From: a virus | Lineage: Duplodnaviria > Caudoviricetes | Reading direction: 5' to 3' (one strand) | IMG/VR virus record: IMGVR_UViG_3300027779_000040 | Span: 1-52,197 of that record | DNA length: 52,197 nucleotides | Shown here: positions 1 to 52,197 of the stretch, one piece after another | Layout: every line of letters starts with the position of its first letter | Position numbering within the stretch: the first letter of the stretch is position 1 | Translations under genes and position numbers: made by a program | The notes under the pieces: generated by a model | Told to the model about the DNA's origin: nothing | What the model saw: the letters and a program-made list of their open reading frames with translations, nothing else | Databases searched by the model: none

Positions 1-199
1 TTGATGGTTTTTCTGGTTCTTCGTCAACAGCAGATTTAACAATAACAGGGCTCCCCTTTACAGTTAAGCATAATGCAGTTGGTGGTGATTGTATGTTAAA
101 ATGGATTTCTTGGAATAGCAAAGCTGGAAATGTCTCTCCGTATGTAAATACATCTGAAATCTTATATTTCTTTGAAACAGCTTCTGCATATGAATGGTC
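1..199. repeat. Terminal direct repeat, left copy (circular-assembly overlap)
   Basis: 1-199 matches 51999-52197 except at positions 39, 40, 50 and 73; 74-199 (126 bp) is identical. Confidence 0.97.
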
Positions 200-278
200 T
201 AAAGTATCTACGGCTGACCTTACTTCAGGCACAACAGATGACATATATTTTTCAATACAATACGAAACAGACCAATAA
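3..278 (+). CDS. 3' end of tail fibre gene beginning at 51107 (wraps across the junction)
   Basis: In frame with the 51107 ORF through the repeat; reads DGFSGSSSTADL.ITGLPF...IYFSIQYETDQ*, a typical phage fibre C-terminal domain. Confidence 0.88.
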   Translation, partial: DGFSGSSSTADLTITGLPFTVKHNAVGGDCMLKWISWNSKAGNVSPYVNTSEILYFFETASAYEWSKVSTADLTSGTTDDIYFSIQYETDQ

Positions 279-293
279 AGGAAGTACAAAATT

Positions 294-560
294 ATGGCAC
301 TTAAAAAAGAAACAATAATAGATAAAATTGAAGTTGTTGGTGACTTTAAGAAAATAGGAATAAGAGAAGCAACAGTTCTTTCCGAAGGTACTAATGCAAG
401 TGGCTGGACAGAGTTATCTCGTTCACTACATAGAAAAGTTTTAACTCCAGATGCAGATGTATCGGGTGAATCAACCGAAGTTCAAGATATAGCCAATCTA
501 GTTTGGACAGATGAATTAAAAGCATCTTGGGTTAGTTATGTTGAGAATTTAGAGACCTAG
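294..560 (+). CDS. Tail fibre-associated (assembly chaperone-like) protein
   Basis: MALKKETIIDKIEVVG...SRSLHRKVL.P..D.S.E..EVQ.IA..VWT pattern; directly follows the fibre gene; AAGGAAG RBS. Confidence 0.6.
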   Translation: MALKKETIIDKIEVVGDFKKIGIREATVLSEGTNASGWTELSRSLHRKVLTPDADVSGESTEVQDIANLVWTDELKASWVSYVENLET

Positions 561-567
561 AGGTGAG

Positions 568-888
568 ATGAGTGATAATCCCAAAACTGCTAGAAGTTAT
601 AGGGGGACTGTGGTTGATGACAATGCTATTGTTTCTATTAACCTTAAATGGTTGGGTCAGTTACTTGTGCTTACTGGTATGCTCGTTTATGGTTATTGGC
701 GTATTGAAAGTAGATTGGGAAACCTTGAGGAAGCGATGGTTACGGCTGATGTTAAAATCGGGGACCTCCTTGGTAAACACATCGTGGAAGAAACTCTACA
801 GAGAGAGCAATTAGAAGAGAAGGTAAACTTCTATGAGAAAGAATTCAACATTAATCCTCTTAGTTGGGGAAAGCGGAAAAAGAAATAA
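568..888 (+). CDS. Single-TM membrane protein with coiled coil (lysis-cassette candidate)
   Basis: Hydrophobic WLGQLLVLTGMLVYGYW then charged helix; GAGGTG RBS. Confidence 0.6.
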   Translation: MSDNPKTARSYRGTVVDDNAIVSINLKWLGQLLVLTGMLVYGYWRIESRLGNLEEAMVTADVKIGDLLGKHIVEETLQREQLEEKVNFYEKEFNINPLSWGKRKKK

Positions 889-1208
889 TGGACTTTATAG
901 CAGTTTACGGAGAAGCTGGGATGATAGGGGTTGTGGGAGCAATGTTTGTTTATCTAGTAGTTCAGATGTCGAACAAAGCTTCAAGTCAGCAAGAAACATT
1001 AGAAGCTTTAAAAATTGAGAACAAAGGTCAGAGTGAGACTCTTGAGAATATGGAAGGTATGATTATTAAATTAATTGGCAGATGGAATGCTAGTGATGAT
1101 AAATTAGACAGGAAATTTGATGCTCTGAATAAAGAAATTAACGATTTAGACAACCAAGTATCTGAAATACGTGGTAGCCTAAGCAGAATAAATGGGAAAA
1201 ATCATTAA
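888..1208 (+). CDS. Holin-like membrane protein with coiled coil
   Basis: Start reassigned to ATG 888 (TAATG overlap); N-terminal TM GMIGVVGAMFVYLVV then heptad-rich region. Confidence 0.6.
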   Translation: MDFIAVYGEAGMIGVVGAMFVYLVVQMSNKASSQQETLEALKIENKGQSETLENMEGMIIKLIGRWNASDDKLDRKFDALNKEINDLDNQVSEIRGSLSRINGKNH

Positions 1209-1209
1209 T

Positions 1210-1356
1210 ATGGATAGTCTAAAAGTTAGTGCAATCAGTACGAGTCTAGGAGCAATATATTACACCGAAGTTATTTCTGGGATATTAATGTGTATAATGT
1301 TTTTAGCACAGATTTATTACTTATATTTAAAAACCAAAAAGATAAAGGAGTCCTAA
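1210..1356 (+). CDS. Small holin-like membrane protein (48 aa, not in ORF track)
   Basis: MDSLKVSAISTSLGAIYYTEVISGILMCIMFLAQIYYLYLKTKKIKES; fills the gap exactly; TM plus basic tail. Confidence 0.6.
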   Translation: MDSLKVSAISTSLGAIYYTEVISGILMCIMFLAQIYYLYLKTKKIKES

Positions 1357-1357
1357 T

Positions 1358-1585
1358 ATGGACATTAAAGGAATGCTAGTTAAAATAGCTGAAGAACAAG
1401 CAGAGAAGATGCAGGACGAAGCTATGAAGCATTTAGCTTCTGACGATTTCTCTGATATGTTAGCAACTAAGATGAATGAGAAAATTAATATTCCATTTGT
1501 CAAGGAAGAGAAAGAGCAGAAATTCTTTGAAGAGATGATGGATATTGTTACGGATTTATTGTCTGGCGTATTTAAGGGTAAGTGA
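1358..1585 (+). CDS. Hypothetical protein
   Basis: AAGGAG RBS; tightly packed in operon. Confidence 0.75.
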   Translation: MDIKGMLVKIAEEQAEKMQDEAMKHLASDDFSDMLATKMNEKINIPFVKEEKEQKFFEEMMDIVTDLLSGVFKGK

Positions 1586-1861
1586 GTGGAACTATTGTCA
1601 ATAATAGACAAATTCAATATCAGAGGAACAAAATTCTGGCATGCTAAACCTGACAAATGTCCATACTGTGGGACAGAAAGTATCTCTGGTGTAGAGATTC
1701 TTGCGGCTTACAATGGGGACTTGTTTTGGGAGTGCAATGAATGCCATGAATTTCTTCTCCGATTCACAAAAAGAACAACAGAGAAGCATCTTCAAAAGAC
1801 AGAAGGGCTCTATGTTGACCTTGATAAGTGGGAGGAATTTTGGGAGCAACAACCAAATTAG
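1586..1861 (+). CDS. Zinc-ribbon protein
   Basis: CPYC...WECNEC. Confidence 0.65.
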   Translation: MELLSIIDKFNIRGTKFWHAKPDKCPYCGTESISGVEILAAYNGDLFWECNECHEFLLRFTKRTTEKHLQKTEGLYVDLDKWEEFWEQQPN

Positions 1862-2628
1862 ATAAAGGGGTAGTTAAGAGAGGAATAGTGACCCCAGATA
1901 AGCATTTTCCTCTGCATGATAGTAAGGCTATCAGCTGTTTGATACAAAGTATTGAGATTGTGAAGCCTGATTTTTACATAGACCTTGGTGACGTAGGCGA
2001 GTTTAAATCAGTTTCTCACTGGCAATGGAAGAAAAAGAAGAGACCACCACTTGAGTATCAGTTACCTTGGGTACATAAAGATGTGAAAGATGTAAATAAG
2101 GGGATGGATACAATAGATGAGGCTCTTGATAAGGTAAATTGCAAAGAGAAATACTTCATAGAAGGCAATCACGATGATTGGTTAAACCGATTTGTTGATG
2201 AGAACCCTTATTTAGATAATTTAAGGTTTCCAGACGCAATGAAGCTTAAGGAACGTGGTTATAAGTATTACCCTAACGGGAAGTTTTTAAAGATAGGGAA
2301 ATTAAATTATTACCATGGAAATCATTATGCTGGAATTATGCACACGAGAAATCATCTTCTAAGATTAGGAGCAAATGTGATGTACGGTCATCACCATGAT
2401 TTACAACAGGCAACTGTAACGCACCTTGAAGGGTGTAAGAGTGCTTGGAGCATAGGATGTTTAAAAAACATGAGCGATGAATCAAACAAATGGCTTGGAA
2501 ATAGAAGTCATAATTGGGCGCATGCATTTGCGGTAGTAGACTACTACAGAGGTGGATTTTTTACTGTACATGTTGTTCAAATAATAAACGGGCGAACCTC
2601 CTTGTGGGGCGAGCTAATAACAGGATAA
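1828..2628 (+). CDS. Calcineurin-like metallophosphoesterase
   Basis: Motifs DKH, DLGD, EGNHD, HG, GHHH in canonical order; true start may be TTG 1840. Confidence 0.9.
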   Translation: MGGILGATTKLDKGVVKRGIVTPDKHFPLHDSKAISCLIQSIEIVKPDFYIDLGDVGEFKSVSHWQWKKKKRPPLEYQLPWVHKDVKDVNKGMDTIDEALDKVNCKEKYFIEGNHDDWLNRFVDENPYLDNLRFPDAMKLKERGYKYYPNGKFLKIGKLNYYHGNHYAGIMHTRNHLLRLGANVMYGHHHDLQQATVTHLEGCKSAWSIGCLKNMSDESNKWLGNRSHNWAHAFAVVDYYRGGFFTVHVVQIINGRTSLWGELITG

Positions 2629-2638
2629 GGAGAATACA

Positions 2639-3145
2639 ATGGGATTCTTTCAAAACATGTTGCAGGGTGCAAGAACTGGTATGGACAGAATGAGGATTGG
2701 TGGTGACGAACAATTCCAATCTGCACCTGAACCCGGTCAGTACTCTGGTTCACAACAAATAGACGCAATGCAAAAAGCCATAGGCTCTAAGGGAATTGGA
2801 GACGAAGGTGGTTTTAACAGGGCTTCTAATGACGAGGTAATGAACCTTCAAAGAGGACTTAAGGAAAAGGGACTCTATAAAGGTGAGCTTGATGGGATAT
2901 TTGGTCCCAAATCATTATCGGCTTTAAGACGTTTCCAGTCTGCTCGAGGAGAAACTTCTCCAGAGTATGACCAACAGATGGACCAAAGCACTCAGAGACC
3001 AATGGGTCAACAAGTAGCTCAAGCGGCTGACTTAGATAATAGCGGTGACTTAGGATGGGGTGACGTTTCAGAGGGATTTGGACGTATGGGAAGTTATCTC
3101 AAAGATAAGGGTTCACAATTTATGGATTATCAAAGGGGCGGTTAG
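2639..3145 (+). CDS. Peptidoglycan-binding domain protein
   Basis: DEVMNLQRGLKEKGLYKGELDGIFGPKSLSALRRFQ is the PG_binding_1 signature; AAGGAG RBS. Confidence 0.85.
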   Translation: MGFFQNMLQGARTGMDRMRIGGDEQFQSAPEPGQYSGSQQIDAMQKAIGSKGIGDEGGFNRASNDEVMNLQRGLKEKGLYKGELDGIFGPKSLSALRRFQSARGETSPEYDQQMDQSTQRPMGQQVAQAADLDNSGDLGWGDVSEGFGRMGSYLKDKGSQFMDYQRGG

Positions 3146-3154
3146 GAGTAGACT

Positions 3155-4825
3155 ATGCCCAGAGAGCTCTATGAAATAAAGTTATTTCAGCACGGGACAA
3201 TGACAACTCCCGATAGTGCAGATATACCTAAAGATGCCGCATCGTTTAGTATGAATTTACGAGCTGATGCGTCTGATGGAAGATTACAGGGTATCCAAAA
3301 TGATAAATTTATTATATCATCTTATACTCAATCTGAGCAGACATTCGTTGAATGTGCGGCATCTAATAAAGTAATAGAGCTTCTCCCTAGTGGTTTTGAC
3401 ATGGTTGAAAATCAGGATGTATTGAGTGGAACAACATCTGCTAATTGCAGTCTTTCAATGTTTAGTCAACCCGGTAGTGATGTTGTATGGACTATTCGTT
3501 CTAGCACAACCACAACTGACGAAGCAGAAACGGGCATAAATGTTAGTGCATCTACATTAACCTTTACTAACTCTAATTATGCTACGGCTCAGAACATTAC
3601 TTTTACAGCTGGTAATGCTTATTTCAAAAACACGGGTAGAATAAAAAGAACTATAACTTTTACAGCGGCTTCTACAGATGTGAATTGGGATGATAAGGTT
3701 ATAACTTATGATGTTTTTCATAGTTCTATAGAACCCACTGGATTCGATATTAAATTTGTCGATATGATAGTTGACGAAGCTGATGCAACTAATACTGGCA
3801 GTATACAGATTAGATTAAGGAGCAGACCCACTTCTAATGTAAGTATAGAAGCAGGTATTCCCGATTACGAAGAAGAGAATGGGTGGAATTGGTCTGCTCG
3901 AACAGCATCTTGGACAAATACAACAACCACTACCCATGCTGATTATTGGAATCAATGGAAAACGATATCATTCAATGCAGTTGCTGATAGTAATTGGCAC
4001 GGTTCTCAAGCCATAGATGGACATCTTCGATTGGTGGCGGCTTCACCTGATGGTAGCTTTGCAGGAACTAACTGGAATAATATATTTTATAGCGGTCAAG
4101 CACAGACAGACGCTGTAATGAATCATACTTATGAATTGGGAGAAGAATTATTAGTAAATATAGGGATATCTATTCATCAAGACCCTTCTGACGAACCAGC
4201 CGGCGGTGGTGATGATGATGATACACCCGGTGGTCCCGGAAGTTGTTTTGAAGGGTGGACAAAAGTTTCAACCCCAGATGGTGATGTGCCCATACATGAT
4301 TTAGAAGAAGGACAAGAAGTATATTCTTGGGATACTAAGAAAGGGAAAATGGTTACTAACAAGGTAGGTAAACTTTTATCACACCTTGACTTGAAAGACG
4401 GATATGAAGTTTATAAGGTGACTTTTAATGATGGTGATTTTATTCTTGCAACAGCAAGTCATATGTATTGGAACGAAGAACATGCTCGTTATTTTCAGAT
4501 AGAGAACTTTAATGAAGGGGATAGATTGAGAACGGACGTTGGGTTTTTTAAAACCATCAAGTCTAATGTTTTATGGAAAAAAGACCTTACTCAGGTATAT
4601 AACTTTCACACAGAAAAGTTTCCGCATAATTATTTTGCCAATAGTGTTTTAGTCCACAATGGAGGAGGTGAAGAAGTAGTAAATAATTTATTCTTCATGC
4701 TTAAGAGAGTGGGTTTGGTGGGTAACTTTTCTCCTATCAGAATGATACATAATCCCGGTGGAGGTGGTAAAAGACCTAAACCAGATAATCCCACACAGAG
4801 TGGTGGGACCACAAGTGGGGCATAA
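3155..4825 (+). CDS. Tail-associated protein with beta-rich (Ig/Calx-like) region and C-terminal Hint domain
   Basis: N-terminus resembles the start of podovirus nozzle proteins; LTFTNSNYATAQNIT-type strands; Hint C364(CF)...TASH...VYNF...HNYFAN..LVHN502. Confidence 0.8.
   Translation: MPRELYEIKLFQHGTMTTPDSADIPKDAASFSMNLRADASDGRLQGIQNDKFIISSYTQSEQTFVECAASNKVIELLPSGFDMVENQDVLSGTTSANCSLSMFSQPGSDVVWTIRSSTTTTDEAETGINVSASTLTFTNSNYATAQNITFTAGNAYFKNTGRIKRTITFTAASTDVNWDDKVITYDVFHSSIEPTGFDIKFVDMIVDEADATNTGSIQIRLRSRPTSNVSIEAGIPDYEEENGWNWSARTASWTNTTTTTHADYWNQWKTISFNAVADSNWHGSQAIDGHLRLVAASPDGSFAGTNWNNIFYSGQAQTDAVMNHTYELGEELLVNIGISIHQDPSDEPAGGGDDDDTPGGPGSCFEGWTKVSTPDGDVPIHDLEEGQEVYSWDTKKGKMVTNKVGKLLSHLDLKDGYEVYKVTFNDGDFILATASHMYWNEEHARYFQIENFNEGDRLRTDVGFFKTIKSNVLWKKDLTQVYNFHTEKFPHNYFANSVLVHNGGGEEVVNNLFFMLKRVGLVGNFSPIRMIHNPGGGGKRPKPDNPTQSGGTTSGA
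4244..4660 (+). other. Hint (intein-like/BIL-type) auto-processing domain, 139 aa
   Basis: Block A CFEGWTKV, block B TASH, blocks F/G VYNF...LVHN; +1 residue is Gly; no endonuclease domain. Confidence 0.88.
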
Positions 4826-7800
4826 TGGCTGTACCACAAGTTAACCAATTAGCCGCAAGTTTAGGCAACTTTGTTTCTGCTGATTTACAAACGTCTACAC
4901 CCGGAATCGGGATTAGTGGGGACGTTGATTTTTCTAGTAACACAGAAGTACTACTAAGATTTACCAGTGTTTCGACAACTACAAATAAGGTTCAATTAAA
5001 GACACTGAATTCAAATTGGACAGCAGAAAAAACTCTCGCAAAAGGTGTCGATACAACAGTATCATTTCACGGCTTAAGACTAAGGGTAGATAATTCAGAT
5101 AGTAAATATCAAGTAGGGGATATAATAAAGGTAAATTATGTTTATAACGATAAATCTTATTCTCATATGGACTGCATCCAGCGAGCAGATAATTATGATA
5201 TTTACGCATACAGCTCTACTGGCGATGGGTCAGTATATTATTATGCAAATGCAAATACAGCAGGAGGGGTAGTAAAGAAGTTAGGTAGAGCGACATCTCG
5301 GACTGGTCAAGTAGTAACAGATACTCATGGACAGCAAATGTATTGGGGTTTTGGTCCAGACCCTGCTTCACCACCTATGTGGTCAGGATATCCACAACAT
5401 GTTCAGTTTAATAAAGAGAATACTGGTGAAGTGGCTTGGGAAAATGGTGAAGTAGATTTATTAGGAGCCTATGATTCCTTACATGATATGTGTGTTATAA
5501 GACATTATGACCACTATGGTGGTAGCAATACTACTGCAACTTTAGGTGCTGGGCAAACTAACCATTGGGGATTTGGTATAGAGCGAGATAAAAAAGTTAT
5601 ACATATTTTCTATTATAGAAATATCAGGCAGTCGGCTGACTATACTACTGTAGCTGAAAGACCGGGTAATTGGATACTTATTAAAACTATAAATGGAGCA
5701 TCATCTGGTTTAAAATCTTCTCAGTCAATTACTACAGATGGTAGAAGTATTTTTATACTTGATATGGTTGGGAATGGGCTGATAAAGATTTTTACACCAA
5801 CCTTTACACCGAGTACATCTGGTTCTACACAAGGAAATCCTTGGAGTAGTAGTGGTGGTGTAAAACAATCTGCTTTCACGAGTCTTGTCTCTACGCAAGA
5901 TTTTTCTCTTGAAGCTCCTGAGTCACATGTTAGTTTAATAGGTTGCTATTGGTCTAGTATCCGTATTAATTCTTGGCATGACCCTGTTAATACTAGGACA
6001 GCCACTAATGCAAATAATCAGACTAAATCGTCAACTTCTACATATACCACTAATGGAATCTTCCTTGATGACGTATACTACGATGATAAGATTTGGATTT
6101 CTAAACACAGAGACATGGAACTTAATAGGTTTGTTTGTACAGAAAGTACAATAGACCAATCATTAATATTTTTAGGTGGGTTATCAAATATTTACTCTAC
6201 TAATGTAGCCATAGACACTGATGCTGGTAGCGTTAAACTACTTTCATATATGCCTAATCTTGGTAATCAGTCTTCTTATAAACTTCATGCGAGCTATGAC
6301 TCCTTAAATACTCAAATACAAAATGAAGTAGACTTCTTTAATAATCAAGGTAAGGTTGGGGTTTTAGAATCTTACGAACAACCATTTGTAAATGTTAATA
6401 AGAGTGGTGTAATGGGATTTGTAATGACTACTGGACTCTGGGAACAAGATAGCAGTTCTGAAGAGTTTCCCAATGCCGCGTTAGGAGGGACTAACGATAA
6501 ACTTGGTGCATTAAACATGAGGAGATGGGAAGATGGAACATCTGGTACTACTGGACAGGACACGTTTAACTTGGGTGGTACATTCGATGGAATAGACCCT
6601 TCTCCTAATATTGCAGATTCTTTTCATACAGCGCAAAATCCTTGTGTGCCTAGTTTTGCTAAAGGCATGATGGGAAGAGAGTATAATGGATTTGGAGATG
6701 AATATGATACAGACGATGACTCTGGGGGAAGCTCTACTTCAAAAGTATATTATTTTTATGGTGATGGTCTGGTAGATAATTCTCACAATAAAACATTAGG
6801 TGGTAATCATGCTGTATCATGGGGGAACCATTCTGGTAGCACAATAGAGAATCCATTTCCAGATGGTATAAGAGTAGATGGTAGATTTGGTAACGGACCG
6901 GGTTATGATAACTCTAGTCACCAGAGTACTCACTGGTCATTTGTTATGAAAAACCCTCAAACTCAGTTATATGTTGTTCATTCGCATAGAATAAATACGG
7001 GTAATGCGGCTGGTGCTGTAGCACAACAGGTAACATTTTGCAAAGAAACGAACCTTTGTCCTTCTGGGGAATTTGGTCAAAAGACTTTACAGTTTCCTAT
7101 ATTGGAACCATATGTAAAATGGCACGAAGCTGGTGAAAGTATAGTAGCATATCAATCTGGATTTGTAAGTGCACGTTTAGTTGATATGGACCCTGAAAGT
7201 GCTTCAGGAGCACAACATTTATTTGTTAGTTATACCAAGGATAACCAGAGTCAAATATTAAGAAGTGTTGACTTACAGAACGTTGACTTTTTAAACCCAC
7301 TTGATAGAAGTATTTTTACTGCTGGTTATGGTAAAGTACGAATGGCTAACCATACTAATACCACTAAAGCGAATGTTAATGAACCTCTTCTTTTTTCTAC
7401 TGGTGCAGGAGACGATATAATAAGGGGAAAAGGTACAGATATAGGTGGAGGAGCTAAAAACTCTGGTGGGAGCCCCACAAACTATTATGCGCCAAAAGAT
7501 TATATTTTAGGTAGTAGAACAACTGGTTTTACTCAAGGAGCAATGGAAGAAGAATCTTCTAATTTTTCAATACCTGAAGAAGCTGGCACAGGGCTTTACA
7601 ATGGAGGGATGTTTTTATTTGAAGTAAAAGACGGGCACCCTTCTCCTTCGGACAATCATATGTATCCTGCTCAGAATGAGGCATCTAACAAACCTGTAAC
7701 ATCAGGTGAGGGCGTGGCTGGGGCGGATGCCGCTGTAGTATCGGATTATAGCAGAAGTTGGTTTTTAAACCTACAGTGTCTTGCTTATGACTCATCCAGT

Positions 7801-9507
7801 GGGTCAAGTGCCCCATATAAAATATTTGATAGCCTTCCCGGTACTATAGCATTTTGGGATATAACCCTTGGTACACCTGCTTATTCTACTGTTGCCGCAA
7901 AGCAAAGAGTAAAACGATGGTCTCTTGAAAATGGTAGTGGTGATGATGGTATTACTTCAACGTATGAGTCTCTTCAGTTACTTTCTCCCAATAAGGGGGA
8001 GTTAAATATTATGGGAATGACACCTGCTAATTATTCAATTCCAATTTTAACAACAACTAAAGAAGCATCTTATCAGTTAACATCAGAAGTTTCAGAGGAC
8101 GCAGACTACGAATGGGAAAAGGGAGAGAAATTATGGTATAGAATATCTTTTTTATACGATGGATTCCAAGAAAGTCCATTATCATCTGTGATGACAACTG
8201 TAACCCAACCTGCCGCTACTACAACTCTTCCTTGGAGAGCAAAAATAACTTTAAAATTACATAAGAATGCCACAGATGTAATGAATAGGCGTATAAGTCA
8301 TGTTCAGTTATATAGGTCAATGGGTGCCGAATCAGATATAGATGCCCCAGAATTTTATAGATTAGTGAAATCTGTACCATTAGTGTCATCTGACTGGACT
8401 TTTACTGACCCAGATTGGACTAAGGTAATATACGATAAGAAAGATATGTTTGCTTCTTATGAAGAGCTGACAGGAATGCCAGAGACGTTACAGGACACTC
8501 AGATACATTATGGAGTATCGGCTAATCAGAGTGGTTTTCTTTTCATAACTGATTGTTGGCACAAGGAAAGTGGAAAACTACCCAACTATATTTTTAGGTC
8601 AAAGCCGGGTAAATTTAATATATTTGACTGGTCTTCTGACTATGCTGTTCTTCCAGAGAGACCCGTTGCACTTGCTGGCTTTGCAGGTAAGATATGGGCT
8701 TGGTCTAAGAGTTCTATGTACAGGATTAACCCATCTAACCTTGTTATCGAAGATATATTTGAAGGCATAGGATGTTCTAATGAGAGTTCAGTTGTAGTGA
8801 CTGATTATGGAATGTTTTGGGCGGACGAGAATATGATTTTTAAACATGACGGTTCTAAGACTATAAATATTGGTACACCTATTATTGCTGGTGACCCAGA
8901 TTGGTCTTGGAGAGCTAAGAGAAAAAGCTATCCATCAAAACTTGTTTTTGATTTTGCTAACAAACAGTTGTTATGTATCTTTAAGCCAAATTCAAATCTA
9001 AATACACATGGGTCCTACGCTTGGGCTTATCATGTGGATAGAAATAGGTGGGACTTATACGATTTTAAACAGTCATTGAATGGGGTATCTCTAGATGTGG
9101 ACGTACTTGCCCTTGATAATGCTGATGATGGAAGTGTCATTTTTTCTACTCAGGGGAATGGTGTACAAAAGTTTAGAGGTGGTTCGTCTAGAAGAATGTG
9201 GCAATTTCTTTCAAAGTCTATCACTTGCGATACACCAACTCTAAAGAAAGTCTTCTATAAATTAAGGGTAAACATAAAAGAAGGTACTGTCAGCAGGATA
9301 TACCAATTTGATAATAATGCTCAAAGTTCTTTAGCAATTTTAACTTCAGCAGATACTCACAACCCTTTGAAAGAGAAATTCATAGTAGGTGGTAATAATG
9401 ACCCCAACAGAAAAGCAACAAATTTAACTTTTAAATTAATAGGTGCAGTTGGAGCTGTAGTTGATTCAGTGGGCACAATATTTAGAAGACAAGGGATGCC
9501 TAAGTAA
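4825..9507 (+). CDS. Large tail nozzle/stabilisation-like protein (P22 gp10-like C-terminal part)
   Basis: 1560 aa, beta-rich; C-terminal ALAGFAGKIWAWSKSSMYRI...GIGCSNESSVVVTDYGMFWAD..IFKHDG...IGTPI pattern; lies upstream of ejection genes. Confidence 0.72.
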   Translation: MAVPQVNQLAASLGNFVSADLQTSTPGIGISGDVDFSSNTEVLLRFTSVSTTTNKVQLKTLNSNWTAEKTLAKGVDTTVSFHGLRLRVDNSDSKYQVGDIIKVNYVYNDKSYSHMDCIQRADNYDIYAYSSTGDGSVYYYANANTAGGVVKKLGRATSRTGQVVTDTHGQQMYWGFGPDPASPPMWSGYPQHVQFNKENTGEVAWENGEVDLLGAYDSLHDMCVIRHYDHYGGSNTTATLGAGQTNHWGFGIERDKKVIHIFYYRNIRQSADYTTVAERPGNWILIKTINGASSGLKSSQSITTDGRSIFILDMVGNGLIKIFTPTFTPSTSGSTQGNPWSSSGGVKQSAFTSLVSTQDFSLEAPESHVSLIGCYWSSIRINSWHDPVNTRTATNANNQTKSSTSTYTTNGIFLDDVYYDDKIWISKHRDMELNRFVCTESTIDQSLIFLGGLSNIYSTNVAIDTDAGSVKLLSYMPNLGNQSSYKLHASYDSLNTQIQNEVDFFNNQGKVGVLESYEQPFVNVNKSGVMGFVMTTGLWEQDSSSEEFPNAALGGTNDKLGALNMRRWEDGTSGTTGQDTFNLGGTFDGIDPSPNIADSFHTAQNPCVPSFAKGMMGREYNGFGDEYDTDDDSGGSSTSKVYYFYGDGLVDNSHNKTLGGNHAVSWGNHSGSTIENPFPDGIRVDGRFGNGPGYDNSSHQSTHWSFVMKNPQTQLYVVHSHRINTGNAAGAVAQQVTFCKETNLCPSGEFGQKTLQFPILEPYVKWHEAGESIVAYQSGFVSARLVDMDPESASGAQHLFVSYTKDNQSQILRSVDLQNVDFLNPLDRSIFTAGYGKVRMANHTNTTKANVNEPLLFSTGAGDDIIRGKGTDIGGGAKNSGGSPTNYYAPKDYILGSRTTGFTQGAMEEESSNFSIPEEAGTGLYNGGMFLFEVKDGHPSPSDNHMYPAQNEASNKPVTSGEGVAGADAAVVSDYSRSWFLNLQCLAYDSSSGSSAPYKIFDSLPGTIAFWDITLGTPAYSTVAAKQRVKRWSLENGSGDDGITSTYESLQLLSPNKGELNIMGMTPANYSIPILTTTKEASYQLTSEVSEDADYEWEKGEKLWYRISFLYDGFQESPLSSVMTTVTQPAATTTLPWRAKITLKLHKNATDVMNRRISHVQLYRSMGAESDIDAPEFYRLVKSVPLVSSDWTFTDPDWTKVIYDKKDMFASYEELTGMPETLQDTQIHYGVSANQSGFLFITDCWHKESGKLPNYIFRSKPGKFNIFDWSSDYAVLPERPVALAGFAGKIWAWSKSSMYRINPSNLVIEDIFEGIGCSNESSVVVTDYGMFWADENMIFKHDGSKTINIGTPIIAGDPDWSWRAKRKSYPSKLVFDFANKQLLCIFKPNSNLNTHGSYAWAYHVDRNRWDLYDFKQSLNGVSLDVDVLALDNADDGSVIFSTQGNGVQKFRGGSSRRMWQFLSKSITCDTPTLKKVFYKLRVNIKEGTVSRIYQFDNNAQSSLAILTSADTHNPLKEKFIVGGNNDPNRKATNLTFKLIGAVGAVVDSVGTIFRRQGMPK

Positions 9508-9923
9508 TGGGTAGAGAACAAAAAGATTTCATTTCAAAATTAATTCCACCAAGACTGGAAGAAGAGTCTCCATTAACACGAGCTTTAAGTGATATCTACG
9601 AAATATTAAATAAGTTAGTTGACCATGTTAATGAGACTAAAGGTGGAAGTGCCATAAAATCTATGGATGAGAGTGCTCTACCGGGTACTGTTAGAGTCAG
9701 GAAGAAAGGTCCTAATAAGTATAATATTTATATTAAGGGTCCAGACGGATGGTTAGAGTCTTTAAATGAGTATCCAGAGGGCAAGCATTATCTTTGGACT
9801 AATAGTGGTACAGTGCTAAGTAATGATTATATAAAGATAGTAAGAGTCGGCGTAGCTGGGTCACAGATACCCGAGAGTGAAGTCTTTAATGGTTGGCGAT
9901 TAATTAAGAAAAAAGATAAATAG
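9507..9923 (+). CDS. Hypothetical (probable virion) protein
   Basis: TAATG-coupled to the nozzle-like gene. Confidence 0.7.
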   Translation: MGREQKDFISKLIPPRLEEESPLTRALSDIYEILNKLVDHVNETKGGSAIKSMDESALPGTVRVRKKGPNKYNIYIKGPDGWLESLNEYPEGKHYLWTNSGTVLSNDYIKIVRVGVAGSQIPESEVFNGWRLIKKKDK

Positions 9924-9932
9924 GAGTAAATT

Positions 9933-10607
9933 ATGGGTAGTTTTTGGGATATGCTAACAGGGAATGTTGAACCTGATACAGTAAGAAATTCACAGCTTCA
10001 GGGAATGGGGCTTGATGCTTATACAAAAAGGGGTGATAAGTACACAAGTATGGGTGATGAATTCCTAGATATAGATAGTGACAGAAATCAGGCTATGAAA
10101 AATAATCTATTGAAAATGTCAATGGATGCAGGAGCTCAACAAAATATGATGTCACAAAGAAATATGGCTATGGGTGGGTATGGCGTACCAAATGCGATGC
10201 AAAATGCGGCTGGTATGGCTAACGCAAATCGCATGCAGAATCAAGGACAACAGAATTTTATGCAAGGTTTTCAACAGAACCAAGGTATAGGTCAGAATTA
10301 TCATCAGATGGGTAATCAACAGTATGATACCCGTTCAGGTTATCAGAACCAAGCTAACCAAGCCGCAACGTCTCAGATGCAACAGAATGCGTCCAATACG
10401 GCTGGAATGATACAAGGTATAGGTGGTATGGCACTAAATGCAGTTATGCCCGGTATGGGGGGAATGCTAGGCTTTGGGATGAATGCTCTGGGTGGTGGTA
10501 GCCCAACACAAGGTGGTCCTCAGAATATGTGGCAAGCAGGAGCTAGACCATATCAATGGACACCACCTCCAGTAACAGGAACCGCAGGAGTAGGAGGAAT
10601 AAAGTAA
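9933..10607 (+). CDS. Probable DNA-ejection/internal virion protein (Q/N/M/G-rich)
   Basis: Low-complexity helical body, Gly-rich hydrophobic C-terminus, position before the giant virion protein; AGGAG RBS. Confidence 0.65.
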   Translation: MGSFWDMLTGNVEPDTVRNSQLQGMGLDAYTKRGDKYTSMGDEFLDIDSDRNQAMKNNLLKMSMDAGAQQNMMSQRNMAMGGYGVPNAMQNAAGMANANRMQNQGQQNFMQGFQQNQGIGQNYHQMGNQQYDTRSGYQNQANQAATSQMQQNASNTAGMIQGIGGMALNAVMPGMGGMLGFGMNALGGGSPTQGGPQNMWQAGARPYQWTPPPVTGTAGVGGIK

Positions 10608-11533
10608 TGGCTACACCAACAAATCACCCTTTATTTGGTATCCTTGAGTCAGGGGCAAATAGGAGGTCCACAGAAAAGCAGGCGGCTATACAGAATCAAT
10701 TTCAAGCCTATGAAGAACAAAGAACTAGGGACATGTTTAAGCCTAAGTATGGTAGGGAAGTTGAAGCTCTTCGTCATGAAGAGGCAATCAATCCCATTAC
10801 GGAAGCGAGGGCACAAGAAGATTTAAGACATATTACAGCAATCAATCCCACTAGGGAAGGACAGGAGGCTGAAAATCTTAGGCATTCGATGAAGCTGAAT
10901 CCTATCACAGAGAGTCAGCAACAAGAAAAACTTCGTCATGCTAAAACTTTTAATCCATTATTAGAGGCAAGAAAGAATCTTGAGAACTCTCAAGCTCAGG
11001 AAGACTTATTCTATAGTAGAAAGTCACACAAACTTAGTCTAGAAGATATGGCTCAGAAGAATGAGATACAAGGGAGAGGGGATAATGTTGGGAAATACTA
11101 TGACCCTAGTATGTGGAGAGAAAAAAACGAGCTAAAGGAGCAGGCGATACAGACTGGAATAAGAGACCAGCAGGCTAAGTATGGTGATGCTGATATAAAA
11201 GCTAAGATAACAGATGGAGCTCTTAGAAACTTTGATATAGACCAGCAGGATAAAGTTGGGAAGGGAATGATTCAGGAATTAGAAGCTGGGGCAGAAGCAT
11301 CCGCAATGAATGTTGAACATCTCCAGAGATATAGAAAGTTTCAAGAACAAAAAGACCAGTTGTATCAGCAAGGCTTAGACCAGATAGAGGAAAGGTATAA
11401 AACGGATGACTTTACAGACTGGGACGATGATGCTGATGACAAATATGAGACTATCATGAAATACATAAATGCTTATGGAGTGAGTAACCCCATGATGCAA
11501 GCTCAGAGTATGATGCAAAAGTTGGAGAAATAA
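10607..11533 (+). CDS. Probable ejection protein with four 18-aa repeats
   Basis: Start reassigned to ATG 10607 (TAATG overlap, GGAGG RBS); repeats E.LRH...(I/L/F)NP..E. Confidence 0.65.
   Translation: MATPTNHPLFGILESGANRRSTEKQAAIQNQFQAYEEQRTRDMFKPKYGREVEALRHEEAINPITEARAQEDLRHITAINPTREGQEAENLRHSMKLNPITESQQQEKLRHAKTFNPLLEARKNLENSQAQEDLFYSRKSHKLSLEDMAQKNEIQGRGDNVGKYYDPSMWREKNELKEQAIQTGIRDQQAKYGDADIKAKITDGALRNFDIDQQDKVGKGMIQELEAGAEASAMNVEHLQRYRKFQEQKDQLYQQGLDQIEERYKTDDFTDWDDDADDKYETIMKYINAYGVSNPMMQAQSMMQKLEK
10763..10978 (+). repeat. Four tandem 54-bp (18-aa) coding repeats
   Basis: EALRHEEAINPITEARAQ / EDLRHITAINPTREGQEA / ENLRHSMKLNPITESQQQ / EKLRHAKTFNPLLEARKN. Confidence 0.9.
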
Positions 11534-11534
11534 A

Positions 11535-12824
11535 ATGGGATACGCAGACCAAGTATTACAAAGAGCCGGATTAGGTGGGGAGACACAAAGACTCCAACAG
11601 GCTATGTTGCAAAGTGAAGGGATGAAGGGTGCAACAAGATTTTATAAAGCTGTAGAAATGTACTACAATGACCCTGCGTCTTTTAGTAATGAAGCTTGGG
11701 ATGAATTGCAAATTATGGCGTCTCAGCATGGAATCAGAGTTCCGTCCAATCCTAATGATAAGGCTACTGCTCTAGAGAACGTAGGGGCATCAATCATGGG
11801 CGCAATAGATGGTATAGTCCTTGACTTGATACCTGATTCTTTATACTCAAGTAGGCGCACAGAGACTGCTCGTATGGCAGGTCAAATTACAGGAGTCATA
11901 GGCTCAGTAGTAGGTTCTTTAGGGGCTATGGGACTTATGAGAGGTGGAATGCATGGATTGTCAAGGGCTGGTAGCTACATAGCCGCTAGGCTTGGTGCAA
12001 ATCCATCTGGTGCAGTTGCTATGAAAGGTGCAATAGATGCGGCTAAAAAAGTAGGCGGAAATAAGGCTGTAAATTGGGTAGCTAGTAACATGACCTTGCC
12101 GGGTATACTCACTAAGTGGGGACCATCCGCAGTTACAAGTTTTTCACAGCTTACAAAACGATTTGGTTACCCTTTAACTGGTAAATTTGTTAAGGAAGCT
12201 ACTAAACAATATGGAGACGATGTAGCAGGGAGACTTGTTCAAATTGCTAAGACGGGCTCTGTCGATGATGTAGTTGCGGCATCTGCTAAATACGGAGATG
12301 ATGTAATCATCCAAGCTAAAGAGTCTCTAAAGAGAATGGGCAAGGTAGGGGATGATGTATCTGTAGATATAGCAATGCAAGGAACAAAGGTTCCTGATAT
12401 AGCAACGAGTAAGGTACAGGCAATAATTGATAAGGTAGGTGGAGTGACTGCCAAGGGTGCTGGAAAAGAGTTTGACCCAACTAAGATAGCTCAGATGAGT
12501 ATGTTTGATGGTGGAGCCGCAGGACAAGTTTCAATAGCACAGGGCAAAGGCTTAATAAATGCTCTTAAGGAAGGTATGTCACAGGGTAAGGGGATACAAG
12601 AAATTATAAAAAAATCTGGATTAGGAGGTAAGCCTGCTAAGACTTTAGAAACATTATGGAAAGACCCCACACAGAGGAAAGACCTTTTAAAACTTATGGC
12701 TGACACGAGTAGAGACCAGCCCGGAATGATTGGAGATGTAATGAATCTCATTGGGTTGGGAGTAGTTGGAGGTATCTCCACATACGATGCTGTTTCTGCA
12801 AGCTCTGGTAGGGAAGATTTTTAA
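11535..12824 (+). CDS. Probable ejection protein (A/G/K-rich with amphipathic/TM segments)
   Basis: Composition, position, and N-terminal module shared with the virion RNAP. Confidence 0.65.
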   Translation: MGYADQVLQRAGLGGETQRLQQAMLQSEGMKGATRFYKAVEMYYNDPASFSNEAWDELQIMASQHGIRVPSNPNDKATALENVGASIMGAIDGIVLDLIPDSLYSSRRTETARMAGQITGVIGSVVGSLGAMGLMRGGMHGLSRAGSYIAARLGANPSGAVAMKGAIDAAKKVGGNKAVNWVASNMTLPGILTKWGPSAVTSFSQLTKRFGYPLTGKFVKEATKQYGDDVAGRLVQIAKTGSVDDVVAASAKYGDDVIIQAKESLKRMGKVGDDVSVDIAMQGTKVPDIATSKVQAIIDKVGGVTAKGAGKEFDPTKIAQMSMFDGGAAGQVSIAQGKGLINALKEGMSQGKGIQEIIKKSGLGGKPAKTLETLWKDPTQRKDLLKLMADTSRDQPGMIGDVMNLIGLGVVGGISTYDAVSASSGREDF

Positions 12825-15800
12825 TGTCAACTGGCAGTTACTATCCTGAAGAAATAGAAGGGGAACACTTTAAACCATTCGTTGATGAAGGTACAATAAA
12901 GGGGCTGATTCAGCATTATAAAAATGACCCAAAGCCATTTTCCGAAGACAAATTAAAGACACTCGAGCTTCATGCTCAGCATTATAAACTTCCCTTCGCC
13001 AGAAGTGATGCCGACCAACACGGTAGAGTTTCTGGTATTCTTCAACAGGCTGGAGCCGGATTTTGGTCTGGCTTTACGACCTTTAATGTAGGCGAAGAAC
13101 CGAGAGATGAATGGGAGGGGATAGCTCGTAGTATAGGGCATCTTGCTGGATTTGTTGGTTTCATCCCCTCCATACCTAAGAAAATATTAGCAACTCTTCC
13201 TAAAGCATCTAAACTAAGAACTATGTCAATGGCATTGGCAAAAGTTAAAGGACAATCTGTGCCTATGCTTGGTGCTAAGTTAGTACAGGACAAGGTAGCC
13301 CCGATAGCTAATAAAGCTTTCGCTCAAGCTATGGCTATGAGAGGTGCGGCAACAGCTGATGCGGCTGGATTTTTAAATCAAGGATTAGTAAAAGATTTAA
13401 TTGGTGGGGCATTTCATCTTGGTGTAGCTAGTTCTATAAGTTCGTGGCAGTATGGTATAGACGAAATGATGAGGTCGTTCATAGGTGGTGCGGAAACAGG
13501 TTTTGTTTTCAGAGGGATAGGTAATGTTGTCCAGACGGGAAGTAAAGCGGCTGACGCATCCATAAGAATGGTAGCATCTAGTGCCTATACAGGCTTGCCA
13601 GCTACTATGAGAGGAGCTACAACTCCTGAACAGGTATACGAATATCTCCTCGGTGCCTATTTCGGTTTAAAGGAAATGCCCTACCATAAAAGAGATGCAC
13701 AGAAACTTATAGGTAAGGCTTTTAAGGAAGGCAAGGCTGGACAACCTATAGAATTGATGCCTGAATTTGGTGAAATGGACTCCACCACTAAGAAAAATAC
13801 TATTGAAATGGCTGAGAAGATATGGGGTGAAGTATCTGCGGCTGGAGGTGCTACTCCAATTACGGGTAATATCATGTCTTATGAATTGATGAATAAGTTT
13901 GGATTCAATATTGAAGAAGCAGAGAAAATCGCTAAGGAGTATATTGAGCGTGGTGGAACCCTTAAAGATATAGAACCATTCTTAGATAAGCCTATAACTG
14001 ACAATGGTGAGTTACGGAAGTCACAGAGAGGTTCACAAGAAGACCTTGATATGGAAGTATCTACTGACTCGTCTTCTTATATGTCAGTTCAACAGAAGTT
14101 GGTTAATTATATACAGAATACTTTAGGTTATAAATATACCGAGATGAAACCTAGAGAGCAACAAGATGCAGTTCTTGAAGATGCTATGGGTCTACAGAAA
14201 ACATGGCTAGAAATTTTAAAGAAACAAAGAGTAGAGATAGCTGATAATGATTTCAAAGATGTCTCTCCTGCTGGGGCTACTAATAAAATGTTGGAGCATT
14301 TAGCAGAGAATCTAGGCGTTGCTCCTACAGAAGCTGATTGGAACTTTTGGAGAAATAGGGAGATTCAATCTCTTCAGTTATCTAATCAGCCCGTAATATC
14401 TGCTAGTATAGATTTCAATGGAGCCCTTAATGTTTATCAGTTAAATCCAGAGAGACCAATGAACCTTGCTGGAAATATGAAATATGTTAAGCAAGAACCT
14501 CTGTCTATGGAAGACGCTTATGGGAGAGCATATACAAGGGAAGGCTATGACCCTGCTGAACTAAGGGGTGGTGCTATACACCAATTTCTTGACCATGCTG
14601 TAGTCCAAGATTCATATACTGGCAAGACTAAAGACATGAGTCTACTAAGGTTAAAACAACATTTCTTTGGTGAGCAGATGAGAAGAGTTGGCGAAGTAGA
14701 CGAGCAAACAGGAACTGAATTTCAATATACAGATGCTACTGCTAAAGCTGAAAAAGCATTTAATAACTTTCTCTATGGAGTAATGGACGCACAGTGGAAT
14801 AGGAAAGAATCAAAAGGCGGTGCTCCTAATCAAATGTATTACTTTGGTGGAAGAGGAGATGCGGAGAGATTATACTTTGTAAAGGTTCATCCAACCGTTG
14901 CTAATATTCGCACTATTAGTGAAGGCAGATTGAAATCTCTAACTAATGAAATAAATAAAGTGTCTGCTAAGATTGGCAATATAGAAGTGACTGAAAGTGG
15001 TAAGACAAGGAATGTAAAACTTAAAGATATATTTAATTCAGAGTGGGCTCTTTTTCAAACGACTGTTAATAAAGGAAAGACTGGAGAGTTTAAGAAAAGA
15101 GGAAATGAAATGTTTGCTTCGGCATTTCTATCCAATATAATGTATGAGTTAGATATGAATGGCTTTGAGATGAAGAAGGGCATAAGACCTAGCGAGATTA
15201 AAAAGTTCTATGCTACGATAGGCGATAGTAAAAATGACTTTATTGATACTGCTAAAGCTTTCAATAAGAGAGCACAAATCTGGTTGAATACTGGTGTATC
15301 CCAAAATAAAGATATGATTATCCCTGCTCTACAAGCCGCAGGATGGGATGATAAAACAACAGCAGAAGGTAAAGCTAAAGTTCTTATAATAAATGACAGA
15401 AAGATGGCTGATGAAGTAGGCGTCATGGCTAAGAATTTAGAAGAAGGCACTGATGGTGCTTTGTTTATGACTTCCGAATATATGCTTGCAACAAATATTG
15501 ATATGGGGCTACCCAACGAAGGACATAGTAACAAAAGTTTTATTGTTTCCCCCAACAAGCGCAAAGGTGCAATGCTGGGTAAGTACATGATACATGAAGC
15601 AGACCCAGAGATGGCAAAGTGGATGCGTAAAGAGAAGGTACATATTATAGCCTACAAGAGTGGTTTAAAGCAGAGAGGCACAAGAAAGAGCAGTGACGTT
15701 TATTATAAACCACATGGAAAAGGGTATGAGTTTAGTGATGGCTGGAAAGACTCTGTACATAGGATAAATATGGCTGACATTAAGACAGTCATTACCGAAA

Positions 15801-18800
15801 AGACTGATAATCACTTTCTTCACCCACAAAAGATACCTAAGCAGATGCAGAGTCTCCTTACAGAATTCTCATTCAATCCTGTTAAGCCTGAGATTATAGA
15901 TGATTTTTTTAATACTACATCAAGGGAGAGATTCTTTGGGAATAGGGTTATAAACGAAGAAGCAGAAGCTTACTTAGCCAACCCATCGAAAGAAGCAAAG
16001 GAATCTCTTATAAGAAACCTTGATGAAATAGGCATACCTACTGTATTGAAAATGTTAAAGAATCCTAAGACATCAGAGTTTGCTGTAGAAGCGTATAGGA
16101 AAATGCTATCTAAAGAACAAGAAGTAGCTAATGCAGAGTTTTCTGAAGGCGAGATTGAAAAAGCTACATTTGAAATGCAGAATGATACCAGACAAGAGTA
16201 TAGGTCAGCACATGATACAATTATGAATTTATCAAGTGACAAATCTCTTGCGGCTAGTATGCATAAGTCGGTAAAACATTATCGTTCAAATGTTATAAGG
16301 AATTATCTTCTTAATCAAGTAACTAGACCTACGATAAAGAACTCTTTTATATCAAGGATGCGACCTTATACCCCTTGGATGTGGGAACAGAGAGGAAAGT
16401 ATGGTCCTACTGCTAAGTTAAATGAAACAGGGGGGGACAAATTGTTCTTCCTTGATAATGGTTTTAAAGAATTACCATTAAAAAGCCACGTTTTTGGTGG
16501 CAAGGTCTCGGGAAGACTGGGTGAGATGAAGTTAGGTGAAGCTTGGGAGAGTTATGTGGACGGTAAGTTCGATAAATTTCCCAAGCTCAAAGCTGAAATG
16601 GAAGATGTGCTTGAAGCTGTTTTAATGAGAGTTCCTATGGACTCAATGTCAGGAGCGAGAGTATTGAACTTTGCTGGGTTCACTGGTGTAGATGGGTTAG
16701 GGGTCTTATTACATCCAAGGGTAATGAGAGCATTGGGTGGAGCAGACCTTGATGGTGACAAGGCTTGGGGATTTTTCGGTGGTAAAAGCGAGAGTGGTGC
16801 TGGTGAAGGTATGAAAAAGTCTTGGAAGAATATGTATAAAGACCAAGAACTAGAGTATGGAGAAGTAGGCACTAGTGCTAAGAAATTAATTGACCCAGTA
16901 ACTGGTAAACCATACTATGAGGAATTTTTAGATGACAGAGACCCATTAGCAAAGGATAGAATAGAAAACCCCGGACTAAGGTGGTCTCCTATGGCTAGGA
17001 TGACAGCATCATTGGGTGCGGCTCAAGGTCGTAATATGTTAGGACCAGCTGTTGTTAATAAAGCTGTTATAAGTGCGGCTTTCTCTGAATTAATGAGCAG
17101 ACCAAATCAAAGTTATAGCTATACTTATGAAAGTTTTAATGGGGAAAAGAGAAAAATATTAATGACAGCTAGGTCTGACCCTAAAGATATTAAGCGTCAG
17201 AGAGAAATGGGGAAAGTTTCTATTCACCTTCCAGCTGACCCTATGGATGAAGCTGGGTTGAAAGATATGAATTCTTTCTTTAGCTTGATGGCTGATAGTG
17301 CTTTTAAATACAAAGATGTCACTGACCCCAATAGACATTTCGAATTATCAAACGACCCTAAGTCAAGGGAGTGGATGGGAGACCATTCTACTAAACGTGC
17401 AGGGTTGAATCAACATTTCTCTAAAATTAATCAAGTATTATATGGTAGGAACTGGGCAGAAGAAAGAAGATGGACACCGGGTGAGATTCATAGTGGGCTG
17501 TCAAGTTCATGGGATTCATTACACCAAGGAGAGAAACAGGGTGGACTCTATAAAAACTTAGCTAAGTTATTTCATAATCTTGATTGGACAGAAGGGATTT
17601 TCTTTCGTGTGAATGAAACAAAACTTAGAGAGCTTTATAAGAACTTTCATAAGGAGTGGGAAAACAATAGAGAGTTACAGGACATTCTCCAAAGAACTGG
17701 TAGGAGCGTATGGAACAATGAGAAAGAGAAGTTTAATCCTTTACTAGAATTTGTACTCACAAGAAAACTACATGATGAGAAAGTATTGAAGTCTTATCTC
17801 TTAGATACTAAGCAAAATGAAAAATTATTTGATGCTTTCCCCCAGTACACAGAGAGAAAAGGTTATAATCCTAGGAATTTAAGACAACGTGAAAGAATTC
17901 TTAGAGACATGGTACATAAGGCTGAAGACTTTGTTGTCAATGACCTTAGTGACATGGTGTCTATGAGATTTATTAGGAAATTCATGGAGCCTATTATGGC
18001 AAGGAACAATGCTAAGGGTGAGAAGATTTCTAAAGAAAAAATTATATTAGGTCTTCATCATATGAGTGAAGATATAAAGTCTCAATCTTATTTTAAGGGC
18101 ATAGATAGAAAGAATGAGTCAGGTTTACAGGGTAATGAGTTTGAATTAACAGCTAGTCAGCGTGAGTTTTTTAAGTTAATGGGCTTAGAAAGGGAGGTAG
18201 AACAAAAAGATTCTGCTATGTTAGACCAGTTCCAGATAGATGCTAAAATTAGTACTCTGAAATTAAATATGACTGACCCTGAGAAAAGATTGTTTGATGC
18301 GTTTCTTTTAGGAACATTAAAAAAGGGTACTCAAACCGAGATAAATAAAGCTACTGAACATGCTAAACAAACATACGTTAATGAAGAAAAATTTCCACCC
18401 CAAGTATTAGAAGCTTTGGAGATTTTAAGGCAAAAAGGGGCTAAAACAGCCACATCTAACCTAGGGTTCGTTTCTAGTTCGGTCTCTAAGGGCATGAAAA
18501 GAGCCTTCTGGAAAGAATATGAGAAGTTATTTGATAGTTCTACTAACTTTTTCAGTAAGAAAGAGACTAATGATATAAAGAAAGACGCTCTAAAGGGTGA
18601 AGCTGAGCTTTCAAAAGAAGAACCAAGGAGTATTCTCGACAAAGAAGGCAATGTTATCAAGGGTACTGCTCTTGAAGAAGCCACATTTGATGTAGAAACC
18701 CAGACATACTTAGAAGAGGCGCATCCTTTTAAAGGTATTCTTTCGTCTAAAGCTTTGAAGGGTCCAAAATTTAAATTAAAGGGTGAGGCTATGGAGATAG

Positions 18801-21800
18801 TTCTTTCCTTACAAGAACATTTCCGTAACAAGTTTAACAATATGACTGGTCGTGGCATGAACAAGCTTGTTAGAACGATGTTTAATAAAAACATTAATGA
18901 CATGAACTTAGCTGACTGGCGTACTATGGATAACATACTATCAGAGATTGATGGTGGTCAGTGGTGGAGAAAAACTTTGAAGTATGTAGATGACAATCAA
19001 TTCCTACCATCTATGACCCCGTTTCATCATCACATTTTTCCTGAAGCTACTAACAAAGACTTGATGAGAAAAGAAATCATCCTAGTCGCTAAGCGTGGTA
19101 TCTATAAAGATAAGCATGGCAATGTATTAACTGGTGATACTGCTCAGCCAACACAGATAGGTGAGATTTTACAACAGTTCATAAACATGAATAAAGAATG
19201 GGCTACTGGTGTACACGAGCAACGAAAGAATGAAATTAGTTCGGAGCTTTCTCCTTACTTAGAGTCTATTGAACAAGGACCTACACTATGGAGAATAGCT
19301 GTTAGGAGAATGGAGCAAGGAATGACATGGCATCTCAGAGAAAAATATCAGAATGATGCTACTTGGGCTCTTTTAAAAGAAACATATGAGAAACCTTGGA
19401 GAGACATACAAAAGAAACACGATTGGGAAAATCTACAGAAAGAAACATTCCAAGTAATTACAGCAAACGGCTCCAAGACGATGACTGGGCTTGATGTTGT
19501 TGAGAAAATTACAGATACTATAGAAATATGGAATAAGAAAAATCATAAGCTTATCCGTGGTGACGTAGAAGTAATTGACAGTTACCTTAATATGATAGGG
19601 AGAAGTTATCATTCAGACTCTAAGTCTAAATCGCTATGGAAAAACCCTGAGAATTTTATAAACGATAAAGAAAATCTGCCAAACTTTAGAGTTGAAGACC
19701 CTAATGAATCTAAATACCTTTCTGATGTATTTAAGAAGACATTCTGGTGGGGTGTTAAATCTGAAGGTGGAAAATCTGAAGCAGAGATAAAGAAAGCACA
19801 GGGTGAGTATCAAAAATTATACAATCAATATAAACAAGAGAAGTATATAGCTAATATTCGTGGTCTAGCGGCTGTACTTGATTATCGTCATCAGTTAAAA
19901 TTTGCTGAGGGTAAGGAAGATGTCCAAAACTCTAGAAAAAGAATGATGAATAGACTATTCAAAGATATTCTTGAAGCTAATGATAAGGGTGAAGTATTTC
20001 ATCAGAATTTAGGAATAGATGGTCTTCGCATATTATCAAGAGAGATTATGTTAGCACAGGTTAGAGACCCTAAGGATAGGGAACAAATAGCTAACTCTAT
20101 GTCAGTACATACTACTGGCTCATACCCATCAAGGATATACTTTCCACACTTGATGTTTGATAGGAAAATAGCTGAAGCACAAATGGAGAAAGCTCTTGAA
20201 GTCATATGGGCTGACCCTAGTAAAGATATTAAGGATAAGAACAGGGAGATGGATAGAATAATCTTCCACACTAGACAAATGACTGGTGATTGGATTCCAC
20301 AGACTGATGTATCAGACCAATGGCAAGCATTGAATGAAGGACTACAGAGGATAGGAGAGAAGAAAAAGAATAGAATTCCTAGAGAACATATGAATTGGTT
20401 CAAGACACATAAACGTGCAGGTAATCAGTACTCTAGAAACTCTCATATACCCGGTTGGAATATTGAGTTTGAAGCATACGTTCAGTACATGAAGAACCTT
20501 ACGGATGTACACTATCAATTAATAAGTCAGTTGATGTCTCGTACTTCTATGATAAGATGGAAAGAACGGATGGCTGAAAGGTTTGAACATCCAGATACAA
20601 AACAAGTTAAGAAGGAAGACCAGCAATTAATTAATAGATGGGAAAACTTTTTCAATCTATATATCACTCAATCTATGGGCTTACCTTCACAGATACCTGA
20701 GCATGTCCTTAATGACCCCGGCATGAAAATTAAAGGGACTCCTTATGCTTGGTTCGCTGACAGTGAAGTTAAGAAAAGATTAAATAAAATAGCAAAAAAA
20801 CTGGGACTAGATAAGAATATTATAAAAGAAAAGTTTCCAGAGGTTGCGGCAGAATATCCAGAGATGGCAGAGAAATTTGACTTTGCTGACCTACAAAGAT
20901 TCAGTGCTTTAGAGGCTAAATTAGAATTAGCGGCTCTACTAGCTCACCCTAAATCATCCGTTACAAACTTGTTTGGTGGTACGGTAAACACATTAATATC
21001 AACTGGTTGGCAACACTTTAAAAATGCTCGTGATGTAGAGTATCTTATGAAGAATGTTAACTCAAAGTTTACAAAGAAACAGGACTGGGAGGATTGGGTC
21101 ATCAAGCTTGGTGTAGTAGAGGAGTTCTTACTTTATGAAGCAGGGATTAATCCAAAGTTTAAGACTGGTAAGTGGAAGAACTTTATGGATGATGCTATGG
21201 CTAGGTTGAGTAAAGACCCTGAAATGGCTGATACAACCTTAACATCCCTTGCTAGTAAGCATGGAATAACTGAGTCTGTATTTTCTAAAGCGGCTTGGTT
21301 CATGAGAAGACCTGAACGTACACTACGGCGTGACGCTTTTTTAGCTCACTATCTACAGGCTAGAGAGAAATTTGGTGGTGCTTTCCAAAAGTTTGACAAC
21401 CCTATACTTATACAGATGGCTAAGAAGGGTGTGAAAGGTACACAATTCTTATATAGTGCACCATTTAGACCGCCTTTTTCAGCAAGTTCCGCTGGTAAGG
21501 TGTTCACTAGGTTTCAGACTTGGGCTTGGAACTCTGTCAGATTTAGAAGAGAAATTATAGAAGAAGCTGATGCTCGTGGATGGCAAAAAGGTTCTGTTGA
21601 GTTCGAGAGGTATAAACGTATGGCTACTGCTGACTTATTCATGCTTGGTATGGCTAATATATTCTTGTACTCTATCTTTGATAACGCACTACCAGCTCCT
21701 TGGAATTGGATACAAGACACAGCTGACTCATTGTATGGTGATGAAAGAGAAAGAGAGAGGGCTTTCTTTGGTCACCCACTCGGTCCTGTTCAAATTATTA

Positions 21801-22102
21801 CACCGCCTGTCTTACGTTTATTACCAGAGATGTTTAAAGCTATGATTGAGGATGATTACTCTAAACTAGCAGGTTATACTATTCCAAGTTACTTCCCTTT
21901 TGGAAGAGTGGCGAGAGACTTGGTTGGTCCCGGTGGTTTATATGAGAATCCTTATAGAGGAGTAGAAAAACTTACTGGTTTCCCTTACATGCAAGCGGCT
22001 AGAGAGTTCGGAGCATACCGTGAAAAAGAAGGTAGATACCCTAGAGGAATATTAGATTTAATTTATCAGCCATTCGAAAGAGATAAAGAACCTTCTGACT
22101 AA
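12824..22102 (+). CDS. Giant virion-associated single-subunit two-barrel (double-psi beta-barrel) RNA polymerase
   Basis: 3092 aa; catalytic GGADLDGD (DLDGD aa 1308-1312, nt 16745-16759) preceded by MRVP; upstream TDG...GKYMIH...SGLK motifs; located in the ejection module. Confidence 0.85.
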   Translation: MSTGSYYPEEIEGEHFKPFVDEGTIKGLIQHYKNDPKPFSEDKLKTLELHAQHYKLPFARSDADQHGRVSGILQQAGAGFWSGFTTFNVGEEPRDEWEGIARSIGHLAGFVGFIPSIPKKILATLPKASKLRTMSMALAKVKGQSVPMLGAKLVQDKVAPIANKAFAQAMAMRGAATADAAGFLNQGLVKDLIGGAFHLGVASSISSWQYGIDEMMRSFIGGAETGFVFRGIGNVVQTGSKAADASIRMVASSAYTGLPATMRGATTPEQVYEYLLGAYFGLKEMPYHKRDAQKLIGKAFKEGKAGQPIELMPEFGEMDSTTKKNTIEMAEKIWGEVSAAGGATPITGNIMSYELMNKFGFNIEEAEKIAKEYIERGGTLKDIEPFLDKPITDNGELRKSQRGSQEDLDMEVSTDSSSYMSVQQKLVNYIQNTLGYKYTEMKPREQQDAVLEDAMGLQKTWLEILKKQRVEIADNDFKDVSPAGATNKMLEHLAENLGVAPTEADWNFWRNREIQSLQLSNQPVISASIDFNGALNVYQLNPERPMNLAGNMKYVKQEPLSMEDAYGRAYTREGYDPAELRGGAIHQFLDHAVVQDSYTGKTKDMSLLRLKQHFFGEQMRRVGEVDEQTGTEFQYTDATAKAEKAFNNFLYGVMDAQWNRKESKGGAPNQMYYFGGRGDAERLYFVKVHPTVANIRTISEGRLKSLTNEINKVSAKIGNIEVTESGKTRNVKLKDIFNSEWALFQTTVNKGKTGEFKKRGNEMFASAFLSNIMYELDMNGFEMKKGIRPSEIKKFYATIGDSKNDFIDTAKAFNKRAQIWLNTGVSQNKDMIIPALQAAGWDDKTTAEGKAKVLIINDRKMADEVGVMAKNLEEGTDGALFMTSEYMLATNIDMGLPNEGHSNKSFIVSPNKRKGAMLGKYMIHEADPEMAKWMRKEKVHIIAYKSGLKQRGTRKSSDVYYKPHGKGYEFSDGWKDSVHRINMADIKTVITEKTDNHFLHPQKIPKQMQSLLTEFSFNPVKPEIIDDFFNTTSRERFFGNRVINEEAEAYLANPSKEAKESLIRNLDEIGIPTVLKMLKNPKTSEFAVEAYRKMLSKEQEVANAEFSEGEIEKATFEMQNDTRQEYRSAHDTIMNLSSDKSLAASMHKSVKHYRSNVIRNYLLNQVTRPTIKNSFISRMRPYTPWMWEQRGKYGPTAKLNETGGDKLFFLDNGFKELPLKSHVFGGKVSGRLGEMKLGEAWESYVDGKFDKFPKLKAEMEDVLEAVLMRVPMDSMSGARVLNFAGFTGVDGLGVLLHPRVMRALGGADLDGDKAWGFFGGKSESGAGEGMKKSWKNMYKDQELEYGEVGTSAKKLIDPVTGKPYYEEFLDDRDPLAKDRIENPGLRWSPMARMTASLGAAQGRNMLGPAVVNKAVISAAFSELMSRPNQSYSYTYESFNGEKRKILMTARSDPKDIKRQREMGKVSIHLPADPMDEAGLKDMNSFFSLMADSAFKYKDVTDPNRHFELSNDPKSREWMGDHSTKRAGLNQHFSKINQVLYGRNWAEERRWTPGEIHSGLSSSWDSLHQGEKQGGLYKNLAKLFHNLDWTEGIFFRVNETKLRELYKNFHKEWENNRELQDILQRTGRSVWNNEKEKFNPLLEFVLTRKLHDEKVLKSYLLDTKQNEKLFDAFPQYTERKGYNPRNLRQRERILRDMVHKAEDFVVNDLSDMVSMRFIRKFMEPIMARNNAKGEKISKEKIILGLHHMSEDIKSQSYFKGIDRKNESGLQGNEFELTASQREFFKLMGLEREVEQKDSAMLDQFQIDAKISTLKLNMTDPEKRLFDAFLLGTLKKGTQTEINKATEHAKQTYVNEEKFPPQVLEALEILRQKGAKTATSNLGFVSSSVSKGMKRAFWKEYEKLFDSSTNFFSKKETNDIKKDALKGEAELSKEEPRSILDKEGNVIKGTALEEATFDVETQTYLEEAHPFKGILSSKALKGPKFKLKGEAMEIVLSLQEHFRNKFNNMTGRGMNKLVRTMFNKNINDMNLADWRTMDNILSEIDGGQWWRKTLKYVDDNQFLPSMTPFHHHIFPEATNKDLMRKEIILVAKRGIYKDKHGNVLTGDTAQPTQIGEILQQFINMNKEWATGVHEQRKNEISSELSPYLESIEQGPTLWRIAVRRMEQGMTWHLREKYQNDATWALLKETYEKPWRDIQKKHDWENLQKETFQVITANGSKTMTGLDVVEKITDTIEIWNKKNHKLIRGDVEVIDSYLNMIGRSYHSDSKSKSLWKNPENFINDKENLPNFRVEDPNESKYLSDVFKKTFWWGVKSEGGKSEAEIKKAQGEYQKLYNQYKQEKYIANIRGLAAVLDYRHQLKFAEGKEDVQNSRKRMMNRLFKDILEANDKGEVFHQNLGIDGLRILSREIMLAQVRDPKDREQIANSMSVHTTGSYPSRIYFPHLMFDRKIAEAQMEKALEVIWADPSKDIKDKNREMDRIIFHTRQMTGDWIPQTDVSDQWQALNEGLQRIGEKKKNRIPREHMNWFKTHKRAGNQYSRNSHIPGWNIEFEAYVQYMKNLTDVHYQLISQLMSRTSMIRWKERMAERFEHPDTKQVKKEDQQLINRWENFFNLYITQSMGLPSQIPEHVLNDPGMKIKGTPYAWFADSEVKKRLNKIAKKLGLDKNIIKEKFPEVAAEYPEMAEKFDFADLQRFSALEAKLELAALLAHPKSSVTNLFGGTVNTLISTGWQHFKNARDVEYLMKNVNSKFTKKQDWEDWVIKLGVVEEFLLYEAGINPKFKTGKWKNFMDDAMARLSKDPEMADTTLTSLASKHGITESVFSKAAWFMRRPERTLRRDAFLAHYLQAREKFGGAFQKFDNPILIQMAKKGVKGTQFLYSAPFRPPFSASSAGKVFTRFQTWAWNSVRFRREIIEEADARGWQKGSVEFERYKRMATADLFMLGMANIFLYSIFDNALPAPWNWIQDTADSLYGDERERERAFFGHPLGPVQIITPPVLRLLPEMFKAMIEDDYSKLAGYTIPSYFPFGRVARDLVGPGGLYENPYRGVEKLTGFPYMQAAREFGAYREKEGRYPRGILDLIYQPFERDKEPSD

Positions 22103-22956
22103 TGAAGAATGTTTTATACTCTAAGGCTTTAAAGATATACAGGAAGTTACTATCTCGGGAGCCAAATATAGATATCAATAGCGTGACTTCTATTATGTCT
22201 GAACTTAATCGAGGAAACATCACACCTTCAGAAACATCTATTTTGTTTAGGTGGATGAGAAAGAAAAAACCATTGCCGACTCGTGGATTCAATAGAAAAC
22301 AAGTAGCGGATAATGTGTTCAACTTTGATATTCATGCTAAATCAGGGCTTGGTAATAAATTAAACATAACGTCTTTTGGTAATACACCCATGATAGACTT
22401 GGACTTACCAAAGGTTGTTGGTAGTAAGTCAACTCATCCATCAATGTCAGTTACTGCTGGTACTGCTGGTGAAGCTATTGACCAACTAAGGGACTTTGCT
22501 GGGGCAAATCAGTCCTATTTACGAGCTTTTATGACAAAGGGAGGGGTAAGAGCCTTTGATTTAAGTCATGCGGAAGAGCCCTTAAAATATTATAAAAGGA
22601 AACTAGCCACAAAGACTGGAGACCCTTTATATTCAGGCTTTAGCATGCATAGGAACACCTTTGATGTCAGGGTATCTCCTAAAAAAGCGTATGAAAAAGA
22701 AAGTATAGATTATGTAGCGGCTCCTTTACTTGACCTTGCGGCTCCCGGTGCAAAGGTAAACCCTTTAAACAGATATAATGTAGAAAAGTTCCATGATGAT
22801 ATAATAAAACGAACTTTACACTCAACGAAAGACCGTTCTAGACCCAGTAGGGCAAGAACTGAAATTATAAAGGATGCCCAGAGATTACTTGATTCAATGG
22901 GCGGTAACGATGCGGATGCTATTGTTAAAACTATGAAGAAAGGTGGAATTTTTTAA
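22102..22956 (+). CDS. Uncharacterised protein with AEP (primase)-like motifs
   Basis: MIDLD, FMTKGGVRAF, GDPLY, FDVRVSPKK; TAATG-coupled to the RNAP gene. Confidence 0.55.
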   Translation: MKNVLYSKALKIYRKLLSREPNIDINSVTSIMSELNRGNITPSETSILFRWMRKKKPLPTRGFNRKQVADNVFNFDIHAKSGLGNKLNITSFGNTPMIDLDLPKVVGSKSTHPSMSVTAGTAGEAIDQLRDFAGANQSYLRAFMTKGGVRAFDLSHAEEPLKYYKRKLATKTGDPLYSGFSMHRNTFDVRVSPKKAYEKESIDYVAAPLLDLAAPGAKVNPLNRYNVEKFHDDIIKRTLHSTKDRSRPSRARTEIIKDAQRLLDSMGGNDADAIVKTMKKGGIF

Positions 22957-22971
22957 ATTCAACTTTTTTTT
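22939..22971 (+). terminator. Putative intrinsic terminator of the rightward arm
   Basis: AT-rich hairpin aaaggtggaattt/aaattcaacttt followed by a T run, overlapping the last stop codon. Confidence 0.45.
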
Positions 22972-23052
22972 GTTCCCAGATTATTCATTTGAGTAGATAA
23001 ATATTCTTAAATCCCGATTTCATTTTTTAGTAAATTTTAGAGAATGTGCGAA

Positions 23053-23107
23053 TTATGCTACATTGCGTAACGCAACGCTATGCTACATTGTGTTATACTA
23101 CACTGTG
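23053..23107. repeat. Eleven degenerate tandem pentamers (YWRYR)
   Basis: ttatg ctaca ttgcg taacg caacg ctatg ctaca ttgtg ttata ctaca ctgtg. Confidence 0.75.
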
Positions 23108-23272
23108 TAAATCAGAATTAGAAAACAAGAAATACACACACTTCCGAGAATCTTCGTTCCGAAAAATATCGCAATATGAGATTAATCCCTATGCTATATT
23201 TTGCGCATGGTTAGGGGCTGTAAAGAAAAAAACCCTTAGATTTTAAACTATATAGGGCTATTACTTTAAATG

Positions 23273-23347
23273 TTAAAGGGGCACCACATTTATAAGGTAT
23301 ATTGCTGTACACCATTACGGAGTGAATAAATTGTGATACCCCCTAAA
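23273..23347 (-). terminator. Long hairpin at the end of the leftward arm (terminator/processing site)
   Basis: Minus strand ggggtatcacaatttat...ataaatgtggtgcccc with G-U pairs, just after the last leftward stop. Confidence 0.6.
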
Positions 23348-23350
23348 ACT

Positions 23351-23569
23351 TTAAATCTCTGGAATTCCTGCTATTACACAGTTTTTAAAATAAGAACAGT
23401 TATCAGGATTGCAGTCTTTTCCACTCTTTTTTTCATCAAGGTTCATGTTTACAGGGTATATATGTCCACTCTTCCTTTTACGCTTGATGGAAAATAAAAC
23501 ACCTAAACATTTCTCTTTGTTCCAGTTAGCACAATATTTTAGTGCTGTACGTTTACTATTACTTAGCAT
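23351..23569 (-). CDS. Cys-rich hypothetical protein
   Basis: Likely start MLSNSK (23569); YCANW..CLG...CNPDNCSYFKNC. Confidence 0.6.
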   Translation of the reverse strand: MLSNSKRTALKYCANWNKEKCLGVLFSIKRKRKSGHIYPVNMNLDEKKSGKDCNPDNCSYFKNCVIAGIPEI

Positions 23570-23825
23570 TGAAAGGTGGAAAATCCATTTCCGAAACGGG
23601 TTTAAATGGCTTTTTACCAAATCTCCACGGCGTTAATTTTTTATTAAAAAACTTTAACACGTTCTTCCCATGTGCTTGGTCATCAATGGCTTGTGAATAA
23701 CCTTGATGGAACCCCCTTCTGTAATCCGCATCTAAGAAGTAATTATTCCTTCTATTAGGATATTCTCTTTGTGAAAGGTTCATGTTTCCAAATACATCTG
23801 CAAAGTATGATTTTACTCGTCCCAT
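23559..23825 (-). CDS. Hypothetical protein
   Basis: Start reassigned to MGRVKS (23825) behind AAGGAG RBS. Confidence 0.65.
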   Translation of the reverse strand: MGRVKSYFADVFGNMNLSQREYPNRRNNYFLDADYRRGFHQGYSQAIDDQAHGKNVLKFFNKKLTPWRFGKKPFKPVSEMDFPPFNAK

Positions 23826-23826
23826 A

Positions 23827-24051
23827 TTATTCTCCTTTTTTAAATTCGGGATTCCATTCTTCTTCGTGTCGTAATTCAAATAAATGGGGGTCTTCATAAT
23901 CTTCGCAGTCTTCACATCGTATACCAAGTAGAGATTCATTTATTGACTCTCCTTGATATTCTTCGTAAATGACATTTTCTGACCCACATTCATTACATTC
24001 ATATCCTTCTGCGGTGTCTCCACCTATAGGACCTGAAAGAATAACTTTCAC
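23827..24051 (-). CDS. Zinc-ribbon protein
   Basis: CNECG...CEDC; GTGA overlap with the upstream gene. Confidence 0.65.
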   Translation of the reverse strand: MKVILSGPIGGDTAEGYECNECGSENVIYEEYQGESINESLLGIRCEDCEDYEDPHLFELRHEEEWNPEFKKGE

Positions 24052-24221
24052 TCTACTTCATCTATTATGATATGAGATAGTTCATTTTGTATGTCTATCT
24101 TGTTTTCAATACGATGAAGTCTCCATATAATGCTAATTAACATAGCTAACATCATTACCATTGAAAATTCCCAATATGGGAAATATTCTGTACTAAATAG
24201 TGCTTCCCAGTAATATCTCAT
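24048..24221 (-). CDS. Small membrane protein (57 aa, not in ORF track)
   Basis: MRYYWEALFSTEYFPYWEFSMVMMLAMLISIIWRLHRIENK...; AAGGAG RBS. Confidence 0.7.
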   Translation of the reverse strand: MRYYWEALFSTEYFPYWEFSMVMMLAMLISIIWRLHRIENKIDIQNELSHIIIDEVE

Positions 24222-24370
24222 TGTTTTACTCCTTCTCTTAGGTTATCAATCCATTGTTTAGCCATTGACATTAACATAGCTACAATGAATATACCAATAG
24301 CCCACATTACGACAGCGATACCTAATACTAATAGGTTTGCTATCCATTCTGCAATATCAAACATTATCAT
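24218..24370 (-). CDS. Small membrane protein (50 aa, not in ORF track)
   Basis: MIMFDIAEWIANLLVLGIAVVMWAIGIFIVAMLMSMAKQW...; AAGGAG RBS; ATGA overlap with the next gene. Confidence 0.7.
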   Translation of the reverse strand: MIMFDIAEWIANLLVLGIAVVMWAIGIFIVAMLMSMAKQWIDNLREGVKQ

Positions 24371-24400
24371 TTGATTATCTCCTTATTTTAAAATTAATTC

Positions 24401-24446
24401 AAAGGGGGCTAATCACCATATCTCGTATAGCAAATCAACCCCCTTT
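24401..24446 (-). promoter_or_regulatory. Long intergenic RNA hairpin (processing site or terminator)
   Basis: Minus strand aaagggggttgatttgctata-cgaga-tatggtgattagcccccttt, ~20 bp with G-U pairs. Confidence 0.6.
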
Positions 24447-24542
24447 AAAACGGCTACCCTAAATAGGTCGCCAAACCAAGTTAAACACTTTCAATGTCAG
24501 TCTTCCTTTTTCATAGAAAACATATTGTTTTTATTTAACCTA

Positions 24543-24833
24543 TTAGGATATACGCCACACTCGAATACCAAGAGTATTGTTCTCCGAGCGAGTTCTGTAA
24601 GTCCATTTCATCCCTACCAGTGAAGACACTCTATGAATGTAAGAGGCTACAGTTGTTGTACGGAAATAATTTCCTGTCTTAACATGCATCCTATTTTTAC
24701 TGGTTTTTAGGAATACTGAATCTCCGACTTCTAATTCCTTTAGAAAATCGAGGATTGAGCCTGTCTTTCCCTTACCCGGAATATTCTTCTCAGGTATAGG
24801 CACTCCTTTGTCAATACGATATGCTGTTGACAT
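24543..24833 (-). CDS. Small putative DNA-binding phage protein
   Basis: IDKGVPIP...LEVGDSVF...GIRVWR pattern common in phage early genes; AAGGAG RBS. Confidence 0.7.
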   Translation of the reverse strand: MSTAYRIDKGVPIPEKNIPGKGKTGSILDFLKELEVGDSVFLKTSKNRMHVKTGNYFRTTTVASYIHRVSSLVGMKWTYRTRSENNTLGIRVWRIS

Positions 24834-24848
24834 TTGTCAACTCCTTTC

Positions 24849-25118
24849 TTAATCGTCGCAGACTTCACATCTTTGGTAAGCTTGATTCCCTTCATCAATG
24901 ATGGTACAATCTTCCTTCGATGCGTCTAGCAACTTGTGTTTGAAGTTCAAGACTTTTTTAGCAGATAATTCATCTCCATTAGTATACCTTGACTCATATA
25001 AACAATCGAGTCCTTGCATAATCAATGAGAGTTCTTCGTCTTCTATACTAACTCTTGGAACTTTTGGTTTATTAATAACGACCTCCTTTTGCGAGTTTTC
25101 GCATAACATAATTAGCAA
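24849..25118 (-). CDS. Hypothetical protein
   Basis: Fills operon gap; start uncertain; C-terminal CEVC. Confidence 0.6.
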   Translation of the reverse strand: MLIMLCENSQKEVVINKPKVPRVSIEDEELSLIMQGLDCLYESRYTNGDELSAKKVLNFKHKLLDASKEDCTIIDEGNQAYQRCEVCDD

Positions 25119-25515
25119 CTTCTTCAGGTTGAGTCTTTACCCAATCAAGAATTGTCTGAAAATCATTCTCAGCCAAAGGACCTTTGCGTGTATTACAAGA
25201 TTTACAGATTAACTGCAAGTTGTCTTTAACGCTTGGTCCTTTCTTTTTCAGGGGAACGATGTGGTCACAAGCAATAGTTCTAATATTTAGAATTTTATCG
25301 CAATACCGACATTCCTTACCATATGAATCAAAAAACATTATTTCGATTTCTTCAGTTGTAATATCATAAATGACACCACTTTCTTCAGACCTTCTCTTCA
25401 AAGAAGATTTAAGCGTAGAAATTTTACGCCTTAATCGTTGATGAGCTTTAATCCAGAATGTTCTATGAACTGGTTCTAAAACTAACCTAAATGTAGATTT
25501 ACTAATTTTAGCCAT
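25072..25515 (-). CDS. HNH endonuclease
   Basis: CRYC...DHIVP....G.....NLQLICKSCNTRKG. Confidence 0.9.
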   Translation of the reverse strand: MAKISKSTFRLVLEPVHRTFWIKAHQRLRRKISTLKSSLKRRSEESGVIYDITTEEIEIMFFDSYGKECRYCDKILNIRTIACDHIVPLKKKGPSVKDNLQLICKSCNTRKGPLAENDFQTILDWVKTQPEEVANYVMRKLAKGGRY

Positions 25516-25733
25516 TATTTAATTAAAGAATACTCCGCAAATGAAAACCCATTTCCACGGGAGACCATTTTTGTATCTATGTCGTATCCTTCTTTTCTCA
25601 TTAAGCATATGATGGGAGCTAACCTAAAACAACCAAATGAATTTAAGGCTGTTAATGGGGTTAATTTAGCACCGGCAAGCAGTGCATCTCGTACCATAAT
25701 TGCTTGAGATTTATTTTTGACTGGTTTATACAT
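25515..25733 (-). CDS. Winged-helix (HTH_39-like) protein
   Basis: LLAGAKLTPLTALNSFGCFRLAPIICLMRKEGYDI...AEYSL. Confidence 0.75.
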   Translation of the reverse strand: MYKPVKNKSQAIMVRDALLAGAKLTPLTALNSFGCFRLAPIICLMRKEGYDIDTKMVSRGNGFSFAEYSLIK

Positions 25734-25908
25734 AAGCAGTCCCTTTCAGTATTAATTTGAGATTAATTTGACATCTCCAAAAACCTGATATAAGAGTAAT
25801 AACATCGTCTTTTTTTTCAATATTGTATTTAAAACCAATACGGAATAATCTAAAAAATGTTAAAACTATACCATGTTCTACAAAAGAAATGTCAATCAGG
25901 AGACCCAT
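25726..25908 (-). CDS. Hypothetical protein
   Basis: Overlap-coupled to both neighbours. Confidence 0.6.
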   Translation of the reverse strand: MGLLIDISFVEHGIVLTFFRLFRIGFKYNIEKKDDVITLISGFWRCQINLKLILKGTAYV

Positions 25909-26456
25909 TATGTTCTCCTAACTCTCTTTACCTTCTCAATCGAAATTGCTTGAGGTAAAGCCTTTCCTGTCTTTACTGCATCCATAGCAAAGGCACGAGC
26001 CTTTTTTCTATCTATGGATTCAATGATGTTTACTTTCTTGAATTGGGATGGACAATTTGCTTCGTCTACCATTACAGGACCAAAAGTTTCATATAACTTA
26101 TAGCGTGCTGTATCAGTTTCAAAAACACCATTATCATTCCCAACTTCTTCAACAATCATTGGTAATAAACTGGTTTTGAAATAGTCATCTGTTCGTTTTA
26201 ATGCATTTTTACGATTATTGAGTCTTTTTATTTCTGTTTTGAGAGTGTCTATCTCTGCTACGAGAAGGTTGTCTCTCCTTGATAACTCAATCATAAAATG
26301 GTCTATATTATCGAACTTCTGTCTAATCTGTGAACGTATTACTTGAACTGCATCTGTTTTCTCTGCATATAAAGAAGGGTCTTCTTCTGAATTAGCAAGT
26401 TCTACTTCAAGTTCTGCGTCAATGTACTCACCTAAGAGTTCTTTAGCTGTACTCAT
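25908..26456 (-). CDS. Siphovirus Gp157-like protein
   Basis: Coiled-coil N-terminus (KFDNI...EIKRL..RKNAL), then V.VDE..CP..F...IDRK; in replication module. Confidence 0.65.
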   Translation of the reverse strand: MSTAKELLGEYIDAELEVELANSEEDPSLYAEKTDAVQVIRSQIRQKFDNIDHFMIELSRRDNLLVAEIDTLKTEIKRLNNRKNALKRTDDYFKTSLLPMIVEEVGNDNGVFETDTARYKLYETFGPVMVDEANCPSQFKKVNIIESIDRKKARAFAMDAVKTGKALPQAISIEKVKRVRRT

Positions 26457-26457
26457 A

Positions 26458-27087
26458 TTAACAATGATAATCTATTACGGTTAACCATACGGTGCTCTTA
26501 TGAATCTCACTTTCCAAGTCACTCCATTTCTGAATACCTTCCCAAGAATCTATATCAATAAAATCTTCTTCACCAGCATACTGGTTTTTCTTGAATAGAT
26601 TTTTGAATAGATTCTCAGTTAACTCCATAGAGTCATCTGGGTATCCGAAATTTGCGTATGTATCTCTTACCCAAGGATGCGGTGTTTCACCACCTAAGTC
26701 ACTTTGCCAGAATAGGTTTAATTCTGTTTTAAGGGATTCAATGAATGAAGTAGATATCATCTTCTTACTTTCAAATAAGTCCCAGTCACTTTTATTGACT
26801 TTTCCTTCAGGTATGTCTTTGTCTTTGAATTGAGAACATAAACCATTAAAATCTGTTCCTAATTCCTTTTGTGATAGTTCACCAGACCATCTGCCACCAA
26901 TGACAAACCAGTCTGCTGGACCTGTACTCCACCTTCCTTCTTGTCCACAGAAGTTTTCTTGTTGTAATGAATTAAATACCCATTCGTTTATTAACATTCC
27001 TTTGGGTTTATCTAATTCCGCATCATCTTCATGCCATTCAGGCGGATGTTGCTCTGCTCGTGACACGACTATCAGGCGTTGGTGCAT
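26458..27087 (-). CDS. Conserved-type phage hypothetical protein
   Basis: DWFVIGGRWSGEL...WLTVIDYH; AGGAG RBS. Confidence 0.7.
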   Translation of the reverse strand: MHQRLIVVSRAEQHPPEWHEDDAELDKPKGMLINEWVFNSLQQENFCGQEGRWSTGPADWFVIGGRWSGELSQKELGTDFNGLCSQFKDKDIPEGKVNKSDWDLFESKKMISTSFIESLKTELNLFWQSDLGGETPHPWVRDTYANFGYPDDSMELTENLFKNLFKKNQYAGEEDFIDIDSWEGIQKWSDLESEIHKSTVWLTVIDYHC

Positions 27088-28864
27088 AATCTGCTCTCCT
27101 TAGTCTAAATGATGGAGTCCAATTCAGCTCTACATCGCTAAATAACTCACCATCACTGTTTTTAAATAATGTTAAAGACTTTGTAGTCTCATCTGCTTTT
27201 CCCGTTATACCAATAACTTTTCTTGATGCATTTTCTATTGCACCAGAACCTTTACCAGCGTACAAATCCATAATCTGATTCCGAGAATATTCTCTACTAA
27301 TCTGACTAATCTGAATTATAATAATATCCTGATTAACAGCAAGATTACTTAAACTATGGCTTACAAATCTAACAGTTTCGTATTCTCCACGAATATGCTT
27401 TGGTGGTTCGATTAAATCAATATAATCTACCACTACTGCACTGGGTTGGTGGTCACGAATAGAATCTTTAATTTGTGCTATAGTTGGACTAACGGTTTGA
27501 TATATAATATGAGATAAATCTTGTTTATAATGCTCATACAACATATCAAAGTTTGCAGTGACAAAATCCTTGTCTTTTCCACTTACAATTTGTAATGCTC
27601 TTCTGTGCATATACCAACCAGATAACTCCAAAGAAAGAAACAATGTAGGGATTTGCCACTCTCTACGAATGATATCTTCTGTGGCATCATAACCTAATAC
27701 GAGATTATGTGCGAAAGTTGTCTTGTTGGAACCTGTTGCACCAAATATAGTAACTAATTCACCGGGATAAATCTTACTTTCTTGTTTTACTCCAAGAACT
27801 CTCCCTAAATCAATTACTCTTCCAGAAAAATCTGTTTCTAATCTTTCTTTTAGAATTTTCTGTAGGTCATCTGATGTGTACAGGTCTATAAGATAGTCTT
27901 TTCTATCATAGAATACACAGTATTGTTTGCAATGTGCGGTCATAATATGGTCTTTACAACTATATTTGTAACCAGCATTGTAAGTTGATTCTACTTTTTC
28001 AAGAATGACATTTTCATCTAATTGTCCGTTATTCCATTCTAAAAGTGCGGCTTTAGTAGCGGCTGATGGAATCCCGTTCCTTCTAAAATGAGATGCTATT
28101 CTTAATAAAGTATTGTTTCTTGTACCTTCAACTGGTCCATCATCATACATTTCCTGTACGCATGGAACTACCTTTCTAGGTTCTGTTACAGCCCTTATTT
28201 CTCTAATCTTAGGAATATCTGTAACAATAGATTTCTCAAGTTCTCCTTCAGCATAAAGTTCATTGAATACAAAATCAAGTCTCCTTTCTTTTGATATTTC
28301 TCTAATTTCTCCAGCTTGTAAAGTGTTGAGTTCCTTAACTGTAAAAGGAGTCTTGTAAAGAGCACTTTTTTGGTTTAAAGTGTGTACTAAACGATAAATA
28401 GCAGTTCTTTGATATACGCTTAAGTCAATTTTCTTGCCAAATAACCCTTTCATTGTCTCTTTAACAATAAATGGTAAGTCATCTCCAGCTTGAAAATTAA
28501 AAACTTCATTTGTTAGATGGATATGATATCCAGTTCCACTAAAATAAGGCTGTATAGCATTATAAGGAACTTCAACTTGTTCTAGTTCGTAAATGATAGC
28601 TTGAGCACATTTAAGAGTATAAGCATCAGTGTTCTGACCCTTATCTATATCAATAACAACTTCATCAATACTTCTGGAACCAAAGTAATTTTTAACACTT
28701 CCAGTTTTATTTACAAAGTCTTTACCACTGTCATCGTAAACATACATACTACGATAAACTGCTTTATCTTTGCCTTCGTCAAGGATGTAATAACTTAAAT
28801 CCTCTAACGGAATAAAAAGTCCCCGTTTCCGAGGACTTCCTATTGCAAGTTCAACCCAATTCAC
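27038..28864 (-). CDS. AEP primase - DnaB-like (SF4) helicase fusion
   Basis: AEP motifs DID, FSGTGYH, DLSVY...YRL; PriCT-like GTRNN; helicase GATGSNKT, FLSLE, VVVDYIDL, ISQISR, GSGAIE. Confidence 0.88.
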   Translation of the reverse strand: MNWVELAIGSPRKRGLFIPLEDLSYYILDEGKDKAVYRSMYVYDDSGKDFVNKTGSVKNYFGSRSIDEVVIDIDKGQNTDAYTLKCAQAIIYELEQVEVPYNAIQPYFSGTGYHIHLTNEVFNFQAGDDLPFIVKETMKGLFGKKIDLSVYQRTAIYRLVHTLNQKSALYKTPFTVKELNTLQAGEIREISKERRLDFVFNELYAEGELEKSIVTDIPKIREIRAVTEPRKVVPCVQEMYDDGPVEGTRNNTLLRIASHFRRNGIPSAATKAALLEWNNGQLDENVILEKVESTYNAGYKYSCKDHIMTAHCKQYCVFYDRKDYLIDLYTSDDLQKILKERLETDFSGRVIDLGRVLGVKQESKIYPGELVTIFGATGSNKTTFAHNLVLGYDATEDIIRREWQIPTLFLSLELSGWYMHRRALQIVSGKDKDFVTANFDMLYEHYKQDLSHIIYQTVSPTIAQIKDSIRDHQPSAVVVDYIDLIEPPKHIRGEYETVRFVSHSLSNLAVNQDIIIIQISQISREYSRNQIMDLYAGKGSGAIENASRKVIGITGKADETTKSLTLFKNSDGELFSDVELNWTPSFRLRRADYAPTPDSRVTSRATSA

Positions 28865-28866
28865 AC

Positions 28867-29466
28867 CTAAAAATTAGATTGTGACCATGGTTCTGAATTT
28901 GTGTTGTCGTGTGCTTTAACAACTTCTCCAGCAACATGCTCTTTAATGTAACCTTTTCCTTTCATAAAGTTGACATAGCCTTCCAATTCAGTCTTTCCGT
29001 CTTCATCGTTACGATAAATACGTCCAGCACATTCATTAAAGGCTTTACCTTCTCTCTGATTGAACTTTTCATAGATGTAAATAAGGTTATTCATCTGTGG
29101 CTCTTCAGGAGCTTGAGGAGAATACTTATCATTAAGATATACAGCGATATCAGGTATAGGTCTGTCATTTATTTCCCAATCACCCACTGCATTTACCCCA
29201 GCTTCATCGCCTAAGACTTCCATAAGATTATATATCTTCCTTAGAAGAGTGTTATCTTTGATAGTGCCATTAGGATTCTTGTCAAAAGAACCTGCGATTT
29301 TAAAGTCCTGAGGATATTTGCTATTCTCTAACTTTAGATTCACTTTTAAATACATCGGTGCCCAATCATAGGTACCAGATTTATCTTCAAATGAATCTAT
29401 TCCACAAACTTGATAGCCAAGCCAACTTGCCCCACTTGTTGTTGCTTCTGGTTTAAACAGTGGCAT
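28867..29466 (-). CDS. Putative ssDNA-binding protein
   Basis: Sits between AAA ATPase and primase-helicase; beta-rich with a disordered tail ending in F. Confidence 0.55.
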   Translation of the reverse strand: MPLFKPEATTSGASWLGYQVCGIDSFEDKSGTYDWAPMYLKVNLKLENSKYPQDFKIAGSFDKNPNGTIKDNTLLRKIYNLMEVLGDEAGVNAVGDWEINDRPIPDIAVYLNDKYSPQAPEEPQMNNLIYIYEKFNQREGKAFNECAGRIYRNDEDGKTELEGYVNFMKGKGYIKEHVAGEVVKAHDNTNSEPWSQSNF

Positions 29467-30343
29467 TAACTTTCTCCTTTTCTTTTGTGTTGTAGTTTAG
29501 TATTTCTTCCTTTATTGTTTCGTAATTGAAACGTAAGGTTTTATTTGCAAGAGGTTTAAGCCTACTTCCAACAGTTCGCTCATCATAAGACAAAAATGAT
29601 ATCCATTTGTCATCTGAATCTTTAGTACCAGTTGTATAACCAATAACATCTGCTTTTGCTGTTAGTGCATAGCCTAATCCCCTTGGTAAGTCAGGTGATA
29701 ACTGCACCTTTCCATCATTGATAGCAGATTGCTTAGAATGACTTATAATAATAAGATTCCCACCTTTCTGCTTAATCAAATTTTGAAATTGTTTAATTAT
29801 ATCAAGGTGTTTTCTACGAGCCTTACCCCAATCTGCTCCCCACTGTCCTTGACCCATAACATCAATACCGAGTTCGTCCGTAACAATATCTTCAATCCAC
29901 TTGTTAACTTCGTCTACTGTATCAATAACTATGGTATCATATGGCAAAGAATCCCAGTTGTTCTTCAATTCAAGAAAAACTTCTATTAATGAAATTGCTT
30001 CACAAGGCTGACCTTTCTTGTCGCCACTTCGATGATATAATCCACGTTCAATATTGGGGATTACTTCATACTTGGTGTTACCTTTTTTATCTTTGACTTC
30101 TATGCCATCTAACATTACTTTACGATAAGGGGGGTTTAATGATGTACAAAATACTACATTAGCCTTATCAACAAAGTCTCCACCCAAATCAGTGTCTATA
30201 AGTAAGACACCATCTGAGCCTTTTTCACTCCACGAAGCTGAATTAGTAGACTTGCCCGATTTGGGCTGACCAATAAAATAATAGGTCAACCCAGCAGGCA
30301 TACTTTTCCAGTCGGTGGAGATTTTATGAACAGGTAAGCTCAT
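29453..30343 (-). CDS. AAA_24/Sak4-like P-loop ATPase (recombination/annealing)
   Basis: GQPKSGKST Walker A, TIVIDTVD Walker B, G..WG, IIISHSK, ADVIGY. Confidence 0.85.
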   Translation of the reverse strand: MSLPVHKISTDWKSMPAGLTYYFIGQPKSGKSTNSASWSEKGSDGVLLIDTDLGGDFVDKANVVFCTSLNPPYRKVMLDGIEVKDKKGNTKYEVIPNIERGLYHRSGDKKGQPCEAISLIEVFLELKNNWDSLPYDTIVIDTVDEVNKWIEDIVTDELGIDVMGQGQWGADWGKARRKHLDIIKQFQNLIKQKGGNLIIISHSKQSAINDGKVQLSPDLPRGLGYALTAKADVIGYTTGTKDSDDKWISFLSYDERTVGSRLKPLANKTLRFNYETIKEEILNYNTKEKEKVNATV

Positions 30344-31017
30344 ATTTTATCTCCTTCGTTGTTAATTTTAGGGATTACTAAGGTTTGTTTATCTACCGAG
30401 AGAGGCGATAATCCAGCCCAAATATATGAAAAATAAGGACGATTTGCAACCAGTTTAAACACCTTACCCATACCTAAACTTGCTACCAAAGAGGCAGTAA
30501 ATATAGTATGTTTAGCGGTGCAAGGTTCAGCAATATCAGTACTTGGAGGATTCCATGTGTCTATGAAATCATCATTCTCTTTCGTTACTGTTATCACTTC
30601 CATTGACAATGCTCCCATACGCATATCAATCAACCATTCACGGTTCTTCATCCCAAGCCAAGTCCTATAAACATCAAGTCTTGTATCCATATTATCTGGT
30701 CCCATCATTACACATGGCTCCAGTTCTTTTCCCATTTCAAAGCGTTCTTCTTTAAAATCACCATCCGAACCATATTCATTAGCCGTATGGAGTGCACATT
30801 CTGCCTTACTTAAACCAAGATACTTTATTGGGTAAGATGTTGTAGACAAATTATGTTCAGAAAGCTTATCATGGTCATATCCATGTATGAAATTAAAACC
30901 CATTAGTGAACAAAGCTGGACAAGGGAGGAACCAATCCCCCCTAATCCAATTATAGAAACAGATTCTAATTTTTCCTGAGGTATTAAGTCAGAATTTCTT
31001 AAAAATCTATTTTCCAT
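30340..31017 (-). CDS. ThiF/E1-like ubiquitin-like-protein activating enzyme
   Basis: Start reassigned to ATG 31017 (GGAG RBS); RFLRN, IIGLGGIGS, YDHDKLSEHNL, G.SK, GPDN..TR, candidate catalytic Cys in EPC(166)TAK. Confidence 0.9.
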   Translation of the reverse strand: MENRFLRNSDLIPQEKLESVSIIGLGGIGSSLVQLCSLMGFNFIHGYDHDKLSEHNLSTTSYPIKYLGLSKAECALHTANEYGSDGDFKEERFEMGKELEPCVMMGPDNMDTRLDVYRTWLGMKNREWLIDMRMGALSMEVITVTKENDDFIDTWNPPSTDIAEPCTAKHTIFTASLVASLGMGKVFKLVANRPYFSYIWAGLSPLSVDKQTLVIPKINNEGDKI

Positions 31018-31924
31018 TACTAAGTTCTCCATGTTCTTTAACGTCAATTTGGTTAATATTGAAATAATGCCATGGCTCAAGACCCATTTTGTTCATTTCA
31101 ATCTTAAAATGATACCAATTAATAGTTCCTAATTGGAATTCTTCCCCAATCGCCATTACTTCTTCCACTTCTGCTTTTGTTAAAGACTCTACTATTGCTA
31201 TTGCATCTTCTTCAAAACCATAAGACATGCCAGAACCATAACCTACTCCATAAGGCGTGTCGTATTCGGTTGAAAGCGCTGGATTGGGTTTTGCTAAAGG
31301 GAGATTAGTCTGGTTTTTATCAACAACCGAAGTTATCGGAGTATGAACTTTACCATAACCATTCAAAGAATTGTGTCCACCCCAACTAAAAGTAGTCTTG
31401 GCTTCTTTTTCAATCTTCTCAGCAATCTCCTTCCATTCTGGTACTACTTTTACACCATTAGCTACAATGATATCTTCTTTATCCAGCTTATAGAGTGATT
31501 TCTTCTTGTATTGGTCGAGATAAGAAAACGCAAAAGCATATTTCTCCTTTGTACTCGCTACTACTAAACTACAGTAAAAGTTTTCTTCAGGAGCCATGTC
31601 TTCTAATGTCCCTTCATCTGTTCCACTAAAGAATGCACCCATAGTATGATGTGAATGAATTAATCCTATGCAACATTTCTTCAATTTAGGATGCTTTTGA
31701 TAAGACTCTCTTATTATTTTAGCAAAGTCTTGTGCGTCCCAATCTGTAGCCGTTCCATGACCTAAATCCAATGGATGAAAATGAAGAAGGCTAAAAGTCG
31801 TTGGAAAACCATCTTCATCTTTGTTAATTTGATACCATGCTGGTCCAGACCATTCCTTAGAAGGAAACTCGCCCAGAAAGTACTGTATCTTGTTGTTTAT
31901 CGTTTTTGAAAGTGTCAATATCAC
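31007..31924 (-). CDS. JAB/JAMM (MPN+) metallo-isopeptidase
   Basis: E24(EWSG)...H90-S-H92-x7-S100-x2-D103; GTG start with AAGGAG RBS. Confidence 0.9.
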   Translation of the reverse strand: MILTLSKTINNKIQYFLGEFPSKEWSGPAWYQINKDEDGFPTTFSLLHFHPLDLGHGTATDWDAQDFAKIIRESYQKHPKLKKCCIGLIHSHHTMGAFFSGTDEGTLEDMAPEENFYCSLVVASTKEKYAFAFSYLDQYKKKSLYKLDKEDIIVANGVKVVPEWKEIAEKIEKEAKTTFSWGGHNSLNGYGKVHTPITSVVDKNQTNLPLAKPNPALSTEYDTPYGVGYGSGMSYGFEEDAIAIVESLTKAEVEEVMAIGEEFQLGTINWYHFKIEMNKMGLEPWHYFNINQIDVKEHGELSNGK

Positions 31925-33491
31925 CTTGTATCTCCTTTATGTAATGTGTTAAACTTGCTACTTTGTTTTCTCCACATGCTATTTTGCATGCAGACATTGC
32001 TGATTCAATCCATTCTATGTTATATGCGTCTGGACCTAAAGGATTATCCCCTTCAGCCTTATCTTCATTGTAACCTTGAAACATTTCATCCCATTCTTCT
32101 ACTGAACGTGGAAAAATTGTTTCCCATAGTCGAGTCATTATTTCAAATTTACAAGCATCTACCAAATAACCATCGTTCCTTTCATGGTACCTTTTTCTTA
32201 CTTCAGTAATGATAGTATGAAGTAAATAACCATCGGTTTCTGTTAGCATTTTAAAGAACGCTATGCGGAATCGAGTTGCAGGATGGTAATTGTCTTTATG
32301 GTGAGGATATCGGCTTGGTTCAGGATATAGAAAAGAAGCAAAAGCATTTCTGTATCTTTTCATTTTACCTAAAACCCATTGCATAGTCTGTCTACCATCT
32401 TTTCGTGTAGAACGTTTGATATCAGAATGACTTTCATGATACATAGTTATATCCGAATCTAATTCTGCAATTCTGTAACCATACTCTTCCCAACCTCTGT
32501 TGCAAAGTAAATCCATTCTTTTTGCAAGAGCCATATATTTAGCGGCACCTTCAAAAGTAATAGATTTTTCTCCATTTACAGCATCGAAAGTCCCATAAGT
32601 AGCCCTTCCACGAGAATTAAAACATTGCATAGCACGATTGCATAGATATAAAGTTGAAAAGCATACCTTTAAAATAAAAATAAGGTCTGTTTCCGTTTTA
32701 CATTTTTCTGCTAACATTGGTAGAATCTCTCTAAATTCTTCAAATTCAGTAGTACTACCCACCATGTGTCCCAATTTATCCATCTGTACGCCTGATAAGA
32801 TTATTTTATTATTCAAATCTTTCAAGGGCTTAAACCGATTCATGTTAAAGTAGGCTGAGTGTCTGTTCCAAGTAAAGAGAAAACTCTTTATTAATGTAAA
32901 ATACTGTAGAACATTGCCCTGTGCCGCACTCTTATACATCATGTTATCGAATGCTCCTAAACATGGTTCTGTATTAGTTATATGAGGATGACGAGCATCT
33001 CTCCACCATAAATCTGGTTTTGTTTTTGCTCTGTCAGGATTAACATAACCAAAATGATTTAATTCAAGATTCTCAAATCGTAATCGGGGGACACAGCTTG
33101 AGTCACTACCTTTTGTTAATATGCAATAAATAGTTCCAAAATTCTGGACACTTGTTCCCCTTAACTTCACATTGTCAAATTGTATTATCATATATGACCT
33201 TGATATAGGATGAGGGTAGTTTGGATTAAAATACTTACCATTATTTGAATCACCACTAACTTTCCAGTGAACAATATTGAAATGTTTAGTAATCAATTCA
33301 AACTCTTGCATACGTTTGGTTCCATCAAGTGTCTTGAAAGATGGAAAGCATTCTAAGAATACTCGTAATAATTTTGCTTTTGAAAGCACTACTGGTGAAT
33401 CACGAGCATCTTGGTTTACTCCGTAATTACCCATATGAAGAGGATTCCAATGTTCCATCGGACTCTTCTTAAACACCTGTTTTAAATTCAT
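31857..33491 (-). CDS. E2/UBC-like conjugating domain protein with long helical C-terminus
   Basis: H168PHITNTEPC177LG followed by VLQYFTLIKSFLFTWNRHSAY, matching UBC HPN(I)...CL and its following helix; flanked by Ubl and JAB genes. Confidence 0.72.
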   Translation of the reverse strand: MNLKQVFKKSPMEHWNPLHMGNYGVNQDARDSPVVLSKAKLLRVFLECFPSFKTLDGTKRMQEFELITKHFNIVHWKVSGDSNNGKYFNPNYPHPISRSYMIIQFDNVKLRGTSVQNFGTIYCILTKGSDSSCVPRLRFENLELNHFGYVNPDRAKTKPDLWWRDARHPHITNTEPCLGAFDNMMYKSAAQGNVLQYFTLIKSFLFTWNRHSAYFNMNRFKPLKDLNNKIILSGVQMDKLGHMVGSTTEFEEFREILPMLAEKCKTETDLIFILKVCFSTLYLCNRAMQCFNSRGRATYGTFDAVNGEKSITFEGAAKYMALAKRMDLLCNRGWEEYGYRIAELDSDITMYHESHSDIKRSTRKDGRQTMQWVLGKMKRYRNAFASFLYPEPSRYPHHKDNYHPATRFRIAFFKMLTETDGYLLHTIITEVRKRYHERNDGYLVDACKFEIMTRLWETIFPRSVEEWDEMFQGYNEDKAEGDNPLGPDAYNIEWIESAMSACKIACGENKVASLTHYIKEIQGDIDTFKNDKQQDTVLSGRVSF

Positions 33492-33509
33492 AATTCACTC
33501 CTGTGATAT

Positions 33510-33611
33510 ATCAAACAAGCCCCTTAACTAACTGCCAAGTCTTCCAGACTAATTAAATTAGTTTGAAATTAGTTTCAGAGGCTCATTTGATTGGTTCGTC
33601 TCTTACGAGAC
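33510..33611 (-). promoter_or_regulatory. Structured intergenic RNA between Ubl and E2 genes
   Basis: gtctc-GTAA-gagac hairpin plus 15-bp stem atcaaatgagcctct/aggggcttgtttgat with G-U pairs on the minus strand. Confidence 0.6.
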
Positions 33612-33622
33612 TGATTTAAAAA

Positions 33623-33886
33623 CTATGCACCTTTTGCAAGGTTTACAGCTTTTCCTGAAAGTACAACATCAATAGATGTCGCACCCGACTCCACTTTGGA
33701 CTTCTGGAAAGAGACATAATCTCCATCCCGAAGGTCTTGTGTGGCGGTGGCTTCGCTTTCATTCACGAAGATTTTAACGCCATCCAAGGACAAGTCCCAA
33801 GTTTGAGCAATGGATGCCGGTGTATTCGACTCCATTTCATGCACCGTACCACCTGAATGATACGATATTGCAAAGATATTAGCCAT
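33623..33886 (-). CDS. Ubiquitin-like (beta-grasp, ThiS/MoaD-like) protein with C-terminal extension
   Basis: 87 aa; IFVNESEA....DLRDGDYVSF....VESG68 fits the ThiS/MoaD pattern VN...L.DGD.V.f...V.GG; AGGAG RBS; first gene of the E2-JAB-E1 cluster. Confidence 0.8.
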   Translation of the reverse strand: MANIFAISYHSGGTVHEMESNTPASIAQTWDLSLDGVKIFVNESEATATQDLRDGDYVSFQKSKVESGATSIDVVLSGKAVNLAKGA

Positions 33887-33897
33887 GGACTAACTCC

Positions 33898-34116
33898 TTA
33901 ACTCTTCAGGGTTTCGTGGTTATCCCGTATCGTTAACCATTTCTCTACTGAACCCTGATTGTCAGTAGTATGGTTTTTAGTGCGTATAATAACGAACTTA
34001 GACACAGGTCTTTTTTTCCGACAGATAGCTAATATAAAATCAGCACTTCTTTGAGTAGAATAGATGCCTATTAACATCTTCTGTCCTTTGAATTTCTCAC
34101 ATAACATCCAATTCAC
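33898..34116 (-). CDS. Hypothetical basic protein
   Basis: GTGA-coupled to the upstream gene. Confidence 0.6.
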   Translation of the reverse strand: MNWMLCEKFKGQKMLIGIYSTQRSADFILAICRKKRPVSKFVIIRTKNHTTDNQGSVEKWLTIRDNHETLKS

Positions 34117-34304
34117 CAGTCTATCTCACTGTCGAGATTTTCATCTAACTCTATAGCCTTGTGAAAATAAGGAGTCATTCTAAGAAGACCGTTTAATTCA
34201 ACGGATTTTTCTCGGTAAAACTCCAGTTTATTTAAGATGTGTACATGCTCTCTTAGCAGGAAAACATAACCTATTAAGAGTACTACAATGATGTATATCT
34301 CCAT
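34113..34304 (-). CDS. Small membrane-anchored protein
   Basis: N-terminal TM IYIIVVLLIGYVFLL; AAGGAG RBS. Confidence 0.7.
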   Translation of the reverse strand: MEIYIIVVLLIGYVFLLREHVHILNKLEFYREKSVELNGLLRMTPYFHKAIELDENLDSEIDW

Positions 34305-34332
34305 GACATACTCCTTGTGTTGTTAAGAAAAT

Positions 34333-34659
34333 CTTTGTGGGTAGTCAGACTAACCACTTGAAATATAAAAATGCTGACCTACTGATTTTCACAGCTCTTA
34401 CTTGTAGTATATCTACTATGGCAAAAGCCAGCATTTTTGATCGGTTTAATAAAGAGAGGTCTGACCTTTTTCACAAGTCTAATGCACATATCTTGCTACT
34501 CTATTATCAAACTGGGTAAAGGTTTTCAGGAATCAGAATCCGGCTTTCCGGCTACTTTAAAAAGAGCCATGTCACGCAGTCGGTATATTACTGCTGGCTT
34601 TACCCAATTCCTGAAAGTAGGATAGTATTTCTACTGTTCCTATGTAACAGACAAGTGCA
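34333..34659 (-). ncRNA. Candidate ~330-nt two-domain structured non-coding RNA
   Basis: Multiple long stems, a GAAA tetraloop, G-U pairs read on the minus strand, interleaved 10-bp and 9-bp helices; occupies a gene-free gap. Confidence 0.65.
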
Positions 34660-34667
34660 GAGGGAAT

Positions 34668-34898
34668 CTATTGATTGTCGTGCTGATTATCCGTTACATT
34701 ACATTTTTCACATTCTAATCTTTCCAATCCAATAGTAGGAAAGTCTTCATAATACATGACGGGATGACCCAGTGTGTAGTCTATTTCCCATACAAGATTA
34801 CATGTCTTGCAATACTTCAAGCGTTTGGATACACCTTTATTCTTTTCCTTATCCATGCTCTTACGGCTATCCCCACCAAGAAATTGTTCATATCTCAT
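34668..34898 (-). CDS. Zinc-finger-like hypothetical protein
   Basis: CKTC..VWE...Y.DFPT.G..R..CEKC. Confidence 0.7.
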   Translation of the reverse strand: MRYEQFLGGDSRKSMDKEKNKGVSKRLKYCKTCNLVWEIDYTLGHPVMYYEDFPTIGLERLECEKCNVTDNQHDNQ

Positions 34899-35104
34899 TT
34901 CTCAAACTCCAATGATTGCTCTATTTGTGCATCAGCTACTTCATCAATTTCACGCTCTATTTGTTGAGCACGAGAGACCATTTCTTCAAGTGTAACACCT
35001 GTCTTAATGAAATACTCAGTGGTGCTAACACCGAGTACATCATCCAGATATTCACGAATTTCATCAATATTAATTCGTTTCTGAGACCTATTCCAGTCTA
35101 CCAT
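34895..35104 (-). CDS. Hypothetical protein
   Basis: Overlap-coupled within the leftward operon. Confidence 0.65.
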   Translation of the reverse strand: MVDWNRSQKRINIDEIREYLDDVLGVSTTEYFIKTGVTLEEMVSRAQQIEREIDEVADAQIEQSLEFEK

Positions 35105-35325
35105 TCTAATTCAGGCTCATCTACTATTTCAAGCAGACCTTCTTCAAGAAAAGCATCCATATCCCTGTCAAACTCATACTTTCTACGAGCCGTTCTTCTT
35201 TGACGGGCATTACCTGTAAACTTAGGCATAGTGACCGCTTTGCTATCAACAGAAATTACTGATACTTTCGTTGGGACATATTTCAGTACCAACCTTTTTA
35301 CTAAATTAAGGATGTATTTCAACAT
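35098..35325 (-). CDS. Hypothetical protein
   Basis: AAGGAG RBS; contains GNARQRRTARRK. Confidence 0.65.
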   Translation of the reverse strand: MLKYILNLVKRLVLKYVPTKVSVISVDSKAVTMPKFTGNARQRRTARRKYEFDRDMDAFLEEGLLEIVDEPELEW

Positions 35326-35327
35326 TC

Positions 35328-35495
35328 TTATTCTCCTTCTATTTGTATGCGAAGTTTATGTTCCGCACGGGTTCTTGAGTAATTAGTAGTCCAAATAGCA
35401 TGAACAACACTGTTCACCATAAATGTCCACCAATAATGTTTAATCATTCTATCATTAGGTACTACCTTACGCACACTAATTAAAGAATATTTCAT
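35328..35495 (-). CDS. Small hypothetical protein (55 aa, not in ORF track)
   Basis: MKYSLISVRKVVPNDRMIKHYWWTFMVNSVVHAIWTTNYSRTRAEHKLRIQIEGE; abuts the next gene. Confidence 0.5.
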   Translation of the reverse strand: MKYSLISVRKVVPNDRMIKHYWWTFMVNSVVHAIWTTNYSRTRAEHKLRIQIEGE

Positions 35496-35525
35496 CGTTA
35501 ACCTGTTCCTTTGGAGTCATAACCA

Positions 35526-35591
35526 AAGATACCGATTGGACTGGCGTTCTTTATAAGCAACATTACTTGCTCACCAGCCAACCGACATCTT
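35526..35591 (-). promoter_or_regulatory. Long intergenic RNA hairpin
   Basis: Minus strand aagatgtcggttggctgg...ccagtccaatcggtatctt, 18 bp with 3 G-U pairs and an internal hairpin. Confidence 0.65.
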
Positions 35592-35727
35592 AACCACATT
35601 TATCATCCCATAGATTGTATGTTATGTTAATTTCGCATGGATGTATTACTCCTGTTATTAACCACTAAAAAAGATATAACAACACTAACGGATAATGCTT
35701 GCGCATGAGTTCCGTGTAATAAAATAA

Positions 35728-35776
35728 CCCCTACCCAACCCACCCATGAATAAACATAGGCAGGTTAGTGTAGGAA
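35728..35776 (-). promoter_or_regulatory. Long intergenic RNA hairpin
   Basis: Minus strand cctacactaacctgcctatg-tttatt-catgggtgggttgggtagg, ~19 bp with several G-U pairs. Confidence 0.65.
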
Positions 35777-35788
35777 GATTAGACAGTC

Positions 35789-36223
35789 TTATGCTGTAGC
35801 GACTTTGTCAGTTTTGGCGTGTTCAACCAATACGATGTCCAAAGCATTCGCAAGTCCTTTAGATGTAGAACTGATAGTCCCAGAATCCTGTTGGAACTTC
35901 ACGCTTGTCATCTTATGGCGTTCGAACCTTCCAGTCTTTTTAGAGTCGTAGCCTGTTACATCTTTCTCGGTTACAGAGAGAGTATAACTGCATACATGAC
36001 CAGAAGGTAACGTTACAACCCAATTATAGACTTTATCAGCCATGTTAAGCTTAAACCATTCGAATACGGACATCTCTACTCCTTCTTCATCTTTGATGAC
36101 AGAGTCGATATTGAGTATAGAGAAGTAGGTCATACCCCACTCATTTATACCTGAACGCAGTTGAATGTCTATACCTAATACGGTGCAGATAGACATAAGA
36201 TTGTCAATTAGTGCTTGTTTCAT
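35789..36223 (-). CDS. Hypothetical protein, first gene of the leftward arm
   Basis: AAGGAGTG RBS; 144 aa. Confidence 0.75.
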   Translation of the reverse strand: MKQALIDNLMSICTVLGIDIQLRSGINEWGMTYFSILNIDSVIKDEEGVEMSVFEWFKLNMADKVYNWVVTLPSGHVCSYTLSVTEKDVTGYDSKKTGRFERHKMTSVKFQQDSGTISSTSKGLANALDIVLVEHAKTDKVATA

Positions 36224-36300
36224 TTATTCACTCCTTAAGTGATTATGGTTATTAGCAATCTCATCATTATATGATACCACATAACAACGAGAGATAGGCA

Positions 36301-36422
36301 GGGGCTGTGGTGTTGCAAGAGTAACCCCAAGATTTTAACCGAGCAAACGGGATTTCAACGTAAACAGATAGGCGGAAGGGTAAAATCGGGGGGTACTCGC
36401 AACTTGTATATCATGCTCCCCC
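36301..36422 (+). repeat. Long imperfect inverted repeat in the divergence region
   Basis: ggggctgtggtgttgcaagagtaaccccaagattttaacc ... gggtaaaatcggggggtactcgcaacttgtatatcatgctcccc. Confidence 0.7.
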
Positions 36423-36577
36423 ACTATATAGTATTTTTTTGAAAATGGGCTATCCAGTCGCCATATTACAAGGTATTTCTCGGTTATAATCGCCAAATAA
36501 CATACTTTTTGAGGGAGTATACCTTTCTTTGAGGATGAAGTATTCTAGCCTAATGTGCACCTGTTGGAAAAAAAGTC

Positions 36578-36607
36578 TTGACTTGCGGTGTCTATGTATA
36601 GTACTAT
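36578..36607 (+). promoter_or_regulatory. Possible sigma70-like rightward promoter
   Basis: TTGACT-18 bp-TACTAT upstream of the rightward arm; overlaps palindrome tatagtactata. Confidence 0.35.
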
Positions 36608-36704
36608 AGAGCTCGTTATGGAGCTGTAATACTAACAATTAACCATCAAGTTTTCCTTTCTTAATAAGAGCTCTACCCCTGTATAATTTTAATTTTTTTC
36701 TATA

Positions 36705-36890
36705 TTGACAAACACCTATTTTCAGCAGTACATTACACCAACTGGAGACATTGATTTTCAGCTACTCTACAAAGAGATGGAGGGAATGGTTGGATTTGAA
36801 GCCAAAAGAAGAAGGGAATCACTATACAAGTCCGTAAAAGACTATCATAGTCAACTTTCGGAAACGCCGGACCGCTTAGGTCATAAATAG
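36705..36890 (+). CDS. Possible small hypothetical protein
   Basis: 61-aa ORF with TTG start and no clear RBS. Confidence 0.35.
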   Translation: MTNTYFQQYITPTGDIDFQLLYKEMEGMVGFEAKRRRESLYKSVKDYHSQLSETPDRLGHK

Positions 36891-37044
36891 TGGTCATACT
36901 TATTCCTAAAATTCGCTATCTTACTGCATACACTCGGTACCGAGGTAGGGTTACAAAGAGTAATACATGGAGAAAGTTCCCAAAAGTGGGAACAAATCCC
37001 AAAGACGCATCGGTGTCTTGTCAATACATGCTATGGAGTAGATA

Positions 37045-37443
37045 ATGCCTAGATTCGGCAAAAGAAGTAGAGATAGACTGAAGGGAGTAGATATGAGACT
37101 GTATAATGTTCTCTCTACTGTTGTAAAATATTTCGATATAACTGTTATAGAGGGTGTACGCTCTCAAGAAAGACAGAATAAGTTAGTTGCTGATGGTAAG
37201 TCAAAGACTAAATTTGGTAAACATGTGCAGGGTTTGGCTGTGGATATTGCTCCATACCCTATAGACTGGGAATCTAGGGATGATTTTCACTATTTAGGTG
37301 GATTCGTACTAGGTATAGCCGCTTCACAGGGTGTTGATGTAAGATGGGGAGGAGACTGGAATGGTTCAAGCCTTAAAGAGAGTGCTAGAACAACTAAGGA
37401 CAATAATTTTGATGATTTGGTACATTTTGAGATTAATGAGTGA
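37045..37443 (+). CDS. Endolysin, M15-family L-Ala-D-Glu peptidase
   Basis: F...S..RL.GVD..L...DITVIEGVRS.ERQ..L...GKS...KH..G.AVDIAPYP...RWGGDW...D..HFE. Confidence 0.92.
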   Translation: MPRFGKRSRDRLKGVDMRLYNVLSTVVKYFDITVIEGVRSQERQNKLVADGKSKTKFGKHVQGLAVDIAPYPIDWESRDDFHYLGGFVLGIAASQGVDVRWGGDWNGSSLKESARTTKDNNFDDLVHFEINE

Positions 37444-37487
37444 GCTATTTGGATTGAGATGCCGTATATTCTTTAAAAGACACTTCT

Positions 37488-37991
37488 ATGTTTAATTTGA
37501 TGCAAATACTGGGTAACACCAAAAAGGATAACTCTAAATGGAATTCTACTGGTGCTGATTTTGCTGGTGAATTAGGGGTAAAGGTTAGAGAGAGTCCGAA
37601 TTGGCTATCTAGAGGTAGACCATTTACTCTTGGTAATAATATTTTTATGCCAAAAAATTATGAGAATCCGAATGATGATAGGGATTCTAATGTTGACTGG
37701 GTTGTGAATGAAGAATTGCCCCATGTTACACAGTTTAGAAATGAAGGTGTACCCGGATTTTTTGCTAAACATGCTAAAGACTTATTTAAGCATGGTGCAG
37801 GAGAACAGAGCTACTATGAGAAAGGTAACCATGAATCGTTTCATTTTGCAGACCCAGATGAAAGAAATGACCTTATGTCTCAGTTAGAACCTGCTCAACA
37901 TGATAATTTATTTGATTATGCTAAGAATATGTTTAGTAAAAAACCTATTGATAAACTGGCTAATACAGGGAAGATTGACGATATAGGCTAA
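37488..37991 (+). CDS. DUF4157-like protein with degenerate zincin motif
   Basis: FTLGNNIF...EELPHVTQFR..G...F...Y.....E resembles (A/F)TLG..I...HE..HV.Q but the first His is Glu. Confidence 0.55.
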   Translation: MFNLMQILGNTKKDNSKWNSTGADFAGELGVKVRESPNWLSRGRPFTLGNNIFMPKNYENPNDDRDSNVDWVVNEELPHVTQFRNEGVPGFFAKHAKDLFKHGAGEQSYYEKGNHESFHFADPDERNDLMSQLEPAQHDNLFDYAKNMFSKKPIDKLANTGKIDDIG

Positions 37992-37994
37992 ATT

Positions 37995-38759
37995 GTGTAT
38001 CAGATACCGATAAACCATAAGACTGGTAAAATATTTTATAGTATTTATACTAAGGGCGAGGCTGATAAGCAGGGTATAGACTATAAGCATTGGAAAGAAG
38101 TTAATCAGGGAGAATATGCCTTAAGTGACGATGAAGTCGTTGCCCTAGTCATTAAGAAGACATCGTATCCACATGAGAAGACGAGTGGGAAAAGTATCTA
38201 TCTAAGGTTCCCTTGGGGGTATTTTATGTATCAACCCCACTACACAACAACAAAATTACTAGCTGAAGGCAGAAAGACACCACATACAATGTCAGGGAAG
38301 TCCCAGTTAGAAGTGAGGTCTGGGCAGAACAAGATGAAGAATCTTGCAATGGCTTATGCTCAGACAATGGACTTTAATTTATCAATAGACATGGCGTTGG
38401 GTTCAACAACCCCCAGAGAGCATAGAAAGTGGAAACGCCATATGAAAAGTGAGGTTTTTAAAGGAATGGTACGGACTGAATTAGAAGCACTTTTGTCAGA
38501 CACAGGTAAGGGAAAGGACTATACATTAGACTTACTTGAGAAGGCAATACAGATGGCTATAGAAAAAAAAGATGTTACCAATTTAATGAGGGCAACTGAA
38601 AAATTAATGGACCTTCATGGCATGAACGAGAAGACTAAGACGGTCACTACTCATCAAATAGAGGCAGTACAGACAAAAAAGTTATTAGATGAAATTAATG
38701 TTGAACAAAATAGAATCTCAGCAAAAGAGGTAGTGGAGAAGGAAGGCGATGGATTATGA
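37995..38759 (+). CDS. Putative terminase small subunit-like protein
   Basis: Immediately upstream of and overlapping TerL; helical C-terminal half (LEKAIQMA.EKKD...L.RATE.L..LHGM). Confidence 0.5.
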   Translation: MYQIPINHKTGKIFYSIYTKGEADKQGIDYKHWKEVNQGEYALSDDEVVALVIKKTSYPHEKTSGKSIYLRFPWGYFMYQPHYTTTKLLAEGRKTPHTMSGKSQLEVRSGQNKMKNLAMAYAQTMDFNLSIDMALGSTTPREHRKWKRHMKSEVFKGMVRTELEALLSDTGKGKDYTLDLLEKAIQMAIEKKDVTNLMRATEKLMDLHGMNEKTKTVTTHQIEAVQTKKLLDEINVEQNRISAKEVVEKEGDGL

Positions 38760-40245
38760 AGCCAACTATGAGGCGTCTCAAGCTCTAAAGAAACTCAAGA
38801 CTAATCTTGGATTATTTGGGAAAATTTGCTTCCCTACAGCTATAAAGGCTGAAGTACCACCATTTCACACTGAGGTTTATAGGGAATTACGCAATGATAA
38901 GCAAAAGAGAGTTCTTATTGCATCACCAAGGGGGACAGCTAAGAGTACTGTCGCTTCCTTAGTACTCCCATTATATCGTGTTGCATTCAAACCATCAGAC
39001 AAAGACTTGTTTATTGTTATCATATCCGAGTCACAAACGCAAAGCATTAATTTTCTTTCGAGGATTAAATACCATCTCCAACATTCGGATAATTTCAGAA
39101 GACTCTTCGGAGACATGGGTCCTAATACAGCCAAGAGATGGACTGGGAATGATATCGTTCTTGGGAATGGTAGCAGAATCATAGCCGTTGGGACAGGTCA
39201 AAGAGTTCGTGGTTTTCTGGAGGGCGATACTCGTCCTAATCTTATTATTGTTGATGATTTCGAGTCTGAACTAAATGCCTTTACAGCAGAGGCTCGTGCT
39301 AAAAATAGAAAATGGGTGACTGAAGCTGTTATTCCTTCATTATCAGATGATGGTAGAATAGTAATGATAGGGACAGTAATATCTGAAGATTGTTTTTTAT
39401 ATTGGGCGAAAGAGTCGCCTTCTTGGAAAGTCCTTTGGTACGCGATAATGGACGAAAATGGAGATAGTATTTGGAAAGAAAGATTTCCAATGACGAGAAT
39501 TCACGCTATAAAGAAAGAATTTGAAAGTGTAGGAAACGCTAACGGGTTCTATCAGGAGTACATGAATGAAGCTCAATCGCCAGACAATGCGCCTTTTAAG
39601 CCAGAATATATTAGATTACACCATTACGAATATGAGAGGATTAATGGGCAGAATTGTCTCGTCAGGACGAAGGGTGCAGATAAAGAGATTCTCCCCGTTG
39701 AGCTTTACTGTGGAATTGACCCTGCTTCTTCTCTCTCAGCTCGTGCTGACTTCTTTGTCATTGCTACTATCGGTGTTGACTGCGATGGCAATAAGTATAT
39801 TGTGGACCTATACCGAGCTAAAATCAGTCCTGCACTACAGCCAGATAAAGTTATTGAGATTTATAAAAAGTTTAGACCCAAGAGAATGAAGGTTGAAACA
39901 GTTGCTTATCAAGAAGCGCTCAGGGCGGCTGTAAGAAAGCAGATGATTGAAGAAGATTTATATATCCCCGGTCTTGAGAAGGGTGTCAAACCAAGAAGTA
40001 GAAAGAGTGAAAGGCTCATATCGCTTGTTCCTATGTTAGCAAAGGGACAGTTTTTCTTTAGACCACAGGATTTAGTCGCCCAGCAAGAATTTTTATCCTA
40101 CCCAAAGGGTAAGAACGATGATATAATGGACGCTGTCTACATGGCACTTGATGGGCATTATGTTTGTAAAATAAAACCCAAAGACTTTGACCCTGAAAGA
40201 ATTCAATTAAAAGTACAAAAACCCCTTGACTGGTTAACCCTTTAG
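38749..40245 (+). CDS. terL: Terminase large subunit
   Basis: Walker A PRGTAKST, Walker B LIIVDDFE, IGT, FYQEYMN, nuclease GIDPA and DDIMDA. Confidence 0.95.
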   Translation: MDYEANYEASQALKKLKTNLGLFGKICFPTAIKAEVPPFHTEVYRELRNDKQKRVLIASPRGTAKSTVASLVLPLYRVAFKPSDKDLFIVIISESQTQSINFLSRIKYHLQHSDNFRRLFGDMGPNTAKRWTGNDIVLGNGSRIIAVGTGQRVRGFLEGDTRPNLIIVDDFESELNAFTAEARAKNRKWVTEAVIPSLSDDGRIVMIGTVISEDCFLYWAKESPSWKVLWYAIMDENGDSIWKERFPMTRIHAIKKEFESVGNANGFYQEYMNEAQSPDNAPFKPEYIRLHHYEYERINGQNCLVRTKGADKEILPVELYCGIDPASSLSARADFFVIATIGVDCDGNKYIVDLYRAKISPALQPDKVIEIYKKFRPKRMKVETVAYQEALRAAVRKQMIEEDLYIPGLEKGVKPRSRKSERLISLVPMLAKGQFFFRPQDLVAQQEFLSYPKGKNDDIMDAVYMALDGHYVCKIKPKDFDPERIQLKVQKPLDWLTL

Positions 40246-40262
40246 GAAGTAAGTTCACTTCG

Positions 40263-42617
40263 ATGGAGTACACCCAACAGTCCGACGAGGACAAAAAACT
40301 CGTAGATGAAACTCAAGACCTATGGAGAACTTACTCCAATAAAAGGGAAACTTGGGCTACACATGCACAGGAAGACCGTGAATTCAGACTTGGAAAGCAA
40401 TGGTCATCAGAACAAAGAAAAGTCTTAGAGTCTCGTGGTCAAGCTCCTATTGTAGTAAATAGAATTCATCCAGCCGTTGAAGCGGCTAAAGCTATGTTGA
40501 CGAGCAATCGTCCTTCATTTAGAGTATCACCGAGAGAGGATAGCGACAATAAAGTCGCCCAAGCTCTAAATGGCGTTATAGATTATATCTGGCAGAATAG
40601 TGATGGCGATACAGTAATGAGAAATATCGTTGACGACTATTATGTGACAGGGATGGGGGTAGGACTAACTTATATTGACCCGGAAGCGGACGATGGAAAA
40701 GGTGAAGTTCTTATTCGGGATATTGACCCATTAGACGTTTATATTGACCCTAATAGCCGTCATAGAATGGTAGATGATGCAGAAAATATAATGATATCTC
40801 GTTTATATACTAAGGCACAGGCTTTACGGATGTATCCAAGGTATCAAGAAGCTATAAAGAATGCAGAGTCTGATATGCATTCTGATAGACCCATCACTAC
40901 TAGGGAAGATAGAGGAGAAGCTATATTCCCAGAAGACATCGAAACCAAGACACAATCCACTTTTGGGGTAGATGACGAATATATTAGGGGTTATGAAAGA
41001 TATATGAAGGTTAAGGTTCGGATGTTACGGACTCATGAGAGATGGTCGAAGAGAGAAGATATTATAGAAGACAAGCAAATTGATGCTTGGTATCAGAAAA
41101 AGGCATGGCTTATTAATGGGGAACCAACTACGAGTGAAGAGAATGCTCAGGCGGCTCATCAGAAGAATTCTCAGCAATATAATAACCAAGTTCAGCAAAT
41201 AGTTGACCAGCAGATGAAGCAGATGGAGATGATGAAAGAAGAGTTGGGTGTACAACTTCTTGAACGTGAATCTTCTATGTCTGAAGCTGTTGAAATGGGG
41301 GACATGCTTCCCGAGCGATATGACTTAGAGCTTCAAAAAGCAAAACAAGCTACTGATACTCAGGTCGAACAGGCAGAGATGCAGTTTAAGCAACAATTAG
41401 ACTCATTAAAACCTCCCACAATTCAGGAGGTTAACTATGCTGAACTGGTTCAAATGGGGTTTATAGAAGTTGTTGAGATACAGAATCAACGTATAAGGCA
41501 ATGTGTTATTATGGGTAACACCTATTTATACTCTAGAATATTGCCCACTAAAAATTATCCGATTGTTTTCTTTATGAATTTACATAATCGCACACCATAT
41601 CCAGTATCAGACGTAAGAATGGTCAAGGATATGCAGGAATATATTAATAAGACACGCTCACTAATTATTGCTCATGCTACAACGAGTACTAATACCAAGA
41701 TATTGGTTCCTACGGGCAGTGTAGACATGAGAGAATTTGAACAGAAATGGGCTCAACCGGGGGTTGCTATAGAGGTAGATATGGACCAAGGCGCTCCACA
41801 ACCAGTTCAGCCTACCCCCTTGCCCAATGAACTTTATCAGAATGAGAACTCTGCTAAACAGGACATTGACCATCAGCTAGGGTTATATGAAATGATGCAG
41901 GGAAATTCAGCGGCGGCACCCCAGACTTACAAGGCTACAGTTGCACTTGATGAATTTGGGCAACGTAAGATGAAAAGCAAGTTAATGGACATAGAAGCTG
42001 GCTTACGAAGAATGGCTCAGGTAGTTATTCCTTTTGTGCAGGAGTTGTATCACGCAGAGAAGCTTATTCGTATCATCCAGCCTAATAATGCTATGTCTGA
42101 ATACATGATAAATAAAAGAATGTATGACGATAAATCTGGTGAAATAGAGATTTTGAATGATGTGACACTGGGTAAATATGATGTTGTAGTTGTGACTGGA
42201 AGTACATTGCCATCTAATAGGTATGCTCAGTTAGAAATGTACATGGATGCTTTTAAGAATGGAATTATAGACAGACAGGAAGTCTTAAAGAAGACAGAGA
42301 TTTTCGATATAGAAGGTGTTATGCAGAGAACCGATACTATTGCACAGTTACAACAACAGTTAGAACAGTCTCAATCACAGATTAAAGAATTAAAAGGTGA
42401 CCTTCAGACCAGAGAACGTGAAGTATATCACGCTAAACAGAAGGCAGAATTAGAAAAATTTAAGGGCGACTTAGATAAAACGTCGAATAAGGCTAACGCA
42501 TCGGCGACAGTATTTGAGAAACGTCTTGGTGACGCTACCAGTCAAATAGCGGGAGAAGTCCGAAGGGCTTCCAAAGAAACAAACGATACTTCTTCGACTG
42601 GGAAGAACTCAAACTAG
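40263..42617 (+). CDS. Portal protein (P22-like)
   Basis: F..GKQW...RG.AP.VVNRI.P.V...F...PRE.SD; IDP.DVYIDP; DMQ..INK.RS; follows TerL; Q-rich coiled insert and tail. Confidence 0.9.
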   Translation: MEYTQQSDEDKKLVDETQDLWRTYSNKRETWATHAQEDREFRLGKQWSSEQRKVLESRGQAPIVVNRIHPAVEAAKAMLTSNRPSFRVSPREDSDNKVAQALNGVIDYIWQNSDGDTVMRNIVDDYYVTGMGVGLTYIDPEADDGKGEVLIRDIDPLDVYIDPNSRHRMVDDAENIMISRLYTKAQALRMYPRYQEAIKNAESDMHSDRPITTREDRGEAIFPEDIETKTQSTFGVDDEYIRGYERYMKVKVRMLRTHERWSKREDIIEDKQIDAWYQKKAWLINGEPTTSEENAQAAHQKNSQQYNNQVQQIVDQQMKQMEMMKEELGVQLLERESSMSEAVEMGDMLPERYDLELQKAKQATDTQVEQAEMQFKQQLDSLKPPTIQEVNYAELVQMGFIEVVEIQNQRIRQCVIMGNTYLYSRILPTKNYPIVFFMNLHNRTPYPVSDVRMVKDMQEYINKTRSLIIAHATTSTNTKILVPTGSVDMREFEQKWAQPGVAIEVDMDQGAPQPVQPTPLPNELYQNENSAKQDIDHQLGLYEMMQGNSAAAPQTYKATVALDEFGQRKMKSKLMDIEAGLRRMAQVVIPFVQELYHAEKLIRIIQPNNAMSEYMINKRMYDDKSGEIEILNDVTLGKYDVVVVTGSTLPSNRYAQLEMYMDAFKNGIIDRQEVLKKTEIFDIEGVMQRTDTIAQLQQQLEQSQSQIKELKGDLQTREREVYHAKQKAELEKFKGDLDKTSNKANASATVFEKRLGDATSQIAGEVRRASKETNDTSSTGKNSN

Positions 42618-42626
42618 GAGAATAAA

Positions 42627-43574
42627 ATGGCTGAACAACAGGAAACTCAAGGAATTGACTCCAGTATTGATAATGCTATTTTCGGAACAGGCAACACAGT
42701 AGAAGATAAGGCGTTTGCACAACCAGAGGCTCCCCAAGAGGGACAACCCACTGTGGCAACGACTGTCGAGGCGGTGGCAGAAAAGATAGGACCGATTGAC
42801 CAAATTGATAATGAACAAGTTCGTTATAATTATTGGCAATCGCAGGCGGATAAGTCTAGTAATGAGTTAGTTGAGACAAAGGCTAAGAATGATGAGTTAC
42901 AGCAACAGCTGATAAGTGCTCTTCAGACTAACCAAGGACAACCAGTTGCTCAAGAAGAGACCCAATCTGCTGAACCCGAATTTCCACCACCCCCTGAAAA
43001 ACCTGTAAAACCAAGGGAGTTCAGTAGAGAAGATGCATTCCAAGACCCCACTTCAGATAGTGCACGGTATATGGATAATGTAGATGATTGGCGAGACAAT
43101 ATGGATGACTATAATAGGTTATATGTCGAATATCAGTCAGCTGTAGTCCAAGCAGAACGTGAGGATATGCAGAAGATAGATAGCGATAAGCTGGCAGAAC
43201 GCAAGCGAACTGATGATGTAAAGAGGCAGATAGGCGAGGTGGGAAACTACCTTTCAGAGAAGCATCAGGTAACATCTGAGCAAGTGAATGATTTTGTTAG
43301 TAAAATGTCAGACCCAAACAATCTTACTATTGACAACCTTTGGAGACTATACCAGTTGGAATATGGGCAAACAGGCACTCCAAACGCAGTAAATCAGGCA
43401 CCCGGAAGACCACAAGGTGGACCGAGTCCTGAATTTCAGCAAGCAAAGAGAGCCCAGAGTGTTCCAAGTCCAATGGGTGTTATGCCGTCGAGCAATGAGG
43501 CTACTAATCAAAGTAGCGCTGACAGCATAATGGATGACATGATTGGGGACCTTAATAAGAGGAATCCTTTCTAA
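42627..43574 (+). CDS. Capsid scaffolding protein
   Basis: Between portal and MCP; acidic, Pro-rich, coiled coil; YWQSQADK. Confidence 0.75.
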   Translation: MAEQQETQGIDSSIDNAIFGTGNTVEDKAFAQPEAPQEGQPTVATTVEAVAEKIGPIDQIDNEQVRYNYWQSQADKSSNELVETKAKNDELQQQLISALQTNQGQPVAQEETQSAEPEFPPPPEKPVKPREFSREDAFQDPTSDSARYMDNVDDWRDNMDDYNRLYVEYQSAVVQAEREDMQKIDSDKLAERKRTDDVKRQIGEVGNYLSEKHQVTSEQVNDFVSKMSDPNNLTIDNLWRLYQLEYGQTGTPNAVNQAPGRPQGGPSPEFQQAKRAQSVPSPMGVMPSSNEATNQSSADSIMDDMIGDLNKRNPF

Positions 43575-43597
43575 ACGTAAACTAATGAGGATTCAAA

Positions 43598-44962
43598 ATG
43601 GCAACACAATATAGTATCACCCCCGGTGTAGAACCGCAGGGTGTATCTGTAAATGATAACCGCCGATTATTTGATTTCGGTGAGCGAGTTGCAGAACTCG
43701 CACCACAACAGTCTCCTTTTTTTACTTACCTGTCAAAAGTCGCAAAGCAATCTACTGATGACCCTGTATTTAAGTTTCTTGAACAGCGTCATCAATGGCA
43801 ACGGCGAAATGTTATTGTTAAGACCGCAATTAGTGGGACTAACATGGCAAAAGCAGTCGGAGCCGCTTTAGGTGCGCCTTTAGTTTTGCAAGCTCAGTAT
43901 GACAAGTATGGTAGAATAGGAAACACCTACAATGATGCCGCAGATTTCGTTTTGCCGGGGCAAGTTCTTGCTCTTAAGCAAACAAATGGCGACATTGTTC
44001 ATGTTAAAATCGCAAACGATGCAACGATTACGCATGTTGCGGCTATTCAAACTGGTGCAAGTGCGGCAGTAGGTACAACAACTATTCCAGCGGCAGACTG
44101 TACTATACAAGGGACCGCAACTGCGGCTTCTAGTATTTTACCAGCCGACGCTAAGGGACAAGTAGTTGGTAGTGCATGGGCTGAAGGTTCAGCAGACCCT
44201 GAAGGTTTTAGAGATGAACTCTATGACCGTGAAGGGTATTGTCAGATTTTCAAAACTGCAATTCCAATGTTCTCTGGTACTTCTTTAGCAACACGCTATC
44301 GTGGTAAAGCTGACGAGTATAAACGGGTATGGCAGGAAAAGTTAATGGAACACAAGATGGATTTAGAACACGCTTTCCTTTTTGGAAAGGGTACTTCTGA
44401 TGAATCCGCTACTGGTGCACCATTACGCTATTCTTGGGGTATCCTTCCTTATACGGAAGCTTACGGGAAAGTGTATAACATGGCTTATGCTTCATCTGGA
44501 TATGATGCATTCATGGACGCAATGGAAGATTTCTTTGCTCCTGAAAGCGGAAATAGTGGTTCCAAGCTTGTGCTTGCTTCTCGTAAGGTTATTTCTTACT
44601 TGAATAAGCTAGGCGCTGGTTCCTTCCTGAATAACAGCGTAGGTTCTTCTCAGTATAGACTTGATGTAAACTCGGTACCCGGAAATTTCGGTCACCAAGT
44701 TACACGAGTTAATACCGTATTTGGTGATTTGCACTTTGTTGCAGACCCACTACTTCGTGGTATTTGGGAAGATTACTCAGTTTGTATTGACATGAGTAAT
44801 GTTAAATACAGACCATTAGTTGGAAATGGTGTATCTCGTGATACTCATATCATAACTAATGTTCAAGCTAATGATATTGATGGACGGAAAGATATCGTCA
44901 TGACCGAAGCTGGTCTAGAGATTGACCTTCCTGAAACTCACGCAATCATTAAATGGTCTTAA
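43598..44962 (+). CDS. Major capsid protein (DUF5309/SU10-like HK97 fold)
   Basis: P..SPFF.YL...DP.FKFLE.R; YCQIFKT...SGT..AT.Y.G..DE...KL.EHK.DLEHAFLFG; TEAGLEI..PETHA. Confidence 0.9.
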   Translation: MATQYSITPGVEPQGVSVNDNRRLFDFGERVAELAPQQSPFFTYLSKVAKQSTDDPVFKFLEQRHQWQRRNVIVKTAISGTNMAKAVGAALGAPLVLQAQYDKYGRIGNTYNDAADFVLPGQVLALKQTNGDIVHVKIANDATITHVAAIQTGASAAVGTTTIPAADCTIQGTATAASSILPADAKGQVVGSAWAEGSADPEGFRDELYDREGYCQIFKTAIPMFSGTSLATRYRGKADEYKRVWQEKLMEHKMDLEHAFLFGKGTSDESATGAPLRYSWGILPYTEAYGKVYNMAYASSGYDAFMDAMEDFFAPESGNSGSKLVLASRKVISYLNKLGAGSFLNNSVGSSQYRLDVNSVPGNFGHQVTRVNTVFGDLHFVADPLLRGIWEDYSVCIDMSNVKYRPLVGNGVSRDTHIITNVQANDIDGRKDIVMTEAGLEIDLPETHAIIKWS

Positions 44963-44973
44963 GGGGGTAGGAT

Positions 44974-45417
44974 ATGGCAATAACATATGCGGCTTCTGGT
45001 GAATGGACTAAGATGAGTGAAACGGTGACGGTTGTCGATGCAGACGGCAGTCATGAAAGCTCGGCTTTTCCAACATCTGGTGTAGAAACAGCTCAGGCTG
45101 AAGAAGAAACGGGATTAGTTGCCAAGTGGCAATATACTGCCGCTGATTCACCAATCACCATAGGTGGCGTTGGTGCCGACCCTAATGGACGTACTTTACC
45201 AAGCCAATCGTGGACAGATTTAGAACTGCCTGCGGCGGCATCTGGCTCGCTTGAAAAGGTGTATATTCCTGCTAACGCTAATTACATTCGTTGTCACTAT
45301 ACAGTGACAGCTTCTACGTATGGCGGTGACTTAGGTCATGTAGTGGATGTTTACACTAACGCAAGAAAATCAGATATTGGTTTTAGTATCTCTGGCTTAG
45401 GGGCTGACCCTTCGTAA
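44974..45417 (+). CDS. Probable capsid decoration/auxiliary protein
   Basis: Between MCP and a strong terminator; beta-rich. Confidence 0.55.
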   Translation: MAITYAASGEWTKMSETVTVVDADGSHESSAFPTSGVETAQAEEETGLVAKWQYTAADSPITIGGVGADPNGRTLPSQSWTDLELPAAASGSLEKVYIPANANYIRCHYTVTASTYGGDLGHVVDVYTNARKSDIGFSISGLGADPS

Positions 45418-45430
45418 GAACATAATGATG

Positions 45431-45470
45431 TTAATGGAGCTTGACTTTGGTTGGGCTCCATTAATTTAAC
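45431..45470 (+). terminator. Intrinsic terminator after capsid genes
   Basis: ttaatggagcttgac/gttgggctccattaa 15-bp stem followed by a T-rich tract. Confidence 0.75.
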
Positions 45471-45486
45471 TTTAAAAGGATAGATT

Positions 45487-45795
45487 ATGCCGTTAATTAC
45501 AAAACACATGTCAGGGACATTTGGGATAAAGGTCGCAAAGGTAACTGCTAGTGGAAATATAAAAACTTCTGTAGGAGTTGTCCATGGTTTGGTTGTAGTG
45601 AAGGGAGATGTCTCTCTACATGAAGGAACCGTTGGTGCAGATAATTCAGGAAGTGATATTATCCAGTTACAAGCTGGTGCAAGTGCTGGAGATGGTACTT
45701 CAGCTTATACCCTTCCAAAACCTTATAGTTTTGGTCAATATGGTTGCTATGCTAATGTAACTGGTGCAACAGTTGCTTATGTTTATTATGAGTAA
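45487..45795 (+). CDS. Small beta-sandwich virion protein
   Basis: ...P.P..F...G.YA.VTG....VYYE C-terminus; AAGGA RBS. Confidence 0.6.
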   Translation: MPLITKHMSGTFGIKVAKVTASGNIKTSVGVVHGLVVVKGDVSLHEGTVGADNSGSDIIQLQAGASAGDGTSAYTLPKPYSFGQYGCYANVTGATVAYVYYE

Positions 45796-45799
45796 GGGG

Positions 45800-45889
45800 A
45801 TGGTTTACTCAAGTTCACCCGGAAAACCATTTGAGGGTGTAGAGGTAGATACTCGTAAGAAAAGAAACTTGAAGAAAAAGAAGAAATAG
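45800..45889 (+). CDS. 29-aa Lys-rich peptide (not in ORF track)
   Basis: MVYSSSPGKPFEGVEVDTRKKRNLKKKKK; fills the gap exactly. Confidence 0.45.
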   Translation: MVYSSSPGKPFEGVEVDTRKKRNLKKKKK

Positions 45890-45892
45890 GTA

Positions 45893-46399
45893 ATGGCTTC
45901 CTTCTCTGCACAGATAGGATATCTTGCTGGTAGTACTTCGGGTAAAACTACTGAAGTAGCTCAATATCTTAAAGAAGGTCTTGAAGATGTTATAGCTAAG
46001 GTATCTAAGCTAAAGCCTAATGAGATGCCACTTTTTGCTAAAGAAATTGGTATAAATAATGATGGTCACGCCCTTGGAGACAATGGTATTATACTGGATG
46101 TACAGGTAAATGGTACTATGGCTAATCATATAAAAGCCAAACATAGATATGACGTATTGGATACTGCAAGTATGTATTTTGCTAATTCTTTTTCACCTGT
46201 ATTTTGGGTATTAAATGGGAGACTATATATAGCTCCTTATGCAGAGCAAGCGAGTGCCGCCCCATCAGATTCTGAAGTAGATGGCATATCGTATTCACTT
46301 GCTGGTGGAGGTGCTAAAGATAAGAGCGCTACTACATCAAAGACTGTTACTTCAGCAGGGAAAACAACGAGTAAGAAAGCCGACGGACCAGTGAGCTAA
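45893..46399 (+). CDS. Head-tail adaptor-like protein, N-terminal part
   Basis: MASFSAQI..L.G...EVAQYL.EG..DV...SPVFWV.NG.LYIAP. Confidence 0.55.
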   Translation: MASFSAQIGYLAGSTSGKTTEVAQYLKEGLEDVIAKVSKLKPNEMPLFAKEIGINNDGHALGDNGIILDVQVNGTMANHIKAKHRYDVLDTASMYFANSFSPVFWVLNGRLYIAPYAEQASAAPSDSEVDGISYSLAGGGAKDKSATTSKTVTSAGKTTSKKADGPVS

Positions 46400-46400
46400 T

Positions 46401-47330
46401 ATGGCAACACATTACTATAGATACACTTATTCGAACCTTGCTGGGGATGAAACTGGACCATCTAAGCAATCAAGTATGAGTGATAGTGGGACAGGAGTTG
46501 ATATAAATATTGATAATGTTCCCAGAAACGAGTTGCTAAATATAGCCAAAAGAAGTGTATATAGAAGTAGTGTTACAACAGATAGTTCTACTCCTGCTAC
46601 ATCTACATATAAAAAGGTGGTTGATGTCACTGGAAACGAGTATAAAAATATTACTGACCCAATAGATAGTATCACTAGTAATGCGGCGATGCCAACAGCA
46701 ACAAATTACATAGGAGTTTCATCAGCTCTATTAAGTATAGTCTCACCGGGAACTATAAATGATAGCTCCGCAACAATTTCAGAATGTCCCACTAGTTATT
46801 ATAGGGCTGTTATTTTATTTGCTTCTATTAGACTTATACAGAATAAATTAACTTCATATTGGGTAGATACTGATGTGGACAATGCAATAGGCGCTATTAA
46901 GACTTCTATCGCTAGAGTTCAGAGTGAAATATTTGATACTACAAAAAATTATGATACAACTAATAAGTATTTTAAGGAAGTAAGTGATGCTCTAGATAAG
47001 GCTAAAGCACTTGTTGATGAGACATCTATGGGTGGAGATACTGAACCAGAGTCTGCTCAGTTTCATTTAAAGGAAGAAGACCCTGAATTAGTTCAATCTA
47101 CTTTATCGGTTGCATCCCAAGAACTAAATAGAGCCAATACATGGCTTGCTCAATATTCTTCTATGGGTAGTCAGTTTCTAGCTGAAGCACAGGCTCATAT
47201 ACAGGAAGTTCAGTCAAGAATGGGTAAGAGTGCTCAAGAATATCAATGGTTACAGACTCAATTAGGAATGTGTAAACAAGAATATATGGACTTTTTTGGA
47301 ACAGGAGTGGCACCGACTAATGAAACTTAG
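46401..47330 (+). CDS. Virion protein: Ig-like domain plus adaptor-like helical C-terminus
   Basis: YYRYTY...GDETGPS...R.VYRS...YKKV; then P..YYRAVILFAS and coiled coil. Confidence 0.55.
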   Translation: MATHYYRYTYSNLAGDETGPSKQSSMSDSGTGVDINIDNVPRNELLNIAKRSVYRSSVTTDSSTPATSTYKKVVDVTGNEYKNITDPIDSITSNAAMPTATNYIGVSSALLSIVSPGTINDSSATISECPTSYYRAVILFASIRLIQNKLTSYWVDTDVDNAIGAIKTSIARVQSEIFDTTKNYDTTNKYFKEVSDALDKAKALVDETSMGGDTEPESAQFHLKEEDPELVQSTLSVASQELNRANTWLAQYSSMGSQFLAEAQAHIQEVQSRMGKSAQEYQWLQTQLGMCKQEYMDFFGTGVAPTNET

Positions 47331-47583
47331 AGATATGGTAGAAATAATTCAGCAACATCATCCTAGTCTTGGAGTTGTTGAGTGTATGCACCTTTTAAAT
47401 AGAGCTCAAGATGAGTTTTCATCAAGGACAAACTTACTTGATTCAGCTGATAAATTTGATATTGTAGCAGGTCAGCGTGGTTATAAGCTATCAGACCATA
47501 TTCTTGAAATAAAGAGTGTGGACTATAATGGTGAGGACATACCACATCTAACTGGCAGACCACCAACTAGGGACTTAACGTGA
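47320..47583 (+). CDS. Head-tail adaptor-like protein, N-terminal part
   Basis: Start reassigned to 47320; M.LRDMVE.I...LNRAQDEF..RT...GQRGY.L...ILEI.SV. Confidence 0.6.
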   Translation: MKLRDMVEIIQQHHPSLGVVECMHLLNRAQDEFSSRTNLLDSADKFDIVAGQRGYKLSDHILEIKSVDYNGEDIPHLTGRPPTRDLT

Positions 47584-47584
47584 T

Positions 47585-47905
47585 ATGGCAAAGCGTAAAC
47601 TTGCTGAAATTTTGTGGAGTGCTATGCACAAGACACGGCAATTTGACCATCCTGCTATCAAGCAAGCAAAGGCTTTAATAAAGGATGCTGACACTCCTAA
47701 GAAAACGAAAATGGCAACATCGTATTATTATAAGATGCTCCATAGGTACGATAGAACTATATATGATGAATTAATGAGAAATAATCCAAAAAAACTAAAA
47801 CACTATAGTAAGAAATTCGGTGGGAAGAGAACAGGTTCTTTAGACCGAAGGGGCTACGATAGGAAAAATACTGGCAGACGACCAGAGGATAAAGGATGGG
47901 ACTAG
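47585..47905 (+). CDS. Basic hypothetical protein
   Basis: K/R-rich; tightly packed. Confidence 0.6.
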   Translation: MAKRKLAEILWSAMHKTRQFDHPAIKQAKALIKDADTPKKTKMATSYYYKMLHRYDRTIYDELMRNNPKKLKHYSKKFGGKRTGSLDRRGYDRKNTGRRPEDKGWD

Positions 47906-47906
47906 T

Positions 47907-48173
47907 ATGACATTTGAATTTGCAAAGAAAGTGTTAAAAATGAGTGTAGCAGGATTAAAATCTGTAGCGGCACAACGAAGAATATCAGTACCGGGTCTTT
48001 TACAAGATGCAAATAAAGCTGTAAAAAAAGGTTTACAGAAGTCAAAAGTTTCCCAAGGTACATTTGGAAAGCAAGAATATGGTAAAGCGGCTAGGAGACC
48101 ACAGAGTCTGTCTGGGGCAGAAAGAATGGAAATGACTCGGGCTAAAGCCGCCATTAGAAAGAGAAAGAAATAA
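47907..48173 (+). CDS. Basic hypothetical protein
   Basis: K/R/A-rich; TAATG-coupled to the next gene. Confidence 0.6.
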   Translation: MTFEFAKKVLKMSVAGLKSVAAQRRISVPGLLQDANKAVKKGLQKSKVSQGTFGKQEYGKAARRPQSLSGAERMEMTRAKAAIRKRKK

Positions 48174-48640
48174 TGGGAATGGCTTCAACATATGTATGGT
48201 GGACGGAACGTAGTGCTGTATGGATAGCTTACTATGATGTATCTAAAAGCATAACTACTGCATTCTCTTCTCCTGATGATGCTACAAAAGATGTACATAT
48301 ATTCTTTTACAAAAAAGCGGACCCATTTAAGAAAGAAGGTGATTCCGTTCCAGACAGGTCTGTAATAAGTAACACTTATCTTGGGGTTACCACGACTGGA
48401 AGTGCTGGAAGTTATAAGAATGGGGCTAATTTTATTAGTCAAGAATCGGAGATACCAGAGCAGTTTCATCAAATACTTGTTGAAAAAGCTATTCAACTTG
48501 GTTATGAAAAATCTCCAGAAGGGCTACAATTCGCACAGTATTTTGCACAAAAATTTGAACAAGGTGTTAAGCGTGGAAAACAATTTGCTACTCGTGGCAG
48601 AACACATAAACCGGCATTTATTGTGCCAGCGGACTTTTAA
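48173..48640 (+). CDS. Head-tail adaptor-like protein, C-terminal part
   Basis: HIFFYKKA...SEIPEQFHQILV..AI..GYE...AQYF..KF. Confidence 0.6.
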   Translation: MGMASTYVWWTERSAVWIAYYDVSKSITTAFSSPDDATKDVHIFFYKKADPFKKEGDSVPDRSVISNTYLGVTTTGSAGSYKNGANFISQESEIPEQFHQILVEKAIQLGYEKSPEGLQFAQYFAQKFEQGVKRGKQFATRGRTHKPAFIVPADF

Positions 48641-48861
48641 TGGAAGGTTATACAGGATTAAATTTTGGTTCATATAATTTATCAGAAATGACTAATTTGT
48701 ATTTTCCCAGTGTTGACCAGTCCTACTTTCATTCACTTGATGCAGATGATATATGGGAAGCTATACAACCAGTAGATGCGATATACACACCAGTGGATGC
48801 TGTAGATACAGTATATACATCTGTTGATGCTGTTCAAACAACTTATACACACATATTCTAG
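48640..48861 (+). CDS. Small virion protein with 10-aa repeats
   Basis: AIQPVDAIYT/PVDAVDTVYT/SVDAVQTTYT. Confidence 0.6.
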   Translation: MEGYTGLNFGSYNLSEMTNLYFPSVDQSYFHSLDADDIWEAIQPVDAIYTPVDAVDTVYTSVDAVQTTYTHIF

Positions 48862-48869
48862 GAGATACA

Positions 48870-49229
48870 ATGTCAACATTAACAGATAACGTAATATCAG
48901 AAGTATATACAAGCTTGATATTTCGTAAAACAGATAATAAATTATACTACGATAATGGTGCTTCTGATATAGAAGTACTTGATTTGACAGGGCTTAGTGG
49001 AACTGATTCAGATGCTGACGGAAGGTTTGAATTTGATTCAGCGGATACAGATGGTATTACTGCCCTTGCTAGTGGTAACTTAGCTGAGTTCAAGAATAAT
49101 AGTGTGGAAAAGTTTTCTATAGACCACAGCGGGGTATTAAAATTGAATAATCAGTCTGGAACTCCAACACCAGTTAGAGGTGGAATTTACTTCAAGGATG
49201 ATTTCTTCTATCTAGGAAGCGGTGAATAA
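48870..49229 (+). CDS. Tail-associated protein
   Basis: MSTLT...IS.VY.SLI...G.LKL......PTPV.GGIYF.....YLG; AGGAG RBS. Confidence 0.6.
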   Translation: MSTLTDNVISEVYTSLIFRKTDNKLYYDNGASDIEVLDLTGLSGTDSDADGRFEFDSADTDGITALASGNLAEFKNNSVEKFSIDHSGVLKLNNQSGTPTPVRGGIYFKDDFFYLGSGE

Positions 49230-49417
49230 TGGGAATTATAAATAAAATTTCTCAATCTCAAAATGAATGGGGTTTAGATGTAAAAGAAATAGGGTTTCTA
49301 TTGCGATTGATTGATTCGAGTAATCACTCAGGCAAAGTCTTGGAGTTAGCCCTTCAGTCAAAATTAAAACTCCAAGCAAAATTAGAGAAACTAATAAATA
49401 ATAGGGAGGTCATCTAA
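49229..49417 (+). CDS. Small fibre-associated protein
   Basis: L...EI.FLL.LI......GK.......KLQ; TAATG-coupled on both sides. Confidence 0.6.
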   Translation: MGIINKISQSQNEWGLDVKEIGFLLRLIDSSNHSGKVLELALQSKLKLQAKLEKLINNREVI

Positions 49418-50910
49418 TGGCTACAACATGGAAAAAAGTGGTAACAGCTGGAGACGCTTTTGATTTAGGCACTCCAACTGCTTTAGTATTAACAAATGCG
49501 ACAGCATTGCCAGCGGCTCAAGTAGCCAACGGAACAATGGCGAGTGGGATGACTTTAGTTGCACCTGTCTTAGGAACACCAGCGAGTGGAAACTTAGCTA
49601 ACTGTACGTTTCCTACGGCTAACGTCAATACTGATGTTTCTGTTGCGGATAACGCAGTTACATTAGCAAAAATGGCTGGTGGAACAGACGGTAATATAAT
49701 CAGTTATGATGCTTCTGGTAACCCGGTAGCTGTAGCAACTGGAAGTGCTGGTCAAGTTTTAACAAGTGCTGGTGCTGGTGCACCACCTACTTTTTCAGCC
49801 GCCGCCGCCGGAGACATTACAGCAGTTGTTGCAGGTACAGGACTTAGTGGTGGTGCCACAAGTGGTAGCGCAACACTGAATGTAGATGCTTCTCAAGCTC
49901 AAATAACAGAAGTTGGAACTATTACTGCTGGTATTTGGAGAGGGACAGTTATAGATTCAGTTAATTTAGATGATGATACTGCTCATTTAGGTGTAACTCA
50001 AACATTTACAGGCGCTAAGACATTTGATGCTCTTTCTAGCTTTACGATGGACGGTAATACTATTACAGGAGTCGATGATTCAGGTGAGCATACTAATGAT
50101 GATGCTCATATTATGACTTCTGCGGCTGTAGAAGATAAGATTACTGGTTATGGTTATACTACTGCTACAGGAGATATAACTGGAGTAACAGCAGGAACAG
50201 GTCTTTCTGGTGGAGGTGCTTCAGGTAGTGTCACACTTAACGTAGATGCGGCTCAAAATTCAATAACAAGTGCTACAAGTTTAGCATCAGTTGGTACGAT
50301 TGGAACTGGTGTTTGGAGTGGTACTCCATTAGTTGCGGCTAAGGTACCTTCAATTACAGCACTGACAGGATATACAGCGGCGGCTTATGCAAACGCTAGT
50401 TCAGTTGGAGCTTCATCTATTGTAACCACAGGAACCATTGCAAGTGGTGAATGGCGTGGTACAAGGGTAGACGCTACTTACTTAGATACCTCTGTTGCTT
50501 ACTTATCTGGAACTCAAACATTCACAGGTACAAAAACATTTAGTGCTGTTGTGATTAATGGGGACTTAACGGTTTCTGGTTCCACAACTACAGTGCTTGC
50601 TGAAGAACTCAAGGTTGAAGACAATACAATAGTTCTTAATAGCAACTGGGATTCTGGTACTGCACCGACTCAAGATGCTGGTATAACCATTGAGAGAGGA
50701 AGTTCAGATGATGAATCATTCTTCTGGGATGAGAGTGCTAACCAATGGGCTATTGGACATACTGAATCTAGTAACGTATTTACTGCGACAGGTCAAGTGA
50801 GTATTGCCACACAGCAAACATATAATGCTAATTCAACTAACACACACGGTGCTTTTGCTATTGGTAGTTTTCAAATTGACGGAAATAACGTTTATATAAG
50901 GACAGAATAA
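49417..50910 (+). CDS. Tail fibre protein
   Basis: T/A/G/S-rich; GDIT.V.AGTGLSGG repeats, QTFTG.KTF, GDLTVSG.TTT...VEDN.I.LN...DAGI.IERG...WDES...W. Confidence 0.85.
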   Translation: MATTWKKVVTAGDAFDLGTPTALVLTNATALPAAQVANGTMASGMTLVAPVLGTPASGNLANCTFPTANVNTDVSVADNAVTLAKMAGGTDGNIISYDASGNPVAVATGSAGQVLTSAGAGAPPTFSAAAAGDITAVVAGTGLSGGATSGSATLNVDASQAQITEVGTITAGIWRGTVIDSVNLDDDTAHLGVTQTFTGAKTFDALSSFTMDGNTITGVDDSGEHTNDDAHIMTSAAVEDKITGYGYTTATGDITGVTAGTGLSGGGASGSVTLNVDAAQNSITSATSLASVGTIGTGVWSGTPLVAAKVPSITALTGYTAAAYANASSVGASSIVTTGTIASGEWRGTRVDATYLDTSVAYLSGTQTFTGTKTFSAVVINGDLTVSGSTTTVLAEELKVEDNTIVLNSNWDSGTAPTQDAGITIERGSSDDESFFWDESANQWAIGHTESSNVFTATGQVSIATQQTYNANSTNTHGAFAIGSFQIDGNNVYIRTE

Positions 50911-50948
50911 TAAAATAGTACATTTTCAAATAATACCTAGGAGATAGA

Positions 50949-51107
50949 ATGAGACTAACTATTGAAACTAATGAGTTAATGCTGATGATATCGGCGTTAG
51001 AATCAATTCAAATAATGGGGAAAGACAGTATTCAGGTTGCGGAGACTCTTATAAAACTGTATAAAGCGAGAGATAAGGACAGCCCTTCTGTGGAGATACC
51101 TAAATAA
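50949..51107 (+). CDS. Small fibre-associated protein (52 aa, not in ORF track)
   Basis: MRLTIETNELMLMISALESIQIMGKDSIQVAETLIKLYKARDKDSPSVEIPK; AGGAG RBS; TAATG overlap. Confidence 0.7.
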   Translation: MRLTIETNELMLMISALESIQIMGKDSIQVAETLIKLYKARDKDSPSVEIPK

Positions 51108-52197
51108 TGGCTACAAACTGGGAACGAGTTATTACAGAGGCTAATGACGCAGACTATAAAAACGATAGTATAGAAGCTGGTGATATACCGACACTTAATC
51201 AAAACACTACAGGAAGTTCTGCTACTTGTTCTGGGTTAGCAGGAAGTGCCACAGTTTTAGCAAGTGCGAGAACTATAGCAGGAGTGTCTTTTAATGGTTC
51301 AGCGAATATATCATTAAACAATAATGCTATTACAAATGGTGCTGGATACACAACAAACACAGGAGACATTACTGGAGTAACTGCTGGAACGGGTATGTCA
51401 GGAGGGGGTAGTTCAGGAGCAGTAACTCTGAATTGTTCTATCACAAATAACAATCAGCTAACAAATGGTGCAGGATATACTACTAATACAGGAGATATCA
51501 CAGGTGTAACGGCAGGTAGTGGAATGTCTGGTGGTGGGACAAGTGGTTCAGTCACACTAACTAACGCATCTCCAAATATTGTTTATCCAGCAGAAACAAA
51601 ATCAACTATAAATGCTCTTGATATTACTGAACTTGGAATTGTAACTAGTGGTCAATGGAGAGGAACTACAGTAGATGCTTCCTATGGTGGTACTGGCTTA
51701 ACTAGTACATCAACATTATTAAACTCTAATGTAACAACAGTATCGGGTAATGCAGGTACTGTTACTAATGGTGTTTATACTACAGGAACACAGGATATTG
51801 ATGGAGATAAGACATTTTTGGCGAAAATCTATGCCGATGATGGTATTGCGATAGGTGGGACAGGAGCCGCCAATACTCTTGAAGATTACGAGACAGGCTC
51901 TTGGACTCCTGTATTAACTAGCGGTTGGAGTCACTCTTATGATAGTACTACTAATAGGTATGTAAAGGTAGGTAGCTTTGTTCATTTATGGGGACGTATT
52001 GATGGTTTTTCTGGTTCTTCGTCAACAGCAGATTTACAAATAACAGGTCTCCCCTTTACAGTTAAGCATAGTGCAGTTGGTGGTGATTGTATGTTAAAAT
52101 GGATTTCTTGGAATAGCAAAGCTGGAAATGTCTCTCCGTATGTAAATACATCTGAAATCTTATATTTCTTTGAAACAGCTTCTGCATATGAATGGTC
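51107..52197 (+). CDS. Tail fibre protein (389 aa when joined across the junction to 200-278)
   Basis: Open from ATG 51107 to the window end; ARTIAGVSFNGSANI, two NGAGYTTNTGDITGVTAG repeats, ANTLEDYETGSWTP...YVKVG..V...GLPF. Confidence 0.88.
   Translation, partial: MATNWERVITEANDADYKNDSIEAGDIPTLNQNTTGSSATCSGLAGSATVLASARTIAGVSFNGSANISLNNNAITNGAGYTTNTGDITGVTAGTGMSGGGSSGAVTLNCSITNNNQLTNGAGYTTNTGDITGVTAGSGMSGGGTSGSVTLTNASPNIVYPAETKSTINALDITELGIVTSGQWRGTTVDASYGGTGLTSTSTLLNSNVTTVSGNAGTVTNGVYTTGTQDIDGDKTFLAKIYADDGIAIGGTGAANTLEDYETGSWTPVLTSGWSHSYDSTTNRYVKVGSFVHLWGRIDGFSGSSSTADLQITGLPFTVKHSAVGGDCMLKWISWNSKAGNVSPYVNTSEILYFFETASAYEW
51999..52197. repeat. Terminal direct repeat, right copy
   Basis: Matches 1-199 with four substitutions. 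Confidence 0.97.

Follow-up and report, generated by a model that had tools for sequence, protein, structure and literature searches.

To our knowledge, work on the conjugation of ubiquitin-like proteins (Ubls) in prokaryotes has until now described a cellular and mostly anti-phage activity (Bil, type II CBASS). In type II CBASS, Cap2 is a fused E2-E1 protein that acts on the C-terminal end of a CD-NTase, and no free Ubl is involved. In the UFM1 pathway, the modifier has a single terminal Gly which becomes free once a very short tail has been cleaved off, the Cys of the E1 is located after the adenylation core, and the processing enzyme is a Cys protease. Bil (class 6d) consists of BilA (Ubl), BilB (E2), BilC (JAB) and BilD (E1) and, in the parts of PMC11601596 that concern it, is described as carrying out Ubl–protein conjugation; the same parts present bacterial Ubl systems as anti-phage and the Bub operons as encoding fused BubAB and BubCD proteins. 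The section of PMC1779556 on class 6d reports an E2 in which the classical His is absent and a His follows the Cys instead. Our search of the openly available full-text literature returned no description of a phage-encoded Ubl/E1/E2/JAB cassette and no paper linking crAss-like phages to ThiF or ubiquitin, and term searches of the Bil preprints (10.1101/2023.09.04.556158 and PMC10557695) gave no passage on phage-encoded homologues.

Genomic context and recurrence of the cassette

The window analysed here is the whole 52,197-nucleotide stretch of IMG/VR record IMGVR_UViG_3300027779_000040. It belongs to a marine tailed phage, and the record also encodes a terminase, a portal and a major head protein. 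A preliminary description made from the sequence alone had proposed four consecutive co-oriented genes at 30340..33886, and all four minus-strand ORFs were found there with the motifs that it quoted:

33623-33886, minus strand: Ubl precursor, 87 aa (beta-grasp model, Foldseek, family alignment)
31857-33491, minus strand: E2-like protein, 544 aa (structure model and family conservation)
31007-31924, minus strand: JAB/JAMM metallopeptidase, 305 aa (Pfam and invariant JAMM site)
30340-31080, minus strand: ThiF-type E1, 246 aa from a TTG start (Pfam ThiF and conserved site)

The set lies within the DNA-replication genes of the phage, all on the minus strand and in one orientation, in an arm away from the tail genes. 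Its downstream neighbours, identified by PHROG and Pfam matches, consistently accompany it elsewhere:

27038..30343, minus strand: downstream neighbours overall
29453-30343, minus strand: Sak4-like ATPase, with the cassette in 42 loci
28867-29466, minus strand: 199-aa protein, with the cassette in 46 loci
27038-28864, minus strand: primase-helicase, with the cassette in 43 loci

The phage had also been called apparently lytic; the structural genes, together with the lack of an integrase among the 62 window ORFs scanned, make that lifestyle plausible and no firmer than that. Neither an E3 gene nor an obvious substrate gene is present, and the window contains no Rfam families or tRNAs. Between 30000 and 36700 there is no excess of sigma-70 promoters (27 found versus 22.4 expected) or of simple terminators (2 versus 3.7).

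Loci were gathered with a 15-sequence sub-alignment of the E2-like family; the full 49-sequence alignment has no conserved stretch. The synteny that the preliminary description suggested checking proved extensive, with all four genes in identical order and on one strand in 44 of 59 sources. Among the other 15, 12 are cut by contig ends and two belong to crAss phages, in which the profiles built here fail to recognise Ubl and E2; this leaves one locus (L052), without a recognisable Ubl, as the sole true miss. In 44 of the 45 loci that reach far enough, Ubl, E2-like protein and E1 occur side by side with the JAB, and the large protein with a UBC-like domain and invariant Cys is retained in 57/59 sources. 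Such constancy of order, with catalytic residues invariant at only 13-58% identity, argues that the cassette is more than a chance assembly. Since neighbouring genes are common to the 56 viral loci, these represent one phage clade and not 56 independent associations. The cassette is a conserved component of the replication module across a whole phage clade and not a one-off.

Distant relatives also occur in bacterial MAGs. Searching genome contigs with the 15-sequence sub-alignment gave no relative; a degenerate DNA pattern for HPHIS-x3-PCLG found 18 loci in the genome contigs, 16 of which carry the domain. The Ubls of these bacterial relatives pass Pfam ThiS (31 and 32.7 bits, cut-off 22.5) and end in G-G, and their E2-like proteins retain the equivalents of HPH and C177.

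The Ubl precursor and the adjoining spacer

The 87-aa protein had been taken for a beta-grasp protein, and structure modelling agrees. The model has bb-a-bbb topology with pLDDT ~90 across residues 1-60 and gives 32 Foldseek matches in the PDB at E <= 0.001. SUMO, TtuB and Caldiarchaeum ubiquitin head these matches, which also include Mth1743; the resemblance to the sulfur carrier TtuB is about as good as that to SUMO. The beta-grasp domain (residues 1-62) is followed by a flexible K62-S-K-V-E-S-G68 segment and a 19-aa tail. All 33 distinct homologues have S-G followed by 0-19 residues (family motif K-x-x-S-G), so that a single Gly closes the core motif and not Gly-Gly. The tail is absent in three, one residue long in 20, 2-4 residues long in eight, 12 in one and 19 in one, the last being the window protein.

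Between the Ubl and E2 genes lies a spacer with a strong predicted fold:

33492..33622, minus strand: structured spacer, two hairpins and then a Shine-Dalgarno-like AGGAG
33598-33611, minus strand: short hairpin (predicted fold)
33510-33591, minus strand: long hairpin (predicted fold)

Its minimum free energy is -42.7 kcal/mol (z -4.2; none of 200 shuffles folds as well), and 22 of 31 distinct equivalent spacers have z < -2. Contigs from RNA libraries (three libraries, three studies) show depths of 16-29 over the Ubl gene and 2-6 over the enzyme genes, which is a weak hint only, as contig depth is unable to rank genes and these contigs may stem from DNA; depth in a DNA run is flat at 3-6. Similarly weak is the hint from RNA-library contigs that end inside the spacer hairpins, at 33521, 33523 and 33600. 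The E2 gene is partly uncovered in the RNA-library contigs, where lack of cover carries no meaning.

The E2-like protein

The 544-aa protein models well as a whole (pLDDT 81.6, pTM 0.77) and divides into two parts:

32757..33401, minus strand: UBC-like domain, residues 31-245 (structure model)
32982-32990, minus strand: H168-P169-H170 (translation)
32961-32963, minus strand: C177 (translation)
31857..32756, minus strand: C-terminal helical domain, residues 246-544 (model; candidate target-binding part)

In line with the UBC-like HPHI-x5-C177-LG site proposed for it earlier, residues from about 39 to 243 model as a UBC/E2-like fold, and the segment encoded by 32952-32990, C177 included, reads HPHITNTEPCLGA. 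HPH-x6-C-x-G is invariant in all 49 family sequences, which are 12-58% identical; by alignment and model, C177 lies six residues past HPH and directly before a helix, as in UBC enzymes. The remainder of the protein models as helices (247-530) whose fold matches only generic helical ones, and target binding is a candidate role for it.

A search of 1.84 billion representatives gave 51 relatives. The window protein has no match in Pfam, NCBIfam, PHROG or PADLOC and none among PDB sequences, whether searched as a single sequence or as a profile of 49, and not one of the 49 family members matches the E2 Pfam families (Prok-E2 A-E, UQ_con) even at E <= 10. With tblastn, the window protein and two further members found nothing in 50,697 GenBank phage records. 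In Foldseek, no PDB entry matched the whole 544-residue model at E <= 0.001; the list consists mainly of helical proteins, and its only E2, a RING-UbcH5c fusion, ranks 7th (E 0.24). BFVD yielded one match at E <= 0.001, a 474-aa viral protein. In the three best named ESM Atlas clusters, which are viral (score 0.87-0.88), Prok-E2_D is assigned to 14-39% of members, which serves as a lead only.

The JAB peptidase and the E1 enzyme

The JAB catalytic domain spans about residues 1-165 and is followed by a C-terminal part. It matches Pfam Prok-JAB at E 2.2e-5 and 24.7 bits, 0.3 below the cut-off of 25, and the intact E24/H90/H92/S100/D103 site claimed for it is invariant at each position in 40/40 distinct homologues. 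tblastn found JAB homologues in 74 GenBank phage records at E <= 0.001, versus seven for the E1 and none for the E2-like protein; judged by such sequence matches, the JAB is the best conserved part of the cassette across phage lineages.

The reported overlaps between E2, JAB and E1 genes are real. That between the first two is as follows:

31857-31924, minus strand: dual-coding overlap of E2 3' end and JAB 5' end, 68 nt (ORF coordinates)

An E2/JAB overlap of at least 30 nt exists in 51 of 52 loci (median 68 nt), and JAB residues L3, Y15, L17 and F20, which are encoded inside it, are conserved in >90% of homologues. The JAB/E1 overlap measures 74 nt from the TTG start and 11 nt from the ATG at 31017. 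The E1 would have 230 aa from an ATG at 31032 or 225 aa from that at 31017, and either start is more likely than the TTG.

Assignment of the last gene to the ThiF/E1 family, with GxGGxG, DxD and a candidate catalytic Cys, also held: Pfam ThiF is matched above its cut-off (E 4.1e-10, 39.7 bits, cut-off 28.1). The G-x-G-G-x-G loop (GLGGIG in the window), D69-x-D71, N77, K92 and D129 are present in 41/41 homologues and C187 in 40/41, with R28 and R134 likewise conserved; C187 is the Cys that had been numbered 166 from the ATG at 31017. The nearest PDB sequences are those of UBA5 (E 5.6e-5). In the alignment, it reads N77-L-S-T where UBA5 has N-M-N-R, and the Arg of the MoeB/UBA5-type N-x-x-R motif is thereby missing from the E1. 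Its best NCBIfam matches, ThiS adenylyltransferases, lie far under their cut-off (30.6 versus 159 bits), and there are weak matches over the Rossmann part to PADLOC E1-E2 (E >= 5.9e-5) and NCBIfam 6A-MBL cap2_3.

JAB and E1 homologues in cultured phages

Clear homologues of the JAB and E1 exist in crAss001 (gp79-gp76), DAC15 (gp048-051) and Flavobacterium phage FpV4 (gp53-50), with E values of 1e-32 to 1e-61 against local profiles and also by tblastn; present annotations there read 'hypothetical', 'metalloprotease domain' and 'thiamine biosynthesis protein ThiF'. Gene order in all three phages is that of the window, the cassette follows the primase gene and, as in the window, lies beside the primase and a Sak4-like gene, and the E2/JAB overlap recurs (62 nt in crAss001, 125 nt in FpV4). 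The proteins in the Ubl position carry K-I-K-S-G or V-K-S-G but, unlike that of the window, are 225-289 aa long with about 135-205 residues after K-S-G, and those in the E2 position show H-S-H in place of HPH, with an extended loop leading to the Cys. Local profiles of the window Ubl and E2 families do not match these proteins, and hhalign comparison returned E 0.002 with a probability of 13%, which suggests only weakly that they may be homologous to the window Ubl and E2.

Comparison with described systems

The Ubl, E1, UBC-fold protein and JAB of the generic prokaryotic operon class (Iyer et al., 2006) are all found here. The preliminary description had aligned this parts list with bacterial Ubl operons; each part was borne out, but the locus is not Bil, Cap2/Cap3 or PRTRC. 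Bil likewise has the four kinds of part as separate genes. Membership was nevertheless rejected, as the cassette E1 is 225-246 aa long with one ThiF domain and the invariant H168-P-H170 of the window protein precedes C177, which does not fit a class 6d E2; Bil is, moreover, a cellular anti-phage system, whereas the cassette is phage-borne and placed in a replication module. Type II CBASS Cap2/Cap3 and 6A-MBL combine E1 chemistry, an E2-like Cys and a JAB eraser, which is also the combination predicted for the cassette. Cap2/Cap3 was rejected on account of the separate genes, the dedicated Ubl and the lack of any CD-NTase family among the 62 ORFs. Beyond the generic ThiF fold, NCBIfam and PADLOC revealed nothing similar in sequence to the parts of Bil, Cap2 or Cap3.

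Bub (6E/DUF6527), as described with fused BubAB and BubCD proteins, differs from the cassette in architecture. No Pfam family matches the E2-like proteins, which would include DUF6527 provided that Pfam lists it under this name. PRTRC was rejected on NCBIfam scores (PRTRC_A 15 versus 101.8 bits, PRTRC_ThiF 24.7 versus 144.75) and because the window has no ParB family. ThiS/ThiF or MoaD/MoeB pairs were rejected on the ThiF equivalog score (30.6 versus 159 bits), the S-G terminus and the lack of a sulfur-transfer family. The UFM1 pathway resembles the cassette in that UBA5, a minimal single-domain E1, provides the nearest solved sequences to the E1; the single Gly of its modifier and the place of its E1 Cys, described above, are further likenesses. 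It differs in that processing here falls to a JAB metallopeptidase and no E3 is present, and neither the Ubl nor the E2 is detectably related in sequence to UFM1 or UFC1.

Discussion

We consider it probable that the cassette is a phage-encoded Ubl conjugation cascade, without a separate E3, that is expressed with the replication genes. The precursor, modelled as a beta-grasp domain ending in a flexible ...K-V-E-S-G68 and a 19-residue tail, would be trimmed by the JAB zinc peptidase to expose G68, and the same enzyme may later cut conjugates too. The ThiF-type E1, judging from its conserved site, would adenylate G68 with ATP/Mg and probably hand the Ubl on to C187. From there it would pass to C177 of the E2-like protein, beside HPH, a role to which the fold, motif and invariance of that protein point. 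The choice of target may lie with its own 300-residue helical C-terminal domain. The hairpin or terminator after the Ubl gene might yield more Ubl than enzyme message, as expected for a tag that is consumed. Finally, since the cassette keeps its place beside the Sak4-like ATPase and primase-helicase, the target may well be a protein of replication or recombination, or else one of the host that is dealt with soon after infection begins. Counting against the cascade are the lack of any E2 sequence-profile match or whole-model PDB match for the E2-like protein, the missing Arg of the E1 and the single Gly that ends the Ubl.

The cassette could instead serve as a sulfur-carrier pathway, in which a ThiS/MoaD/TtuB-type Ubl would become a thiocarboxylate that supplies sulfur for the modification of nucleic acids or cofactors. 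The JAB would then only trim the Ubl or release an adduct; in CysO/Mec-type systems, a JAB trims the precursor or releases the adduct. A place among DNA-metabolism genes would suit such a pathway, as would the likeness of the Ubl model to TtuB, the ThiS matches and G-G ends of the bacterial Ubls, and the ThiS adenylyltransferases as best NCBIfam matches of the E1, low as those scores are. However, the phage Ubls end in S-G and not G-G, the scan of the 62 ORFs turned up no sulfur-transfer family, be it rhodanese, cysteine desulfurase, PP-loop ATPase or another, and the UBC-like protein with its invariant Cys, so widely kept, would be superfluous to a sulfur relay; we therefore regard this explanation as unlikely. 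A still less credible one, very unlikely in our judgement, casts the 544-aa protein as a non-catalytic UBC/UEV/RWD-like scaffold, with a Ubl that is activated and trimmed only and acts non-covalently. The invariance of C177 and HPH in 49 sequences and their retention in bacterial relatives are typical of a catalytic site, and the E1 of the cassette has kept its ATP site intact. A Ubl and JAB pair without conjugation has been proposed for lambda and T1 tail assembly (the relevant section of Iyer et al., 2006, PMC1779556), but the present cassette sits in the replication arm and not with tail genes.

Two further ideas are, even taken together, improbable in our judgement. The Ubl might be joined to something other than a protein lysine (such as a lipid, the end of a DNA, a nucleotide or the E2-like protein), or the cassette might act in counter-defence, the JAB stripping host Bil or type II CBASS conjugates while the phage Ubl, E1 and E2 compete. 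The lack of an E3 or obvious substrate gene is compatible with either. Because bacterial Ubl systems are anti-phage, as the parts of PMC11601596 cited above describe them, a phage counter-measure is plausible, and the wider spread of the JAB among phage records fits it. Against this, a pure deconjugase would have no need of the E1, the E2-like protein and its own Ubl, which are held together in nearly every locus, and nothing beyond the generic ThiF fold resembles the Bil, Cap2 or Cap3 parts.

Returning to a conjugation cascade, a wider reading seems possible and is offered tentatively. Self-contained Ubl conjugation may be an ancient, vertically kept part of the replication module in several phage lineages (of Bacteroidota where the host is known, and including the crAss-like phages, which dominate the virome of the human gut). 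Within this reading, the E2-like protein would belong to an HPH-Cys branch within the UBC fold that no catalogue yet lists; it would carry its own target-recognition domain and hence work without an E3, tagging a replication or recombination factor or a host protein for the benefit of phage DNA replication or the disarming of defence. As crAss001, DAC15 and FpV4 are cultured, the prediction is directly testable by genetics and mass spectrometry.

If conjugation by the cassette is borne out, viruses of bacteria would use Ubl tagging for their own ends and would have kept it beside their replication genes across divergent phages. The history of the ubiquitin system would then include a new E2 branch, and genes of crAss-like phages now labelled 'hypothetical', 'metalloprotease' or 'thiamine biosynthesis' would gain a function. 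Should the wider reading also be true, it would provide the first example of a bacterial virus that writes Ubl marks and does not merely suffer them.

Organisation and conservation of the cassette

The preliminary description of this genome, made from the sequence alone, had proposed a phage-borne set of Ubl, E2, JAB and E1 genes. All four ORFs lie exactly where it had placed them, and every motif it cited is present in the window translations:

33623-33886, minus strand: Ubl, 87 aa
31857-33491, minus strand: E2-like protein, 544 aa
31007-31924, minus strand: JAB, 305 aa
30340-31080, minus strand: E1, 246 aa from a TTG start

The same set of parts defines the prokaryotic Ubl operons of Iyer et al., 2006 (PMC1779556), in agreement with the earlier assignment. 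The cassette sits in a replication-gene arm (about 23-36 kb, minus strand) recognised by matches at the Pfam or PHROG level, which also encodes a primase-helicase (PriCT + DnaB_C), a Sak4-like AAA_24 ATPase, a Gam-like protein and an HNH endonuclease; the large terminase, portal and major head protein are encoded on the plus strand. The 52,197-bp window is the entire IMG/VR record, is 100% complete according to CheckV and has no detectable end repeats. Among 62 of its ORFs scanned against Pfam, none matched a family of integrases, recombinases or DNA polymerases, and the window holds no tRNA or Rfam families. Metagenome runs from several studies, of marine, seawater and brine origin, contain near-identical DNA. 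Two giant ORFs at 12824-22102 (3,092 aa) and 4825-9507 (1,560 aa), neither with a PHROG or Pfam match, together make up more than a quarter of the genome. The C-terminal stretch of a 556-aa protein (3155-4825) is Pretoxin-HINT-like (26.7 bits versus a cut-off of 27.7), and this protein also has a weak helicase PHROG match.

We retrieved 56 IMG/VR loci with a 15-sequence sub-alignment of the E2-like family and, using iterated local profiles seeded from the window's four proteins, scanned every ORF in them, in the window and in two crAss loci.

Cassette parts recovered in 59 sources
E2-like protein: 57
JAB: 54
E1: 54
Ubl: 49
All four, in the same order and on the same strand: 44

Among the 15 incomplete sources, five stop within the E2 gene, seven start at or within about 140 nt of its start, two are the crAss loci, and one (L052) has space upstream in which a Ubl is not recognisable. 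The longest related contigs are 43-55 kb. Downstream neighbours are shared: 42 loci have a Sak4-like ATPase, 46 a 199-aa protein, 43 a primase-helicase and 23 a Gam-like protein. The loci therefore represent a single, diverse clade of phages in which the cassette belongs to the replication module, and not separate gains of the cassette.

Gene overlaps, spacer and RNA-library contigs

As previously noted, the E2, JAB and E1 genes overlap. The Ubl gene is set apart from the E2 gene by a spacer.

Overlap of the E2 3′ end with the JAB 5′ end, and hairpins of the Ubl-E2 spacer
Window, 31857-31924: overlap
L061 (crAss001), 4938-4999: overlap
L060 (phage FpV4), 4923-5047: overlap
L066 (bacterial relative), 5125-5186: overlap
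Window, 33598-33611: short hairpin
Window, 33510-33591: long hairpin

In 51 of 52 loci the E2/JAB overlap spans 38-122 nt, with a median of 68 nt; its length is nearly always 2 mod 3, both of its reading frames are conserved, and it could serve translational coupling. The Ubl-E2 spacer has a median length of 106 nt (49 loci). In the window (33492-33622) it folds at -42.7 kcal/mol (z -4.2), and 22 of 31 distinct spacers have z < -2 (median -3.1), several of them resembling classical terminators with a GC stem and U-run. Just past the Ubl stop codon and before the hairpin, many loci (L004-L034, first ~20 nt) carry C-G-T-C-T-G-C or a near variant, from which the window sequence differs.

Three metatranscriptome libraries, each from a different study, have a single contig from 33521, 33523 or 33600 to 34293 or 34303 (mean depth 16-29) that contains the Ubl gene and two small ORFs (34113-34304 and 33898-34116). 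Such contigs are 3-10 times deeper than enzyme-gene contigs of the same libraries (depth 2-6), with the caveats that genes cannot be ranked by contig depth and that DNA may be present in RNA libraries. The RNA-library contigs terminate inside the spacer hairpins, and a DNA run of flat depth (3-6) spans the spacer. These depths hint, though weakly, that the Ubl has an abundant short transcript ending at the hairpins, as would suit a tag produced in excess of its enzymes. Directly upstream of the end of these contigs lie 363 nt (34305-34667) without a convincing coding-strand ORF or an Rfam match, which may have a promoter or regulatory function.

The four proteins

Sequence searching returned only three close Ubl homologues, one of which terminates a single residue past a conserved S-G. 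The local profile recovered 49 copies (33 distinct) from the 56 related viral loci, and every one has ...K-x-x-S-G and a short tail. The tail has 0 residues in 3 distinct sequences, 1 in 20, 2-4 in 8, 12 in one and 19 in one, the last being the window. An AlphaFold model built on a 26-sequence alignment (pLDDT near 90 for residues 1-60, with a disordered tail) has the topology strand-strand-helix-strand-strand-strand. Its 32 Foldseek matches in the PDB at E <= 0.001 are headed by SUMO, TtuB (a sulfur carrier), Mth1743 and Caldiarchaeum ubiquitin. The beta-grasp anticipated for the 87-aa protein is thus supported, and this predicted fold with its S-G-tail pattern is the signature of a modifier with a reactive C-terminal Gly, often made as a precursor.

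The E1 passes Pfam ThiF (39.7 bits versus a cut-off of 28.1), reaches no NCBIfam equivalog cut-off, and lacks additional domains of the ubiquitin-fold or other kinds. Its nearest solved sequences are UBA5 (E 5.6e-5, Rossmann part). Residues G45-x-G47-G48-x-G50, D69, D71, N77, K92, D129, R134 and C187-x-x-K190-x-T192 are kept in 40-41 of 41 distinct homologues, and R28 of an N-terminal R-x-x-R-N motif in 39 of 41. The Cys previously called C166 is present, but becomes C187 when counted from the upstream TTG. Because the conserved part begins at R28 and homologues are 218-279 aa long, the true start is probably an ATG at 31032 or 31017. UBA5 has an N-x-x-R motif, whereas here the Arg is replaced (N-L-S-T). 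JAB scores slightly below the Prok-JAB cut-off (24.7 versus 25 bits). All 40 distinct homologues, the proteins of crAss-like phages among them, keep its E24, H90, H92, S100 and D103; its C-terminal ~140 residues fall outside any family assignment.

At the sequence level the putative E2 is the weakest link of the cassette, being unrecognised by Pfam, NCBIfam, PHROG, PADLOC or PDB sequences. A word-indexed search found four relatives, and searching 1.84 billion representatives exhaustively with a profile yielded 51 (E <= 0.001); none of 46 scanned has a meaningful Pfam match, and none of 49 aligned members matches any E2 family even at E <= 10. Within that 49-sequence alignment identity to the window protein drops to 12-20%, with H168, P169, H170, C177 and G179 invariant and W208 nearly so. 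The model (pLDDT 81.6, pTM 0.77) has N-terminal helices, a sheet (strands 72-77, 100-105, 121-126, 136-144 and 161-165), the HPH loop, C177 immediately preceding helix 180-190, further helices, and a distinct all-helical domain (~246-530). As to the UBC fold proposed for this protein, Foldseek against the PDB returned nothing for the whole model at E <= 0.001. In a fold search independent of Foldseek, 26 of the best 50 matches paired residues ~31-245 with UBC enzymes (including UBE2F, UbcH7, UBC12, Pex4, UbcH5, Ubc13, two UEV domains and BubCD).

Relatives in cells and in cultured phages

A degenerate HPHIS-x3-PCLG pattern matched 18 loci in one-per-species prokaryote genomes; the domain is present in 16, and 14 have an adjoining ThiF E1. 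They are MAGs of Methylomirabilota, Ignavibacteriota, Thermodesulfobacteriota, a deltaproteobacterium, Chloroflexi, Thermomicrobia and a CPR bacterium, some on contigs of 125 kb to 1.1 Mb. The HPH-Cys domain is C-terminal in 385-732-aa proteins, behind a long helical region. The product of a small neighbouring gene scores above the Pfam ThiS cut-off and has a G-G terminus (with N-N added in Ignavibacteria), and a JAB-like protein with E...HSH...S..D is encoded between the E2-like and E1 genes; neither the E2-like nor the JAB-like proteins match Pfam, PADLOC or NCBIfam. The cassette of these phages thus belongs, as one branch, to a broader and uncatalogued type of Ubl/E2/JAB/E1 operon.

Bacterial MAG relatives (longer proteins with a C-terminal HPH-Cys domain; ThiS-type Ubls ending G-G)
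L072: 3969-6704
L076: 3048-6066
L066: 3376-8082
L065: 3276-7039

The E2-like and E1 genes of L076 are broken into pieces. Ignavibacteria copies adjoin genes for VapE-like, DNA ligase and RadC proteins, a setting suggestive of a mobile element, and an HD/dGTPase-like gene follows the Thermodesulfobacteriota and deltaproteobacterial copies.

With JAB as the tblastn query, 74 GenBank phage records matched. Flavobacterium phages (FpV4 and Fpv3 among them) and Bacteroides phages (among them crAss001, DAC15/17 and the PhiCrAssBcn series) account for 29 records each; 12 more are uncultured crAss-like genomes, and 4 are others. Stated hosts are all Bacteroidota (crAss001 grows on Bacteroides intestinalis, DAC15 on B. 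thetaiotaomicron and FpV4 on a Flavobacterium), and the E1 search found 7 of these records. In crAss001, primase gp80 is followed by:

gp79: Ubl-position protein, 225 aa
gp78: E2-position protein, 444 aa
gp77: annotated 'metalloprotease domain', overlapping gp78 by 62 nt
gp76: annotated 'thiamine biosynthesis protein, ThiF'

DAC15 gp048-051 and FpV4 gp53-50 are arranged similarly. The Ubl-position proteins contain K-K-I-K-S-G (crAss001, DAC15) or Q-V-K-S-G (FpV4) at ~residues 81-95, resembling K-S-K-V-E-S-G of the window Ubl, and continue for ~135-205 residues. The E2-position proteins have H-S-H, a Cys 16-20 residues on, then L/T/I-G. These motifs and positions are suggestive of kinship, but the window-seeded profiles detected neither protein in these three phages, and hhalign gave only E 0.002. 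The window terminase best matches Bacillus, Campylobacter and Paenibacillus phages (24-29% identity) and is not crAss-like; the cassette is therefore present in phage lineages with different packaging genes.

Interpretation

On the features tested, the cassette is a member of none of the following named systems. The E1 of Bil is large with tandem domains and its E2 lacks the upstream His (PMC11601596, PMC1779556), and the window differs in both. Cap2/Cap3, a fused E2-E1 acting on CD-NTase, is excluded by the features tested; PRTRC by NCBIfam scores far under cut-off and the absence of ParB from the window; and ThiS/ThiF by missed equivalog cut-offs and the S-G terminus of the Ubl. By its E1 sequence and single-Gly modifier, the cassette most resembles a minimal UBA5/UFM1-like pathway.

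The sequences and models are best explained by a Ubl conjugation cascade, which we consider probable. JAB would trim the Ubl, which E1 would adenylate and bind as a thioester; the Ubl would then be carried on C177 of the E2-like protein, whose helical domain would select the target. A Ubl acting as a sulfur carrier would agree with the likeness to ThiS and TtuB, but leaves both the conserved E2-like protein and the absence of sulfur-transfer genes among the 62 ORFs scanned unexplained, and we think it unlikely. It also seems improbable that the target is something other than protein, or that the role is mainly counter-defence, and a non-catalytic scaffold role for the E2-like protein appears very improbable.

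In full-text searches of the open literature, we found no account of such a phage cassette, nor of the crAss genes in Ubl terms. The predicted conjugation cascade has cultured relatives and is therefore testable, and it is this that makes the cassette matter as an object of study.

Follow-up and report, generated by a model that had tools for sequence, protein, structure and literature searches.

Which residue becomes the reactive end of a ubiquitin-like protein (Ubl) that is encoded with an extension after its last conserved glycine? The question is raised by an 87-residue Ubl from a complete 52-kb marine phage, whose 52,197 nucleotides are the whole stretch analysed here (the window). Its gene lies inside the replication module, in a cassette that also encodes an E2-like protein, a JAB/JAMM metallopeptidase and an E1/ThiF-like enzyme (Table 1). 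The initial annotation, made from the sequence alone, read this Ubl as a pro-protein with three candidate maturation sites, G68, G78 and G86, and proposed that cleavage by the JAB enzyme is a licensing step which could give alternative mature forms.

Table 1. Features of the Ubl cassette in the window.
Feature	Coordinates	Strand	Basis
Pro-Ubl gene (87 aa plus TAG stop, ATG start)	33623..33886	-	ORF listing, homologues
Ubl core, residues 1-68, beta-grasp ending V-E-S-G68, proposed mature form	33683..33886	-	alignment, profile, fold search
C-terminal propeptide, residues 69-87 (ATSIDVVLSGKAVNLAKGA)	33626..33682	-	not alignable across the family; pLDDT 30-39 in the AF2 model
Proximal tail, residues 70-79 (TSIDVVLSGK), holding G78 in a V-x-S-G context	33650..33679	-	conserved in three long-tail relatives
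Long hairpin, Ubl/E2-like intergenic region	33511..33591	-	RNA fold
E2-like protein (544 aa): N-terminal UBC/RWD-like domain (about residues 36-215) and fast-evolving helical C-terminal region	31857..33491	-	
Motif H168-P-H-I-x5-C177-x-G179, proposed E2 active site	32955..32990	-	invariant columns
JAB/JAMM metallopeptidase (305 aa), proposed propeptidase and deconjugase	31007..31924	-	Pfam Prok-JAB, JAMM residues
Minimal E1/ThiF-like adenylating enzyme (longest ORF 246 aa)	30340..31080	-	Pfam ThiF

The precursor gene and its beta-grasp core

The open reading frame and its three glycines, G68 in KVESG, G78 in VLSG and G86 in AKGA, are found where the annotation placed them and match its quotation exactly, and the protein ends in ...KGA, without a terminal GG. 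An AAGGAG Shine-Dalgarno sequence lies 7 nt upstream of the ATG. The TAG codon is an ordinary stop in this genome, where a greedily chosen set of ORFs uses TAA 35, TAG 14 and TGA 8 times and the TAG group includes terminase and portal, so recoding or read-through of TAG was rejected as the origin of the tail. Three glycines within 20 residues are unremarkable alone, the invariance of G68 being what exceeds chance.

The intergenic region between the Ubl and E2-like genes folds stably as RNA (positions 33492-33630, -39.9 kcal/mol, z = -3.95), with equal stability in 0 of 200 shuffles, and GC-rich hairpins occupy the equivalent place in relatives L002-L005, while a terminator scan found no consensus terminator near the Ubl 3' end. 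Contigs identical to the window span the whole Ubl ORF in all three RNA libraries compared, a presence which does not prove transcription. The depth of these contigs is 16-29 over the Ubl and 2-6 over the E1/JAB pieces, contig depth being unable to rank genes. Their ends lie at 33521, 33523 and 33600 and a contig from a DNA run also ends at 33525, hence no transcript 3' end is claimed; the E2-like gene is partly without RNA-contig cover, which carries no weight.

The window Ubl alone matches no Ubl family at a meaningful E-value in Pfam or NCBIfam, so its assignment rests on the family profile, which matches ThiS (2cu3, E=2e-5), SAMP2 (5lda, 0.021), PF1061 (0.03) and MoaD (1vjk, 0.07) in the PDB. 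The top profile match, 8vd6 ('CAP REPEAT'), is discounted as a repeated 20-residue match. The alignment to 2cu3 and 5lda runs up to profile position 59, after which 8 residues lead to the chain end there and 9 here. Single members of the family (n=36) match the Pfam models TGS (8), ThiS (7, best 5.5e-5), SAMP2 (5) and Ub-Mut7C (4).

The fold search agrees with the profile. Among the 50 VIA-align rows from 48,161 chains, all but a handful are beta-grasp proteins (Ubls, sulfur carriers and TGS domains) aligned over model residues 1-68. The best is MoaD 1fm0_D (Z 6.2, rmsd 3.8, 65 aligned residues), ThiS 2cu3 has Z 5.7 (rmsd 2.3, 57 aligned), Z is below 8 throughout, and the neighbours include TtuB, SAMP1, Urm1, ubiquitin, SUMO and BubA (9eav_C, Z 5.3, rmsd 2.4, 61 aligned). 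The AF2 model of the Ubl alone has low confidence (pLDDT 53), and the Ubl chain reaches pLDDT 79-81 in the complex runs described below. The beta-grasp pattern had been proposed to end at G68; residues 1-68 pair with full-length MoaD, ThiS, TtuB, SAMP1 and BubA, and the conserved block ends at S67-G68, in agreement with that proposal. Judged from profile and models, the Ubl is a ThiS/MoaD/SAMP-type beta-grasp protein with a C-terminal glycine on a flexible tail after the last strand, and the residue before this glycine is Ser, not Gly.

One conserved glycine and a variable tail

The annotation had suggested aligning homologues to see which glycine is invariant, and the answer is G68. It is the sole invariant column among 36 aligned homologues, S67 is present in 35 of them, and nothing is conserved beyond G68. 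A wider set of 50 distinct family sequences has Gly in the G68 column in every case, preceded by Ser in 49 and by Asn in one. At least one residue follows the conserved glycine in 42 of the 50; tails have 0 (8 sequences), 1 (28), 2 (4), 3 (1) or 4 (2) residues, and seven are long, with 9, 10, 12 and 14 (one each), 19 (two) and 20 (one). Two near-identical Ubls, L030 (...KSGV) and L035 (...KSG), differ solely by a one-residue cap. Long, multi-stretch hits P0026, P0030, P0043 and P0044 were dropped from the profile search, P0026, P0030 and P0044 resembling ankyrin-type or Ig-like repeat proteins. Alignment A2 excludes P0009 and P0039, which diverge after residues 54 and 42, respectively, probably by frameshift or truncation, and P0033, a 40-residue fragment.

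The other two glycines do not share this conservation. G78 is restricted to three closely related forms of 87-88 residues, both G78 and G86 are missing from 47 of the 50 sequences, and G86 is replaced by Ile in L041, the closest long-tail relative. By the evidence of the alignments, the site of maturation and activation would be G68, one site and not three, whereas G78 and G86 would be no further places of maturation but tail residues particular to certain lineages. Thus the pro-protein reading, a Ubl whose C-terminal extension masks the reactive glycine, is borne out by a core ending in S67-G68 with a variable tail after it, while the proposal of three sites is not. The near-repeat VESG/VLSG is no DNA duplication, since the two 12-nt stretches have 6 of 12 bases in common, and what stands of it is a resemblance: VLSG78 fits the P4-P1 pattern V-x-S-G of the family (V in 39, S in 49 and G in 50 of 50), which is all that speaks for alternative mature forms. 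Licensing by cleavage fails as a family-wide property, as 8 of the 50 sequences end at the bare glycine and the three such loci that could be inspected still encode the JAB; it may hold in the clade of the window, where part of the tail appears to be under selection.

The selection can be seen by comparing the window with L041. In the Ubl core dS is 0.91 and dN 0.048 (dN/dS about 0.05). Codons 69-79 have 5.8 synonymous and 5.2 non-synonymous differences (pS 0.66, pN 0.22). The two proteins agree in 9 of these 11 residues, among them S77, although its codon has switched between TCA and AGT, and P0002 carries the same proximal segment. In codons 80-87 both kinds of site are saturated and no constraint is visible. 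On this small sample of 11 codons and three related sequences, residues 70-79 (TS[I/V]DVVLSGK) are under purifying selection in this clade, so a role for the propeptide is possible. With selection acting on its first 11 or so residues, the tail is unlikely to be mere read-through. We regard as rather unlikely, although it accounts for several observations, the explanation that the long tail is functionless and arose neutrally by read-through after loss or shift of a stop codon. Most members manage with 0-1 tail residues, the distal residues 80-87 show no constraint, and tail length is labile among close relatives (1, 4, 9 and 12 residues in the clade of L002-L005 and P0003), all of which speak for a neutral tail; against it stand the low pN, the retained residues and the serine switch in codons 69-79, within the limits of that small sample.

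The enzymes of the cassette

Of 35 JAB-seeded viral loci, 21 include about 1.6 kb or more of sequence upstream of this gene, and all 21 keep the order Ubl, E2-like protein, JAB and E1, as do the window and L041; contig ends cut the other 14. In all 35 viral loci the E1 gene is next to the JAB gene or close by, the JAB is present in all 21 JAB-seeded loci that hold the Ubl as well as in the window and L041, and wherever the sequence suffices the E2-like gene separates Ubl and JAB. Identities between the window and L041 are 64/68 for the Ubl core, 79% for the E1, 63% for the JAB and 47.5% for the E2-like protein; in this pair the Ubl is far more conserved than the cassette enzymes.

The E1, which judged from homologues probably starts further in, with the ATG at 31032 or 31017, matches Pfam ThiF (E=4.1e-10, 39.7 bits, cut-off 28.1), and its GLGGIGS loop, D129-N130...R134 and C187 are invariant in the three sequences aligned. 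The JAB matches Pfam Prok-JAB at E=2.2e-5 (24.7 bits, cut-off 25) and has the complete JAMM set E24, H90, H92, S100 and D103, invariant in 19 homologues.

The 544-residue neighbour is assigned as E2-like tentatively, from its motif, its topology, three structural rows and an ESM Atlas lead. H168, P169, H170, C177 and G179 are the sole invariant columns in 19 full-length homologues and also in 15 N-domains. The AF2 model (544 residues, pLDDT 69) has a helix, four strands, a loop and helices, with pLDDT about 40 in the loop of the putative active site. The only VIA-align rows for its N-terminal domain are 8q5h_5 (Z 4.5), 4nf9_A (Z 4.4) and 7kzp_L (Z 4.4), which we take to be RWD/E2-like (RWD/ELF-type) folds; the helical C-terminal region dominates the rest. 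In the ESM Atlas, Prok-E2_D appears at rank 14 with a score of 0.86, a lead only. The protein has no match in Pfam, PADLOC, NCBIfam or PDB sequences, Pfam searches with the 19 homologues give no E2 family, the profile search of PDB sequences gives no match, and Foldseek of the 544-residue model gives none at E<=0.001.

The place of this protein bears on what the Ubl is for. A function as a sulfur carrier of the ThiS/MoaD/TtuB/QbsE kind, for the thiolation of, for example, a nucleic-acid base, with a JAB that only trims the carrier, would suit the nearest relatives in sequence and structure (ThiS 2cu3, MoaD, CysO and TtuB), the minimal ThiF size of the E1 and the position of the cassette among genes of nucleic-acid metabolism. 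QbsD/QbsE is a known example of a sulfur carrier trimmed by a JAMM enzyme, to which CysO/Mec+ is related. Such a function is nevertheless very unlikely, as the invariant HPH...C...G protein with UBC-like topology is always present between Ubl and JAB, and no rhodanese, sulfurtransferase or cysteine desulfurase is found among the neighbours scanned; the maturation site would in any case still be G68.

Trimming by the JAB of the cassette is inferred from a predicted complex and from analogy with known systems. The complex of JAB(1-178) with Ubl(1-87) and Zn has an ipSAE of 0.80, a mark that 58 of 80 solved complexes and 2 of 110 mismatched pairs attain, and the best of three controls has 0.00; at least 93% of contacts are shared between the runs, and the partner pLDDT is at least 79. 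The score may reflect likeness to the solved JAMM-Ubl complexes and not the window pair. The confident interface is formed on the Ubl side by residues 5, 7, 9-15, 38, 40, 42-45, 57, 59 and 61-70, and on the JAB side it includes residues 24, 90, 92, 100 and 103. The JAB is thus predicted to dock the Ubl with residues 61-70 lying against the catalytic residues, while residues 71-87 are outside the confident contacts.

A different division of labour, in which a host protease or carboxypeptidase removes the tail, or the tail is kept and the Ubl acts non-covalently, and the JAB only deconjugates, would explain why the JAB is kept in three of three inspected loci whose Ubl already ends in Gly, and many exopeptidases could remove one-residue caps. 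We give it little credence, because in the model G68-A69-T70 of the precursor, still uncut, lie threaded onto the active site, the JAMM enzyme of the cassette itself does the trimming in three tested systems, and an invariant glycine at a C-terminus of variable length is hard to explain if it is never exposed. Since 8 of 50 Ubls need no trimming, the conserved role of the JAB is not maturation alone, and since it is retained beside such Ubls it probably also deconjugates. Use of two or three sites (G68, G78 and perhaps G86) to give alternative mature Ubls is extremely improbable, for although VLSG78 lies inside the selected tail segment of the three long-tail relatives, its rarity in the family, the Ile at G86 in L041, the lack of DNA-level duplication and the contacts of 61-70 instead of 71-87 all speak against it, and a site displaced outward by 10 residues would no longer be in register for JAMM enzymes and E1s, which position the tail by docking the body of the Ubl. 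In the window clade, a second cut at VLSG78 may occur, as the motif match and the purifying selection would allow.

The reading that we consider likely is that the 87-residue product is the precursor of a 68-residue ThiS/MoaD/SAMP-like Ubl, which is matured at G68 by the JAB of the cassette and then conjugated. The JAMM peptidase would dock the beta-grasp body, thread residues 61-70 through its zinc site and cut between G68 and A69, releasing a propeptide of 19 residues. The exposed carboxylate of G68 would be adenylated by the ThiF-type E1 of 230-246 residues, and Cys177 in the HPH-x6-C-x-G motif of the E2-like protein would then accept the Ubl for conjugation to targets while the phage replicates. 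The same JAB would probably also remove the conjugates.

Relation to known systems and significance

In profile and fold, the closest likeness is to the archaeal SAMPs with JAMM1 (SAMP2-PfJAMM1 structure 5lda) and to ThiS, MoaD and TtuB, which are also small beta-grasp proteins with a reactive C-terminal glycine eight to nine residues past the last strand. To our knowledge SAMPs, ThiS, MoaD and TtuB have a free GG end and no E2, while the window Ubl ends in S-G plus a tail and always has an E2-like gene beside it. Operon type 6d of Iyer, Burroughs and Aravind 2006, which we take to be the PRTRC cassette of NCBIfam/TIGRFAMs, also invites comparison; in the window the E2-like domain is fused to a fast-evolving helical region. 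NCBIfam scores are far under the PRTRC cut-offs (PRTRC_A 15 bits against 101.8, PRTRC_ThiF 24.7 against 144.75) and no ParB is seen. The E2 of type 6d is described as having no classical His before its Cys (PMC1779556), whereas the window protein has H168-P-H ahead of C177.

BilABCD has the same four parts, Ubl, E2, JAB and E1, and its JAB both pre-processes the Ubl at a conserved glycine and deconjugates it; BilC cuts BilA between G97 and A98, and homologues have up to nine extra residues (Chambers et al. preprint, 10.1101/2023.09.26.559546). The window Ubl differs as a single 68-residue ThiS-like domain ending in S-G, with a tail of 19 residues. The window E1 of 230-246 residues appears too short for the separate CYS domain described for BilD. 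The E2-like domain is fused to a variable helical region of roughly 330 residues, and the cassette is found in phage replication modules and not, in scans with strict patterns, in bacterial genomes. PADLOC gives no family for Ubl, E2-like protein or JAB, and PADLOC 2.0 may hold no Bil models so named; the E1 has only weak matches there to CBASS E1-E2 models (best 5.9e-5).

In the Bub operon the JAB domain of BubCD cuts BubAB directly after the conserved G229 (Ye et al. preprint, PMC11601596), a trimming of a Ubl pre-protein after Gly like that proposed here, and BubA is among the structural neighbours of the window Ubl. Bub type I has oxyester intermediates, an E1 without catalytic Cys and a Ubl fused to the E2 (PMC11601596), whereas here a Cys is invariant in both E2-like protein (C177) and E1 (C187) and the genes are separate. 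In Caldiarchaeum subterraneum, Rpn11 strips pro-ubiquitin of a propeptide of nine residues, and E1 does not act on the form at full length (PMC5654768); a neighbouring JAMM enzyme and an uncut form that E1 does not accept match the licensing logic of the initial annotation. That Ubl, on the other hand, is a eukaryote-like ubiquitin with a GG end, and its system has a RING E3 and lies on an archaeal chromosome.

The cassette is found only in viral contigs, always beside replication genes. Searched by tblastn, 50,697 phage records yield a single match to the Ubl, at chance level (E=10), and the blastn matches of the cassette to phages are limited to stretches of 51 nt, where crAss-like phages encode the JAB motif. 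A search of viral contigs for related loci finds none with the window Ubl as query and 4 with the P0003 Ubl. Two scans of 185,579 species genomes find no cassette in cellular genomes, and their strict JAB peptide patterns make this weak evidence of absence. Relatives of JAB and E1 are present in cultured Flavobacterium and crAss-like Bacteroides phages, in which the gene occupying the place of the Ubl would encode a Ubl-like domain at its N-terminus, with the end ...KSG(G), followed by 165-205 more residues. The fused-Ubl reading of these genes rests on this motif and on gene position: hhalign of the Ubl profile gives E=0.0028 and a probability of 11% for the N-terminus of a 289-residue protein of FpV4 and nothing significant for a 262-residue Kolpuevirus protein, and Pfam searches of both Kolpuevirus proteins are empty. 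A search of the literature on crAss-like phages with ThiF, ubiquitin-like or metalloprotease genes found no description of the cassette, and supplements may list such operons. The cassette appears to be an uncatalogued virus-only variant, its families being unnamed in Pfam, PADLOC and NCBIfam.

JAMM trimming of Ubl precursors is already established for Bil, Bub and archaeal ubiquitin, and the maturation step itself is not new. The puzzle of the three sites dissolves, because the alignment of homologues singles out G68. That the active form would be residues 1-68 is a practical prerequisite for reconstitution, as the 87-residue ORF expressed without the JAB would probably yield an inert protein. 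The propeptide might, speculatively, restrain activation as long as no JAB has been made. A fuller version, which we think unlikely, makes it a selected regulatory element whose second V-x-S-G mimics the true end, with precursors in the cultured-phage relatives that release two products in the manner of Ubl fusions. If this were true, the propeptide would keep the Ubl inactive, or engage the JAB or the E1, up to the proper time in infection, and so act as a timed switch in a ubiquitin-like conjugation system restricted to viruses.

The setting may matter more widely, since a complete set of Ubl, E2-like protein, JAB and E1 is carried by a phage. Comparable systems known from bacteria are directed against phages, which prompts the question what a virus would tag with one of its own, and the JAB and E1 relatives in cultured Flavobacterium and crAss-like Bacteroides phages make that question testable at the bench.

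The ubiquitin-like gene and its neighbours

The 52,197 bp record, which CheckV rates as 100% complete, carries terminase, portal, major head protein and endolysin genes and so belongs to a tailed phage. It also contains two giant plus-strand ORFs, at 12824-22102 (3,092 aa) and 4825-9507 (1,560 aa), the second of which has no PHROG match at 1e-5. A ribosome-binding site (AAGGAG) precedes the ATG of the ubiquitin-like protein (Ubl) gene by 7 nt, and the gene's translation is exactly the 87-residue sequence quoted in the initial annotation, with glycines at positions 68 (KVESG), 78 (VLSG) and 86 (AKGA), Ala87 as the last residue and no GG. In an ORF set that we selected from the window, TAA, TAG and TGA end 35, 14 and 8 genes, respectively; since all three stops are ordinarily used, the terminal TAG of Ubl is a true stop and not a recoded codon. 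Window-identical contigs from three RNA libraries cover the whole Ubl ORF, a presence that alone does not prove transcription.

Coordinates of the cassette genes and of the genes in the Ubl position of two cultured-phage loci
Feature	Position	Strand	Remarks
Ubl	33623-33886	minus	87 residues, ATG start, TAG stop
E2-like protein	31857-33491	minus	544 aa, downstream of Ubl
JAB peptidase	31007-31924	minus	Prok-JAB 24.7 bits, slightly below the cut-off of 25
ThiF-type E1	30340-31080	minus	ThiF 39.7 bits, cut-off 28.1
Ubl-position gene, Flavobacterium phage FpV4	L042:2344-3213		289 aa
Ubl-position gene, Kolpuevirus (crAss-like)	L001:7523-8308		262 aa

The E1 protein has a GLGGIGS loop, a D-N...R motif and an invariant C187, and beyond its gene lie those for a Sak4-like ATPase and a primase-helicase. 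The JAMM residues of the JAB enzyme (E24, H90, H92, S100, and D103) are complete and invariant across 19 homologues. With JAB as bait, 35 viral loci were retrieved, 14 of them cut by contig ends. JAB and E1 occur together in all 35, and Ubl followed by an intervening gene for 456-700 aa is found in the same order in all 21 loci that reach at least about 1.6 kb upstream of JAB.

The only invariant motif common to the intervening proteins is H168-P-H-I-x5-C177-x-G179. Sequence methods and Foldseek give no match for the window protein. In its AF2 model (pLDDT 69), the N-terminal domain is formed by a helix, four strands, a long motif-bearing loop and helices, which is the order of elements in UBC/E2 domains, and its structural matches are only three and weak (Z 4.4-4.5): SPC25-type, Knl1 and the FANCL N-terminus, which we take to be RWD or E2-like folds. 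Our confidence that the 544-residue protein is E2-like is moderate.

At 31857-31924 the E2-like gene runs 68 nt into the start of the JAB gene, in a different frame, as it also does in loci L004, L005, and L041, and this overlap probably accounts for the conserved C-terminal residues of an otherwise fast-evolving protein. The Ubl stop is separated from the start of the E2-like gene by 131 nt (33492-33622, minus strand) that contain a long hairpin at about 33511-33591; the fold of this spacer has -39.9 kcal/mol (z = -3.95, with 0 of 200 shuffles equally stable). A GC-rich hairpin occupies the equivalent place in relatives L002-L005, and a terminator scan found no consensus terminator in the spacer. 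The hairpin could set different levels of Ubl and of the enzymes. Most JAB homologues (L004-L036; columns 401-408 of the JAB alignment A6) finish in an aromatic-glycine tail (GYGY, GGY, GYRY or EYGY) that might be a docking peptide, unlike the window JAB, which ends in ELSNGK.

Identity of Ubl and its probable maturation residue

The window Ubl alone matches no Ubl family in Pfam or NCBIfam, and a word-based search with it reaches only three close relatives. One of these three, P0003, has 69 residues and ends ...KVTSGC, and in the viral loci reached through it Ubl ends ...SG followed by SSKG, SDIVDFALR or SDCIVALALDSQ, variable ends that gave a first hint that everything past G68 is dispensable. 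Of the 1.84 billion cluster representatives searched with a six-sequence profile, 37 matched at E<=0.001, and 33 of these are proteins of 40-111 aa; the other four, long repeat proteins, were set aside as spurious after inspection of three of them.

The final alignment has 36 sequences, three truncated or fragmentary matches being omitted. Its profile matches ThiS (2cu3, E=2e-5), SAMP2, PF1061, and MoaD among PDB sequences, and single members match the Pfam families TGS, ThiS, SAMP2, and Ub-Mut7C. The AF2 model of Ubl is poor (pLDDT 53); in a structural search with it, only a few of the 50 matches listed do not read as beta-grasp; the rest include MoaD (Z 6.2), ThiS (5.7), BubA (5.3), CysO, TtuB, SAMP1, Urm1, ubiquitin, and SUMO, and align over model residues 1-68. 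These matches make the protein a Ubl of the ThiS/MoaD/SAMP type, with a core that ends at G68.

The initial annotation presented Ubl as a pro-protein with three possible maturation glycines, to be distinguished by aligning homologues. The pro-protein stands, with a single site: G68 is the sole invariant column of the 36, preceded by S67 in 35 of them and followed by no conservation. G78 is restricted to the window, its homologue P0002 and L041, the locus of the closest long-tail relative, and G86 to the window and P0002, L041 having Ile there. The suggested VESG/VLSG near-repeat has no DNA repeat behind it, as the coding sequences share 6 of 12 bases.

Cluster representatives and loci pooled together give 50 distinct Ubls, whose cores end in S-G (49) or N-G (one). 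Tails after this glycine have 0 (8 Ubls), 1 (28), 2 (4), 3 (1), 4 (2), 9, 10, 12 and 14 (one each), 19 (2) or 20 residues (1), and the near-identical Ubls of loci L030 and L035 differ by the presence or absence of a one-residue cap. The complex predicted for JAB(1-178), the full 87-residue Ubl and zinc scores 0.80, against 0.00 for the best control. Most solved complexes (58/80) and few mismatched pairs (2/110) attain this mark; passing it may mirror likeness to JAMM-Ubl complexes in the PDB. Contacts agree between runs by at least 93% and partner pLDDT is at least 79. The confident predicted contacts include Ubl residues 61-70 and JAB residues 24, 90, 92, 100, and 103, while residues 71-87 have no confident placement. 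Taken together, G68 conservation, tail variability and the predicted complex point to G68 as the maturation and activation residue.

The tail and the probable role of JAB

In the proposed pathway, JAB would cut the precursor at G68|A69, E1 would adenylate G68, the E2-like protein would accept Ubl on C177, and conjugation would follow. Three known systems offer direct precedents for the trimming: BilC cleaves BilA at G97|A98, with homologues bearing up to nine extra residues (10.1101/2023.09.26.559546); the BubCD JAB domain cleaves BubAB after G229 (PMC11601596); and Caldiarchaeum Rpn11 strips a nine-residue propeptide, before whose removal E1 is unable to act (PMC5654768). The eight Ubls that end at the bare glycine need no trimming, and JAB is kept in all three such loci inspected, so its conserved role is probably deconjugation, to which trimming would be added for Ubls that bear a cap.

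Compared with L041, the window has dS 0.91 and dN 0.048 in the Ubl core; in tail codons 69-79, pS is 0.66 and pN 0.22, with 9 of 11 residues identical and S77 preserved through a switch from TCA to AGT or the reverse. In codons 80-87, synonymous and non-synonymous sites are both saturated. The low pN, the identity and the codon switch indicate that the proximal tail TS[I/V]DVVLSGK is held by selection in the small long-tail clade, judging from a small sample of 11 codons and three related sequences. This selection, and the fit of VLSG to the family end motif V-x-S-G (V in 39, S in 49 and G in 50 of 50), keep alternative cleavage at G78 alive with low probability; a propeptide with a regulatory role in this clade is more plausible.

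Relatives and known systems

Relatives of JAB are encoded in 74 phage records, among them 29 Flavobacterium phages and 29 Bacteroides crAss-like phages, and in a six-protein search the Kolpuevirus JAB and E1 match the cassette profiles (E 7.5e-23 and 1.9e-23). The cultured Bacteroidota phages FpV4 and Kolpuevirus have this JAB and E1 as well; in their loci, the protein in the Ubl position has about 85-95 Ubl-like N-terminal residues ending ...GDFTVFMRPKQVKSGG or ...KKIKSG, then 165-205 further residues, and the next gene bears H-S-H...C(L/I)G. By hhalign, the Ubl profile matches the FpV4 protein weakly (E=0.0028) and the Kolpuevirus protein not significantly. Both proteins are possible Ubl-fusion precursors.

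In its proposed workings the cassette resembles Bil and operon type 6d (Iyer et al. 2006, PMC1779556), but it fails the available profile tests, PADLOC for the former and the NCBIfam PRTRC cut-offs for the latter. It differs in a Ubl that ends in S-G, a minimal E1, an E2-like domain that retains H-P-H before the cysteine, the fusion of this domain to a helical region that evolves fast, and its occurrence in viral contigs only; two scans of cellular genomes with strict JAB patterns were negative. A literature search limited to the articles themselves found no published description.

Within the cassette, Ubl evolves slowest and the E2-like protein fastest. Identity between the window (30340-33886) and L041 is 64/68 for the Ubl core, 79% for E1, 63% for JAB and 47.5% for the E2-like protein; with L005 it is 62.5% (whole Ubl), 52%, 47% and 30%, respectively. 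A slow tag and a fast E2-like protein are reminiscent of a conserved modifier whose partner is a diversifying specificity factor. Ubl maturation is an ordinary phenomenon; moderately interesting is a variant that is carried by a virus, is not catalogued and has its propeptide under selection.

Follow-up and report, generated by a model that had tools for sequence, protein, structure and literature searches.

A conserved and covarying 60-nucleotide element in a structured spacer upstream of a ubiquitin-like gene of an uncultured marine phage

Genomic context and coding content of the spacer

The window, i.e., the whole stretch of DNA analyzed here, is a complete IMG/VR virus record of 52,197 bp from a podovirus-like marine phage that encodes a P22-type portal, an SU10-type capsid protein, and terminase. 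The phage is present in marine and seawater sequencing runs, and no cultured relative was found. A minus-strand gene run extends from approximately position 36,220 down to 23,000. It begins with small early genes, which are followed by a spacer (here termed the gap), by genes for proteins of 63 and 72 amino acids (aa) and a ubiquitin-like (Ubl) protein, and then by genes for a 544-aa protein, a JAB protein, a ThiF-type E1 protein (distinct from the element E1 described below), an AAA_24 protein, and a primase-helicase. The 63-aa open reading frame (ORF) is the first gene of a 63aa-72aa-Ubl unit and has its own Shine-Dalgarno sequence (Table 1); the Ubl protein is 91% identical in metagenome locus L002. 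An earlier, sequence-only reading of this region had proposed a single structured RNA of ~330 nucleotides (nt) with two domains, lying two small genes upstream of the Ubl gene, and the 63-aa and 72-aa genes do separate the gap from the Ubl gene.

Table 1. Coordinates of the gap, its neighbors, and the features within it (window numbering)
Feature	Position	Strand	Description
Gap (noncoding spacer)	34305-34667	minus	363 nt; between 76-aa ORF (34668-34898) and 63-aa ORF (34113-34304)
Domain 1	34483-34659	minus	Window-specific hairpin cluster; closing helix 34659-34644 with 34499-34483
GAAA-capped hairpin	34618-34642	minus	Listed by the sequence-only reading; present in MFE fold
25-nt hub	34592-34616	minus	Abutting/overlapping B, A, and C segments, each with a perfect downstream complement
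Helix B:B'	34616-34607 with 34533-34524		10 nt, perfect
Helix A:A'	34606-34598 with 34521-34513		9 nt, perfect; 13 bp in MFE fold via G-U pairs
Partners B' and A'	34513-34533	minus	Same order as B and A
Helix C	34601-34592 with 34433-34424		Perfect 10-mer, absent from the sequence-only reading
E1	34447-34506	minus	Outer stem, 7-bp inner stem, 10-nt loop, 16-nt 3' strand; covariance-model match 34515-34443
Helix D:D'	34438-34429 with 34376-34367		Perfect 10-mer, absent from the sequence-only reading
Y-shaped stem (Y-stem)	34355-34438	minus	D:D' extended to 13 bp, enclosing two small hairpins; U-rich run to 34355
20-nt patch	34340-34359	minus	Identical (20/20, blastn) in L054, L057, and L058; absent from L056
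Shine-Dalgarno sequence and start codon	34316-34311 and 34304-34302	minus	Of the 63-aa ORF; from sequence and ORF list
Downstream unit 63aa-72aa-Ubl	33623-34304	minus	63-aa, 34113-34304; 72-aa, 33898-34116; Ubl, 33623-33886

Near the middle of the gap lies E1, a conserved element of ~60 nt that recurs in two other phage types, one represented by loci L054, L057, and L058 (L054 type) and one by L055 and L056 (L055 type). The gap is treated here as noncoding, as the sequence-only reading had assumed, and it contains no credible ORF. Its only sense ORF encodes 36 aa (34379-34489), two antisense ORFs encode 60 and 62 aa, and a Pfam search with all three gave no match. The 36-aa frame begins within E1, which holds its first 12 codons; the L054 type has these codons too, in a frame of 14. 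In the L055 type the start codon is lost, and the substitutions are compensatory for pairing rather than synonymous.

RNA-library contigs provide weak hints of how the region is transcribed. Contigs of two libraries span 63aa-72aa-Ubl as single pieces (33600-34303 and 33523-34293), and their downstream ends fall in the structured spacer after Ubl. Early-gene contigs of the same two libraries cover 35760-36265 and 35817-36264; an extended -10-like site (36279-36271) lies 7 nt before these ends, and a DNA contig runs across the point. The crossing DNA contig, together with the nearby -10-like site, indicates that contig ends in these libraries can mark a 5' end. By analogy, the ends at the Ubl unit give a weak hint of a 5' end near 34293-34330, weaker than that at 36265, as no DNA contig is listed that bridges 34303. 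In the X3 RNA library, one contig (34559-34834) runs from the 76-aa gene into Domain 1; no X3 or X4 contig is listed over 34304-34558 or bridges the gap, which is not counted against an RNA, as missing cover is no proof of absence. A sigma-70 scan found no sense-strand site inside the gap, and thus none for the Ubl unit or within E1. Other promoter candidates were one of sigma-70 or Bacteroidota type within E1 and a -10-like hexamer at 34367-34362; neither was adopted, as there is no consistent hexamer pair across the three E1 lineages.

Inverted repeats and predicted folds of the gap

The density of perfect inverted repeats in the gap is the highest in the genome. The gap contains four such repeats of at least 9 nt, compared with a mean of 0.27 across 429 windows of 363 nt; only four of the 429 windows hold at least three, three of these four overlap the gap, and the probability of at least three was 0.003 in 2,000 dinucleotide shuffles. 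Copies of the gap sequence elsewhere in the window were limited to chance 12- to 14-mers. All four repeats are perfectly Watson-Crick paired over 9 to 10 nt, with no G-U pair, and therefore hold no strand information.

Strand information comes from folding energies. The whole gap folds better on the minus strand (z = -2.65, with 1 of 100 shuffles as good) than on the plus strand (z = -1.11), and two G-U pairs in the Domain 1 closing helix become mismatches when read on the plus strand, so that the proposed minus-strand structure is borne out. The region thus folds better than shuffled sequence, with the caveat that its GC-adjusted MFE does not stand out among 216 sense-strand windows of 363 nt from this genome (rank 35; z = -1.06). 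Operon boundaries elsewhere in this phage are as structured as the gap or more so. The boundary spacers at 33492-33622 and 35650-35790 fold at z = -4.9 and z = -4.6, respectively, and each contains a long stem, that of 33492-33622 enclosing smaller stems, as the Y-stem does.

Every helix of the sequence-only reading was found where it had been placed, and when the two domains were folded separately, both gave the architecture that had been drawn. Domain 1 reached -53.5 kcal/mol (z = -4.10), which none of 200 shuffles equaled. Domain 2 reached -35.6 kcal/mol (z = -2.53; 3 of 200 shuffles as good), with its closing helices and a 13-bp stem topped by two hairpins. The GAAA-capped hairpin of Domain 1 has a near twin with a GAUA loop at 34418-34405; a pattern search returned only these two, with 0 and 1 mismatches, both within the gap, and the pair also appears as a direct repeat.

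The crossing helices center on the hub, whose B, A, and C segments have their partners downstream in the same order, so that the helices cannot all form together. Forced folds gave -93.3 kcal/mol for A (pair probability, 0.87), -92.5 kcal/mol for B (0.11), -79.9 kcal/mol for C (0.00), and -93.3 kcal/mol, equal to the MFE, for D (0.97). In these predictions A and B are mutually exclusive, near-isoenergetic alternative folds 0.8 kcal/mol apart and not a pseudoknot. Of the earlier proposal of a pseudoknot or a switch, the mutually exclusive helices thus stand and the true pseudoknot does not: by standard geometry, an H-type pseudoknot with linkers of 0 and 2 nt across helices of 10 and 9 bp would be sterically implausible. 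Near-equal-energy alternative folds are presumably common in RNAs of such length. Pairing of C would break the Y-stem, at a cost of 13 kcal/mol, and A/B switching leaves the Y-stem unchanged in the predicted folds.

The Y-stem itself folds at z = -2.43 (5 of 200 shuffles as good) and is a candidate terminator, attenuator, or processing structure. A terminator scan called no canonical intrinsic terminator in the gap, the Y-stem included. Unlike the short G+C-rich hairpin with a 3- to 8-nt loop, D:D' has a 52-nt branched interior and an A/U-rich base, followed by the U-rich run. Attenuator-type leaders, such as those of the trp type and riboswitch expression platforms, also rely on mutually exclusive helices. 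The gap resembles them in that the hub can pair with several downstream partners, in the exclusive folds A and B, and in the stem and U-run beyond these; it differs in that the A/B switch leaves this stem alone and in that no conserved aptamer or leader peptide was found.

Hairpins with a terminator-like stem downstream are also reminiscent of lambda nut/N antitermination, in which case the twin hairpins would be bound by a small arginine-rich protein whose gene lies ~430 nt upstream, allowing read-through of the Y-stem. The components can be named: a 75-aa ORF (35098-35325) with an arginine-rich stretch matches phrog_271, “anti-termination protein N-like” (E = 6.6e-4; 2.6e-3 for a 43-aa form), the GAAA and GAUA hairpins are exclusive to the gap, and a boxA-like heptamer at 34567-34561 is followed by a hairpin. 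Each component is nevertheless weak or no better than chance. The heptamer is about as frequent as chance predicts (10 found versus 8.25 expected), and the hairpin loops are of 4 nt, while the classical boxB loop has 5 nt. Arginine-rich sequence matches are prone to be spurious, and the 75-aa protein matched nothing in PDB or Pfam and had no homologue in 51 loci or in records G004 and G003. A nut-type site is regarded as very improbable.

The folding results also bear on the proposal of one dedicated RNA of ~330 nt, or a cis-acting switch toggling between A and B, that would act as a riboswitch-like regulator, ribozyme, or multimerizing RNA. The stability of both domains, the strand asymmetry, the closeness of the A and B folds, and the exceptional repeat density are in its favor, and self-complementary sequences in the E1 loop and 3' strand could pair between molecules. 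On the other side stand the ordinary GC-adjusted energy, perfect helices that are uninformative as to strand, and the likelihood of close alternative folds at this length. Known families offer no assignment: Rfam 15 gave no match in the window at the gathering score, and at E values up to 10 it gave four chance-level matches in 34000-35000, none within the gap, which leaves the ribozyme and riboswitch suggestions unsupported.

E1, the patch, and the spacers of other phages

Searches with the gap as a unit found no relative. Neither the gap by itself nor the gap with 4.5 kb around it gave a blastn match among 50,697 phage records, blastn and nhmmer searches of the gap against the 51 loci gave chance-level matches only, and a 19-nt hub pattern had no match in viral contigs. 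The 544-aa protein has only three relatives, including P0002 (58% identity) and P0003 (50%), and none in viral contigs; in L002, the single metagenome locus, the sequence breaks off at the stop codon of the 63-aa homologue and so excludes the gap. Judged from sequence comparison, E1 and the patch appear to be the only pieces of the gap that recur elsewhere, the compared loci being those other than the P0002 and P0003 contigs and the gap of L002.

The first trace of E1 came from contigs of DNA run X8, which match just 34452-34502 and diverge on both flanks. A 19-mer from this stretch led to five viral loci of two phage types, with 98% identity over 50 nt in L054, L057, and L058 and 87% over 60 nt in L055 and L056, where there is also a diverged tandem copy. 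The loop and 3' strand are conserved, the latter containing an 11-nt palindrome, and the outer stem differs in sequence across all three lineages while its pairing is retained. Pairing is maintained in 88.5% of alignment cells, compared with 37 to 51% in slid controls. Double changes affect 7 of 16 pairs, a number equaled in 2 of 500 shuffles, from an alignment of only five distinct sequences; the core differs between the L054 and L055 types by five substitutions, four of which make up two compensatory doublets of the inner stem, a stem that ends in G-U pairs. The orientation of E1 is that of the flanking genes in three of three lineages.

A covariance model of E1 (R1) has one match in the window (79.1 bits; E = 2.5e-19). 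G001, G004 (93% complete), and G005 have one copy each, whereas G002 and G003 have two in tandem; a search of 26 other sources gave nothing convincing. Neither E1 nor the E1-bearing spacer of L056 matches Rfam 15. A first exact-pattern scan of 185,579 species genomes for a host E1 had no match, and the sole match of a second scan of the same number, L066, scored 17 bits over part of R1 and was rejected. An 18-mer E1 pattern was found only in L053, inside a 703-aa ORF, and was dismissed as a chance match.

The phages that carry E1 have little else in common. No protein common to all E1-bearing records was detectable, with G003 being only 29% complete. Nucleotide comparison of the window with G004 shows just two shared regions, a tail fibre/lysis block (68 to 90%) and E1 (98% over 50 nt), and G003 has nothing but E1 in common with either of them. 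The flanks of E1 are unrelated among the three lineages. In the L054 type, a PC4-like gene (of the single-strand-binding type) stops 20 nt upstream of E1, and the next start codon follows 18 nt downstream of it; in the L055 type, it is upstream of a PD-(D/E)XK nuclease. Compensatory changes in lineages sharing nothing else indicate that E1, at least, is under selection. E1 is thus a real conserved and covarying element, present in at least three otherwise unrelated marine phage lineages, and it may be a new small phage motif, its newness being its absence from Rfam 15.

E1 cuts across the proposed two-domain architecture, as the helix closing Domain 1 has its 3' strand, and the two helices closing Domain 2 have their 5' strands, inside it. 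The L054 type has E1 but no Domain 1, so the two-domain model does not explain the conservation of these closing strands. In the window, E1 alone folds weakly (-8.6 kcal/mol), and its 5' half is paired with the beginning of the gap in the MFE fold; imposing the inner stem costs 4.4 kcal/mol. Domain 1 has no counterpart in the loci compared, and no homologue among them keeps Domain 1, Domain 2, or the crossing helices, so that the claim of a single ~330-nt two-domain RNA is not supported. Conservation and covariation were sought in relatives and found for E1 only. With nothing but E1 and the patch conserved and E1 retained without either domain, a single dedicated RNA or A/B switch is considered improbable.

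The patch forms the 3' closing strand of what had been drawn as Domain 2. It holds an 11-nt palindrome and could pair over 8 bp with the palindrome of E1, and the two palindromes have a common core. Such palindromes, together with four long repeats that are symmetric on both strands, could be read as a DNA-level element, either a replication origin or a cluster of protein sites bound as double-stranded DNA or as extruded hairpins. The occurrence of the element in single copy per genome and its early/replication-block location, near the PC4-like gene in the L054 type and the nuclease in the L055 type, fit such a role. However, the G-U pairs of the E1 inner stem and the Domain 1 closing helix exist on the sense strand only, the compensatory changes preserve pairing and not sequence, unlike those in a sequence-specific dimer site, and E1 orientation tracks transcription. 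Furthermore, there are no iterons, the direct repeats being short two-copy families. We consider a DNA-level element rather improbable.

Comparison of the patch among phages also suggests how the gap was assembled. The patch corresponds to the last codons of a 45-aa membrane protein that has a homologue elsewhere in the window (24218-24370), and in the L054 type the identical stretch ends an E1-led three-gene unit, just before a canonical terminator. The interior between E1 and the patch thus comprises three small genes in the L054 type versus 88 nt in the window, so that what varies lies between two conserved ends, E1 and the patch. In the L055 type, the spacer with E1 measures ~500 nt (z = -2.65) and has three or four long-range perfect repeats; that of L056 differs from L055 by one 92-nt insertion with 9-bp terminal inverted repeats and is otherwise identical. 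Repeat-bounded units in the gap are of similar size (72 to 94 nt). The L056/L055 difference suggests that repeat-bounded units of 70 to 120 nt are gained and lost as blocks. As units of 72 to 121 nt with perfect inverted repeats of 9 to 12 bp, one of them present or absent between L055 and L056, they are MITE-like; they differ from MITEs in that those of the gap are single-copy, overlap each other, and are without transposase or demonstrated target-site duplication.

The same observations would be accounted for by a functionless recombination scar, in which the remnant of a deleted small-gene cassette and inverted-repeat-flanked insertions are tolerated in a permissive spacer. The three genes flanked by E1 and the patch in the L054 type, the membrane protein codons, and the indel with its terminal repeats and matching unit size are what such a history would leave behind. 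A mere scar would not be expected to keep E1 with compensatory changes across lineages sharing nothing else, and 363 nt is a long spacer for a tightly packed genome. This explanation is unlikely.

The nearest described system to E1, judging from its description in two papers, is the promoter-early stem-loop (PeSL) cassette of T4-type phages (PMC2839356, PMC4122927). PeSLs are conserved noncoding stem-loop motifs between small orphan genes of the early region; they mark junctions between otherwise unrelated sequences, have been proposed as recombination points, and are many-copy repeats with a consensus sigma-70 promoter and an effective terminator (PMC2839356, PMC4122927). As described there, PeSLs resemble E1 in that E1 sits at junctions and, with the patch, brackets differing contents. 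They differ from it in that E1 is present in one copy per genome, or two in tandem (G002 and G003), has no sigma-70 hexamer pair, is without the U-run in the L054 type, and shows compensatory base changes.

Relatives selected by synteny carry a different element in the corresponding position. The primase-helicase led to 50 viral loci with ~58% identity, 12 of which extend upstream of the Ubl gene and have a spacer of 103 to 261 nt with long stems, three small genes upstream of Ubl. In 11 of the 12, this spacer contains a conserved motif, M, whose covarying outer stem of 13 bp encloses two hairpins, one variable and one invariant, the latter with 7 bp and a 3-nt loop. Pairing in M is 96%, compared with 30 to 55% in slid controls, double changes are seen at four pairs, and G-U pairs of M exist on the sense strand only. 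The M-bearing loci do not match Rfam 15. The M pattern, with up to three mismatches, does not occur in the gap, and a covariance model of M (R2) found nothing in the window at E values up to 10 with filters on; with filters off, the best match was 8.2 bits (E = 0.85). By eye, without statistics, the 5' arm and part of the 3' arm of the GAAA hairpin resemble the M outer stem. The presence of different structured elements in syntenic relatives suggests that the slot upstream of the Ubl block is habitually structured, with varying contents. Like the phage and marine motifs curated in Rfam, E1 and M, which belong to uncultured marine phages, are intergenic and short, with conservation and covariation; they differ in that no Rfam 15 family matches the window, the L056 spacer, or the M loci.

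A composite spacer as the preferred reading

The gap is best explained, at about an even chance, as a composite, recombination-built operon-boundary spacer and not as one dedicated 330-nt RNA. From 5' to 3', it would consist of the Domain 1 hairpin cluster, E1, the Y-stem with its U-run, the patch, and a leader of the Ubl unit with its Shine-Dalgarno sequence. Transcription from the upstream small early genes would enter the spacer and be ended, attenuated, or processed at the stems, for which the Y-stem and U-run are the best candidate, in parallel with the other operon ends of this phage. The Ubl unit would have its own 5' end just downstream of the stems. E1 would be recognized in cis, most likely in the form of RNA, and the sequence upstream of it in the window could pair with its 5' half and hide it. 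As no factor is visibly common to the E1-bearing phages, the reader of E1 is probably a host factor.

Several features fit a composite spacer poorly. A plain terminator-plus-promoter spacer needs no three repeats tiling a 25-nt hub, Domain 1 alone is far more stable than shuffles (z = -4.1), no Ubl-unit promoter was found by the scan, and the Y-stem is not a canonical terminator. A further reading, which we find unlikely, is that E1 belongs to a new class of small structured RNAs that move horizontally between unrelated marine phages and are read by a host factor or small ligand to control early or middle genes, and that in this phage it has acquired an upstream “anti-E1” strand and a bistable Domain 1, which hide or expose it. 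The gap would in that case be a lineage-specific RNA switch around a mobile core.

The composite spacer illustrates how striking helices in one genome can mislead: what looked like one RNA is here a patchwork with a conserved core of only 60 nt. E1 and M are candidate RNA motifs, neither of them in Rfam, from uncultured marine phages; unrelated phages share the former, and 11 related contigs carry the latter upstream of their Ubl cassette. The layout of E1 and the patch, with the 92-nt indel, provides an example outside the T4-type phages of short noncoding motifs marking recombination junctions. Both motifs precede poorly understood early genes, including a phage ubiquitin-like conjugation cassette, and offer handles on how it is switched on.

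Motif M in syntenic relatives and early transcription

A conserved and structured motif, here called motif M, is present in 11 of 12 syntenic relatives of the phage, three small genes upstream of the gene for the ubiquitin-like (Ubl) protein. Its outer stem has 13 bp, covaries and occurs in at least four sequence versions; this stem encloses two hairpins, one variable and the other invariant, the latter with 7 bp and a loop of 3 nt. The ribosome-binding site of the next gene lies ~25 nt downstream, and motif M has no match in Rfam. One relative (L007) additionally carries a tRNA gene upstream of the early small genes (3329-3401, + strand; 68 bits), and the window itself contains no tRNA. At the start of the non-coding gap of the window (34618-34646, - strand), a stretch resembles, by eye, both arms of the M outer stem, with a GAAA loop replacing the entire M interior. 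This stretch may be a miniaturised remnant of motif M; the covariance model of the motif gives it no score.

Very stable structures are found at two other operon ends of the window, and RNA-library contigs end within or beside both. Upstream of the first early gene, the stretch 36264-36279 (- strand) includes an extended -10-like site (36279-36271). In two RNA libraries, contigs stop 7 nt beyond this site, at 36265 and 36264, which points to a start of early transcription there.

Positions of motif M and of very stable operon-end structures
Feature	Sequence	Position	Strand	Description
Motif M	L045	4058-4141		
Motif M	L027	4231-4314		
Motif M	L043	4397-4473		
Motif M	L036	4142-4229		
Motif M	L024	1681-1768		
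Motif M	L031	3232-3347		
Motif M	L021	3915-3981		
Motif M	L007	4057-4141		
Motif M	L018	2543-2616		
Motif M	L009, L023 (further carriers)			
Very stable structure	Window	33492-33622	-	Operon end after Ubl gene; 15-bp stem around branched interior; z -4.9
Very stable structure	Window	35650-35790	-	Operon end after 144-aa early gene; 19-bp hairpin with G-U pairs, U-rich tail; z -4.6

Element E1 and short conserved patches

A mini-ORF starts inside E1, the conserved two-stem element, and comprises 36 codons in the window (34379-34489, - strand) and 14 in L054 (oriented 1090-1134); the first 12 codons are common to the window and the L054-type phages, and in the L055 type no start codon is left. 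Adjoining E1, in non-coding sequence otherwise identical to L055 (8490-8491), L056 carries an insertion of 92 nt (6592-6683) bounded by terminal inverted repeats of 9 bp; it resembles a small unit that is mobile or prone to indels.

The 20-nt patch in the gap corresponds to the stop region of a 45-aa gene, the last in the E1-led cassette of phage G004. A 50-aa membrane protein encoded elsewhere in the window (24218-24370, - strand) is 40% identical to the product of that gene. In another spacer, contigs of DNA sequencing run X8 match only a ~33-nt stretch (35543-35575) and diverge on either side; like E1, this stretch could be a short piece of conserved non-coding sequence, the second of its kind.

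Other genes and the block shared with G004

A 75-aa ORF (35098-35325, - strand) has a good ribosome-binding site and an arginine-rich stretch weakly matching phrog_271, “anti-termination protein N-like” (E 6.6e-4), with no match in Pfam or PDB. A 556-aa protein (3155-4825, + strand) has HINT/intein-type matches below threshold, and a 3092-aa ORF (12824-22102, + strand) matches nothing in Pfam or PHROG.

The collagen-like tail-fibre ORF (51107-52195 joined to 1-278, + strand) runs off the record end and resumes at the record start, an arrangement indicating that the genome is circularly permuted. Across this ORF and the small lysis-type genes that follow (294-1356, + strand), including an Rz-like spanin match, DNA identity with G004 is 68-90%. 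The two phages otherwise have only distant structural-protein homologues in common (23-31% identity), and the similarity of the tail-fibre and lysis DNA suggests that they share a host.
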